Assembly (NCBI RefSeq): GCF_963921235.1
Contig: NC_086108.1
Span: 4,340,001 to 4,404,000, forward strand
Source: Mobula hypostoma
Lineage: Eukaryota
DNA: 64,000 nucleotides
Direction: 5' to 3'
In this document: piece by piece, positions 1 to 64,000 of the stretch
Numbering within the stretch: position 1 is the stretch's first letter
Layout: each line of letters begins with the position of its first letter
The notes under the pieces: generated by a model
The model's input: only the letters and a program-made list of their open reading frames with translations
Databases searched by the model: none
What the model was told of the DNA's origin: nothing
Position numbers and translations under genes: made by a program

Positions 1-1230
1 AAAGGTTTGATTAATCCCCACATGATCCAATATCAATCGATCATTTTGGTTATAAATCTGATTGATTTGAGATTTAACATAATTAGATTTCAATTGATTA
101 GCCAGCAGCTTGCCAATTTTATCACTGTGAACATAAAAATCACTTCTTGTTTTCTTTAATTGGTTTACAATCGAGGACGAGAGTAGTAAACTGTGTTCCA
201 TTTGAAGTTCAGTTCTTTGTTTGTATAGCTCCTCAGAAGGAGCCATAACATATTTCTTATCAATTTCTTTAATCTTGTCCACAATTGCCATCTCCTCCTG
301 CTTCTGTTTCTTCCTCAAAGCAACGGAATACGAAATAATCTGACCCCGAATATAGGCTTTAAAAGTGTCCCAAAGAGTGTTAACCGAAATATCTTCTGTA
401 TGGTTAATTGTAAAAAAAAGCTCAATCTGTTCATTCATAAAATTAACAAAGTCCGAGTCCTGAAGCAACAGCGAATTAAAACGCCATTGTCTATTGTTTG
501 GTATATTGGCCATAATTTTAATAGAAAGCTTAAGTGGAGCATGATCCGAAATGGTTATAGAATCATAATCACATTTAATCACTGAAGGAATGAGACGAGA
601 ATCAATAAAAAAATAATCAATTCTTGAATAGGAATGATGAACATGTGAAAAAAAGGAAAAATCTTTTTCCTGAGGATGCAGAAAACGCCAAATGTCCGTC
701 GACCCAGAATCAGAAAGGAAAAAATTAATCAAATTTGCAGATTTATTAGGTAAAGTCCGTAAAGGAGCCGAACGGTCCAAAGCTGGAGATAAACAGGTAT
801 TAAGATCTCCGCCCCAAATCAATGAAAACTCGTTCAAATTCGGAAACTGATCAAACAATGATTTATAAAATTCCGGACAATCCATATTAGGAGCATAAAC
901 ATTAACCAAAACTACTTTTTTATTAAATAGTAAACCACTAACCAATAAAAATCTACCATTCGGATCAGAAATAATATCCTGTTGTATAAAAGTAACTGAG
1001 GAATCTATAAAAATAGAGACGCCTCGAATCTTAGCATTGGAGTTCGAATGAAATTGTTGTTCCTTCCAGAATTTGAAAAAACGTAGTCTGTCCCCCCTCC
1101 GTACATGGGTCTCTTGTAAAAATAAAATTTGTGCTTTAAGTCTCCGGAACACTTTAAAAACTTTTTTTCTTTTAATAGGATGATTAAGACCATTAGTATT
1201 CCAGGAGACAAAATTAATAATAGACTCCAT
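1..1230 (-). CDS. L1 ORF2p N-terminus (APE endonuclease), partial
   Basis: Hand translation gives MESIINFVSWNTNGL..LQETH..GVSI..VNVYAPN..GGDLN..YSRIDYF..SDHAPL. The start and the SDH motif are in the same frame. Absence from the ORF track is consistent with no stop before the window edge. Confidence 0.88.
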   Translation of the reverse strand, partial: MESIINFVSWNTNGLNHPIKRKKVFKVFRRLKAQILFLQETHVRRGDRLRFFKFWKEQQFHSNSNAKIRGVSIFIDSSVTFIQQDIISDPNGRFLLVSGLLFNKKVVLVNVYAPNMDCPEFYKSLFDQFPNLNEFSLIWGGDLNTCLSPALDRSAPLRTLPNKSANLINFFLSDSGSTDIWRFLHPQEKDFSFFSHVHHSYSRIDYFFIDSRLIPSVIKCDYDSITISDHAPLKLSIKIMANIPNNRQWRFNSLLLQDSDFVNFMNEQIELFFTINHTEDISVNTLWDTFKAYIRGQIISYSVALRKKQKQEEMAIVDKIKEIDKKYVMAPSEELYKQRTELQMEHSLLLSSSIVNQLKKTRSDFYVHSDKIGKLLANQLKSNYVKSQINQIYNQNDRLILDHVGINQTF

Positions 1231-1952
1231 AAATCCTAAAGTCAACCCACAACAAGGAGGATTGACAATAGGCGCGACCCACAAACCCGGAGAGGAAACA
1301 GAACATACAAAAGATACCGGGGAAAAGGATGCAACCAGTACTTCAATAATGTATATAGCCCAAAGAAAAACAAACTAAAACGTGAAGCCCCTCCCGCCAC
1401 CCCCCAGCCCAAGACCCCAAGGCAAAATCTAAAGCAGACCCGCCAGAAAGAAGCAAGCGCTAAAACTACCCCCATGACTTCCGGTATACGCTCCCTAAAA
1501 AAAAGGTATAAATATGAAAAGGATCAGCTAATTGTAAAACAGTAAAAAAATAAGTAAAAAAAAGTTAGCTCAATTAGAATACACACAGAACAGAACAAAA
1601 GCCGGAAAATATATATTAAAAAAAACCACAATAAACCTCAAACTCATGAATAGACACAGCAACAAAAAAAAATAGGATTATTAACATAAAGTGATTATAA
1701 AAAGCAAAACAGAATAAAATTTAAACAAAAACTACAAAATTTAAGGCCGCACAGGAAATACGTAAGATGACAAAAGGGAAGTAACCACCCAGAATCCCCT
1801 GGGAAAAGAAAGAAATGACGCAGTTAAAAAGAAAGTTTAGTAGCCATATTAAGAAATCGAAAGTAAACTTTTCTGCCCAAATAGGGCACAGAAAAGTTAA
1901 AACCAACCAATTCACAGCCTCCGATCAACGGAGAAAATTAAAAAGAAGGCAA

Positions 1953-2852
1953 TTAAGATGTTGGAGATGAAAGTTGATCCAGATAACTCTGGGCATCCGA
2001 TGGAGAATCAAAAAAACGAAGGGCTCCATCTGACATGCGAATCCTTAGACGTGCAGGGTACAGCAGCGCTGGTCTTAAATCCCTCTTATAGAATTCCGAC
2101 ATCACGGATCTGTAACGGACCCGTTGGTCCCAGATTGGTTTACTGAAATCTTCCACGAATCGGAACTTAAGATCCGAAAAATCAATGAAACCTTTAGATC
2201 GAGCGAATCGAAACAGTCTCTCCTTGTCTTGAAAGTAATGAAAACGTAAGATAACATGCCTAGGTCTATCTGACCTAGACGAGTATGATGGGATTCTGTG
2301 AACACGATCCAGTAGCGGTGGTTGGTCAGGAAATACAGTAGGGAATGCATCTTTTAAAAGTTGGGAGAAATATTTCATGGGGTTGTTAGCTTCAACGGCT
2401 TCCCTCACGCCAATCATTCGTAAATTCTGCCGTCGCATTCTAGATTCCAAGTCAGAGTTTTTAAAAGTCAAAAAGTCAAGTTTCTTCTTCATTACATTAA
2501 TTGTTTCTTCGATTTTCCCCATCTTAAGCTCACTTTGTTGCGCGAATTTTTGAAGATCAGATATAGCCGACTGATGTTCCGCAATACATGTTTGCATCTT
2601 ATCAATTAAATCGGCAATTTTCTGGAAATTAGTTGAGATTTCCGTATGAATCAGGTCTTTAACAAAGCCTGCAATTTCCGTACGAATCATCTCCCTAACA
2701 GAGGTTGAAATTTCCCTCTGAATTAACTCCGATATCGCTTTCAAAGTCACCGGTGATTCAGTCGGAGGGAGATCCGTAGCTTTCGGTTTAGCCGAAGGTT
2801 TACCATCCTTGCCGTCTTTCCCGTTCTTAGACATAGCAGATCTAAGTATCAT
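1953..2852 (-). CDS. L1 ORF1p (coiled-coil + RRM RNA-binding protein)
   Basis: Coiled-coil region followed by DLESRMRRQNLRMIGV, LDRVHR..PRHVILRFHYFQDKE, EDFS and LLYPARLRI, which are L1 ORF1p-type motifs; 299 aa uninterrupted. Confidence 0.88.
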   Translation of the reverse strand: MILRSAMSKNGKDGKDGKPSAKPKATDLPPTESPVTLKAISELIQREISTSVREMIRTEIAGFVKDLIHTEISTNFQKIADLIDKMQTCIAEHQSAISDLQKFAQQSELKMGKIEETINVMKKKLDFLTFKNSDLESRMRRQNLRMIGVREAVEANNPMKYFSQLLKDAFPTVFPDQPPLLDRVHRIPSYSSRSDRPRHVILRFHYFQDKERLFRFARSKGFIDFSDLKFRFVEDFSKPIWDQRVRYRSVMSEFYKRDLRPALLYPARLRIRMSDGALRFFDSPSDAQSYLDQLSSPTS

Positions 2853-3007
2853 CCAATTGTCAGAGAATTCAGTTTAATTCAAAGTATTGTAAAAATTGAT
2901 GCCTTAATGGTTAATTAAAGTATAGCTGACCATAGAGAAAAAAAAACTCAGAGGTAATGGAGCGAGTCAAGAACGCGACTTCACTCCATGAGCGCTACCG
3001 GAAGTCC

Positions 3008-3489
3008 CAATCCCTTTAGGATCTTATACGTTTCAATCAGATCCCCCCTCAATCTGCTAAATTCCAATGAGTACAAGCCCAGTTCATCCAGTCTTTCTTC
3101 ATATGAAAGTCCTGCCATCCCAGGAATCAATCTGGTGAACCTTCTTTGTACTCCCTCTGTGGCAAGGATGTCTTTCCCCAGATTAGGGGACCAAAACTGC
3201 ACACAATACTCCAGGTGTGGTCTCACCAAGGCCTTGTACAACTGCAGTAGTACCTCCCTGCTCCTGTACTCGAATCCTCTCGCTATAAATGCCAGCATAC
3301 CATTCGCCTTTTTCACCGCCTGCTGCACCTGCATGCCCACTTTCAATGACTGGTGTATAATGACACCCAGGTCTCGTTGCACCTCCCCTTTTCCTAATCG
3401 GCCACCATTCAGATAATAATCTGTTTTCCTATTTTTGCCACCAAAGTGGATAACTTCACATTTATCCACATTAAATTGCATCTGCCATG
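3008..3489 (-). mobile_element. CR1 LINE fragment (RT C-terminal region) interrupted by the L1
   Basis: Encodes [38 protein letters not shown] and is nearly identical to 42352-42834. Confidence 0.9.
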
Positions 3490-3636
3490 TTTGCTGGTCT
3501 CCACTAGAGTCCTTCTTGCTAAAGGCAGTGGATTTTTAAAGATTTACTGGGCATCTCTAGAGAGATCTCTCACTAACAGCCACTGGACTCAGAGTGGGAA
3601 ATCACCTTTCTCAGACTCCGTATGTCTAGGGTAGAT

Positions 3637-5524
3637 ATCACCTGGGTCCCGGCAAACCAGTGAGGTTGAGATGTCTTGCCCACCCGAACCACGATTTGTG
3701 TGAACGCTGTGTCACTTACTGCTCCCGTACAATCTCTTGGCGGCAAGAAATAACAGAACATACACTGCATACAATTATAAAGAAAGTATATTTAAGAATG
3801 TAAACTTAACCAAACAGTTATACTTTATACTTTATTGTCGCCAAACAATTGATACTAGAGCATACAATCATCACAGCGATATATGATTCTGCTCTTCGTG
3901 CTCCCTGGAGTACAAATCAATAGTAAATATTAAAATTTTAAATTATAAATCATAAATAGAAAATAGAAAAGGGAAAGTAAGGTAGTGCAAAAAAACCGAG
4001 AGGCAGGTCCGGATATTTGGAGGGTACGGCCCAGATCCGGGTCAGGATCCGTTCAGCAGTCTTATCACAGTTGGAAAGAAGTTGTTCCCAAATCTGGCCG
4101 TACGAGTCTTCAAGCTCCTGAGCCTTCTCCCAGAGGGAAGAGGGACGAAAAGTGTGTTGGCTGGGTGGGTCGTGTCCTTGATTATCCTGGCAGCACTGCT
4201 CCGACAGCGTGCGGTGTAAAGTGAGTCCAAGGACGGAAGATTGGTTTGTGTGATGTGCTGCGCTGTGTTCACGATCTTCTGCAGCTTCTTCCGGTCTTGG
4301 ACAGGACAACTTCCATACCAGGTTGTGAAGCACCCAAGAAGAATGCTTTCTACGGTGCACCTATAAAAATTAGTGAGGGTTTTAGGGGACAGGCCAAATT
4401 TCTTTAGCTTTCTCAGGAAGTAAAGGCGTTGGTGGGCCTTCTTGGCGCTGAGCTCTGCTTGGTTGGACCAAGTCAGGTCATTTGTGATATTGACTCTGAG
4501 GAACTTAAAGCTTTTGACCTGTTCCACTTGCGCACCACTGATGTAAATTGGGTCGTGCGGTCCGCTACTCCTTCTGAAGTCAACAACCAATTCCTTCGTC
4601 TTGCTGATGTTGAGGGATAGGTTATTGTCTTTGTACCATGCCACCAGGTTCTTAATTTCCTCTCTGTACTCAAACTCATCATTACCCGAGATACAATTGT
4701 GGTGTCATCAGCAAACTTATATATTGAGTTTGATGGAAACTTGGCTACATAACTATGGGTGTACAGTGAGTACAGCAGGGGCTGAGTACACAGCCTTGCG
4801 GGGCACCGGTGCTCAGAGTGATTGTAGAGGAGAGTTTGTCCTCTATTTTTACAGCCTGGGTCCTGTCTGTGAGGAAGTTGAAGATCCAGCTGCAGATCTG
4901 AGTGCTAAGGCCCAGGTTTCGGAGCTTAGGAATCAGTTTATTTGGAATGATGGTATTAAAGGCAGAGCTGTTGTCAATGAAAAGGAGCCTTACATATGTG
5001 TCTTTTAAAGAAAGTTATTAAAGAAAAGAAACAGTCAAATGTGCATGTAATTTGGAGGTCATCTTGAAGCTGTCTTTAACTCGCGCACTGGACCCTCGGT
5101 CTGCGTGAAAGCACACACCACCTCCTGAATATCGTTCGAAATCCAGCTCAAACAAACGGGCTCCCCCAAAGGAGGATAGGCCCTTCCTCCTTGAAGCCAT
5201 TCATCTGCACAAAGCAACTCGTGCAACAGGGACAGCTTCCTCAGCCATCTTCCCTCCTTTCTCCTCCTAGCTCCCACCAAAAAGACCTCGACTGAAACTC
5301 GTCACCAACACCTCTCCACCCAGCATTCTCCAGAATCTTCTCCCAATTCCACCACCCTGATTGGTTGACACCACATTCCAAAGTTGAACAACAAAGCCTC
5401 TTCTCTTGGACTCGGACTCAAACCCAAACCGAACCAGGCTGAAAGCAGAACAGACAGCTCTTACAGAACTGCTAAAATGAAATGCCTACAACATAGAGGT
5501 AAAAATCTTAACCAGGGCGTTACA
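3637..5524 (-). mobile_element. LTR-like element split by a Rex1/Babar insertion
   Basis: The minus strand begins TGTAACGCCCTGG at 5524. Segments 3650-3810 and 5013-5080 resemble the solo LTR-like element at 10338-10915. The left boundary is approximate. Confidence 0.5.
3812..5012 (-). mobile_element. Rex1/Babar-clade LINE, 5'-truncated and frameshifted
   Basis: Encodes NNLSLNISKTKELVVDFRR..KAHQRLYFLRKL..FYRCTVESIL..LPSGRR..FFPTVIRLLN, has a (TAAAGTA) tail, and a candidate TSD AGTTAT at 3806-3811 and 5013-5018. Confidence 0.85.
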
Positions 5525-5619
5525 CTTCAAAGTAAATTTATTATCAAAGTACATACTGTATATGTCACCATATACAACCCTGAGATTCATTTTATTGTAG
5601 GCATACTCAATAAATCTAT

Positions 5620-7077
5620 CGATTATCTAGGTAATGATAGAGATCTAGAAAATTATAAGGCTAGTAGGAAGGAGCTTAAGAAAGAAATTAGGAGAGCCAG
5701 AAGGGACCATGAAAAGGCCTTGGCAGACAGGATTAAGGAAAACCCCAAGGTATTCTACGAGTATGTGAAGAGCAGGAGGATAAGACGTGAGGGAATAGGA
5801 TCAATCAAGTGTGACAGTGGAAAAGTGTGTATGGAACCAGAGGAGATAGCAGAGGTACTTAATGAATACTTTGCTTCAGTATTCACTACGGAAAAGGATC
5901 TTGGCGATTGTAGGGATGACTTACAGCGTATTGAAAAGCTTGACCACGTAGATAAGAAAAAGAATGTGCTGGAACTTTAGGAAAGCATCAAGTTGGAGAA
6001 GTCACCGGGACCGGATGGAATGTACCTCAGGCTACTGTGGGAGGCGAGGGAGGAGATTGCTGAGCCTCTGTCGATGATCTTTGCATCATCAATGGGGACG
6101 GGAGAGGTTCCGGAGGATTGGAGGGTTGCGGATGTTGTTCCCTTATTCAAGAAAAGGAGTAGGGATAGCCCAGGATATTAAAGACCAGTGTGTCTTACTT
6201 CGGTGGTTGGTAAATTGATGAGAGGCAGGATTTATGAACATTTGGAGAGGCACAATATGATTAGGAATAGTCAGCATGGCTTTGTCAAAGTCAGGTCATG
6301 CCTTACGAGCCTGATTGAATTTTTTGAGGATGTGACTAAACACATTGATGAAGGTAGAGCCGTAGATGTAGTGTATATGGATTTCAGCAAGGCATTTGAT
6401 AAGGTACTCCATGCAAGGCTTATTGAGAAAGTAAAGAGGCACGGGATCCAAGGGGACAGTGCTTTGCAGATCCAGAACTGGTTTGCCCACAGAAGGCAAA
6501 AAGTGGTTGTAGACGGGTCATATTCTGCATGGAGGCCGGTGGCCAGTGGTGTGCCTCAGGGATCTATTCTGGGACCTTTACTCATTGTGATTTTTATAAA
6601 TGATCTGGATGAGGAAGTGGAGGGATGGGTTAGTAAATTTGCTGATGACACAAAGGTTGTGGATAGTGTGGAGGGCTTTCAGAGGTCACAACGGGACATT
6701 GAGAGGATGCAAAACTGGGATGGGAAGTGGCAGGTGGAGTTCAACCCAGATAAGTGTGAGGTGGTTCATTTTGGTAGGTCAAATATGATGGCAGAATATA
6801 GTATTAATGGTAAGACTCTTGGCAGTGTGGAGCATCAGAGGGATCTTGGGGTCCGAGTCCATAGGACACTCAAAGCTGCTGCGCAGGTTAAGAAGGCATA
6901 TGGTGCATTGGCCTTCGTTAACCGTGGGATTGAGTTTAAGAGTCGAGAGGTAATGTTACAGCTATATAGAACCCTAGTCAGACCCCACTTGGAGTACTGT
7001 GCTCAGTTCTGGTCCCCTCACTACAGGAAGGATGTGGAAACCATAGAAAGGGCGCAGAGGAGATTTACAAGGATGTT
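5620..7077 (+). mobile_element. CR1 LINE ORF2 (RT), degenerate; its 3' continuation is inverted at 8170-8607
   Basis: Motifs [34 protein letters not shown] and FADDTK, with stops. Ends at ..QRRFTRM. Confidence 0.9.
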
Positions 7078-7369
7078 TACAAGAAAGCAGGATCTCCCAG
7101 TGGCCACACATTTTAATTCCACATCCCATTCCCATTCTGACATGTCTATCCACGGCCTCCTCTACTGTAAAGATGAAGCCACACTCAGGTAGGAGGAACA
7201 ACACCTTGTATTCCGTCTGAGTAGCCTCCAACCTGAAGGGTCTCAGCCCCAAATGTCGACTGTACCTCTTCCTAGAGATGCTGCCTGGCCTGCTGCGTTC
7301 ACCAGCAACTTTGATGTGTGTTGCTTGAATTTCCAGCATCTGCAGAATTCCTCGTGTTTGCATTTTTAA
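7078..7369 (+). mobile_element. Penelope-like element fragment (endonuclease C-terminus + terminal repeat)
   Basis: The segment DLPVATHFNSTSHSHSDMSIHGLLYCKDEATLR*EEQHLVFRL is joined to the terminal-repeat portion through CCTGA. Confidence 0.75.
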
Positions 7370-8169
7370 ATCCATTATTCATTCTATTTTCATGACAGAT
7401 GCTGGTGATAATAAACCAGATTCTGATTCTGGGTCTCTTGTTTCGAAGAAGTCTGTGACAAGTAAGAATGTATGACGCATACCTTCTCTGATAAAATTGA
7501 ACCATTTTATTTGCATAAATATCATGTGACAGGAAGTTGTTCCAACTCCATACCACATGACAGGAATTTCTACAAGCCTAACCAGGGAGTGTACCATAAT
7601 TTGGTGTTCCATAGGGTTTAACACTGACAAATTCCCACGCATGGACTGAACTGTCCTTGTAATCCAAAAGCTTGTCCAGATTCTCGAAGCAAAGGGGATA
7701 ACTTCACTTGCCCCATCATTGAAAAGTTCCCACAACCTATGGACTCACTTTCAAGGATTCTTCATCTCATGTTCCTGATATTTATTGTTTATTTTCGTAT
7801 GGACTTGCATCACGGTCTCTTTGGGGGCATTACTGTTGGGTGGGTGGTGAGGAGGGAGGTTTCATGCTTTTTTGCTGAGGTAGGTGGGGGAGGGTTGATG
7901 CTTGTGTGTGGAGGGCCAGGGTGGTTTGGGGGTTCTAACATTTTTCGTGAATTGTTTCTTTGAGGTTTGTTTCTGTTTTGTGGATGTCTGTGAATTTCTG
8001 GTTCTATACATTCTCTGATATTAAATTGAATCTTTGAACTATTGAACTTTTATTTATTTATTAATATAATTTCTTTCTTTTTGTATTCGCACAGCTTGTT
8101 ATCTTCTGCACTCTGGCTGAGTGCCCAAGTAGGCGCGATCTTTCATTGATTCTGTTACAGTTATTATAT

Positions 8170-8607
8170 AGAAACATAGAAAACCTATGGTACAATATAA
8201 GCACTTTGGGCCACAATGCTGTGCCAAACATGTACTTACTTTAGAAATTACGTAGGGTTACACATAGCCCTCTATTTTTCTAATCTCTTAAAAGACCCTA
8301 TCATATCTGCCTCCACCACCGTTGCTGGCAGCCCATTCCATACATTCACCACTCTCTGCATAAAAAACTTACCCCTGACATCTCCTCTGTACCTACTTCC
8401 AAGCACCTTAAACCTGTGCCCTCTCGTGTTAGCCATTTCAGCCCTGGGAAAAAGCCCCTGACTATCCACAAGATCAATGCCTCTCATCATCTTATATACC
8501 TCTATCAGGTCACCTCTCATCCTCTGTCGCTCAAAGGAGAAAAGGCCGAGTTCACCCAACCCATTCTCATAAGGCTTGCTTCCCAATCCAGGCAACATCC
8601 TTGTAAA
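8170..8607 (-). mobile_element. CR1 3' end (inverted continuation of 5620-7077)
   Basis: Encodes [37 protein letters not shown], with an ATAGAAAC tail at ~8170-8185. Confidence 0.85.
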
Positions 8608-9690
8608 GCAACACACATCAAAGTTGCTGGTGAACGCAGCAGGCCAGGCAGCATCTCTAGGAAGAGGTACAGTCGACGTTTCAGGCCGAGACCCTTCGTC
8701 AGGACTAACTGAAGGAAGAGCTAGTAAGAGATTTGAAAGTGGGAGGGGGAGGGGAGATCCAAAATGATAGGAGAAGACAGGAGGGGGAGGATGGAGCCAA
8801 GAGCTGGACAGGTGATTGGCAAAAGGGATATGAGAGGATCATGGGACAGGAGGTCCGGGAAGAAAGACGGGGGGGGGGAACTCAGAGGATGGGCAAGGGG
8901 TATAGTCAGAGGGACAGAGGGAGAAAAAGGAGAGTGAGAGAAAGAATGTGTGTATAAAAATAAATAACGGATGGGGTACGAGGGGGAGGTGGGGCACCAG
9001 CGGAAGTTTGAGAAGTTAATGTTCATGCCATCAGGTTGGAGGCTACCCAGACGGAATACAAGGTGTTGTTCCTCCAACCTGAGTGTGGCTTCATCTTTAC
9101 AGTAGAGGAGGCTGTGGACAAACACATCAGAATGGGAATGGGACACGGAACCAAAATGTGCGGCCATTTCTGATGTGTCTGTCCACGGCCTCCTCTGCTG
9201 TAGAGATGGGGCCACACTCAGGTTGGAGGAACAACACCTTATATTCCTTCTGGGTAGCCTCCAACCTGATGGCATGAATATCGACTTCTCTAACTTCCGC
9301 TAATGCCCCACCTCCCCCTCGTACCCCATCTGTTATTTATTTATATACATCCATTCTTTCTCTCACTCTCTTTTTTCTCCCTCTGTCCCTCTGACTATAC
9401 CCCTTGCCCATCCTCTGGTTCCGCCCCCCCCTTGTCTTTCTCCCCAGACCTCCTGTCCCATGATCCTCTCATATCCCCTTTGCCTATCACCTGTCCAGCT
9501 CTTGGCTCCATCCCTCCCCCTCCTGTCTTCTCCTATCATTTCGGATCTCCCCCTCCCCCTTTCAAATCTCTTACTAGCTCTTCCTTCAGTTAATCCCGAC
9601 AAAGGGTCCCGGCCCGAAACGTCAACTGTACCTCTTCCTAGAGATGCTGCCTGGCCTGCTGCGTTCACCAGCAACTTTGATGTGTGCTGT
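8608..9690. mobile_element. Penelope-like element as an inverted pair (~520-bp arms)
   Basis: Arms ~8612-9132 and ~9168-9686 are reverse complements. Both carry RLEEQHL.FRLGSLQPDGMNI.FSNF and a hammerhead-type motif. Confidence 0.8.
8671..8705 (-). ncRNA. Minimal type I hammerhead ribozyme motif (Penelope terminal repeat)
   Basis: AGTC-CTGACGA-AGGGTCTCGGCCT-GAAAC-GTC-GACT: intact core, stem I AGTC/GACT and a GUC triplet. Confidence 0.7.
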
Positions 9691-10337
9691 TTGAATAATG
9701 GATATTAGCATTACACAATTTTTTTTGTGTTATCTGTATACTTAGTCAACCCCAGTTCCCTGAATTTGTGCTAACAGAACATGAGAGATTCGGTAGATGC
9801 TGGAAATCCAGAGCAACGTGCACAAGATGCTGTAGGAACTCAGCAGGTCAGGCAGCATCGATGGGGAGGAAATAACAGTTGACGTTTTAGGCCGAGACCC
9901 TTCATCAGCGCTCATGCTGTGACAAACATTTCTACAGGTGTAGTGTCTATATAAATCAGACAATCACTTTCCAACCCACTTGTGTCACTCGAGTGGCTCC
10001 CCTCAGCCCTTTCTTCCAGTAGGGAGTAGTCATTGTTAAATCATCCGCTTCCTGTGCTTGCAACTTGTGAAATTCCAACTGAAGTGGCTTATTTGTGATA
10101 TTATTTTCTGTATTTACATTTTTAACATGTTTATTGATGTATGCTTTTTTTTGAAAATTATTCAGCATTTAATGTATGTTTTTGACCTGAATAAAAATGT
10201 AGATGGGTGGGTTAGTAAATTTGCAGATGATACCAAGAATTGGTGGAGTTGTGGATAGTGTAGAAGACTAACAAGGAATACAGCACGATGTAGATCAAAG
10301 ATTCAAAGATCAAAGCACATTTATCAACGAATGTATA

Positions 10338-10915
10338 CGTAACCCTCAGGTTCTGTCGACGGCGTAAGTCTAGGGGAGACAATCTCTGGCCCCACCAAAC
10401 ATGTGAGATTGAGGTGCTAAACCTCCTGTTTGGGTGAATGCTGTGTGTTGTGTTCCCCTGTTACAAATCAGTACCACGAAATAACACACAGTACACCATA
10501 TGCCATTAAACGATTTAGTTTTATAATTCTTAATTTGTCTAAAGGGTTAGTAAAGTAAAACAAAAAGAAAAGTGCCCATTTTGATGAAACAGTCTATTGT
10601 GCACAAGTTGGAGCTCACGGTTTCCCTTCCGCTGGTCCTCTATCGATTTCCTCGGGCTTCATCAACTCCCAGCCCCACTCCAAGTGCACTGCTTTCTGGT
10701 TTCTATGACCTCTCCTTTCTGGCATCTTCTCTCCCCATCTTCTGCCGAACAAAAGACCAATTCACCTTGGTCTCAGGCACACAACGAGAAAAAAAACACT
10801 CCGTTCATTGGACAGTGCACATTCCAATGCCCCCGTTATCTCTAGCCATAACCCAAACACTGCTGCTGCAGAAAAACCATTACATTAGCAGCAAAACCTT
10901 TCCCAGTGAGCTACG
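10338..10915. mobile_element. Solo LTR-like insertion with 4-bp TSD
   Basis: Flanked by TATA at 10334-10337 and 10916-10919, with inverted termini CGTA...TACG. It interrupts another repeat. Confidence 0.65.
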
Positions 10916-11729
10916 TATAAATTACACACCTTGAAATGTGTCTGCCTACAGTCAGCCACAAAGCAAAAAACTCTAATAACCCAATTTTTAAAAAGACCAA
11001 AAACTGGTGTGCAGAGAAAGAGAGGAAGAAAATCGCACATCGTGCAACAATAGAAGCAAGCCAACAGCATCCGGAACCAGATTGATTCCCACATCTGCTC
11101 GCGGAGGAGCCAGGGTGGGCCCAAGAAAAGCCACGATCCCCAGTTCATCACACCAGCGGGGATGAACTGCACAGCGGCTGGATCAGTTCACAGCCTCATG
11201 CCACAGGGAAACGAATGAACATCCATGGGAGAGCGAGTGGAATCAGCCCCATCCTCACCCCTGCACCCGGCACTTGGGTTTCCAGTCTGTGTCGGCATTT
11301 AAATTGTCCAGGTACCAGGTAGTGCCACACTCTGGGACCTGAATCCAGGTGCAGCAACATGCTGGGGCTGCCCAGCCTGAAGCCATTCTCTAGCTCAGCA
11401 AATTGGCTCAGTGCTCGGGCGATCCAACCTCACACCCGGGTTAGGTGAACAGGCATCGAGATTCTTCCGCATCGACTCCTCTCCAAGTCACTCAATCATC
11501 TCCGGCAGCAATATGAACTCTGTCTGTGAACCCGGCAGCTTATACAGGTTGCACTTTGCAATGCTCCAGCACAGCTCATCTCCTGAACCAGTCTCGCTTC
11601 TGCCTGCCTCCTCAATTTGTTCACCACAATTTGTTTCATGAAAGATGTTATAAGCAATATCTTTAGTCGAGTCTCTTGCCTTATGATTTACCAGTAAGTC
11701 GTCACACATGTTCAGTAGGGTCACCTTAA

Positions 11730-12580
11730 ACCAGAAACTGGATCAGTTACAGATCTGGGCAGAGGAATGGCAGATGGAGTTTAATCATGATAAGTGTGAG
11801 GTGTTACACCTCGGAAGGACAAATGCAAGGAGACAATACACAGTTAAAGGGAAGATCCTTAACAGTATTGCTGAGCAGAGTGATCTTGGGACCAAGTTCA
11901 TAGCTCCTTGATAGTAGATATATAGGTTGATAGTGTGGTTGAGAAGGCTTATGGAATACTTGCCTTTAATAGTCCAGACACCGAGTTCAAAAGTCAGGAG
12001 GTTATGTCGCAACTTCATAAAAACTCTGGTTAGACCACGTCTGCAGTATTGTTTACTGTTCTGGTTGCCCGACTATAGGAAGGATGTTGAGGCTTTGGAG
12101 AGGGTGCAGGAGAGGTTTACCAGGATGCTGCCTGGTTTACAGGGCATGTGCTATCATGAGAGGCTGGATAAACTTGAGTTGTTTTCTCTGGAGTGCTGGA
12201 GGCTGAGGGGTGATCTGATCGAGGTTTATAAGATTATGAGAGACATGGATCGAGTGGACAGAGAGTATCTGTTTCCCAGGGTAGAAATGTCTAATACCAG
12301 AGGGCATGTATTGAAGATGAGGGAGGTGGGGGTAGGTTCAAGGGGGATGTGAGGGGTAAGTTTTTTACTCAGAGAGTGGTGGATGTCTGGTCTGGTGGTA
12401 GAGACAAATACATTAGAGGCTTTTAAGAGATATTTGGATAGGCACATGGATGCGAGGAAGATGGAGGGATGTGGACATTGTGCGAGTAGGAGGGATTAGT
12501 GTTTGTGTTTTTAAAAAATTACTTTTTAGCCGGTTTGGTACAGCATTGTGGGCCGAAGGGCCTGTTCCTGTTCTACATAG
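11730..12580 (+). mobile_element. CR1 LINE 3' fragment, degenerate
   Basis: Encodes WAEEWQMEFN.DKCEV and [33 protein letters not shown]. Confidence 0.85.
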
Positions 12581-13456
12581 GAGTGGAATTAGGCCATCCT
12601 ACTTATCGAGTCTGCTCCACCATTCCATCATGGCTGATTTACTATCCCTCTCAACCCCCATTCTCCTGCCTTCTCCCTGTAACCTTTGACACCCTCAGTA
12701 ATCAAGACCCTACCAACCTCCACCTTACACCTACCCAATGACCTGCCCTGCACAGATATCTGCAGCAACAAATTCCACAGATTCACCAGACTCTGGGGGA
12801 AGGAATTCCTCCTCATCCCCAGTCTAAAAGGATGCCCCTCTCTTCTGGAGCTCTGTTCTCTGGTCCTAGACTCACCACCATGGGAAACATCCACTCCATC
12901 TAGGCTTTTCAACATTTGGCAGGTTTCCATGAAATTACCCCCCCTCATTTTTCTAAACACCAGTGAGTGAGGGCCCAGATCCATCAAATGCTCCTCTTAT
13001 TTTAACACTTTCATTCCCAGGATCATTCTCAAGAACTTCTTCTGGACCCTTTCCAAGTATATTTAGGTTTGTTTGGAGAATGAACAGGTACAAGGCATCT
13101 GCAACTTCCATTGTTTGTGGGAAGTCAGTAACAATATCCCTCTGGGATAAAGAGGACTTTGAGTCCTGAACATTGACTGGAGGTCACAGTGTCACACAGC
13201 ACAGAAACATGTCCTTCAGCCCAGCTCGCCGATGCCTCCTCACGTTCTCTGCATTATTTATTTAGTTACTTATTTATTTGCACAGCTTGTCTTCTTTCAC
13301 ACATTGGTTATTTGTCAGTCTTTGTTTGGAAAAGTCCTTCCCCATTGAGCACATTTACAAGGACTGCTGTCACAAGAAAACAGCATCCATCATCTAAGAA
13401 CCTCACCATCCAGACCATACTCTCTTCTTGCTGCTGCCATCAGGCAGGAGGTACAG

Positions 13457-15159
13457 GACCCTCAGGTCCCACACCACCAGGTTCAGGAACAGTTATTACC
13501 CCACAACCATCAGACTCCTGAACCACTGTGGATAACTTCACTCACCACAATGAGCCTCAGGTCCCACACCACCAGGTTCAGGAACAGTTATTACCCCACA
13601 ACCATCAGGCTCCTGAACCAGTGTGGATAACTTCACTCACCACAATGAGCCTCAGGTCCCACACCACCAGGTTCAGGAACAGTTATTACCCCACAACCAT
13701 CAGACTCCTGAACCAGTGTGGATAACTTCACTCACCACAATGAGCCTCAGGTCCCACACCACCAGGTTCAGGAACAGTTATTACCCCACAACCATCAGGC
13801 TCCTGAACCAGTGTGGATAACTTCACTCACCACAATGAGCCTCAGGTCCCACACCACCAGGTTCAGGAACAGTTATTACCCCACAACCATCAGACTCCTG
13901 AACCACTGTGGATAACTTCACTCACCACAATGAGCCTCAGGTCCCACACCACCAGGTTCAGGAACAGTTATTACCCCACAACCATCAGGCTCCTGAACCA
14001 GTGTGGATAACTTCACTCACCACAATGAGCCTCAGGTCCCACACCACCAGGTTCAGGAACAGTTATTACCCCACAACCATCAGACTCCTGAACCAGTGTG
14101 GATAACTTCACTCACCACAATGAGCCTCAGGTCCCACACCACCAGGTTCAGGAACAGTTATTACCCCACAACCATCAGGCTCCTGAACCAGTGTGGATAA
14201 CTTCACTCACCACAATGAGCCTCAGGTCCCACACCACCAGGTTCAGGAACAGTTATTACCCCACAACCATCAGGCTCCTGAACCAGTGTGGATAACTTCA
14301 CTCACCACAATGAGCCTCAGGTCCCACACCACCAGGTTCAGGAACAGTTATTACCCCACAACCATCAGGCTCCTGAACCAGTGTGGATAACTTCACTCAC
14401 CACAATGAGCCTCAGGTCCCACACCACCAGGTTCAGGAACAGTTATTACCCCACAACCATCAGACTCCTGAACCACTGTGGATAACTTCACTCACCACAA
14501 TGAGCCTCAGGTCCCACACCACCAGGTTCAGGAACAGTTATTACCCCACAACCATCAGGCTCCTGAACCAGTGTGGATAACTTCACTCACCACAATGAGC
14601 CTCAGGTCCCACACCACCAGGTTCAGGAACAGTTATTACCCCACAACCATCAGGCTCCTGAACCAGTGTGGATAACTTCACTCACCACAATGAGCCTCAG
14701 GTCCCACACCACCAGGTTCAGGAACAGTTATTACCCCACAACCATCAGACTCCTGAACCAGTGTGGATAACTTCACTCACCACAATGAGCCTCAGGTCCC
14801 ACACCACCAGGTTCAGGAACAGTTATTACCCCACAACCATCAGGCTCCTGAACCAGTGTGGATAACTTCACTCACCACAATGAGCCTCAGGTCCCACACC
14901 ACCAGGTTCAGGAACAGTTATTACCCCACAACCATCAGACTCCTGAACCACTGTGGATAACTTCACTCACCACAATGAGCCTCAGGTCCCACACCACCAG
15001 GTTCAGGAACAGTTATTACCCCACAACCATCAGGCTCCTGAACCAGTGTGGATAACTTCACTCACCACAATGAGCCTCAGGTCCCACACCACCAGGTTCA
15101 GGAACAGTTATTATCCCACAACCATCAGGCTCCTGAACCAGTGTGGACATCTTCACTCA
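13457..15159 (+). repeat. 95-bp tandem array (~18 copies) inside a Rex1/Babar 3' fragment
   Basis: Unit GAGCCTCAGGTCCCACACCACCAGGTTCAGGAACAGTTATTACCCCACAACCATCAGGCTCCTGAACCAGTGTGGATAACTTCACTCACCACAAT, which translates as [21 protein letters not shown] (Rex/Babar ORF C-terminus). Confidence 0.97.
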
Positions 15160-15308
15160 TCTCAACTCTGAAATGATTCTACAACTTACGGACTCAGTTT
15201 TAAGGAATCTGCAACTTATGTTCTCAATATTATCTTTGAACTTTGCAACGAGGTGAACCATCCAAGCCAGTAGTGCTTGCTTGTGTTTTGGTCCGTATAT
15301 TCCTAAAC

Positions 15309-15380
15309 CAGACGTCCCCAACTGTTTTTATGCCATAGACCAATACCATTAAGCAAGGGGTCTGAGGTTGGGAACCTCTG
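15309..15380. mobile_element. Short hAT-type MITE remnant
   Basis: Terminal inverted repeats CAGACGTCCCCAAC / GTTGGGAACCTCTG; a related remnant lies at ~52350-52412. Confidence 0.5.
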
Positions 15381-18048
15381 CTCTGAATCTTTCCTGTTCA
15401 ATTGCTGTTGGAAAGCAGTTCAGGCCTACCTCAACCACTGCCTCACAGCTTGTTCCATATGCGGACCACCCTCTGGGTGAAGTAGTCGCCCTGCAGATGC
15501 CTTCTAAATCTCTCCCCTCGCAGCTGACGTTTACTCCATCTGGTTTTGTTTCCATTTTGCTGGAGAAAAAGAATGTGTATTCACCCTGTCCAAGAGTCAC
15601 ACGATTTTATACACCCTCAGATCACCCAGTCTCCAACACTCCAAGGAGTGCCTGCCCAACCTCTCCCTTATAAGACCACAAGGGATATGAGCTACTTAGG
15701 CCATTTCGACCATCGAGTTTGCTCCAGTATTCCATCACAGCAAATTTATTATCCCTCTCAACGCCATTCTCGTCTTCTCCCCCTAACCTATTCAATCTTT
15801 CCTTATAACTCAGGTCCTCCAGTCCCAGCAACAACCTTGTAAATTTTCTCTGTAGTCTGTCAACCTTATTTATATCTTTCCTGCAGGTTGTTGTTCCTTT
15901 CCACACCTTGTGGCACATCAGGTGGAAACTTACCGTTTCCTTTAGCATGTGGATTTTTTTTTACAAGGCCGAGCTGCTACCTCAATGCACAACCCAGCAC
16001 GGATGAGAGTGTATAACACACACAAAATGCTGGAGGAACTCAGCAGGCCAGGCAGCATCTATGGGAAAAAGTAGTCGACGTTTCGGGCCGAGACCCTTCT
16101 GTCCTGGCCTGCCGAGTTCCTCCAGCATTTTGTGTGCGTTGCTTGGATTTCCAGCATCTGCAGATTTTCTCTTTGTGAACAGATGAAAGCATGCAAGGAG
16201 CCGGCCAGATTCGAACCTAGAACCACAACTCGAAGTCTGGTGAGGATGCCACTACACCACTGGCTGGCTAATTCCTGTAGGTAGGTGACCAAACCTGCAC
16301 ACAATACACCAAATTAGGCCTCACCAATATCTTATACAACTTCAACATAACACCTCAAGTCCTGTACTCAATACTTTGATTTCTGAAGGCCAATGTGCCA
16401 AAAGCTTTATTTATGACCCTATCTACCTGTGCTGCCACTTTCAATTAATTATAGACCTGTAATTCCAGATCTCTCTGCTCTACCACATTCCTCAGTGCCC
16501 TACCCCTCACTGTGTAAGACCTGCCCTGGCTAGTCCTACCAAAGTGCAACTCCTTGTGCTCGTCTGCATTAAATTCCTTCTGCCATTTCTCAGCCTATTT
16601 TTCCCAGTTGGTCCAGATCCTTCTGCCACTCTGATAGCCTTCTTCACTGTCCACTAGACCCCTAGACTCCTTATCTTGGGTGTCATTCACAAATTTGCTG
16701 ATCCAGTTTACCACATTATCACCCAGATCATTGATAAGAGATAGAAAACAACAACAGACCCAAAAACAAATTAGACAATAACAGGCAGCGATATCAAATC
16801 TTATTCTGATTCGATGGACGGTGAGATGGTAGAGGGATAAGCACACTCATGCCATTGGGCTGTAGACTAGAAGATCAGCACCTATCAGATTCCCATCTAT
16901 CACCTCCCAGCTTCTTACTTCATCCCCCCTCCCAAACCCACCCACCTATCACCTGCCAACGTGTTCTCCTCCTACTTCCCCCCACCTTCTTATCCAAGCA
17001 TCTTCCTCCTTCCTTTCCAGTCCTGAAGGGTCTCACTTCAAAACATCGACTATTTCTTTCCATAGATATTGCCTGACCTGCTGAGTTCCTCCAGTGCTGT
17101 GTGTGTATTGCTCTGCCTTTCAAAACCCACCAGAGGAAAAGCAGGGAGTGCTGGATTGACCATTTCCCACTCCGCTCTAGACCCTCCATCTCTGTCCAAT
17201 CGGACTACAGGCGACTCCTGGCCCTCTCTTGCATGGGGTGACCCAGAGAGCAGTAACCTCATTTTCCTCCCATTCATTTTCTGGTCTACCCCCTCAGGTA
17301 CAAAAGCTCGGGACCAGGTCCCACCAGGCTCAGACAGTCTCTACCCCATGCTTGAACATACCTCTTGTACAATAAAGATGAATTTTTGATCTCCCAATGA
17401 ATCTCGTTGTGTTTTGTCCACCTGTACTATACCTTCTATTACTGTATCATAATCTTCCACAGGATTGCACCGAAAAAACATGCCAGAGGAACTCAGCAAG
17501 TTAGGCAGTTTCTGTAAGGAAATGAACAGTCAACATCTTGGGTCGAGACCTTTCATCAGGACAATATATTCTGCATTCCTGCTCATAAATCAGTCCTGAT
17601 GAAGGGACTCCGCTCAAAAGACTGGCCGTTTATTTCCCTGACGTGCTGAGTTCCTGTGAGTGTGAGTGATGCTCTGGATTTCCAGCATCTGCAAAATCTC
17701 GTGTTCACTATATTCCGAATCATGGTTTCCCTCAACGGCCTTGTACGTGGGAACGATCTGTCCGCGTGGCCAACGAAAGATTTTCACCGTATCTCAGCAC
17801 GTGACAATAATGAACCAATTTCAGTATAACACCAATAATCCAGCACCTGCAGGACTGGCAGATTTTTATGAATGTTATTTCTAATAAACACCAACACACT
17901 TTGATTTCACAATAAACATGATAGCAGTATAATACATCTTTCAGTGAACCCAGAGTGTTTAAAGAGAGTGGGGAAAAAAGACCCAGAGGGTTCCAGCTTG
18001 TCAAATCCACCAGAAACTTGTAAGCATACTGCCCTGGCTCACAATCCA

Positions 18049-18400
18049 GTTCAGAGTCCAGATCTCTGCCCACCATCCAGATCCGAGATCACAATCTGGA
18101 CCAATTTGCTGGCGCAGGGTCTAAATTCCTGTTTATAATCCAGATCCGGGACTACGGGCCTAGTAACTGGTTCAGAGTCCAGATTCCCCCTCATAATCCA
18201 GATTGGGATCACGATCTGGACCAAGTCGCTGGTGTGGAGTCCGGATCCCTGTTCGCCATCCCGATCTGGGAATCCAGACCAAGTCGCTGGTGCGGAATCT
18301 GGATCCCTGTTCACCATCCCAATCTGGGAATCCAGACCAAGTCCCTGGTGCAGAGCCCGAATCCTGCTCACAGCCCAGATGCCAGACCAAAATCCAGACT
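18049..18400. repeat. Degenerate ~58-62-bp tandem repeats in the presumptive 3'UTR of the ZFYVE1-like gene
   Basis: GATCCCTGTTC.CCATCCC.ATCTGGGAATCCAGACCAAGTC occurs at 18244 and 18302; TTCAGAGTCCAGAT occurs at ~18050 and ~18171. Confidence 0.65.
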
Positions 18401-18712
18401 CTGGCTCCAATCCTTTTCCGCCTGTTTATACAAGAATGCGCCTGCTCATGCTCCAGATTAACGAGCGAGTCCTGTGAAGGGTCTTGGGCCGAAACGTCGA
18501 CTGTTCACTCCCCTCCATGGATGCTGCCTGACCTACTGTGTTCCTCCAGCATTGCGCTAGTGAGCGAAGCACAGGGTATTCCCAACAATCAGACGCCAGG
18601 GTAGCAAAGTATCACCTGCAGGGACCCCGGGATCGCTCCCGAGTCTCATCCTGCGAGGTGGGAGGGGTCACAGGTTCACTCGCGTCCACTCCTACACACC
18701 CCCACCCCGGGT

Positions 18713-18945
18713 TCACAGATCCCCTTTCTTCTGGCTGCAGTCCACGCACACCCGCACAGGATGATCCCAGCCCCGGGAGGGGACGGTCCGCAGGCCGGGG
18801 GAGCAGGGGCCGCAGAAGCCTCGACCGCAGGCCCGGCAGTGGTGACGGGAGGTGGTGCCGGTGAAGGCCTTCCCGCAGCGGTGGCACCCGGCGAGCTGGT
18901 CGTCGGGCACCCAGTAATCCGGCCTGGCCACATCCTTAACCAGCC
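18713..18945 (-). CDS. ZFYVE1: ZFYVE1-like exon 11, FYVE domain 2 and stop
   Basis: Acceptor TTTTGCAG. Encodes [23 protein letters not shown]...[16 protein letters not shown]...[20 protein letters not shown]. Confidence 0.95.
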
Positions 18946-21900
18946 CTGCAAAACAGAAATGCCAATAGGTAGTCACCTGATGTTTGCACAGGGGGGGGGG
19001 GCTCCATGGAGACCCCTTTCACCCTCCCCTATCATAGAAACCATAGAAACTACAGCACAGAAACAGGCCTCTTGGCCCTTCTTGGCTGTGCTGAACCATT
19101 TTCTGCCTAGTCCCACTGACCTGCACACGGACCATATCCCTCCATACACCTCCCATCCATGTATCTGTCCAGTTTATTCTTAAATGTTAAAAAACAACCC
19201 GCATTTACCACCTCGCCTGGCAGCTCATTCCATACTCCCACCACTCTCTGTGTGAAGAAGCCCCCCCTAATGTTCCCTTTAAACTTTTCCCCCCTCACCC
19301 TTAACCCATGTCCTCTGGTTTTTTTCTCCCCTTGCCTCAGTGGAAAAAGCCTGCTTGCATTCACTCTATCTATACCCATCATAATTTTATATACCTCTAT
19401 CAAATCTCCCCTCATTCTTCTACGCTCCAGGGAATAAAGTCCTAACCTATTCAACCTTTCTCTGTAACTGAGTTTCTCAAGTCCCGGCAACATCCTTGTA
19501 AACCTTCTCTGCACTCTTTCAACCTTATTTATATCCTTCCTGTAATTTGGTGACCAAAACTGAACACAATACTCCAGATTCGGCCTCACCAATGCCTTAT
19601 ACAACCTCATCATAACATTCCAGCTCTTATACTCAATACTTTGATTAATAAAGGTCAATGTACCAAAAGCTCTCTTTACAACCCCATCTACTTGTGACAC
19701 CACTTTTAGGGAATTTTGTATCTGTATTCCCAGATCCCTCTGTTCTACTGCACTCCTCAGTGCCTTACCATTAACCCTATATGTTCTACCTTGGTTTGTC
19801 CTTCCAACGTGCAATACCTCACACTTGTCTGTATTAATCTCCATCTGCCATTTTTCAGCCCATTTTTCCAGCTGGTACAAGTCCCTCTGCAGGCTCTGAA
19901 AACCTTCCTCACTGTCTACTACACCTCCAATCTTTGTATCATCAGCAAATTTGCTGATCCAATTTACCACATTATCATCCAGATCATTGATATAGATGAC
20001 AAATAACAATGGACCCAGCACTGATCCCTGTGGCACACCACTAGTCACAGGCCTCCACTCAGAGAAGCAATTCTCTACCACCACTCTCTGGCTTCTTCCA
20101 TCGAGCCAATGTCTAATCCAATTTACCACCTCTCCATGTATACCTAGCGACTGAATTTTCCTAACTAACCTCCCATGCGGGACCTTGTCAAAGGCCTTAC
20201 TGAAATCCACGTAGACAATATCCACTGCCTTCCCTTCATCCACTTTCCTGGTAACCTCCTCAAAAAACTCCAACAGATTGGTCAAACATGACCTACCACG
20301 CACAAAGCCATGTTGACTCTCCCTAATAAGTCCCTGTCTATCCAAATGCTTGTAGATTCTGTCTCTTAGTACTCCCTCCAATAACTTACCTACCACTGAC
20401 GTTAAACTTACCGGCCTATAATTTCCCAGATTACTTTTCGATCCTTTTTTAAACAACGGAACAACATGAGCCACTCTCCAATCCTCCGGCACTTCACCCG
20501 TAGACAGCGACATTTTAAATATTTCTGCCAGGGCCCCCGCAATTTCAACACTAGTCTCCTTCAAGGTCCAAGGGAACACTCTGTCAGGTCCCGGGGATTT
20601 ATCCACTTTAATTTTCCTCAAGACAGCAAGCACCTCCTCCTTTTCAATCTGTACAGTTTCCATGATCTCACTACTTGATTCCCTCAATTCCATAGACTTC
20701 ATGCCAGTTTCCTTAGTAAATACAGACGCAAAAAACCTATTTAAGATCTCCCCCATTTCCTTTAGTTCCGCACATAGCCGACCACTCTGATCTTCAAGAG
20801 GACCAATTTTATCCCTTACAATCCTTTTGCTCGTAATATACCTGTAAAAGCTCTTTGGATTATCCTTCACTTCGACTGCCAAGGCAACCTCATGTCTTCT
20901 TTTAGCCCTCCTGATTTCTTTCTTAAGTATTTTCTTGCACTTCTTATACTCCTCAAAGACCTGATTTACCCCCTGTTTCCTATACATTTCATACAACTCC
21001 CTCTTCTTCTTTATCAGAGTTGCAATATCGCTTGAGAACCAAGGTTCCTTATTCCTATTCAATTTGCCTTTAATCCAGACAGGAACATACAAACTCTGCA
21101 CTCTTAAAATTTCACCTTTGAAGGCTTCCCACCTACCAATCACATCTTTGCCAGAGAACAACCTGTCCCAATCCACGCTTTTTAGATCCTTTCTCATTTC
21201 TTCAAATTTGGCCTTCTTCCAGTTCAGAACCTCAACCCTAGGACCAGATCTATCCTTGTCCATGATCAAATTGAAACTAATGGTGTTATGATCACTGGAA
21301 CCAAAGTGCTCCCCTACACAGACTTCTGCCACTTGTCCTAACTCATTTCCTAACAGGAGATCCAATATTGCATCCCCTCTAGTTGGTCCCTCTATATATA
21401 TATTTAGAAAACTTTCCTGAACACATTTTACAAACTCTAAACCATTTAGACCCCTAACAGTATGGGAGTCCCAATCAATGTATGGAAAATTAAAATCCCC
21501 TACCACCACAACTTTATGTTTCCTGCAGTTGCCTGCTATCTCTCTGTAGATTTGCTCTTCCAATTCTCCTTGACTATTGGGTTTGCCCGCTAGAAGGATA
21601 CCTACCAACAGAAGGCATTGGCAGATCCTGCCCTAGGCATGAAAAGTTCAGAGACCACACAAAGGATAGTGAAAATTCACTGGTATCTCTCATCCCCACG
21701 ATTTGTGACATTTACTGGGAGTGTAAACTCCTGGATGTTAATATTTCAGAGGGCATGTCCTGGGCCCGGCAGGAAAGTGTGACTGCAAAAAAATCACGGC
21801 AGTGCCTCTACTTCCCTTGGAGTCTGCAGAGATTTGGCTGACATCTGAAACTTTGACAAACTTCTGTACATGTGTAGTGGAGAGTGTACTGACTGAGTGT

Positions 21901-24900
21901 ATGGAGACACCAATGCCCTTGTATAGAAAAGCTACAAAAAGTAGTGGATACAGCCCAGTCCATCACGGGTAAAGCCCTCCCCACCATTGATTACATCGAC
22001 ACTGTTGTTGGAAAGTAGCATCCATCATCAGTAACCCCCCACCACCCAAGACATGCTCTCTTTTAGCTACTGCCATTAGGTAGAAGGTACAGGGGCCTCA
22101 GGTCCCACACCACCAGGTTCAGGAACAGTTATTACCCTACAACCATCAGGCGCCTGAACCAGTGTGGATAACTTCACTCACCACAATGAGCCTCAGGTCC
22201 CACACCACCAGGTTCAGGAACAGTTATTACCCCACAACCATCAGGCTCCTGAACCAGTGTGGATAACTTCACTCACCACAATGAGCCTCAGGTCCCACAC
22301 CACCAGGTTCAGGAACAGTTATTACCCCACAACCATCAGGCTCCTGAACCAGTGTGGATAACTTCACTCACCACAATGAGCCTCAGGTCCCACACCAGCA
22401 GGTTCAGGGACAGTTATTACCCCACGACCATCAGGCTCCTGAACCAGTGTGGATAACTTCACTCACCACAATGAGCCTCAGGTCCCACACCACCAGGTTC
22501 AGGAACAGTTATTACCCCACGACCATCAGGCTCCTGAACCAGTGTGAATAACTTCACTCACCACAATGAGCCTCAGGTCCCACACCACCAGGTTCAGGAA
22601 CAGTTATTACCCCTCAACCATCAGGCTGTTGAACCCAGGGGATAACTTCACTCACCCCATCATTGAAATGTTCCCACATCCTATGGGCTCACTTTCAAGG
22701 ACTCTTCATCTCATGTTCTCGATATTTATTGTTTATTTATTGATTATTATTATTTGTTTATTTTTGTATTTGCACAGTTGTCTTCTGCACACTGATTGAA
22801 CACCCAAATTGGTGCGGTCTCTCATTGGTCCTTTTATAGTTAATATTCTATAGATTTGCTGAGTATGCCCTAAAGAAAATTAATCTCCAGGTTGTATATG
22901 CTGACATATATGTACTCTGATAATAAATCTCCAGGTTGTATATGCTGACATGTATGTACTCTGATATGAACTTTGTCTTCAGAATCAGGTTCATTATCAC
23001 TGACACGTCATGAAATTTGTTGTTTAACGGCAGCAGTTCAGTGCAAGGGGTGTACGAGGTGTCCAGGGAGGGGCAGCACCTCTAGTTAAACGGCTTGTCA
23101 TGTCCATCCCAGGGTAGCTCACTCACCCTTTGGCCCCCACTGGACACTCTGCTCTCACCTGTGGCTCCAAGTAACTGACCTCATGTGGCAGCAGCCACAC
23201 CCCAGTACACCACTTCAACAGGCTGGCTAAAGCAGGCAAGGGTAGCCAGCAGCCTCATACCCTGGTGAGAGAGACAGGCCTGTCCTAGTTTGCAAAGTCA
23301 GCTCCAGCAGATCTACAGTGAGATCCAACACCCAGGAAGGTGATACTGTAACGCTCGCTGGAGAATGAAGGGCATGACAAGGCACAGACGGTCATCCACT
23401 GCAACCAAGGAAGACCCCAGTCTGTGACGCTTGTTCATACCACTGGACCCCGACTTCTGAGATAAAGAAAGCAGAAATGCCCCAGTGCAACATCTTTTCT
23501 ACTTTAAAAACTCTCCTGCACTGGTCTCCTGTCATTGTCAGACAAAACGGACACCCACCAACCAGTGCAAAACATAAAAAGTCTCTGAGAATCAGAACCT
23601 GGTTTAGGATCACTGACGTAAATCTTGAAATTTAGAACATGGAGCACAGAAAATCACAGCACATCTACTCAAGAAAGCAACATCCGTGATGAAGGACCCC
23701 CACCACCCAGACCATGTTCACTTCTCACTGCTGCCATCGGGCAGGAGGTACAGAAGCCTCAGGTCCCACACCACCAGGTTCAGGAACAGTTATTACCCCA
23801 CAACCATCAGACTCCGGAACCAGTGTGGATAACTTCACTCACCACAATGAGCCTCAGGTCCCACACCACCAGGTTCAGGAACAGTTATTACCCCACAACC
23901 ATCAGGCTCCTGAACCAGTGTGGATAACTTCACTCACCACAATGAGCCTCAGGTCCCACACCACCAGGTTCAGGAACAGTTATTACCCCACAACCATCAG
24001 GCTCCTGAACCAGTGTGGAAAACTTCACTCACCACAATGAGCCTCAGGTCCCACACCACCAGGTTCAGGAACAGTTATTACCCCACAACCATCAGGCTCC
24101 TGAACCAGTGTGGATAACTTCACTCACCACAATGAGCCTCAGGTCCCACACCACCAGGTTCAGGAACAGTTATTACCCCTCAACCATCAGGCTCCTGAAC
24201 CAGTGTGGATAACTTCACTCACCACAATGAGCCTCAGGTCCCACACCACCAGGTTCAGGAACAGTTATTACCCCTCAACCATCAGGCTCCTGAACCAGTG
24301 TGGAAAACTTCACTCACCACAATGAGCCTCAGGTCCCACACCACCAGGTTCAGGAACAGTTATTACCCCTCAACCATCAGGCTCCTGAACCAGTGTGGAT
24401 AACTTCACTCACCACAATGAGCCTCAGGTCCCACACCACCAGGTTCAGGAACAGTTATTACCCCACAACCATCAGGCTCCTGAACCAGTGTGGATAACTT
24501 CACTCACCACAATGAGCCTCAGGTCCCACACCACCAGGTTCAGGAACAGTTATTACCCCACAACCATCAGGCTCCTGAACCAGTGTGGATAACTTCACTC
24601 ACCACAATGAGCCTCAGGTCCCACACCACCAGGTTCAGGAACAGTTATTACCCCACAACCATCAGGCTCCTGAACCAGGGTGGATAACTTCACTCACCAC
24701 AATGAGCCTCAGGTCCCACACCACCAGGTTCAGGAACAGTTATTACCCCACAACCATCAGGCTCCTGAACCAGTGTGGATAACTTCACTGAACTTCATTT
24801 GCCCCATCATTGAAATGTTCCCACAACCAAAGGACTCACTTTCAAGGACTCTTCATCACATGTGCTCAATATTTATTGCATATTTATTATGATTATTTAT

Positions 24901-27900
24901 TTCTTTTTCTATTTGCAGTTTTTTGGCCCACTGGTTGAATGCCCAGTTACTGGAGACTTTCTTTGATCCTGTTACAGTTTAGTATTCTGTGGATTTATTG
25001 AGAATGCCCACAAGAAAACGAATCTCAGGGTTGTAGATGGTGACACTTATGTAGTTTGACCATAAGTTCACTTTGAACTTTGAGCGTTGTAGATAAAGAT
25101 CGTGAGGCATTGTCGGGGACCTCTTACCACCCGTCCCACAATCTCTCTGACTCACTACCGTCAGGAAACAGGCCTGCGCTGCACAAACGACACACATCTT
25201 GTATTATACTTGAGTAACTTATGTGTGGTAATATTTTGCTTGATGTGCCGTATGTGACAGATGCTTTGTGGGTACACTGTGGTGCAGAGGAACATTCAAT
25301 TGGTTGTATATATGTACAGTCAGATTACAATGACATTGAGACAGCAGGCGCGGTTGTCAGAGGCCTCTGCACTCGAGCGGCCTCTCTCTTTCGATGGTGA
25401 GTGAGAGTCTGTTGGTTCAGAGTCGGGGGAACTCGAATAAGTGATGCTGCAGACTGTAACATCAGAACAGAGAGCTGTTGGCCTCACCCCCCAATGTGGC
25501 AGGAGGGATATCTCTCTCTCCCTCGCTAGTGAGAGAGCGGGCCTGTCTGAGATATTAGGATGGACAGTAGCTTTTGATGGACTCTAGATTGTGGTCTCTG
25601 TGGGCTTTGCCATTGCTCGGGGGTGGGGTTTGGTGCTAATGCAGAAGAAAATTGGGGAGGGGGAGAGGGAGGGTTGATGATTTGGCTATTTGGCTGCTGC
25701 TTGTGCATGGGGGAGGGGGCTTTGGAGTTTGAATGCTTCATTTTTTGGATTTTGTTTTCTGTTTGGTGGATGTCTGTGAAGAATAAGAATTCCAGGTTGT
25801 ATACATTCTCTGATTATTAACTTGAACTTGGAGGTCAAGTCTCAGGAGGAGGCGTGTGGCAATCCCCACTCTATCCCCCCCCCCGCCAATCAACAGAGCA
25901 TCGCAGCTCACAGAGAATCCCACTCACTCCCCAACGCTGGCCGAACGAGGCTCAGTCCTTCTGGCAGGATCCAGAAAGAGTTCCTCTGCTGGCTGACCGA
26001 TCCCTGGCCGAGAGATGTGGCTGCCTCACAGACCCAGGCCTGGAGAAGCCCTGGATTCATCCCCAACCCCCGTGCCAGCCGCAGTGGGGGGAATGCCAAT
26101 CCAAGCCCTTGCTGTCAGGGGCAGCTCTAAGGGAGGGGGTGACTGTGCCAGCGGCTGGGTGGCAACAGGGTCTGAGCAGAGGGTGAAGGCGACGTGCCGA
26201 GGCTGGGCTGACCCAGGCAGGACGTAAAGCACAAGAGGTTCTGCAGACGTTGGAAATATCGAGCAACACACACAGAACGCCAGAGGAACAGAGTGGAGTC
26301 AGTCCACCCGGCCCCTCGAGCCATGCTGTCCCAGCAACTCACAGCCCCGATTAACCCTAACCTAACTACGGGACAACTGACAACGACCAGTTAACCCGGT
26401 ACTGTACGCCTTTGGACTGTAGGAAACCCGGATCAAACCCTTGAATTGATGGGGGGGTGGGGGGACACAGAACTCCAAGCTCTGGAATGCCCCGAGCAGT
26501 ACTAGCATCTCACTTATGTGGCCTCCTGATGGCGAGGTACACAAGGGAGGTGATGGGTAGGCGAGAAGGGGGCCCCTCTCTCCCTCTGTTCCCTCCTCCT
26601 TCCCTGTCTCCCATAGTCTACTCCAGCCCTTTACCCCTTCCACCCATCACCTCCCAGCTTCTCACTTCCCTCCCCCTCACCTGCCAGCTTCTCACTTCAT
26701 TCCCCAGTCCCCCAGCCACCCCTCACCTCCCAGCTTCTCACTTCCCTCCCCCTCACTCACCTCCCAGCCTGTACTCTTCCCCCTCCCCTCCCACCAGCTT
26801 ATTCTGCCTTCTCACATCAAAGTTGCTGGTGAACGCAGCAGGCCAGGCAGCATCTCCAGGAAGAGGTACAGTTGACGTTTCGGGCTGAGACCCTTCGTCA
26901 GGACTAACTGAAGGAAAAGCTAGTAAGAGGTTTGAAAGGATCCCCCTCCCCCTCCCACTTTCAAATCTCTTACTAGCTCTTCCTTCAGTTAGTCCTGACG
27001 AAGGGTCTCAGCCCAAAATAACATCTCTTTATTCCCCTCTGTAGATCCAGCATTCAGTGCGTGTGTTGTTCAAGTAAACAGTGCCACGGAAAACCAACAG
27101 GCCAACCAAACTGGGCCCAGGAGAGTGGGGGGAGCAGTTGACACTGGGGGGGGGTGGGGGAAGAGGCCACCACACATACATACCAAGGGGATAATTGACG
27201 GCTGAAGACATCACCTCCAGGGTGCTCTGGGCCATCTCCGTGATCCTGCGTGCCAGTAATCCGCTATCGGCCGTGGGCGGCACCTTCCCTGTGGAGAGGG
27301 AGAACCAGGTCAAAGAGAGCGGCGGGGAATGGTCTGACGTCAGACTGGACCCCACACGGTGCACCCACCTCCCAGTCTGCATTCCCACCCACCCCCCCCC
27401 CCCGTTTTCTCACTATGACCATCAGGAAGGAGCTGCAGGAGCCTCAGGTCCCACACCACCAGGTTCAGGAACAGTTATTACCCCACAACCATCAGGCTCC
27501 TGAACCAGTGTGGATAACTTCACTCACCACAATGAGCCTCAGGTCCCACACCACCAGATTCAGGAACAGTTATTACCCCACAACCATCAGGCTCCTGAAC
27601 CAGTGTGGATAACTTCACTCACCACAACTCTGAACTGATTCCACAACCTATGGACTCCCTTTCAAGGACTCTACAACTCATGTTCTCGGTATTATTTAAT
27701 TTTTTAAAAAATTATTTGGATGACTTGCCCTCTTTTGCACACTGGTTTTTCATCAATTCTATTGTAATTTTTTATTTTTCGGTAAAATGTCAAAGATATT
27801 CAAAAGTTTGACGGGTCTCTCTCTCCCCCCTCACTCACTGCTGCTGGAGTCTTGCGTCTTGTTCAAGGTTTAATTGATGCAGTTTGTGGATTGGACTCGT

Positions 27901-30900
27901 GGTTTATGTTTAGGTGTTTCTCTTCCTTCTTTTAAAAATATTTTTTCTATTTTGTACTATTTTTAATCTATTTAATATACTTGCTGTAATTGATTTATTT
28001 AATTCTATATTATCATGTATTGCATTGAACTTTTGCTGCTAAGTTAACAAATTTCATGGCACATGCCGGTGATAATAAAGCTGATTCTGATTATTGCTAT
28101 TTTGATTGGGGTGGACTGTCTCTGCGGCCTGCAGTCGATGAACAACACAGTGATAAACTGAACTGAACTGAACATTCCTAGACTGTCTTACGGACTTCGT
28201 GTTTTGATGTTTTGTGATTTTCATTCTTTATTTGCTGATTGTGTGACTTGCTTTTTTTGCGTGAGGGATGTTTGATGGTTTCTTTGAACGGGTTCCACTG
28301 TGTTACTTTGTTTTGTGACTGTCTTGGGGGGGGGGAAGGCGAATCTCAGGGTGGTATTCATACTGATAATAAATGTACTTTGAAAATACATCTCAGGGTT
28401 GTATATGACTCACATGCTTCGATAATGATTTTACTTCGAAAATCTCCCATTAGGAACTACCTTTGCTGCCTGAATCTCCTGCGACAGGAGAGAAGCCTTT
28501 TCTCGCTTCCAAGTAGCTGAGAGAACTGCCGCTCAGACAGCTGACTGTGGTCGGGAGTTTCTCAATGAATTCAGATCAATTAATATGATCAATGGAAGCA
28601 CTTAGAAAGCAGCTCAGGCCATCAGTTAAGTTTTTAACCAGTGCAGGAACAAGGTCCCGTCTGTCACTTTGTGTGGAGTATGTGATTTATGCTCAGGAGC
28701 TGTCAGATGTTCAAGGCCAAGATCAACTGTGCAGAGGTCAAGTCCAGTTAGTGACCAACAACCCCATTGGTGACCTTAACAGGACCATAGATGCAGGAGT
28801 AGGGGTTAGGTCATTCAGTCCATCAAGTCTGCTCTGCCATTCTATCATGGCTGATTTATTTTCCCTCTCAAAGTGCAAAGTAAATTTATTATCAAAGTAC
28901 ATATAGGTCACCATATACAACTGAGATTCATTCATATGTAGTATGCAACCCTGAGATTTGTCTTCCCCACAGACAACCACGAGACAAAAGAACACCAAGG
29001 AATCTGTTCAAAGAAAAACATCAAACCCACCAACCACCAGCCCCCCCCCCAAAAAAACACAAACTAAAAAAACGAGCGAAAACGCAGGATATAAAAAACA
29101 AAATCGAAATCCAGGCATATTCAGTTCAGCTCAGTGTTCTTTATCTGCAGTCCACACTGATCAAACAAAAATCACACAAAATAACTAAAAAGAAAGGAGT
29201 GACCGGGGGGGGGGGGGGGACAATGGTGGTGAGAGGAAAAAAACAGAGACAGCCACACATAAACGCCTCCCCCCCCCCGCCCTTCAGCAGCAGTGAGTGA
29301 GAGGCTGGTAGGCAGCACTGAACACTCACTCGCCTCGATGACTTCAATCTTCATCAGCGCTTTAATTGGTGAGAAATGGAGTCGATCATGCCCTGTCTCC
29401 AGGCTTCTTGGCCTCAAGGCCCCACACTTTGCTCGAAACCTCACCAGACACCATCGGAGACCCAAAAGTGCCAGATCACTCAATCGGCCTTTGAACCTTT
29501 GAAAGCAAGTCCGTTGGTTGTGCGAACATTTCAATGATGAGGCAAGTGAAATAAAACCTATTCTCCTGCCTCCTCTCATATGCATTGATGCCCTTACTAA
29601 TCCAGAACTTATCAACCCCATTGACAGCCATCTGTGACGATAAATTCCATAGATCCGTCACCCTCTGGCTCAAGAAATTCCTAATTTCTGTCCTATGTGG
29701 ACATTCCTCTATCCTGAGGCTGTGCCCTCTGGTCCTAGACTTCCCCCACCATAGGGAACATCCTCTCCACATCCACTCTGTCTAGGCCTTTCAACATTCA
29801 ATAGCTTTCAATGACACCCCCCCCCACACTACTACTACGACGTTGACTCAGGCCTAGAGGGCTGGCGTCAGGCACGATGACGGACTCTCCACTTCTCCCT
29901 CTCCCGTGTGTTCAGTTCATCTACATTAGCCACGCCACTGTCTTCTAGGAGCATGTTGACCATAGTCTTGGGAGGACACCCCCCCCACCCTTCTTCTAAA
30001 CTCCAGTGAGTACAGGCCCACAGCCTTCAAATGCTCCTCACGCATTAACCCTTTCATTGCCGGGACCACAGACGCAGCCTGACCTGCAGCGTTCTGTATG
30101 CAGAGACCAACCCTGACCCTTCACCGGCACCGCTGAGGCTCCAGGTGTTGGAACTTGCCTCTGGTCCCTGCCCTGCCACGCGGATGTTACCTGCGCCATC
30201 ACCCCTGGCTCTGAAGCAGCTGTCGCAGACGCGGACAGCAGCCGTGCCCCAGCCGCGCTCCGGCACGGGCATGCTCTCGCTGGAGCAGGAGTCGCAGCAG
30301 CCTTCCCCGCATGCCCGGCAGTGATGTTTCTGCTCCCCGGGTCCGAACGCCTTCCCACAATGGTGGCATTCCTGCGGTGAAAACCGGGAGAGGTGGGGCT
30401 TCTGTTAGTGGGTAGTCACTGAGGTCCCCAGATCTGCCCGCCTGCCCGCGGTCCGTGGGAGGGAGGAGTGAGGCGTTAGAGGAGCGATCTGGGGGAGGCC
30501 ATCCAGCCCATCGAGTTCATACTAGACAAGAGCGCCAATGGAGCGAACATCACCCATCGCCTGTCCTAGTCCAATTATGAAAACACCATGTGACAATAAC
30601 TTTTCCATTTAACCAAATTTACCAAACTAAAAGTGCCAGTTCTTCCTCCACGTTCTTCAGGGATCAGATATAGAACAGTACAGCACGGGCCCTTCGGCCC
30701 ACAATGTTAACCTACCCCAAGATCAATCTAACTCTTCCCTCTTACATAGCGCTCAGTTTTTCTATCACCCTTGGGCCAAAAAAACCACCTCCCCTGGTTT
30801 CAGGCACCACCACCCTCTTGTAGAAAACTTAGCCCTGACATCCACCCACCCCTACATCTCCTTTGGGGCCGCACGGTAACGTAGTAGTTTACACGACGCT

Positions 30901-33900
30901 TTACAGTGCAGGTGACACGTGCTGACTGTAAGGAGTTTGCACGTTTTCCCGTGACAGCGTGGGTTTCCGCCGGGTGCTCCAGTTTCCTCCCACAGTCCAA
31001 AGACGTACCGGTTGGTAGGTCATTGTAAACTGTCCTGTTTAAACCGGGGGTGGGGGGAGGCCCAGGAGCCGGGAGCTTGAAGGTACGTATTCAACATTTC
31101 AGGTTCAGCTTCCTCCCCTCCACTATCGGATTCCTGAACAGACGGTGAACCAATCCACGATGACGAATGAAGTCACTGCGAGCCTAAGAGTCTATTAAAA
31201 TGTCCCTCACGTACCTGCCTCTACCACCACACCTGGCAGTGTGGTCCACACACCCACCACTCCGGGTGTAAAAACCTACCTCTGACATCTTCCCCCCCCC
31301 CGGCAGTGTGGTCCACACACCCACCACTCCGGGTGTAAAAACCTACCTCTGACATCTTCCCCCCCCCCCCCGGCAGTGTGGTCCACACACCCACCACTCC
31401 GGGTGTAAAAACCTACCTCTGACATCTTCCCCCCCCCCGGCAGTGTGGTCCACACACCCACCATTCCGGGTGTAAAAACCTACCTCTGACATCTTCCCCC
31501 CACCAATCATCTTAAAATCACTACCATTACGTGCCACGTGGGCGATTAAGGTCTTCCCCAGAAGTCTCTGGCTACCCACGTGATCTATGCAGGTATATCC
31601 AATAAAGTTGCCACTGGGTGCAAGTTTTAAATTGTACCTGCAGGAGAGGGAAGGAGGCAGGGCGGGGATATTGTACCTGCAGGAGAGGGAAGGAGGCAGG
31701 GCGGGGATATTGTACCTGCAGGAGAGGGAAGGAGGCTGCACGGGGATATTGTACCTGCAGGAGAGGGAAGGAGGCAGGGCGGGGATATTGTACCTGCAGG
31801 AGAGGGAAGGAGGCTGCACGGGGATATTGTACCTGCAGGAGAGGGAAGGAGGCAGCACGGGGACATTGTACCTGCAGGAGAGGGAAGGAGGCAGCACGGG
31901 GACATTGTACCTGCAGGAGAGGGAAGGAGGCAGGGCGGGGACATTGTACCTGCAGGAGAGGGAAGGAGGCAGGGCGGGGAGGGAGAAGCATCTCGGACAC
32001 TGGAGCACCGGAGTGGGACTTGAACCCTTCACCTCGGGTCTCCAGGACTATCCTCACACCCCCTCCCACCTCTCCGCCCAGCTGGGGAGGGGCCGCACGC
32101 ACTGGACTCACTGTGATCTGGGAATTTGGGATCCAGTAGTCCGGGGCGACGTGGTCAGTCAGCCAGGCCGTAAGCGCCCGCGTGGGGCCACTGCTGTATT
32201 CGCCAACAGATTGGATCACATTGCACACGCTGTCCAGCACCCGCCGAGCTCCATTACTGCTCCCCCTCAGCCACGACTCACACTGCAAGACACAAGGACA
32301 GACACCCGCATTGGTGTGGAGGCTTGTGCAGTCTCAGACCCATAGCAATTCAAAATTTATCATCAAAGGACTCAGTGGCCACTTTATTAGGCACACCTGC
32401 TCGTTAATGCAAATATCTAATCAGCCAATCACATGACAGCAACTCAATGCATAAAAGCATGCAGACATGGTCAAGAGGTTCAGACCAAATATCAGAGTTG
32501 GGGTAGAAATGTGATCCAAGTGATTCTAACTGTGGAATGATTGTTGGTGCCAGACAGGGTGGTTTGAGTATCTCAGAAACTGCTGACCACCTGGGGGGGG
32601 GGCAGATAGAGTGGGGGAAGGGGGCAGAAAGTCCCTGCTTTATCTTTATTCCCCCCCCCCGCCGGAATATTTGCCCCCAGCCTCAGCTCTCGCAGAGCTC
32701 AGGGACACTATCCTCCCCAGCATCCAGGGCATCTTCAAGGAGTGATGCCCTAAGGCGGCGATGCCCATCATGAAGGACCCCCCCCCAATCGCCCAGGACA
32801 TGCCCTCTTCTCATTGTTACCATCAGGGAGGAGGTACAGGAGCCTGAAGACACACACTCAGTGATTCAGGAACAGCTTCTTCCCCTCTGCCATCTGATTT
32901 CTGAATGGACACTGAACCTGTGAACACTACCTCACTTCGTTGTTTTATTATGTATTGTGTACAGTTCTGGTCACCGAATTACAGGAAAGATGTCAATAAA
33001 ATTGAGAGAGTACAGAGGAGATTTACTAGAATGTTGCCTGGGTTTCATCTCCTAAATTACAGAGAAAGGTTGAACAAGTTGGGTCTTTATTCTTTGGAGC
33101 GTAGAAGGTTGAGGGGGGGACTTGATAGAGGTGTTTAAAATTATGAGGGGAATTGACAGAGTTGACGTGGATAGGCTTTTTCCACTGAGAGTGGGGGAGA
33201 TTCAAACAAGAGGACATGAGTTGAGAGTTAAAGGGCAAAAGTTTAGGGGTAACATGAGGGGGAACTTCTTTACTCAGAGAGTGGTAGCTGTGTGGAACGA
33301 GCTTCCAGCAGAAATGGTTGAGGCAGGTTCGATGTTGTCGTTTAAAGTTAAATTGGATAGCTATATGGACAGGAAAGGAATGGAGGGTTATGGGCTGAGT
33401 GCAGGTCGGTGGGACTAGGTGAGAGTAAGAGTTCGGCATGGACTAGAAGGGCTGAATGGCCTGTTTCTGTGCTGTAATTGTTATATGGTTATATTGTTAT
33501 TACAATGCACTGCTGCCACATAACAGCAAACGTCACGACATAAGCCAGTGATATTAAACCCAATTCTGATTTGCATACTTCGATAATATATTTGCTTTAA
33601 GCCTTGAATACTTGTGCGCCTGGTGGTAAGCACAACTTAGACCTTCAGTTCTGAGACCGCAAGGCAATGGAACCGCACTCTGCAGTGAGGCACTGGACTC
33701 ACCCCCAGCCACACGTGCCTCAGCTCAGCACGTACCACCGAGCCCTCCGGGTCTTGGTTCCCAATCCAGTACTGCCGACTGCGATAGATAATCCCACAGT
33801 TTGGACATTCCAGCACGTACCTATGCAGAGACAGAATACTCTGTGTTGTCACGGTGTTCCTTATATTCTTCTTCAGATTTATTTATTTACTTATCAAATG

Positions 33901-36900
33901 TACACTAAAACATAGCCGGATGGTGGTGAAGAGGCATCTGCACTGCACTTCGAGGTGACTGGTCCCGAGTTCGAATCTGGCTGGCTCCTCGCACAATTTC
34001 CACCCGTGCTCTGCGTCGGGTTAGCAACTCGGCCTCACAAAAATCAGACAAAAACGTGAAAGGAACGGCAAGGCTGCTGCCCAACGCGCCACGAGGCGTG
34101 GAGAGGAGCAACGTGGAAACATACAGTCAAGTGTATCGCTTGTGTTAACAACCAGCGCAACCCAAGGGTGAGCTGGGGGCAGGCCGCAAGTGTCGCCACA
34201 CATCCCAGTGCCAACGTAGCCTGCCCACAATGCTCAGCGGACTCTGACAGTGCAGTGGTCACCGAGACGCAGTGCCTCCACCACCCCCCACCCCCCATGG
34301 ACACAGCTCACCTCAACAATCGCACTCAACTCACCCTGACCAGGCATAGCTGGCCAGCCCGAGCCACTGGCCGTCTGTGGAGGCAGAGGTCTTGGGGCTG
34401 ACGGTCACCTCCAGGCCGTGCTTGAAACAGGTCTGGGTGGAGGAAGAGGAAAGAGACCGAGTCAGCAGAGGACCGGGAGGTCCCTGGGGCGACTGACGCC
34501 CAACAGGGCAATCAATGGGTGCTCTAACCCAATGGATGGAAGCAGAGTACAGATCAAAGGGGATTATTTCCCACCGTTCTGAGAGAATATTCTAGATCAC
34601 TGCAATGTGTGACAGTCAACAGTTCACTGTCCCGGCACTTTTCTGGTTCAAAAGGTACATCCAATTTTTTTGCAACATCTAAGATCCCGACCATCTAGGC
34701 CATGCCATCTTCTTGAAGCTACCATCACACAAGTACAGAATGCTGAAGCTCCTCTCCACCAGGTTCAGGAACATCTGGACTCATCTAGACTAGCTGAAAG
34801 CTCCCGAGCAACACACCCAAAATGCCAGACTGAGATGTCGGAACATGAGGAGAATCTTCAAACATTCTCCAAAGGAAAAAGTGCAGGGTTTCCTTGCTTC
34901 TTTTGATTTGCCCACAACACATCAGAAACCCAGCAAAATGATGCTGTGCTGAAGACGGGTCCCAGCCCAAAACGTTGTCCGCTTACTCTTCTCCATAGAT
35001 GCTGCCTGACCTGCTGAGTTCCTCCAGCATTTTGGGTGTGTTACTCTGGATTTCCAGCATCTATTGAATCTTCTTATTCTGGCTTCGTCACCCTTCCTGT
35101 ACATCCTTGGGTTCCTCCAGCATTTTAGATCATACAGTATAGGAGCAGAATTAGACCATTTGGCCTAAAATCTGTTCTACATTTCATCATGGCTGATCCA
35201 TTTCTCTCTCAGCCCCATTCTCCTGCCTTCTCCCTGTATCCCTTCATGCCCTGACTAACCCCTGCCTTAAATATACCCAATGACTTGGCCTCCACAGACA
35301 TCTATGCAATAAATTCCACAGATTCACCACTCTCCGGCTAAAGAAATTCACCACACCTAAATGGACGTCCTTCTATTTTGAGGCTGTATCCTCTGGTCCT
35401 AGACTCCCCCACCACAGGAAATCTCCTCTCCACATCCACTCTATCTGTGTCCTCTGGTCCTAGACTCCCGCACCACAGGAAATCTCCTCTCCACATCCAC
35501 GTTGAGGCCTTTCAGCATTTGATAGGTTTCATTTAAGAACCCCTCCCGCCCCCCAATTCTTCTGAACTCCAAGCAGTACAGACCCACAGCCATCAGACTT
35601 TCTTCATATGACAAGCCATTCTCGTGAACCTCCTCTGAACCCTTTTCAATGTCAGCACATCCTTTCTAATGGGCCCAAAATTGCTCACAATACTCCAAAT
35701 GAGGCCTCACCAGTGATTTATAAAGTCTCAACATTACATCCTTGCTTTTCTATTCTAGTCCTCTTGAAATGAACGTTAACATTGCATTTGCCTTCCTCAC
35801 CACCGACTCAACCTGCAAATTAACCTTTAGGGAATCCTGCACAAGGATTTTCAAGTCTCTTTGCACCTCAGATTTTTGAATGTTCTCTTTATTTAGAAAA
35901 TAGTCTACACTTTTATTTCTTTTACCAAAGTGCATGACCATATACTTCCCAACACGGTATTCCATCTGCCACTTCTTTGCCTATTCTCCTAATCAGTTTA
36001 AGTCTTACTGCCGCCTCCCTGTTTCCTCAACACTACCTGTCCCTCCACCTACCTTTATATAATCTGGCAAACTTGGCCACAAAGCCATCAATTCCATCAT
36101 CCAAATCATTGACATGAAACATAGAAAGAATTAGTCCCAACAACAGACCCGTGTGGAACATCACTCATCACCGGCAGCCAACTAGAAAAGGCTCCCTTCA
36201 TTCCCAATCTTTGCTTTCTGCCAATCAGCCAATGCTCTATCCATGCTCTTTCCTGTAATACCACGGGCTCTTATCTTGTTAAGTAGCCTTATGTATGTCA
36301 CCTTGTCAAAGGCCTTCTGAAAATCCAAATACACATCCACTGATTTTCCTTTGTCTATCCTGCTTGTTATTTCTTCAAAGAATTCCAACAGATTGCTCAG
36401 CAAGATTTTCCCTTAAGAAAACCATGCTAACTACGGCCTATTTTATCATGTGCCTCCAAGTACTCCAAAAGCACATCCTTAACAATCAACTCCAATTCTC
36501 CATTCTTGAGGAGTGGAATGACATTTGCAAATTTCCACACTTCCAGAAGCATGCCAGAATCTATTGATTCTTGATCATTACTAATGCCTCCAAAAATCTC
36601 TTCAGCCACTTCTTTCGGAACCCTGGGGTGTGCACCATCTTGTCCAGATGACTTATCTACCATCAGACCTTTCAGTTTCCCTAGCACCTTCTTCTCATTA
36701 ATGGCAACCTCACTCTCTTCTGTGTGCTTACACTCTTGAACTTCTGGCATACTGCTAGTGTCTTCCACAGTGAAGACTGATGCAAAATACCTACTCCATT
36801 CATCCACCATTTCCTTGTCCCCTATTACTACCTCTCCAGCAGAGTTTTCCAGTGGTCCGATATCTACTCTCCCCTCTCTTTTACTCTTTATGTATCTGAA

Positions 36901-39900
36901 GAAACTTATGGTATCCTCTTTAATATTATTGGCTAGCTTACCTTTATATTCCATCTTTTCACTCTTTATGCCTTTTGTTGGTTTTTAAAAGCTTCCCAAT
37001 CCTCTAACTTCCTACTAATTTTTACTCCATTATATGCACTTTATTTGGCTTTGACTTCTCTCGTCCACCCCAGTTGCATTATCTTGTCTTATCTAATTTT
37101 GCCCTATCGTCAGCCTGACCTTGCTAGCAGTCTCACTACACGCTGCCTCTATAAACCAAATGCATGTGTTGCTCTGGATTTCCAGCATCTGCAGAATCTC
37201 TTGTGTAATTGATGCCGTAATTGTTTTGCCATTATGTAATCAAAATGATTTTCCCCCAGCTGAATGTGATATTAATAACTCGTGCTGTTTTAAAGATGCG
37301 CTGAAAATGAACTAGGCACTCCCAAGTATGAATCACCACAGAGTCCCTTACGATTGCCCCTCTAAAGGGACAGAGGGTGCTGTCAAGTCCTGCACAATGG
37401 TCCTTTTGGACTATCATGGGTGGAAGGTGGGGAGGGGGACAGTGGAATTTAGATCACAGGGTCCTGTTACTCAGCACCGGATAGTCCAGGGGCATCTTGG
37501 AGAGGAAACAAAAAACTACTCGGCAGGTCAGGCAGCGTCTGTACAAGGTAGCATGCCGTCAGCATGTCTGGTCAGTGGCCTTCCAGCAGAACAGGAAAAG
37601 TGAGACAACGCATTAGTTTTAATTTGCAGAAAGGGTGGGGGTAGGAAGGTTAGGACAAAGGGAATGGCTCTGATAGGGTGTGGACAGGGTTGCCATGACG
37701 ACGTGTTGTCTATGAAGCCATCTGATTGGCAGATTAATGAGGACCACTGAGGGTATCCTGTGTTTTGCCCGTGGAGTATTGGACCTCTTTGTGGCGAGGT
37801 GGCGCCAGTGACCAACGCCCAGCGCCAAAATCCTGTAGACAGCTCATGGAGCAGCTAGATATTCTTCTTTTAAATATATTTCTTACCCTGGACTGAGACC
37901 AACTGCAGCCTGTAAATTCCATCTTGAGAATGTATTTTTGAGCCGACTAAACGATTTGGCGCTATTGCCAAATCTTCAGGGATTCGGCGAGGTTGAGAAA
38001 GGTTGTGCAGGGACGGTCATCAATTCCTGACAGCGGAATGCGAACCCGCGGTCGGCTCCAGTACTCCACTCCGATTAAAGCATCGAGCAAGATTAAAATC
38101 GAAGAGGACCCGAGTGGAAAACGAACGGGTGTTCAGCGCCGTTCTGCCTGCGTTTCACCGGTCTCCCTTTCCCTGTTGCCACTGGAAGGCGCAGGAGTCT
38201 TGGGTCGCACGCTGCAAAGTTCGATCGCCTCGGCGCCTCATGGCTGTGGACTCATTTTCAAGGGACTCTGCAGTCCGATGACCAACGTCCTCAATGCTGG
38301 ACGCGCTCCACGGCTGTGGGCTCACTCTGCTGTTCATGCTCCACGTGTTTTTCTTTACTCCTTTTTACGCCATCTTGCGCGATTTGATCACGGCGTCTCA
38401 GCGCGGAACTGGCTCTGCACACACGCTGTAGCCTGCAGCCGCTGACACAGTGCTGAACTCAGAGGCTGTGACTCTTGGACCGTTTCAGGGACCGGGCAGG
38501 GTGATGATGTTTAATTGTCACTGTGTTATTTACTTGGTTTTTGCCAAGTGTTTAAATGGGTATGTGGTGTTTTCTTTAATCGGGTCCCATGGTGTTTCTA
38601 TGTTTCGTAGCTATCCATGGGAATATCAGGGTTGGATTCTATATACATAATTAAATAATAAGAGTAGTTTGAATCTTTGACCTCTGTGGTAACGAGGCCA
38701 ATCAGTGACTTAGAAACACAAGAGATTCTGCAGATGCTGCAAATCCCAAAGAGCAACACACACACACAAAATGGTGGAGGAACTTAGCAGGTCAGGCAGC
38801 ATCTACGGAGGAGGATAAACAGTTAATGTTTCGAGCCGAGACCCTTCATTGGGATTGGAAAGGGAGGGGGCAGAGGCCTGTGTCAGGGACATACAGATGA
38901 AGCTAAAGTTTGCAGAGGGCATATCTGACAGGGTGGCACTCCCTCAGCACGACAGCGTGCCTCTGACAGGAGACTGGGACTTGTGACTCACGGAGTGAGC
39001 CGCACAGAAGACCTTCCCCCACTGTCCAAACCGAGAAAAAGCTACTGGCAGGAGGAGTGAAGCTCCCACTCACTCTGAACAAGGCCCCAATGAATCTACC
39101 CCACCCTCCTCTCTCTGCACTGAGGGCAAGGAGCGAGGGGTGGCATAGGGTGGGGAAGAGGACCCTGACCCCGAAGCTCCCGCTCACTCTCAACAGGCCC
39201 AGTAAATCCACCCCCCACCCCCCGAGGGGAAGGCTGGGGGAGGGGGACACCCACCTTGCAGATCAACACCTTGTTGTTGTACTGGTGTGTGAAGCGACAG
39301 CGCTCGCTGGCCGTGTGAGCTATGCCATCCTTTAGGTGGTTCATGCTTCTCCCGCACCGGGCCCTGCAATGCACAACGTGGACAATTACAGGACAGCTCA
39401 GGCCCTTCGGCCCGCAATGTTGTGCCAACCTTCTAACCCACTGCAAGATCAATCTCCTCCCAAAGGACCACAGCCTTGTCGTAGGGTTTGAGGCTCGCGT
39501 GCCTCGGTGACCCTGAGAGCTGGAGTCGGGGCCTTGTGCTTTGGCTCTTGGTTGGGTCACCCATGACAAACAGGTCAAAGTGTAGAGGCCAGACCAAGAG
39601 TGGTCCACTGGTACTCCAGGTTCGGGGGCTCAGCTCAGGGTAACAACCCTGACTGGTCAAACAAAACTGTTACAGAAACAGCAATGAAGAATCCTTCTAC
39701 ACCTGAGTGTGACGGTATTCCTGAGTCTCCACCCGGGACCTGCATGGCCGACAGTAGTGAAAACTGAGAGGAAGCTACTGACATGATGAAGGAAGCCCTG
39801 AACACCACCAGAGATGGAGGACCTTCACTGCTGCTCCAAACGCCAGCGGTGCAATGGGCAGTAAGTAAGTAATCTGGGAAAAAGTCCCTGGCAGGCCACT

Positions 39901-42900
39901 CAGTCTAAGCCCTTTATTGTCTTGTACCTCTCTATCAAGTTATCGCTCATCCTGCTCCGCTCCAAAGAGAAAAGCCCGAGCTCGCTCAACCTTTCCTGAT
40001 GAGACACACTCTCTAACCCAGGTAAATCTCCTCTGCACCCTCTCAAAAGCTACCACATCCTTCCTATAATGAGGCGACCAGAACTGAACACAATACTCCA
40101 AGTGTGGGCTAATCAGCTTAATAGTGCTGTAACATTATCTCACAGCTCTTGAACTCAATTCTCAGACTAATGAGGGCCAACACAGCAAATGGCCTTCTTA
40201 ACAACCCTACCGAGGGACTAGGCACAGTCACACCGCTTCCCAATTCAATAATCAACCAATATTTATTAACTTAATAATAATAAAATGAAATAATCCAATA
40301 AATAGATTCCTCAACCCCCTTTCCTTCAGTTTTGGATTCACAAGATGGAGCCTGGAGCAATGCACGAGACAATACGACCTTGAAACATAGGAGAACTAGG
40401 CCATTCAGCCCATCGAGTCTGCTCCACCATTTCATCATGGCTGATTTATTTTCCCAACTACCCAATTCTCCTGCCTTGTCCTCGTAACCTTTGACACCCT
40501 GTCTAATCAACCTCCGCTTTAAATATACCCATTGACTCGGCCTCCACAGCCACGTGTGGCAATGAATTCCACAGATTCACCACCCTCTGGCTAAAAAAAT
40601 TCCTCATCTCCGTTCTAAAGTGACGTCTCTCGATGTGGAAGCTATGCCCTCCGGTCCTGGACTCTTCCACTATTGGAAACATCCTCTCTCTCTAGGCCTT
40701 TCAATATTCGGTAGGTTTCAATGAGAGGAGGCATTTAAAGGCTGCTCAGGACTCACCCACAGCTGAGGCAGGTAGTGGAACACCTGAAATATTCATCGGG
40801 AAAGAAGGAGAGAGTTGGGAGTCGATCGTTGCTAATCTCCCCGTTGAAGCGCTCGCTCAGGGCCTGGAATAGAACATAGAACACTACAGCACAGCCCAGG
40901 CCCTTTGGCCTACAATGTCACACTAGCCTTTTAACCTACTTCAAGATCAACCTAACCCTTTCTCTCCTGCATATCCCTCGTCTGGTTGCCATGGTAACAT
41001 AGCCGTTAGCGGGATGCTATTACCGCTCGGGGCGTCGGGAGGTCAGAGTTCAATCCCAGCATCCTCTGTAAGGTATTCATACGTCCCTCCTGGAGAATGC
41101 GCGGGTTGTGTCCAGTCCAGGCTGGTCAATTGGTCATTGCGAATTGTCCCGTGATTAGGTTAGGGCTAAATCGGGCTTGTTGGGCAGGTAGGTAATCGCT
41201 AAATAAATTAAAAGGTAACATGAACTACAGGGAGGACTTGCATTTGTGGCAATCACTCCTCAGCCCAACACAGCCACTCCATATGGTGATTCATTTCAAG
41301 TCCAGCTCCTGGCGGAGGGAAGGCAGCGGGCAAATGGTGATCAGCAAGATCACACCCACAGAGAAAGGAGACACTGAGGCGAACAAGGATCTGCAAGGCC
41401 GGTGCCCGAGGTACGGGGCACCTGATATACAGTACGTCAGTGGTATTAAATCCAAACCCGACGCACTGTACCTCACTCAGTACGTGTGACACTAATAAAC
41501 CAATCATCAATGTGTATATTGATTATTTCACAGTGCTTGAACTTGTCCCCACCCCATACCTCCTCCTCCCTTGGCACCCCAATTACCTTCAGTGCGCAGT
41601 ACACCACAGATGGGGGTCTCCGGGAGCGAGTGGAGGTGTTGCCCACGCATCGCTGCACCGCCCGCAGGAAGCCGCTAAAGTCAGTGGGCCGGCCCACGGT
41701 CCTCGTGCCGACGTACTCGATGGAGTTGAAGGCGTCAGTGGACAGGCCCAGCTCGTGGAACCGCTTCTGGAGCAGCTGCTCAGCACTTCCGGGGGCCTGG
41801 GAATCTGCGGGAGGCAGGACCACAGCAGCACACTTCTGCTGGTTCACTCCAATGAGGTGGCCCCCTCCCCCCCTTCCCACAGCACCTTCCCCATCCCTTT
41901 CAGGAAAATCCCAAGGCACCTTACGGACAATTGTGGCTTGTTTTGGAGTACAAGCAGGAATCAGGGATGCCAATTTACACACAGCAAGATCCAAATAACA
42001 ACATAGAAACATAGAAAATAGGTGCAGGAGTAGGCCATTCGGCCCTTCGAGCCTGCACCGCCATTTATTATGATCATGGCTGATCATCCAACTCAGAACC
42101 CCACCCCAGCCTTCCCTCCATACCCCCGATCCCCGTAGTCACAAGGGCCATATCTAACTCCTTCTTAAATATAGCCAATGAACTGGCCTCAACTGTTTCC
42201 TGTGGCAGAGAATTCCACAGATTCACCACTCTCTGTGTGAAGAAGTTTTTCCTAATCTCGGTCCTAAAAGGCTTCCCCTTTATCCTCAAACTGTGACTCT
42301 TCGTTCTGGACTTCCCCAACATCGGGAACAATCTTCCTGCATCTAGCCTGTCCAATCCCTTTAGGATTTTATACGTTTCAATCAGATCCCCCCTCAATCT
42401 TCTAAATTCCAACGAGTACAAGCCCAGTTCATCCAGTCTTTCTTCATATGAAAGTCCTGCCATCCCAGGAATCAATCTGGTGAACCTTCTTTGTACTCCC
42501 TCTATGGCAAGGATGTCTTTTCTCAGATTAGGGGACCAAAACTGCACACAATACTCCAGGTGTGGTCTCACCAAGGCCTTGTACAACTGCAGTAGTACCT
42601 CCCTGCTCCTGTACTCGAATCCTCTCGCTATAAATGCCAGCATACCATTCGCCTTTTTCACCGCCTGCTGTACCTGCATGCCCACTTTCAATGACTGGTG
42701 TATAATGACACCCAGGTCTCGTTGCACCTCCCCTTTTCCTAATCGGCCACCATTCAGATAATAATCTGTTTTCCTATTTTTGCCACCAAAGTGGATAACT
42801 TCACATTTATCCACATTAAATTGCATCTGCCATGAATTTGCCCCCTCACCCAACCTATCCAAGTCACCCTGCATCCTCTTAGCATCCTCCTCACAGCTAA

Positions 42901-45900
42901 CACTGCCGCCCAGCTTCGCGTCATCCGCAAACTTGGAGATGTTGCATTTAATTCCCTCATCCAAGTCATTAATATATATTGTAAACAACTGGGGTCCCAG
43001 CACTTGCGATACCCCACGAGTCACCGCCTGCCATTCTGATAAGGTCCCATTTACTCCCACTCTTTGCTTCCTGTCTGCTAACCAATTCTCTATCCACATC
43101 AATACCTTACCCCCAATACCGTGTGCTTTAAGTTTGCACACTAATCTCCTGTGTGGGACCTTGACAAAAGCCTTTTGAAAATCCAAATATACCATATCCA
43201 CTGGTTCTCCCCTATCCACTCTACTAGTTACATCCTCAAAGAATTCTATGAGATTCGTCAGACGTGATTTTCCTTTCACAAATCCATACTGACTTTGTCC
43301 GATGATTTCACCGCTTTCCAAATGTGCTGTTATCACATCTTTGATAACTGACTCCAGCAGTTTCCCCACCACCGACATTAGGCTAACCGGTCTATAATTC
43401 CCCGGTTTCTCTCTCCTTCCTTTTTTAAAAAGTGGGGTTACATTAGCCACCCTCCAATCCTCAGGAACTAGTCCAGAATCTAAAGAGTTTTGAAAAATTA
43501 TAACTAATGCATCCACTATTTCTTGGGCTACTTCCTTAAGCACTCTGGGATGCAGACCATCTGGCCCTGGGGATTTATCTGCCTTCAATCCCTTCAATTT
43601 ACCTTACACCACTTCCCTACTAACATGTATTTCACTCAGTTCCTCCATCCCACTGGACCCTCTGTCCCCTACTATTTCTGGAAGATTATTTATGTCCTCC
43701 TTAGTGAAGGCAGAACCAAAGTAATTATTCAATTGGTCTGCCATGTCCTTGCTCCCCATAATAAATTCACCTGTTTCTGTCTGTAGGGGACCTACATTTG
43801 TCTTTACCAGTCTTTTCCTTTTTACATATCGATAAAAGCTTTTACAGTCAGTTTTTATGTTCCCTACCAGTTTCCTCTCATAATCTTTTTTCCCCTTCCT
43901 AATTAAGCCCTTTGTCCTCCTCTGCTGAACTCTGAATTTCTCCCAGTCCTCAGGTGAGCCACTTTCTCTGGCTAATTTGTATGCTTCTTCTTTGGAATTG
44001 ATACTATCCCTAATTTCTCTTGTCAGCCACGGGTGCACTACCTTCCTTGATTTATTTTTTTGCCAAACTGGGATGAACAATTGTTGTAGTTCATCCATGC
44101 AACCTTTAAATGCTTGCCATTGCATATCCACCGTCAATCCTTTAAGTGTCATTTGCCAGTCTATCTTAGCTAATTCACGTCTCATACATTCAAAGTTACC
44201 CCTCTTTAAGTTCAGAACCTTTGTTTCTGAATTAACTATGTCACTCTCCATCTTCACGAAGAATTCCACCATATTATGGTCACTCTTACCCAAGGGGCCT
44301 CTCACGACAAGATTGCTAATTAACCCTTCCTCATTGCTCAAAACCCAGTCCAGAATAGCCTGCTCTCTAGTTGGTTCCTCGACATGTTGGTTCAAAAAAC
44401 CATCCCGCATACATTCCAAGAAATCCTCTTCCTCAGCACCTTTACCAATTTGGTTCACCCAATCTACATGTAGATTGAAGTCACCCATTATAACTGCTGT
44501 TCCTTTATTGTACACATTTCTAATTTCCTGTTTAATACCATCTCCGACCTCACTACTACTGTTAGGTGGCCTGTACACAACTCCCACCAGCGTTTTCTGC
44601 CCCTTAGTGTTACGCAGCTCTACCCCTATCAATTCCACATCTTCCCGGCTTATGTCCTTCCTTTCTATTGCGTTAATCTCATCTTTAACCAGCAATGCCA
44701 CCCCACCTCCTTTTCTTTCATGTCTATCCCTCCTGAATATTGAATATCCCTGAACGTTGAGCTCCCATCCTTGGTCACCCTGGAGCCATGTCTCTGTGAT
44801 CCCAACTATATCATAATCATTAATAACAATCTGCACTTTCAATTCATCCACCTTGTTACAAATGCTCCTTGCATTGACACACAAAGCCTTCAGGCGCTCT
44901 TTTACAACTCTCTTAGCCCTTGTACAATTATGTTGAAAAGTGGCCCTTTTTAATGCTTGCCCTAGATTTGTCGGCCTGCCACTTTTACTTTTCTCCTTAG
45001 TACTTTTTGCTTCTACCCTCACTTTACACCCCTCTGTCTCTCTGCACTGGTTCCCATTCCCCTGTTGTGAACTAACCTCCTCTCGCCTAGCCTCTTTAAT
45101 TTGATTCCCACCCCCCAACCATTCTAGTTTAAAGTCACCTCAGTAGCCCTCGCTAATCTCCCTGCCAGGATATTGGTCCCCCTAGGACTCAAGTGTAACC
45201 CGTCATTTTGTACAGGTCACCCCTGCGCCAAAAGAGGTCCCAATGATCCAAAAACTTGAATCCCTGCCCCCTGCTCCAAACCCTCAGCCACGCATTTATC
45301 CTCCACCTCATCGCATTCCTACTCTCACTGTCGCGTGGCACAGGCAGTAATCCCGAGATTACTACCTTTGCGGTCCTTTTTCTCAACTCCCTTCCTAGCT
45401 CCCTATATTCTCCTTTCAGGACCTCATCCCTTTTCCTACCTATGTCATTGGTACCTATATGTACCACGACCTCTGGCTCCTCACCCTCCCACTTCAGGAT
45501 ATCTTGGACACGATCAGAAATATCCCGGACCCTGGCACCAGGGAGGCAAACTACCATCCGGGTCTCTGGACTGTGTCCACAGAATTGCCTATCTGACCCC
45601 CTTACTATCGAGTCCCCTATCACAACTGCCCTCCTCTTCCTTTCCCTACCCTTCTGAGCTACAGGGCCGGACTCTGTGCCGGAGGCACGGCCACTGTCGC
45701 TTCCCCTGGGTAAGCTGTCCCCCACAACAGTACTCAAACAGGAGTACCTATTGTCAAGGGGCACAGCCACCGGGGTACCCTCTATTACCTGACTCTTCCC
45801 CTTCCCCCTCCTAACCCTGACCCACTTGTCTGCCTCCCGTGGCCCCGGCGTGACCACCTGCCTGCAACTCCTCACTCTCCCTGACCAGACGAAGGTCATC

Positions 45901-48900
45901 GAGCTGCAGCTCCAGTTCCCTAACATAATGAAATTACTGCAGGTCATGAGTAGTGTGTACAGTTCAGGAGACACGGGTTCAATTCCTGCCACTGCCTGTT
46001 AACGAGTTTGCACATTCTCGCCGTGCAATACGTGGATTTCCCCTAGGCACTCTGGTTTCCTCCCACAGTTCGGTTGGCAGGTCAATTGGGCATTGCAAAT
46101 TGCCCAGTGATGAGGCTAGGGTTAAATCGGAGGTTGTTAGGCCAGAAGAGCCTATATCTCAATCGATCAATAAATAAGGCATTTCAGGTTGATAAGAGGC
46201 ATCGACACAGACAGAGTGTTTCCCCAGGCCAGAAATGGCGAACACAAAGCGACACAACCTTACGGTGACTGGACTGAACGACAGCGGGAACATTAGAGGC
46301 AGATATTGTCCCTCCCTCACACACAGAGTCCAATGCCCTAAAATGGAGAGATATGTGGGAGGGAGGGTTACATTGATCTTGGAGCAGGCTGAGGGACAGC
46401 ACAATATTAAGGGTATCGTTCTACACCCTAACATTACACAGCAGGGGACAAGCCCTGTGGCCCAACTCAGACATGCAGACCTCCAGACAGTGCCCACAGA
46501 GGGGTCAGAAGAATGAAAGGGTTAATGTATGAGGAGCATCTCCTGGCTCTGGGCCTGTACTCACTGGAGGTCAGCAGAATGTTATTGATTTATTGGGATA
46601 CAGTGTGGAGTAGTCCCTTCCGGCCACACCACACAGCAACCCCTCCAATTTAATCCTAGCCCAATCACAGGACAATTTACAATGACTAATTAACCTACCA
46701 ACCGGTACGTCTTTGGACTGTGGGAGGAAACCAGAGCACCCAGAGGAAACCCACACGGTCACCGGGAGAATGTACAAACTCCTTGCAGACAGAAGCAGGA
46801 ATTGAACCCAGGTCACCAGTACCGTAAAGCGCTGTGTTAAGCACTACACCACCATGCTGCCCAAGGGACGGTGGTGGGGGTAGTATCTCCCCTATCAAAT
46901 ACTGAAAGGGCTGGACAGAGTGGATGTGGAGAGGATGTTTTATATAGTGAGTCAGTCTAGGACCAGAGGACACAGATAGAGTGAATGTAGATAGGATGTT
47001 TCTCATGGTGGAGTGGTCTAGGACAGGAGGGCACAGCCTCAGGATAGTGGGACGTCCATTTAGGACTGAGATGAGGAGGAATTTCTTTAGTCAGAGGGTG
47101 GTGAATCTGTGGAATTCATTGCTATAGTTGGCTGTGGAGGACAAGTCATTGGGTATAATTAAAGCAGACATTGATAGGTTCTTGATTAGTCAGGGTGTTA
47201 AAGATTACGGAGAGAAGGCAGGAGAATGGGGTTGAGAGGGAAAATAAATCAGTCATGACAGAATGGTGGACCAGACTCGATGGACCAAACGGGATGTCTC
47301 CTGGTCCAAGTTGCCTGCCTGAGGTAGCCCAGTCTCAACGTGCCAATGTCATGAGCAAACCCCCTTAGGGCACGGGTGCCTTGGGGGAGATGATGCTTCC
47401 CCTGCCTGTGGGTGGCTGCGAGGGTCCAGTACCAGTCTCCACCAGGAGGGGAGTCAGTAGGAGGGGTCACGTCTTTCACCGTACCTTCACACCACGGGGG
47501 GGGACTTACCGCTGCCCAGTGGATCAGTGTTGGTAGTCTCATGGAAGATGATGACTGCGGGGCCAAGGCTGGACAGAGGCATCTCCAGGTCGCAGCGAAC
47601 AGACACTGCCCTGAGCTCGCCGGCAAAGTGCCGGAGAAAGGCCCGCGAGGCGTCTCCCAGGAAGCTGAACAGGTCGTTGCAGAGGCGCTGGGCGCGGGTG
47701 CGGTAGACGACCACGTCGGAAACGGCCAGCACCTTCAACAGCAGCCGCATCTGCCGCATGGGCTGAGCCGAGGCCCCCAGCAGGCCCTCGGTGTCGAGCA
47801 GGAGGAGGGAGGGCGAGGGCTTGAGGGCTGCCCACACCCCCACCGTGCAGGAGCTCTGGCTCTCCGAGGTGCCGAAGACCTGCTGCCCCCCGAAGAAGGC
47901 GGCGTTCAGGGTGTGGGACTTGCCGTCACCAGTGTTCCCGAAGATGGAGAGGACCTTCACTGTCTGGCCCGGCGTGGTCCCCAGTCGCTCCAGGAAGCTC
48001 TCCTCGTTCGCCACCTGCCCAACAAGGAGAAGCGTTAGCCCACACGGCTAGTAACTCACCTCTGGGTCTAGAGCTTACCAACAGAGAACAGGACATGCCC
48101 TTCGGCCCACAAAGTTATTCAGTTAAGTACACTTCCCTCCATTTTTTCCCTCTTGTGTCCCCTCTGTAATAGAGTTAACCAGACATACACAGCACTTTGA
48201 CCGACTACGTTGTGCCAACCTTTTAACGGACTCTAAAGATCAATCTAACCCTTCCATCCCACATAACCCTCCATTCTTCTATCTGCCATGTGCCCAGCTA
48301 AGAATCTCCTAAACGTCCCTAATGGGTCTGCTTCTCTCACCACCCAAGCAGCACATTCCACAAGCTCACCACTCTCCGTGTAAACAACACAGCTACCTCT
48401 GACGTCCCTCTATACTTTCCTCCAGTCACCTTAACATTACGCCCCTTCTGCTCTGGGGAAATGTTGCTGACTGTCCACTCGTTCTGTGCCTCTTTTCAGC
48501 CCGTACAAGCCCACGTCCCTTGACCAATTATATATATAGCGGTTAGCCCAACACTTGCAGAGTTCAGAGTTCAGAGTTCAATCCCGGTGTCCTCTATGAG
48601 AAGGTTTGTACGTTCCTCCCATCAGCGTGTGGGTTTGTCTCCGGGTGCTCCAGTTTCTCCCCACAGTCCAAAGACATTCGGGTTCATGGGTTAATTGGTC
48701 GTTGTAAATTACCCTGTGATTAGGCAAGGGTTAAATCGGGGAGGGCTGGGGAATCCACATCTGACTAGTTACAAATAGACCAAGACAAGAACTCAACTCT
48801 TTGACAGCAGGTGCATTTCTATGGCACCCCGGCACAGCCCCAAAAGCAGTTTACATCCAACGTACCAAGCGTATTCAAGCATTTAGTGACACAGTACAGA

Positions 48901-51900
48901 GCAGGTCCTTGCAGTCCAACAAGCCACTGATTTAACCCCCTGTCCTAATCACTGGACAATTTACAAAGACCAATTAACCTACTAACTGGTACGTCTTTGG
49001 AGTGTGGGAGGAAACTGGAGCCAAAAAAAAAAGAGATTCAAAGATTCAGTTATTATCAAGGCCTGTATCCATATACAACTCTGAAATTCTTCTTCTCCAG
49101 ATAGCTACAATTAAATCACGTGAACATCATTCAGAGAGAAACATCACCCCCCCCCCCCCACCCGGCATACAAAAAAGAACGGTTTCCCGATCATCAGCCC
49201 CCAAAATCCCCTTTCCCTGCAAAAAACAGAACAGGAACTGACCCCTAAAAAACAACACCCCCCGCACAAATAAAATCTAACAGACCACCAACTCCCACCC
49301 TCCCCTCGGACAACAAAACGGAAAAGGATCGGGCATTAAAAAATACAAAATATCAAAACCACAAGTCTGAAAAGTCCAGAGTCCGTAAGCACCCGGACGC
49401 ATGGGAAGAGCAAACAAACTTCCTTACAGAGGACAGAAGTGAACTCTGAACTCTGAAACCCCGAGCTGCAATAGCGATTCTCTGATACAGTGGCACCCAG
49501 TGTAGCAAGCTGTCAGCCAATCCGCGCAAGGCGTCAAATAACTCTCAAAACTGAATTTTGATCAGAATAGCAAGAGAGCTTGTCTTATGAGGGTAGGTTG
49601 AACAAGCAAGGGCTTTTCTCTCTGGAGTGAGGGGGGTGAGAGGCAACTCGATAGAGTGCACAAGATGATGTGAGAGATACAGTCCTGAGTAAAAGTCTGA
49701 CTATATATACGTGCCTAAGACTTCTGCACCATACTGTAGCAATTTTATGTATTACACTGTACTGTTGCTGCAAGACAAAAAACAAATTTCGTGATAGATG
49801 TGAGTGATGATAAGCCTGATTCTGATAGGAGTCTCTATTGTGGACTGGGAAGAGGGCAGGGAGAGGGGAATCATGACTGGGAAAAGGGGAAGGGCAGGGG
49901 GGAGGGAGTGTAATGATCAATAAACCAATTGTTTGGAATCAGGTGACCTTGCCTGATATGAGAGGTAAGATGCAATGGGGTGGTGGTAGAGGTAGAAACA
50001 TTAGAGACATTAAAGAATCCCTTAGATAGGTAAATGGATGAAAGGAGAATTCAAGACTGTTCATTGTCATTCATCAGAGACATTAAAGAATCCCTTAGAT
50101 AGGTAAATGGACGAAAGGAGAATTCAAGACTGTTCATTGTCATTCATCAGTACAAGAGTCTAAAAGAGAACAAAATCATTGTTATTCAGCATAAAACACA
50201 CACACACAATAAGATAAAGAACACACTACATATAAATATAAAACCAACTCTATAAAGCTCAGTGTACAAGTAACTGCTTGTGTGTGGAACACAGACCGAC
50301 TACACTTACATAAAGTGACGCGCAATGCTATGTAGACAGGCTACGCGGGAGGGAAGAGTTAGAATGTTCTTGCAGCAGGTCAGCACGACATAGTGGGCCA
50401 AATGGCCTGCACTGTGCTGTAGTGTTCTGTGTTCAATATCTGTGCTGGTGATGGGCTGTATATCAGAGGAAGACCTTTATCCCCTCCACACACAGAGAGT
50501 GGAGGGTGCGTGGGACGCACACAAGGCGGCGGGTGCGTGGGACACTCCGCCAGGGGAGCTGGTCAAGGCGGATACACTTGGGTCATTTAGGAATCTCTTA
50601 GATAGGCACACGGATGACAGAGAAATGGAGGGGTTAAGTCAGAGGCAATCGTTAAACTGATCCTAGAGCTGGCACAACATCGTGGGCTGAAGGGACTGTA
50701 CTGTGCTATAAAGTTAAAGTAACTCGCTGAGGGTCCAGAACGTCCCTCCAAAACATGAGGATAGGTTGAGTGAACTAGGGTTTTTCTCTCTGGAGGATGG
50801 AAGGTGACTTAATAGAGATGTACAAGATGATAAGAGCCATGGATCGAGTGGACAGGCAGAGATTCTGTCCCAGGGTGGAAATGGCTAACACCAGGGAGCA
50901 GAATTTTAAGGTGATTGGGTGGGTGGGTGGTGAGGAAGATGCCAGAGGCAATTTATTATTTTTAAAACAGAGACTGGTGGGTGTGTGGAACCCCTGCCAG
51001 GGGTGGTGGTAGAGGCAGATACTGCAGGGACATTTAAGATAGGCAGGTGGATGATAGGAAGTTGGTGGGCTGTGTGGGAGGGGAGAGTTAGACTGATTAT
51101 TACTTATTGGGGTACAGCATGCAGTAGCTCCTTCGAGCTGCGCTGCCCAACAATCCCCTTATTTAACCGCACAGACAGCAAGGTGTCTCCCAACAATATA
51201 GAAACCAGCCCTTCAGTCCATCCAACTCCTATTTACACAGATCCTATTTTACTCTCAAATCATCAACCCCCAGATCTACCCCCTCACCCACACACCGACA
51301 GCAGGCGATAAAACCACCAACCTGGCCGCCACGAGGATGCAGGAGGGAACCGCGGCGCCCGGGGAGACCCGGCACGGTCACGGGGAGACACTCAAACCCC
51401 ACACAGCTCCAGAGATCCGGACTGAACTCATGATGCCGGCGCTGGGCTGAAGTACAGTCCACAGATCCTAGACAACTTCCCTGATGGCAGGAACCAGACA
51501 GCCTCCAACCCGACGGTGTGGAGGTGGATTTCTCCAACCGCCGGTAATCTTTCCCCCCTCTCCTTCAGTTCCCTAGTCTGGTCTCCTCCCTCTCCTCCTC
51601 AAATGCCTGTCCCCTCCTCCTTCCCTTTCTCCCATGGTCCACTCTCCTCTCCTATCTGATTCCTTCTTCTCCAACCCCCCACCTCCCAGCTTCTCACTTC
51701 ATTCCCACCTCCCAGCTTCTCACTTCATTTCTCCCCCCACCGGCTGGCTTTACCCATCACCTTCTAGTTTGTCCCGTTCCCCACCCCCCAACGTTCCCCC
51801 TTCCTTTCCAGTCCTGGTGACGGGTCCCAGCCCGAAACGTCGACTGATCATTCAGTTCCTCCAGCATTTTGTGTGCGTTCCCGGTTACAATTCTCCCTGA

Positions 51901-53060
51901 TTCTTCCCTTCCCTCGGCTGGCAGCTGTACGGCTACTTCACTCCAACACAAGAAACAATCCCGTTAACCGGATGCCAGAGGGAAGCCAGACGTGCCAGTG
52001 TTAACTCTGGGGCAGCAGGAAGAGCAGGAAGCCGGGTGAATCACTACAGGAAGACCCGGGTGCCAGAATTTACTTTGGGGCAGCAGGAAGCCAGGAGACC
52101 AGCCTGGTGCTCAACCACCACAGAGAGCCAGGTTATTAAAGCCCGGAGACCAGCCCGGTGTCCAGAGTGGGAGACAGGGATTCTCTCCCTCAAATGTAAC
52201 ACAGACACAAAATAGGGGAGGGGGGGACTCAGCAGGTCAGGCTGCATCTGGGGAAATGAATAAACAGTCGACATTTTGGGCTGATATTCTTCATCTGGAC
52301 TGGAAAGGAAGAAGGAAGATGCCAGAATAAAAAGTGGGGCAGGGAAGGAGATTCCCAACCTGGGGTCCTTGGACTCTATGCTGAATGGCATAAGAAAGGT
52401 TGGGAAGCCTTGAACCAGGAGGTGAGGGTTGAGCCCGGGAGAGGGGTGAGCCCAGGTGATGGGTGCGCTAGAAGGTGATGGGTGAGCCTGGGAGAGGGGT
52501 GAGCCCAGGTGATGGGTGAGCCTGGGAGAGGGGTGAGCCTGGGTTAGGGGTGGGCCCGAAGGTGAAGGGGGAGCCCGGGAGAGGGGGGGAAGGCGGGTGG
52601 TTGGGGGAAGGGGGGAATGAAGTAAGAAACTGGGAGGTGAGGGGCTAAAGAGGAAAGAATCTGATAGGAGAGGGAAGAAAGGGATGGAGGGGAGGACGGG
52701 GTGGGGGAAAGAAAAGATGCGAGGAGAAGGGGTTAGAGACGAGGTGGGGAATAGAGGGTGGGGGAAAGCGGAAAGATTACCGGAAGTTAGAGAAATCGAT
52801 GTTCATGTAACCGGGTTGGCGGCTGCCTAGACGGAATGTAGCCAAGTCGGGGGTCAGCCGCCACCCCTCGGGATACAATGTACCGAGGGACATTGCAACA
52901 TCTCCCTTAGCGATCCCCGCCAGCGACGCCGACCGGAGGACACTCTCTCCCCCGTCACTACGCCCTCTGCAACAATATTTACCAGCAGCTCCTCATTCTC
53001 GTCCAGCAGCAGGAAACTTTTGGCCCGATCTTTCCGCTGCTCGTCGCCCAGCTCCCCCAT
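18713..53060 (-). CDS. ZFYVE1: ZFYVE1/DFCP1-like gene, 11 coding exons, 640 aa predicted (P-loop NTPase domain + 2 FYVE domains)
   Basis: Exons 53060-52983, 48014-47510, 41804-41587, 40863-40757, 39363-39255, 34432-34335, 33820-33703, 32282-32112, 30371-30191, 27288-27184 and 18945-18713 join in frame through GT-AG sites (1923 nt). The peptide is colinear with ZFYVE1 as I recall it ([72 protein letters not shown]). Ortholog versus paralog is not resolved. Confidence 0.93.
19033..21585 (-). mobile_element. CR1 LINE, 5'-truncated, with an uninterrupted ~830-codon ORF2 portion (partial APE + RT)
   Basis: ORF 19107-21608 has [32 protein letters not shown] and FADDTK; an ATAGAAAC tail lies at ~19033-19050. 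Confidence 0.95.
21720..22092 (+). mobile_element. Degenerate Rex1/Babar fragment hosting 95-bp array 2
   Basis: Similar to the Rex/Babar ORF end (..[14 protein letters not shown].. and ..[11 protein letters not shown]) leading into the array. Confidence 0.7.
22093..22655 (+). repeat. 95-bp tandem array (~6 copies)
   Basis: Same unit as 13457-15159. Confidence 0.97.
23754..24789 (+). repeat. 95-bp tandem array (~11 copies)
   Basis: Same unit, with minor variants (CCCCTCAACC, GGAAAACT). Confidence 0.97.
26812..27020. mobile_element. Mini inverted Penelope terminal-repeat pair with hammerhead motif
   Basis: The minus strand at 26870-26905 reads AGTCCTGACGAAGGGTCTCAGCCCGAAACGTCAACT; an inverted partial copy lies at ~26957-27018. 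Confidence 0.7.
27184..27288 (-). CDS. ZFYVE1: ZFYVE1-like exon 10 (inter-FYVE linker)
   Basis: Acceptor CCACAG and donor GTATGT. Encodes [34 protein letters not shown]; 105 nt. Confidence 0.9.
27439..27627 (+). repeat. 95-bp unit, 2 copies
   Basis: Same unit, followed by the Rex/Babar 3'UTR CTCTGAACTGATTCCACAACC. Confidence 0.95.
30191..30371 (-). CDS. ZFYVE1: ZFYVE1-like exon 9, FYVE domain 1
   Basis: Acceptor CCGCAG and donor GTAACA. Encodes [53 protein letters not shown]; 181 nt. Confidence 0.94.
31235..31500. repeat. ~67-70-bp tandem array (4 copies) derived from the CR1 3' region
   Basis: Unit GGCAGTGTGGTCCACACACCCACCACTCCGGGTGTAAAAACCTACCTCTGACATCTT(C)n, similar to the reverse complement of the CR1 [16 protein letters not shown] region. 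Confidence 0.85.
31631..31980. repeat. 39-bp minisatellite, 9 copies, in intron 8
   Basis: Unit ATTGTACCTGCAGGAGAGGGAAGGAGGCAGGGCGGGGAT starts at 31631, 31670 ... 31943. Confidence 0.97.
32112..32282 (-). CDS. ZFYVE1: ZFYVE1-like exon 8
   Basis: Acceptor TTGCAG and donor GTGAGT. Encodes [19 protein letters not shown]...[18 protein letters not shown]; 171 nt. Confidence 0.93.
32370..32592 (+). mobile_element. Tc1/mariner transposon remnant (left TIR + HTH start)
   Basis: TIR-like end ACTCAGTGGCCACTTTATTAGG and peptide [17 protein letters not shown]; a complementary TIR-like piece lies at ~31590-31620. Confidence 0.65.
32950..33495 (+). mobile_element. CR1 LINE 3' fragment
   Basis: Encodes [20 protein letters not shown] / [22 protein letters not shown], with a frameshift in a G-run. 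Confidence 0.9.
33703..33820 (-). CDS. ZFYVE1: ZFYVE1-like exon 7
   Basis: Acceptor GCATAG and donor GTGAGT. Encodes [39 protein letters not shown]; 118 nt. Confidence 0.94.
34335..34432 (-). CDS. ZFYVE1: ZFYVE1-like exon 6
   Basis: Acceptor ACCCAG and donor GTGAGT. Encodes [32 protein letters not shown]; 98 nt. Confidence 0.93.
35130..37070 (-). mobile_element. Degenerate CR1 LINE
   Basis: Fragments of ORF2 ([35 protein letters not shown]) with many disruptions. Confidence 0.85.
39255..39363 (-). CDS. ZFYVE1: ZFYVE1-like exon 5
   Basis: Acceptor TTGCAG and donor GTGGGT. Encodes [36 protein letters not shown]; 109 nt. Confidence 0.93.
39470..39872 (+). mobile_element. RTE-derived non-autonomous element
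   Basis: The 5' part (GCCTTGTCGT..GTGGTCCACTGG) resembles RTE/BovB 5'UTRs; the 3' end has GATGGAGGACCTTC and an (AAGT)n tail. It is inserted into a CR1 3' fragment. Confidence 0.5.
40757..40863 (-). CDS. ZFYVE1: ZFYVE1-like exon 4
   Basis: Acceptor TTCCAG and donor GTGAGT. Encodes [35 protein letters not shown]; 107 nt; not in the ORF track. Confidence 0.93.
41587..41804 (-). CDS. ZFYVE1: ZFYVE1-like exon 3
   Basis: Acceptor CCCGCAG and donor GTAATT. Encodes [16 protein letters not shown]...[25 protein letters not shown]; 218 nt. Confidence 0.93.
42001..45920 (-). mobile_element. Near full-length CR1 LINE (esterase ORF1 + APE/RT ORF2 with one frameshift)
   Basis: ORF 45189-45992 has [19 protein letters not shown] (SGNH esterase); 43604-45118 is APE and 42074-43597 is RT (FADD). 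ATAGAAAC tail at 42001; candidate TSD TAACA at 41996-42000 and 45921-45925. Confidence 0.93.
46585..46863 (-). mobile_element. tRNA-derived V-SINE inserted in a CR1 fragment
   Basis: A box TGGTGTAGTG, B box GGTTCAATTCC and V-domain GTGGGTTTCCTCTGGGTGCTCTGGTTTCCTCCCACAGTCCAAAGACG. Related copies lie at ~30870-31040, ~40990-41180, ~45950-46140 and ~48540-48740. Confidence 0.8.
47510..48014 (-). CDS. ZFYVE1: ZFYVE1-like exon 2, P-loop NTPase core
   Basis: Acceptor GGGCAG and donor GTAAGT. Encodes GNTGDGKS (Walker A), DTEG and [10 protein letters not shown]; 505 nt, ends phase 1. Confidence 0.95.
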
Positions 53061-53340
53061 TTCCCCAAGGACAAGCCCCCTTCTGGGTGGGGGCCTGGTC
53101 TGCTCCGGCGGGGAACCGCGCAGCTCCGAGCTCCCTCCAGCCCGCAGAGCGGAGACCGGAGACGGCGGTCTCTCGGATGGGCGAAGCCCGGCAACAAGGC
53201 AGCACGCCAGCGAATCAGCCCGCCTCGCCGTGTCATATGACAGGGCCACCGCACCGCTCCGCTCCGCTCCGTCCCTGGAGGCTGGCGAACGCCTGCGGAA
53301 GCCGGCTCTGGATCAGGTTAAAAATCACCGGCGTACGTCG
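52850..53340 (-). promoter_or_regulatory. CpG-island-like promoter / first-exon region of the ZFYVE1-like gene
   Basis: Locally GC- and CpG-rich against a CpG-poor background, with an ETS-like GCGGAAGC motif near 53295. It surrounds the first coding exon. Confidence 0.6.
52983..53060 (-). CDS. ZFYVE1: ZFYVE1-like coding exon 1 ([26 protein letters not shown])
   Basis: ATG at 53060 and donor GTAAAT at 52982, phase 0. Matches the SFLLVDENEEIQ segment of ZFYVE1. The start codon is inferred. Confidence 0.8.
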
Positions 53341-53829
53341 TGAAATTTGTTGTTATGCGGCGGCAGTACTTTGTCATGCATAATAAAAACAGTAAATTAC
53401 AGTAAGAGATTTAAAAGAGAAAATAAATAAGTATTGCAAAAAGGGAGAGATAAAAGTAGTGAGGTAATCGGCTGTTTACTGTTTTCCATAGACGCTGAGT
53501 TCCCCCGGCTTTATGTGTGTGTTGCTCTGGATTGCCAGCATGTGCAGAGTTTGTCGTGTTGGTGAGGTAGTGTTCAAGGGTTCAATGACCATTTAGGAAT
53601 CTGATGGCAGAGGGGAAGAAGCTGTTCCTGAATCGCCGAGTGTGTGTCTTCAGACTCCTGTACCTCCTCCCCGACAGTAGCATTGAGAAGAGAGCATGTC
53701 CTGGGTGATGGGGGTCATTAATGGCGGTCCTTAATGATGGACAGTCCCTTCTTAGGGCATCGCACCTTGAAGATGCCCTGGAGGCTTGGGAGACTAGTGT
53801 CCTTGAAGATCTGAAGTTTATTTTGATCG

Positions 53830-54737
53830 TAAGCACAAAATAATCTGCAGATTCTGGGGTCAAAGCAACACTCACAACACACTGGAGGAACTCAACAGGT
53901 CGGGCAGTATCCGTGGAAATGATCAGACAACATTTCGGGCCAGAACCCTTCGTCAGGACTGCAGAGGGAGGGGGCAGAGGCCCTATAAAGAAGGTGGGGA
54001 GGGTGGGAAGGAGAAGGCTGGTAGGTTCCAGGTGAAAAACCAGTAAGGGGAAAGATAAAGGGGTGGGAGAGGGGAAGCAGGGAGGTGATAGGCAGGAAAG
54101 GTGAAGAAAGAATAGGGGAAAACACTATGGGTAGTAGAAGGAGGCGGAACCATGAGGGAGGTGGTAGGCAGCTGGGGGAGGGGGCAGAGTGAAATAGGGA
54201 TAGGTGAAGGGAGGGGGAGGGAATTACCGGAAGTTGGAGAATTCTATGTTCATACCAAGGGGCTGGAGACTACCTAGACGGTATATGAGGTGTTGCTCCT
54301 CCAACCAAGCAACACCTCATATACCGTCTAGGTAGTCTCCAGCCCCTTGGTATGAACATCGAATTCTCCAACTTCCGGTAATTTCCTCCCCCTCCCTTCC
54401 CTATCCCTATATCACTCTGCTCCCTCCCCCAGCTGCCTATCACCTCCCTCATGGTTCCGCCTCCTTCTACTACCCATAGTGTTTTCCCCTATTCCTTCTT
54501 CACCTTTCCTGCCTATCCCCTCCCTGCTTCCTCTCCCCCACCTCTTTATCTTTCCCCTTACTGGTTTTTCACCTGGAACCTACCAGCCTTCTCCTTCCCA
54601 CCCTCCCCCCACCTTCTTTATAGGGCCTCTGCCCCTTCCCTCTTCAGTCCTGACGAAGGGTTCTGGCCCGAAACGTCGACTGATCTTTTCCGCGGATGCT
54701 GCCCGACCTGCTGAGTTCCTCCAGCGTGTTGTGAGTG
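53830..54737. mobile_element. Penelope-like element as an inverted pair (~430-bp arms, 10-nt spacer)
   Basis: 53869-54297 is the reverse complement of 54308-54737, and each arm carries a hammerhead-type motif. Confidence 0.82.
54644..54683 (+). ncRNA. Minimal type I hammerhead ribozyme motif
   Basis: TCAGTC-CTGACGA-AGGGTTCTGGCCC-GAAAC-GTC-GACTGA: 6-bp stem I, GGG/CCC stem II, palindromic ACGT stem III and a GUC site. Confidence 0.75.
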
Positions 54738-55234
54738 AAGTTTATTTTGATGCTGTGCAGTGCCCCACCCCCATACCAGACAGTATGGTAGCCAGTTAGG
54801 ATGCTCTCTGCAGTACATCTGTAGACATTTGTGAGCGTCATTGGTGACAAACCAAATCTCCACAAAATCCTGGTGAAACAGCTGCGTGTTGTGCCTTCTT
54901 TGTAGCTGCAGTGATATGTTAGGTCCAGGACAGATCCTCAGAGATGTTGAAACCCAGAAACTAGAAAACGCTCACTCTTTTCACCCCTGTGATTTGGCGT
55001 CAACTGTAGGCAAGACGAAGACCAGGTGGGGGAAGTCCAGGAGCACTTCTGGCTCCGTTTACCCTCATACATTGCGGTCAGTCTGATGAACCCACCCTCA
55101 CAGCGACAAGTCACACAGTCACAGAACAATACCTCACCAATATAGATCCTTCTGCCCAACAAGTTCATGCCAGCCGTGGTACCCACTCAGCTAGTCACTA
55201 TTTCCTCGTTAGGACCATATCCCTCTAAGACCCG

Positions 55235-58200
55235 CCCCTTCATCTACCGATCCCAGTGTTGTCCCACTCCTTCATCTACCGATCCTAGTGTTGTCCCAGT
55301 CCTTCATCTCCCGATCCTAGTGTTGTCCCACTCCGTCATCTCCCGATCCTAGTGTTGTCCCACTCCTTCATCTCCTGATCCTAGTGTTGTCCCACACATT
55401 CATCGAACGAGCCTAGTGTTGTCCCACTCCTTCATCTCCCGATCCTAGTGTTGTCCCACTCCTTCATCTCCCGAACCTAGTGTTGTCCCACTCCTTCATC
55501 TCCCGAACCTAGTGTTGTCCCACTCCTTCATCTACCGATCCTGGTGTTGTCCCACTCCGTCATCTCCCAATCCTAATGTTGCCCTCTCCTTCATCTCCCG
55601 ATCCTACTGTTGTCCCACTCCTTCATCGCCCAATCCGAGTCTTGTCCTACTCCTTCATCTACCGATCCTGGTGTTGTCCCTCTCCTTCATCTACCGATCC
55701 TAGTGTTGTCCCACTCCTTCATCTACCGATCCTAGTGTTGTCCCACTCCTTCATCTAGTGACTCTAGTGTTGCCCCACTGACCGTTCCTAGTGTTGTCCC
55801 ACTCTGTCATCTGCATATCCCAGTATTGTCCCACTCCTTCATCTCCCGATCCTAGTGTTGTCCCACTCCTTCATCTCCCGATCCTAGTGTTGTCCCACTC
55901 GTTCATCTACATATCCTAGTGTTGTCCCACTCGTTCATCTACCGGTCCTACTGTTGTCCCACTCCTTCATCTACCGGTCCTAGTGTTGTCCCACTCGTTC
56001 ATCTACCGGTCCTAGTGTTGTCCCACTCCTTCATCTCCCGATCCGAGTGTTGTCCCACTCCTTCATCTACCGGCCCTAATGTTGTCCCACTCCGTCATCT
56101 ACCGGTCCTGCTGTTGTCACACTCGGTCATCTACCTGTCCTTGTTTTGTCCCGTTGACCGGTCCCAGTGTTGTCCCACTCCTTCATCTACCGATCCTAGT
56201 GTTGTCCCACTCCTTCTCTACCGATCCTAGTGTTGTCCCACTCTGTCATCTGCATATCCCAGTATTGTCCCACTCCTTCATCTCCCGATCCTAGTGTTGT
56301 CCCACTCGTTCATCTACATATCCTAGTGTTGTCCCACTCGTTCATCTACATATCCTAGTGTTGTCCCACTCATTCATCTCCCGATCCTAGTGTTGTCCCA
56401 CTCCTTCATCTACCGGTCCTAGTGTTGTCCCACTCCGTCATCGACCGATCCTAGTGTTGTCCCACTCCTTCATCGACCTATCCAAGTGTTCTCCCACTCC
56501 TTCATCCAGCGACCCCAGGTAGTCCCACTCCTTCATCTCCCTAACTTAGTGTTCTCCCACTCCTTCATCTCACGATCCGGGTGTTGTCCCACTGCTTCAT
56601 CTACCGATCCTGGTGTTGTCCTACTCCTTCATCAACCTGTCCTAGTTGTTTTCCACTCCTTCATCTACAGATCTTATTGTTGTCCCACTCCTTCATCTAC
56701 CGATCTTAGTGCTGTCACACTCCTTCATCTACTGATCCTAGTGGTTTCCCACTCCTTCATCTCCCGATGCTAGTGTTGTCCCACTCCGCCATCTACCCAT
56801 CGTAGTGTTGTCCTACTTCTTCATCTACTTATCCTAGTGTTGTCCCACTCCTTCATCTAACTATCCTAGCGTTGTCCCACTGCTTCATCTCCCGATCCGG
56901 ATGTTGTCCCAGTGTTACAACGACCGATCCTGGTGTTGTCCCACTCCTTCATCTACCTATCCTAGTGTTGTCACACTCAGTCATCTACCGGTCCCAGTAT
57001 TGTCCCACTGACCGGTCCTAGTGTTGTCACATTCCTTCATCTACCGATTCTGGTGTTGTCACACTCCGTCATCTACATATCCGAGTGTTGTCACACTCCG
57101 TCATCTACATATCCTAGTGGTGTCCCACTCATTCATCTCCCGATCCTGGTGTTGTCCCACTCCTTCATCTACATATCCGAGTGTTGTCACACCCCGTCAT
57201 CTACTGGTCGTAGTGTTGTCCCACTGACCGGTCCTAGTGTTGTCCCACTCCGTCATCTACATATCCTAGTGGTGTCCCACTCATTCATCTCCCGATCCTA
57301 ATGTTGTCCCACTCCTTCATCTAACTATCCTAGTTTTGTCTCACTGCTTCAACTCCCGATCCGGGTGTTGTCCCACTGCTTCATCTCCCGAACCTAGTGT
57401 TGTCCAACTCCTTTATCAACCGATCCAAGTGTTGTCCCACTCCTTCATGTACCGATCCTATTGTTGTCCCACTCCTTCATCTACCACCCCAACTGTTGTC
57501 CCTCTCCTTCAACTATCTATCCTAGTGTTGTCCCACTCCTTCATCTACCGATCCTGGTGTTGTCCCACTCCTTCATCTACCGATCCTAGTGTTGTCCCAC
57601 TCCTTCATCTACCGATCCTAGTGTTGTCCCATTCCTTCATCTACCGATCCGAGTGTTGTCCCACTCCTTCGTCTACTGATCCTAGTCTTGTCCCACTTCT
57701 TCATCTACCTTTTCTAATGTCCCACTCCTTCATCGACCGATCCTAATGTTGTCCCACTTCTTCATCTACCGGTCCAAGTATTGTCCCACTGACCGATCCT
57801 AGTGTTGTCCCACTCCTTTATCTACCGAGCCTAGTGTTGTCCCACTCCGACATCTACCGACCCAACTGTTGTCCCACTCCTTCATCTACCCATCCTCGTG
57901 TTGTCCCACTCCTTCATCTAACTATCCTAGCGTTGTCCCACTCCTTCATCTCCCGAAGCTAGTGTTGTCCCACTCCGTCATCTACCTATAGTAGTGTTGC
58001 CCTACTTCTTCATCTACTTATCCTACTGTTGTCCCACTCCTTCATCTAACTATCCTAGCGTTGTCCCACTGCTTCATCTACCGATCCGGGTGTTGTCCCA
58101 CTGCTTCATCTACCGATCCTGGTGTTGTCCCACTCCTTCATCTACCGATCCGAGTGTTGTCCCACTCCTTCATCTACCGATCCTGGTGTTGTACCACTCC

Positions 58201-61200
58201 TTCATCTACCGGTCGTAGTGTTGTCCCACTCCGTCATCTATATATCCCAGTGGTGTCCCACTCATTCATCTCCCGATCCTAATGTTGTCCCACTCCTTCA
58301 TCTAACTATCCTAGTTTTGTCTCACTGCTTCAACTCCCGATCCGGGTGTTGTCCCACTGCTTCATCTACCGATCCTAGTGTTGTCCCACTCCTTCATCTC
58401 CCGATCCAAGTGTTGTCCCACTCCTTCATCTACCGATCCTAGTGTTGTCCCACTCCTTCATCTACCGATCCAAGTGTTGTCCCACTCCTTCATCTACCGA
58501 TCCTAGTGTTGTCCCACTCCTTTATCTACCGATCCTGGTGTTGTCCCTCTCCTTCATCTACCGATCCGAGTGTTGTCCCACTCCTGCATCAACCGATACT
58601 AGTGTTCTCCCACTGCTTCATCAACCGATCCTAGTGTTGTCCCACTCCTTCATCAACCGATCCTAGTGTTGTCCCACTGTTTCATCTACCTATCCTAGTG
58701 TTGTCCGTCTCCTTCATCTATCTATCCTAGCATTGTCCCACTGCTTCATCTCCCGATCTGGGTGTTGTCCCACTGTTTCAACGACCGATCCTGGTGTTGT
58801 CCCACTCCATCATCTACCGATCCTGGTGTTGTCCCACTCCTTCATCTACTGATCCTAGTGTTGTCCCACTGCTTCATCTACCAATCCTCGTGTTGTCCCA
58901 CTCCTTCATCTCCCGATGCTAGTGTTGTCCCACTCTGTCTTCTACCCATCCTAGTGTTGTCCCACTTTTTCATCTACCTATCCAAGTGTAGTCGCACTCC
59001 TTCATCTACTGATCCTAGTGTTGTCCCACTCCTTCATCTACTGATCCTAGTCTTGTCCCACTTCTTCATCTACCTTTTCTAATGTTGTCCCACTCCTTCA
59101 TCTCCTGATCCTAGTGTTGTCCCTCTCCTTCATCTACCAACCCTAGTGTTGTCCCACTCCGTCATCTACCGACCCAACTGTTGTCCCACTCCTTCAACTA
59201 CCCATCCTAGTGTTGTCCCACTTCTTCATCCTTATCCTCCCACTCCTTCATCTAACTATCCTAGCGTTGTCCCACTGCATCATCTCCCGATCTGGGTGTT
59301 GTCCCACTGTTTCAACGACCGATCCTGGTGTTGTCCCACTTCTTCATCTACCGGTCCTAGTGGTGTCACACTCCGTCACCTACCGGTCGTAGTGTTGTCC
59401 CACTCCGTCATCTATATATCCCAGTGTTGTCCCACTCATTCATCTCCCGATCCTAATGTTGTCCCACTCCTTCATCTAACTGTCCTAGTTTTTTCGCACT
59501 GCTTCAACTCCCGATCCGGGTGTTGTCCCACTGCTTCATCTACCGATCCTGGTGTTGTTCCACAACTTCATCTACCGAACCTAGTGTTGTCCCACTCCTT
59601 TATCTCCCGATCCGAGTGTTGTCCCACTCCGTCATCTACCGACCCAACTGTTGTCCCACTCCTTCATCTACCCATCCTAGTGTTGTCCCACTTCTTCATC
59701 TACTTATCCTAGTGTTGTCCCACTCCTTCATCTAACTATCCTAGCGTTGTCCCACTGCTTCATCTCCCGATCTGGGTGTTGTCCCACTGTTTCAACGACC
59801 GATCCTGTTGTTGTCCCACTCCTTCATCTACCGGTCCTAGTGGTGTCACACTCCGTCACCTACCGGTCCCAGTGTTGTCCCATTCCTTCATCTACCGATC
59901 CGAGTGTTGTCCCACTCCTTCATCTACCGATCCTGGTGTTGTCCCACTACTTCATCTACCGATCCTAGTGTTGTCCCACTCCTTCATCTACCAATCCTTG
60001 TGTTGTCCCACTCCTTCATCTCCCTATCTTACTGTTGTCCCACTCCTTCATCTCCCGATCGTAGTGTTGTCCCACTCCTTCATCAACCGATCCTAATGTT
60101 GTCCCACTCCTTCATCTACCGATCCTGGTGTTGTCCCACTCCTTCATCGACCTATCCTCGTGTTGTCCCACTCCTTCATCTACCGATCCTAGTGTTGTCC
60201 CACTGCTTTATCTACCGATCCAAGTGTTGTCCCACTCCTTCATCGACCGATCCTAGTGTTGTCCCACTCCTTCATCTCCCGATGCTAGTGTTGTCCCACT
60301 CTGTCATCTACCCATCCTAGTGTTGTCCTACTTCTTCATCTACTTATCCTAGTGTTGTCCCACTCCTTCATCTAACTATACTAGTGTTGTCCCACAGCAT
60401 CATCTCCCGATCCGGGTGTTGTCCCACTGTTTCAACGACCGATCCTGGTGTTGTCCCACTCCTTCGTTGACCTATCCTCGTGTTGTCCCACTCATTCATT
60501 GACTGATCCTAGTGTTGTCCCACTGCTTTATCTACCAATCCTCGTGTTGTCCCACTCCTTCATCTCCCGATGCTAGTGTTGTCCCACTCCTTCATCTACC
60601 GATCCTAGTGTTGTCCCACTCCTTCATCTACCGATGCTAGTGTTGTCCCACTCTGTCTTCTACCCATCCTAGTGTTGTCCCACTTTTTCATCTACCTATC
60701 CTAGTGTTGTCCGTCTCCTTCATCTATCTATCCTAGCGTTGTCCCACTGCTTCATCTCCCGATCTGGGTGTTGTCCCACTGTTTCAACGACCGATCCTGG
60801 TGTTGTCCCACTCCATCATCTACCGATCCTGGTGTTGTCCCACTCCTTCATCTCCCGATCTGGGTGTTGTCCCACTGTTTCAACGACCGATCCTGGTGTT
60901 GTCCCACTCCATCATCTACCGATCCTGGTGTTGTCCCACTCCTTCATCTACCGATCCTGGTGTTGTCCCACTCCATCATCTACCGATCCTGGTGTTGTCC
61001 CACTCCATCATCTACCGATCCTAGTGTTGTCCCACTCCATCATCTACCGATCCTGGTGTTGTCCCACTCCATCATCTACCGATCCTGGTGTTGTCCCAAT
61101 CCTTCATCTACCAACCCTAGTGTTGTCCCTCTCCTTCATCTACCAACCCTAGTGTTGTCCCACTTCTTCATCTACTTATCCTAGTGTTGTCCCACTCCTT

Positions 61201-64000
61201 CATCTAACTATCCTAGCGTTGTCCCACTGCTTCATCTCCCGATCTGGGTGTTGTCCCACTGTTTCAACGACCGATCCTGGTGTTGTCCCACTCCTTCATC
61301 TACCGATCCTGGTGTTGTCCCACTCCTTCATCTACCGATCTGGATGTTGTCCCAGTGTTACAACGACCGATCCTGGTGTTGTCCCACTCCTTCATCTACC
61401 CATCCTAGTGTTGTCCCACTTCTTCATCTACTTATCCTAGTGTTGTCCCACTCCTTCATCTAACTATCCTAGCGTTGTCCCACTGCTTCATCTCCCGATC
61501 TGGGTGTTGTCCCACTGTTTCAACGACCGATCCTGGTGTTGTCCCACTCCTTCATCTACCGGTCCTAGTGGTGTCACACTCCGTCACCTACCGGTCCCAG
61601 TGTTGTCCCATTCCTTCATCTACCGATCCGAGTGTTGTCCCACTCCTTCATCTACCGATCCTGGTGTTGTACCACTCCTTCATCTACCGGTCGTAGTGTT
61701 GTCCCACTTCTTCATCTACTTATCCTAGTGTTGTCCCACTCCTTCATCTAACTATCCTAGCGTTATCCCACTGCTTCATCTCCCGATCTGGGTGTTGTCC
61801 CACTGTTTCAACGACCGATCCTGGTGTTGTCCCACTTCTTCATCTACCGGTCCTAGTGGTGTCACACTCCGTCACCTACCGGCCCCAGTGTTGTCCCACG
61901 GACCGGTCCTACTGTTGTCCCACTCCTTCATCTACCGGTCGTAGTGTTGTCCCACTCCTTCATCTATATATCCTAGTGGTGTCCCACTCATTCATCTCCC
62001 GATCCTAATGTTGTCCCACTCCTTCATCTAACTATCCTAGTTTTGTCTCACTGCTTCAACTCCCGATCCGGGTGTTGTCCCACTGCTTCATCTACCGATC
62101 CTGGTGTTGTCACACTCCGTCACCTACCGGTCCTAGTGGTGTCACACTCCGTCACCTACCGGTCCCAGTGTTGTCCCACGGACCGGTCCTACTGTTGTCC
62201 CACTCCTTCATCTACCGGTCGTAGTGTTGTCCCCCACTCCGTCATCTATATATCCTAGTGGTGTCCCACTCATTCATCTCCCGATCCTAATGTTGTCCCA
62301 CTCCTTCATCTAACTATCCTAGTTTTGTCTCACTGCTTCAACTCCCGATCCAGGTGTTGTCCCACTGCTTCATCTACCGATCCTGGTGTTGTCCCACTCC
62401 TTCATCACCCGATCCGAGTGTTGTCCCACTCCTGCATTTACCGATCCTGATGTTTCCCCACTCCTTCATCTACCGATCCTATTGTTGTCCCACGTTTTCA
62501 TCTACCTCCCCTAGTGTTGTCCCACTCCTTCATCTACTGATCCTAGTGTTGTCCCAGTCCTTCGTCTACTGATCCTAGTCTTGTCCCACTTCTTCATCTA
62601 CCTTTTCTAATGTCCCACTCCTTCATCGACCGATCCTAGTGTTGTCCCAGTTCTTCATCTACCGGTCCAAGTATTGTCCCACTGACCGATCCTAGTGTTG
62701 TCCCACTCCTTCATCTACTGATCCTAGTGTTGTCCCAGTCCTTCGTCTACTGATCCTAGTCTTGTCCCACTTCTTCATCTACCGATCCTAGTGTTGTCCC
62801 ACTCCTTTATCTACCGATCCTAGTGTTGTCCCACTCCGTCATCTACCGACCCAACTGTTGTCCCACTCCTTCATCGACCCATCCTAGTGTTGTCCCACTT
62901 CTTCATCTACTTATCCTAGTGTTGTTCCACTCCTTCATCTAACTATCCTAGCGTTGTCCCACTGCTTCATCTCCCGATCTGGGTGTTGTCCCACTGTTTC
63001 AACGACCGATCCTGTTGTTGTCCCACTCCTTCATCTACCGGTCCTAGTGGTGTCACACTCCGTCACCTACCGGTCCCAGTGTTGTCCCATTCCTTCATCT
63101 ACCGGTCCGAGTGTTGTCCCACTCCGTCATCTATATATCCCACTGGTGTCCCACTCATTCATCTCCCGATCCTAATGTTGTCCCACTCCTTCATCTAACT
63201 GTCCTAGTTTTTTCGCACTGCTTCAACTCCCGATCCGGGTGTTGTCCCACTGCTTCATCTACCGATCCTGGTGTTGTTCCACAACTTCATCTCCCGAACC
63301 TAGTGTTGTCCCACTCCTTTATCTCCCGATCCGAGTGTTGTCCCATTCCTTCATCTACCGATCCGAGTGTTGTCCCACTCCGTCATCTACCGACCCAACT
63401 GTTGTCCCACTCCTTCATCTACCCATCCTAGTGTTGTCCCACTTCTTCATCTACTTATCCTAGTGTTGTCCCACTCCTTCATCTAACTATCCTAGCGTTG
63501 TCCCACTGCTTCATCTCCCGATCTGGGTGTTGTCCCACTGTTTCAACGACCGATCCTGTTGTTGTCCCACTCCTTCATCTAACTATCCTAGCGTTGTCCC
63601 ACTGCTTCATCTCCCGATCTGGGTGTTGTCCCACTGTTTCAACGACCGATCCTGTTGTTGTCCCACTCCTTCATCTACCGGTCCTAGTGGTGTCCCAGTC
63701 CATCATCTATATATCCTAGTGGTGTCCCACTCATTCATCTCCCGATCCTACTGTTGTCCCATTCCTTCATCTACCGATCCAAGTGTTGTACCACTCCTTC
63801 ATCTACCGGTCGTAGTGTTGTCCCACTCCGTCATCTATATATCCCAGTGGTGTCCCACTCATTCATCTCCCGATCCTAATGTTGTCCCACTCCTTCATCT
63901 AACTATCCTAGTTTTGTCTCACTGCTTCAACTACTGATCCGGGTGTTGTCCCACTGCTTCATCTACCGATCCTGGTGTTGTCCGATTCCTTCATCTACCA
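55235..64000. repeat. 32-bp satellite array (roughly 270 units), extending beyond the window
   Basis: Consensus GTCCCACTCCTTCATCTACCGATCCTAGTGTT with variant units, occasional 24-bp deleted units and recurring multi-unit blocks. Confidence 0.97.

Follow-up and report, generated by a model that had tools for sequence, protein, structure and literature searches.

The window, a 64,000-nucleotide stretch of the Mobula hypostoma contig NC_086108.1, contains a gene on the minus strand, taken here to be ZFYVE1/DFCP1-like, that includes one GBP-like NTPase exon along with two FYVE exons. Four arrays of one 95-bp tandem repeat, each inside a LINE remnant (its host), lie in and behind this gene. Three exons of the gene join in frame via canonical splice sites. 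The last coding exon (18713-18945, minus strand), encoding a FYVE domain, is single copy and located between arrays 1 and 2. A 105-bp in-frame exon with canonical splice sites (27184-27288, minus strand), also single copy, separates arrays 3 and 4, and the other FYVE exon (30191-30371, minus strand) lies upstream of the intron containing array 4. Array 1 is found approximately 3.5 kb past the stop codon, arrays 2 and 3 are both within the last intron, and array 4 is 150 bp from a splice acceptor. The gaps between the arrays are 1.1, 2.7 and 6.9 kb.

All four arrays are on the plus strand. Array 1 (13457-15165) consists of 18 units of 95 bp in host 1 (about 13344-15233), array 2 (22095-22659) of 6 units in host 2 (about 21725-22975), array 3 (23755-24789) of 11 units in host 3 (about 23656-25085) and array 4 (27439-27628) of 2 units in the strongly 5'-truncated host 4 (about 27404-27717). 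TRF delimits the arrays at 13460-15159, 22095-22656, 23755-24789 and 27439-27627, with respective copy numbers of 17.9, 5.9, 10.9 and 2.0. Adjacent units meet at an identical junction, the first instance being 13543-13562 (plus strand). Searching the window for the junction 20-mer with 3 mismatches allowed yielded 33 occurrences (17, 5, 10 and 1 in arrays 1 to 4), all of which were exact, with 0.01 expected by chance. The 33 complete units depart from their consensus at 26 of 3135 bases (0.83%), and 17 of them, present in all four arrays, are identical to it. This confirms that the four plus-strand arrays with a near-identical unit, as described by a first-pass annotation, are real.

The unit corresponds to the last ~25 codons of the LINE ORF2, the stop codon and a few bases of the 3' UTR, and there is no microhomology at the 95-bp junction. 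A coding role for the arrays was rejected, as every frame cycle of the unit, on either strand, is interrupted by stops. Elsewhere in the window unit-like sequence is weak, the best matches being 41 bp long (73-76% identity), 20 bp (90%) and 18 bp (exact), and each of the four remnants in the window with a near-consensus unit interval bears an array. With a unit derived from a transposable element (TE) and tandem copies at more than one locus, the repeat is a TE-derived multilocus minisatellite. Where a variant is shared between two units, both lie within one array in 32 of 39 pairs, a level reached by 5 of 2000 label shuffles, and a four-unit block occurs repeated in array 1. That the variants are mostly array-private, in addition to the repeated block, indicates real turnover inside the arrays. 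The 9-bp inverted repeat noted in the first-pass annotation is present at unit positions 21-29 and 57-65 (13575-13619 in one unit, with arms at 13575-13583 and 13611-13619). It forms a weak hairpin with modest z-scores (as DNA, -1.55 on the plus and -2.62 on the minus strand; as RNA, -1.94) that belongs to the ordinary LINE segment, and the values do not support a special hairpin.

Translation of all four hosts yields the ORF2 C-terminal residues of LINE proteins with RVT_1 and PF09004 domains. Residues 917-977 of one such protein with both domains (P0017) match all four hosts, with E values of 2e-15 to 7e-6. The family is presumably Rex1/Babar; none of the LINE homologues found is labelled Rex. 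Hosts 1-3, compared among themselves, have a common 3' UTR and short tail-like repeats. For Rex1/Babar, the accessible part of one source describes a conserved 3' UTR and an end in short oligonucleotide repeats (PMC6274825). No paper on DUF1891 was found in the literature searched, which mostly excluded subscription papers. Another LINE remnant in the window shows 89% identity to a Mobula hypostoma protein.

Similarity between hosts is confined to stretches of LINE remnant, 22-265 bp long, beside the arrays, with none beyond. Among the four hosts, the last 36 nt of the upstream flank differ at 57 of 216 pairwise positions (26%) and 60 nt of the downstream flank at 68 of 360 (19%), whereas the first units are identical over their initial 42 nt. 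Flanks that are 19-26% apart are thus far more diverged than units 0.8% off their consensus, as originally proposed. The two exit types described for arrays 1 and 4 versus arrays 2 and 3 were also recovered: hosts 1 and 4 share one 3' type, hosts 2 and 3 share another, and in the latter pair a host-4-type unit is joined to the different 3' type. Truncation points differ between hosts. A further remnant of the host 2/3 type (7696-7794, plus strand) starts no earlier than the final bases of the unit interval and carries no array. The LINE-only similarity, the two 3' types and the single-copy exons between arrays show that the hosts are independent insertions, and the same observations exclude a segmental duplication. 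An active subfamily carrying an internal repeat, in the manner of SVA or LTR12, was likewise rejected on the basis of the flank divergence and the two 3' types. The diverged flanks, with homology limited to the LINE remnant, support the proposal that the repeat spread into independently inserted old LINE remnants.

The array edges were analysed by counting departures from the four-host majority. These number 18 of 132 in the upstream flank and 26 of 240 in the downstream flank, with 0 of 168 in the first units at positions 1-42; a Fisher test of the upstream flank against this unit interval gives P 2e-7. The 5' edge is sharp, with hosts 1-3 each retaining one private base no more than 3 nt from the unit start. 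The 3' edge is ragged: last units become host-like at position ~74 in host 1 (with one change at 40), 44-58 in host 2, 84 in host 3 and 92 in host 4. Across positions 1-39 of the first and last units there is 1 departure in 156, where 8-18 would be expected had host bases merely been displaced; the 39-bp limit was picked after the data had been seen, and a limit of 57 bp gives 7 departures in 228, P then ranging between 2e-6 and 0.11 depending on the assumed rate (0.11 at 5%). Host bases in the unit interval have been replaced, and not only displaced. A sharp-edged tract that is far more alike than its flanks is as expected of a product of non-allelic gene conversion, and so are the unexchanged flanks and independent hosts. 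First and last units do not jointly retain a full original monomer, as would be looked for following insertion of extrachromosomal circular DNA (eccDNA), a trace that later homogenisation could mask.

A search of sequencing runs with 121 bases around the array 4 junction listed 24 runs, 20 of which hold at least half of 8 sampled words. Contigs of 4 of the 24 listed runs, carrying four organism labels, were compared with 22660-23848, a segment containing a single unit; word shares in the remaining 20 runs do not enter the evidence. The 95-bp junction was found in contigs of all four, with depths of 419 in 4 contigs (X1, possibly the source organism), 639 in 8 (X9), 20 in 2 (X15) and 319 in 5 (X6). 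One X9 contig shows 0 differences to the flank of host 3 over 339 bases (23409-23747, depth 13.7) and ends 10 bp before the array. Scaling by depth gives ~60 junctions in X1 (range 32-79) and ~46 in X9 (39-73), as orders of magnitude only, since contig depth is not true copy number and some joints in X1 went uncounted. By the same measure the family core amounts to ~1.9e5 copies, and junction-bearing copies make up ~1e-4 of family depth. With tens of junctions per genome against ~10^5 family copies, the cluster looks local, and the 33 junctions of the window fit a large share of the genome's total, as suggested by rough depth. This is in line with the proposed local clustering (~45-60 junctions versus 33 in the window), with up to half of the junctions possibly outside the window according to the depth ranges.

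The X15 run matches neighbouring high-copy repeats approximately a thousandfold less than X1, and its organism therefore seems to be a distant relative. Contamination by organism A was rejected, as it predicts a depth of ~1480 in the repeat bin where 34 was seen; X15 has no cover at 8 of 30 bins, which was not taken as proof of absence. One X15 contig (record 15) runs through 80 unit bases with 2 differences into the junction and 74 bases beyond it. Two positions in this range are privately changed in the reference unit itself, and the X15 unit may hence equal the consensus. In X1, a junction variant with CG instead of TG reaches a depth of 115 and is absent from all 33 junctions of the window. 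In the CG form, the exit base of the host itself is joined cleanly to the start of the unit; this form is probably ancestral, with the junction T arising through CpG decay. X6 holds a 103-bp form, and an extra-C form of the junction likewise occurs among the examined runs. In a comparison with the family majority restricted to contigs of 90% similarity or more, a filter that favours consensus-like copies, position 44 is the single difference of the unit, and position 8 is roughly evenly split. Loose-end consensuses resembling both 3' types are present in contigs of the examined runs. No listed contig of the four runs bridges a host flank and its array, and none spans a host's unit interval, so that no repeat-free orthologous host was seen. 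The junction pattern had 0 matches in metagenome and viral contigs, and the 3'-flank pattern 0 matches in metagenome, viral and prokaryote contigs.

The LINE segment contains many other go-back joints in contigs of the examined runs. When the longest open stretch of the array served as a protein query, 11 NCBI gene models from Hypanus sabinus, Mobula hypostoma and M. birostris were identified. The majority translate a sister repeat at several loci, in which a 70-residue three-frame cycle corresponds to a 70-bp unit. In each of the four hosts a 7-bp motif is repeated at a spacing of exactly 70 bp, which suggests that the 70-bp repeat can arise repeatedly. The two repeats have in common tandem amplification of the same ORF2-end segment. 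They differ in that the sister repeat of Hypanus sabinus and Mobula spp. has other breakpoints, 7-bp microhomology, copies on several scaffolds, an open three-frame cycle and possibly more than one origin. None of the 11 gene models contains both diagnostic words of the 95-bp junction, with an ambiguous 'MSLR' start in 1 of 11, and no homologue of the junction peptide was found at near length; owing to the stops in the 95-bp unit, a protein search is insensitive to this junction. The identical junction in all arrays and its lack of microhomology, together with units that lack the hosts' private bases, argue for the single origin proposed for the unit.

The explanation we favour, with a probability of roughly 0.6, is that neighbouring homologous remnants received the repeat from an array by non-crossover gene conversion, followed by ordinary array turnover. 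A crossover between arrays 1 and 2 or 3 and 4 would delete an exon, which favours non-crossovers. The repeat would have started as one 95-bp tandem duplication, a single event in a near-consensus 3' end copy of a very abundant ray LINE family, the clean join probably creating a CpG that later decayed to TpG. A break in the unit interval of a remnant would then be repaired using a nearby array as the template: one end invades from the 3' side, a variable number of units is copied, and the new strand re-anneals. The recipient would gain an array, at the cost of its own bases as far as homology reaches. The ragged 3' exits may mark break or priming points; at the sharp 5' edge, homology to an internal donor unit may have run out. 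Afterwards, slippage or unequal exchange would turn over the units within each array. Pathway, donor and order of events are our inference. The first-pass annotation had copy 4 as the birthplace, which is not borne out: host 4 has the most diverged upstream flank (7 of 33 departures), the unit is close to the family majority, the junction is also present in contigs of other organisms, and the probable ancestral CG form occurs in X1 and in none of the window's 33 junctions. Against conversion, later homogenisation within arrays could erase the trace of another seeding route, and the unit is near-identical in the seemingly distant X15, which neutral concerted evolution explains poorly.

The annotation had left open spread by conversion or by circles. 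Its second option, in which unit-multimer circles from an array re-integrate into neighbouring remnants or serve as rolling-circle templates for them and turnover homogenises the ends, is in our view unlikely. It would account for unit numbers ranging from 2 to 18, and circles have been proposed for the spread of Rsp-like satellites in the accessible text of PMC7403614. Single-crossover insertion retains all host bases, in conflict with the paucity of departures at positions 1-39, so that simple re-integration without later homogenisation fits poorly; only in host 2 would a crossover, close to position 43-44, suit the data. A diffusing circle would also meet about 10^5 other targets, yet the arrays are clustered. 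It is improbable that the units descend from an old mobile subfamily with the duplication, or from ancient seeding, and were kept alike by concerted evolution acting on them only. The junction in all four organisms examined, including one whose other repeats match poorly, and the CG, 103-bp and extra-C forms in the same runs speak for such a history. It is at odds with the two 3' types and differing truncation points of the hosts; with junction copies at ~1e-4 of family depth, four independent insertions within 14 kb are improbable, and conversion between arrays would still be required.

An RNA-templated route, with a sense array transcript annealing to a nicked remnant and LINE machinery reverse-transcribing it from variable 3' priming points before a 5' finish by homology, appears still less probable. 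Hosts 1-3, which are all of the informative ones, have their ragged edge towards the 3' end of the element and their sharp edge towards its 5' end, matching the polarity of reverse transcription, and the unit is itself a piece of the LINE 3' end. The same polarity in three of three has P 0.25 by chance, copies should disperse, and the surrounding gene is transcribed from the opposite strand. We regard as very improbable an assembly or polishing artefact that placed copies of one array in similar LINE remnants. The host-array boundaries are those that no listed contig bridges; against an artefact, the variants are array-private, array 1 has its repeated block, the independent sample X9 has the junction at similar multiplicity, and arrays of 0.2-1.7 kb are short relative to long reads. 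Least credible are four independent hot-spot duplications yielding one unit. The segment does duplicate often, as seen from the go-back joints and the sister repeat in three ray species; this junction lacks microhomology, and independent events would copy each host's diverged bases, when the units are 99% alike across two host types.

A broader reading is speculative and we hold it to be rather unlikely. The repeat could be a gene-less, self-propagating minisatellite for which the parent LINE, with its ~10^5 remnants, provides the landing pads, spreading by gain-biased conversion of homologous neighbours, possibly via an RNA template and the LINE reverse transcriptase, and near-unchanged across ray lineages with local flare-ups in each. 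The term 'homing', applied in the first-pass annotation, is a metaphor only and implies no nuclease or drive; the unit is closed by stops throughout.

Most likely, the locus is a neat instance, in a vertebrate, of a process known from satellites of fruit flies. In Drosophila simulans and mauritiana, the Rsp-like satellite spreads into 1.688 clusters, and the available text of Sproul et al. (2020, PMC7403614) proposes interlocus conversion or eccDNA. As far as that text goes, both cases have a rare junction common to several loci, pre-existing homologous repeats as targets, and one fixed and one variable end. In contrast, each landing pad in the ray is one decayed LINE remnant and the satellite derives from this very LINE; the arrays span 14 kb within and behind a single vertebrate gene, and the junction is without microhomology. 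Non-allelic gene conversion between Alu elements acts within ~10 kb and best at high similarity, according to the part consulted of PMC8230782 (citing Aleshin and Zhi 2010). Homogenisation of nearby TE copies is common to both systems, with the ray array gaps inside the ~10 kb range; the Alu events in that source swap bases, whereas the ray tract carries a whole array, adding 95 to 1600 bp. In yeast double-strand-break repair, synthesis through a tandem donor reportedly gave variable unit numbers in the recipient (Paques, Leung and Haber in 1998); that system was reportedly engineered, whereas the ray case involves natural TE remnants. Synthesis-dependent strand annealing (SDSA) can collect sequence from separate donors, as stated in the accessible part of PMC2062477. 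Human TE-derived multilocus minisatellites have been catalogued (see also the review PMC9659126), and 185 of 5,932 clusters are multilocus in Ahmed and Liang (2012, PMC3389668). These are similarly minisatellites born inside TEs, with hot-spot segments; the portions of PMC3389668 available invoke transposition or local expansion, and an identical junction in diverged neighbouring hosts does not feature in them. The literature searched, with incomplete coverage, described neither this repeat nor the transfer of an entire array from one TE remnant to another in a vertebrate.

The locus would thus preserve, with unusual clarity, the natural movement of a tandem repeat between loci without transposition, with independent hosts, a single junction, readable tract edges and exons that forbid crossovers. 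The route by which multilocus minisatellites and satellite seeds spread, be it conversion, circles or RNA, can be tested at this one 14-kb locus using ray assemblies that already exist. TE-age estimates drawn from such segments would be distorted, and in ray annotations the sister 70-bp repeat yields spurious 'mucin-like' gene models.

The region around the arrays of the 95-bp LINE-derived repeat contains a minus-strand gene that we take to be ZFYVE1/DFCP1-like. This gene encodes two FYVE domains as well as a GBP-like NTPase domain, and its exons lie at 47490-48047, 30191-30371, 27184-27288 and 18713-18945. Within the window, its reading frame is continuous across the three 3' exons.

Six further young tandem duplications were found (22878-22966, 31235-31501, 31631-31980, 35384-35500, 49999-50150 and 51678-51729), with matches of 95-100% and periods of 26-73 bp, and the region as a whole is therefore prone to tandem duplication. 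A 32-bp satellite with strong strand skew (~276 copies, 55237-64000) continues past the window end. An inverted duplication of ~1.1 kb at 8606-9692 (centre near 9150), retroposon-like in composition, has arms that are 91-94% complementary, separated by a 35 nt spacer. Its 8614-8760 segment belongs to the same retroposon family as a 61 bp inverted repeat at 26878-27018 (95% complementary, 19 nt spacer). Separately, LINE pieces at 3007-3494 and 42352-42841, 39 kb apart, share 98.2% identity across 490 bp; these are either young copies or the product of another conversion.

The sister 70-bp tandem repeat, derived from the same LINE segment, makes up in translation all or part of the NCBI gene models P0122-P0131 from Hypanus sabinus, Mobula hypostoma and M. 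birostris. These models are named 'mucin-2-like', 'uncharacterized' or UBE2Z isoforms, with the repeat lying inside UBE2Z models of M. hypostoma and M. birostris alike, and are probably annotation artefacts. For the 95-bp repeat, the unit-to-unit junction was ~5x commoner in organism C (sequencing run X6) than in organism A when scaled to the depth of the host LINE family, and a 103-bp form of the unit was found in the same run. The 95-bp repeat may be more amplified in the species of organism C.
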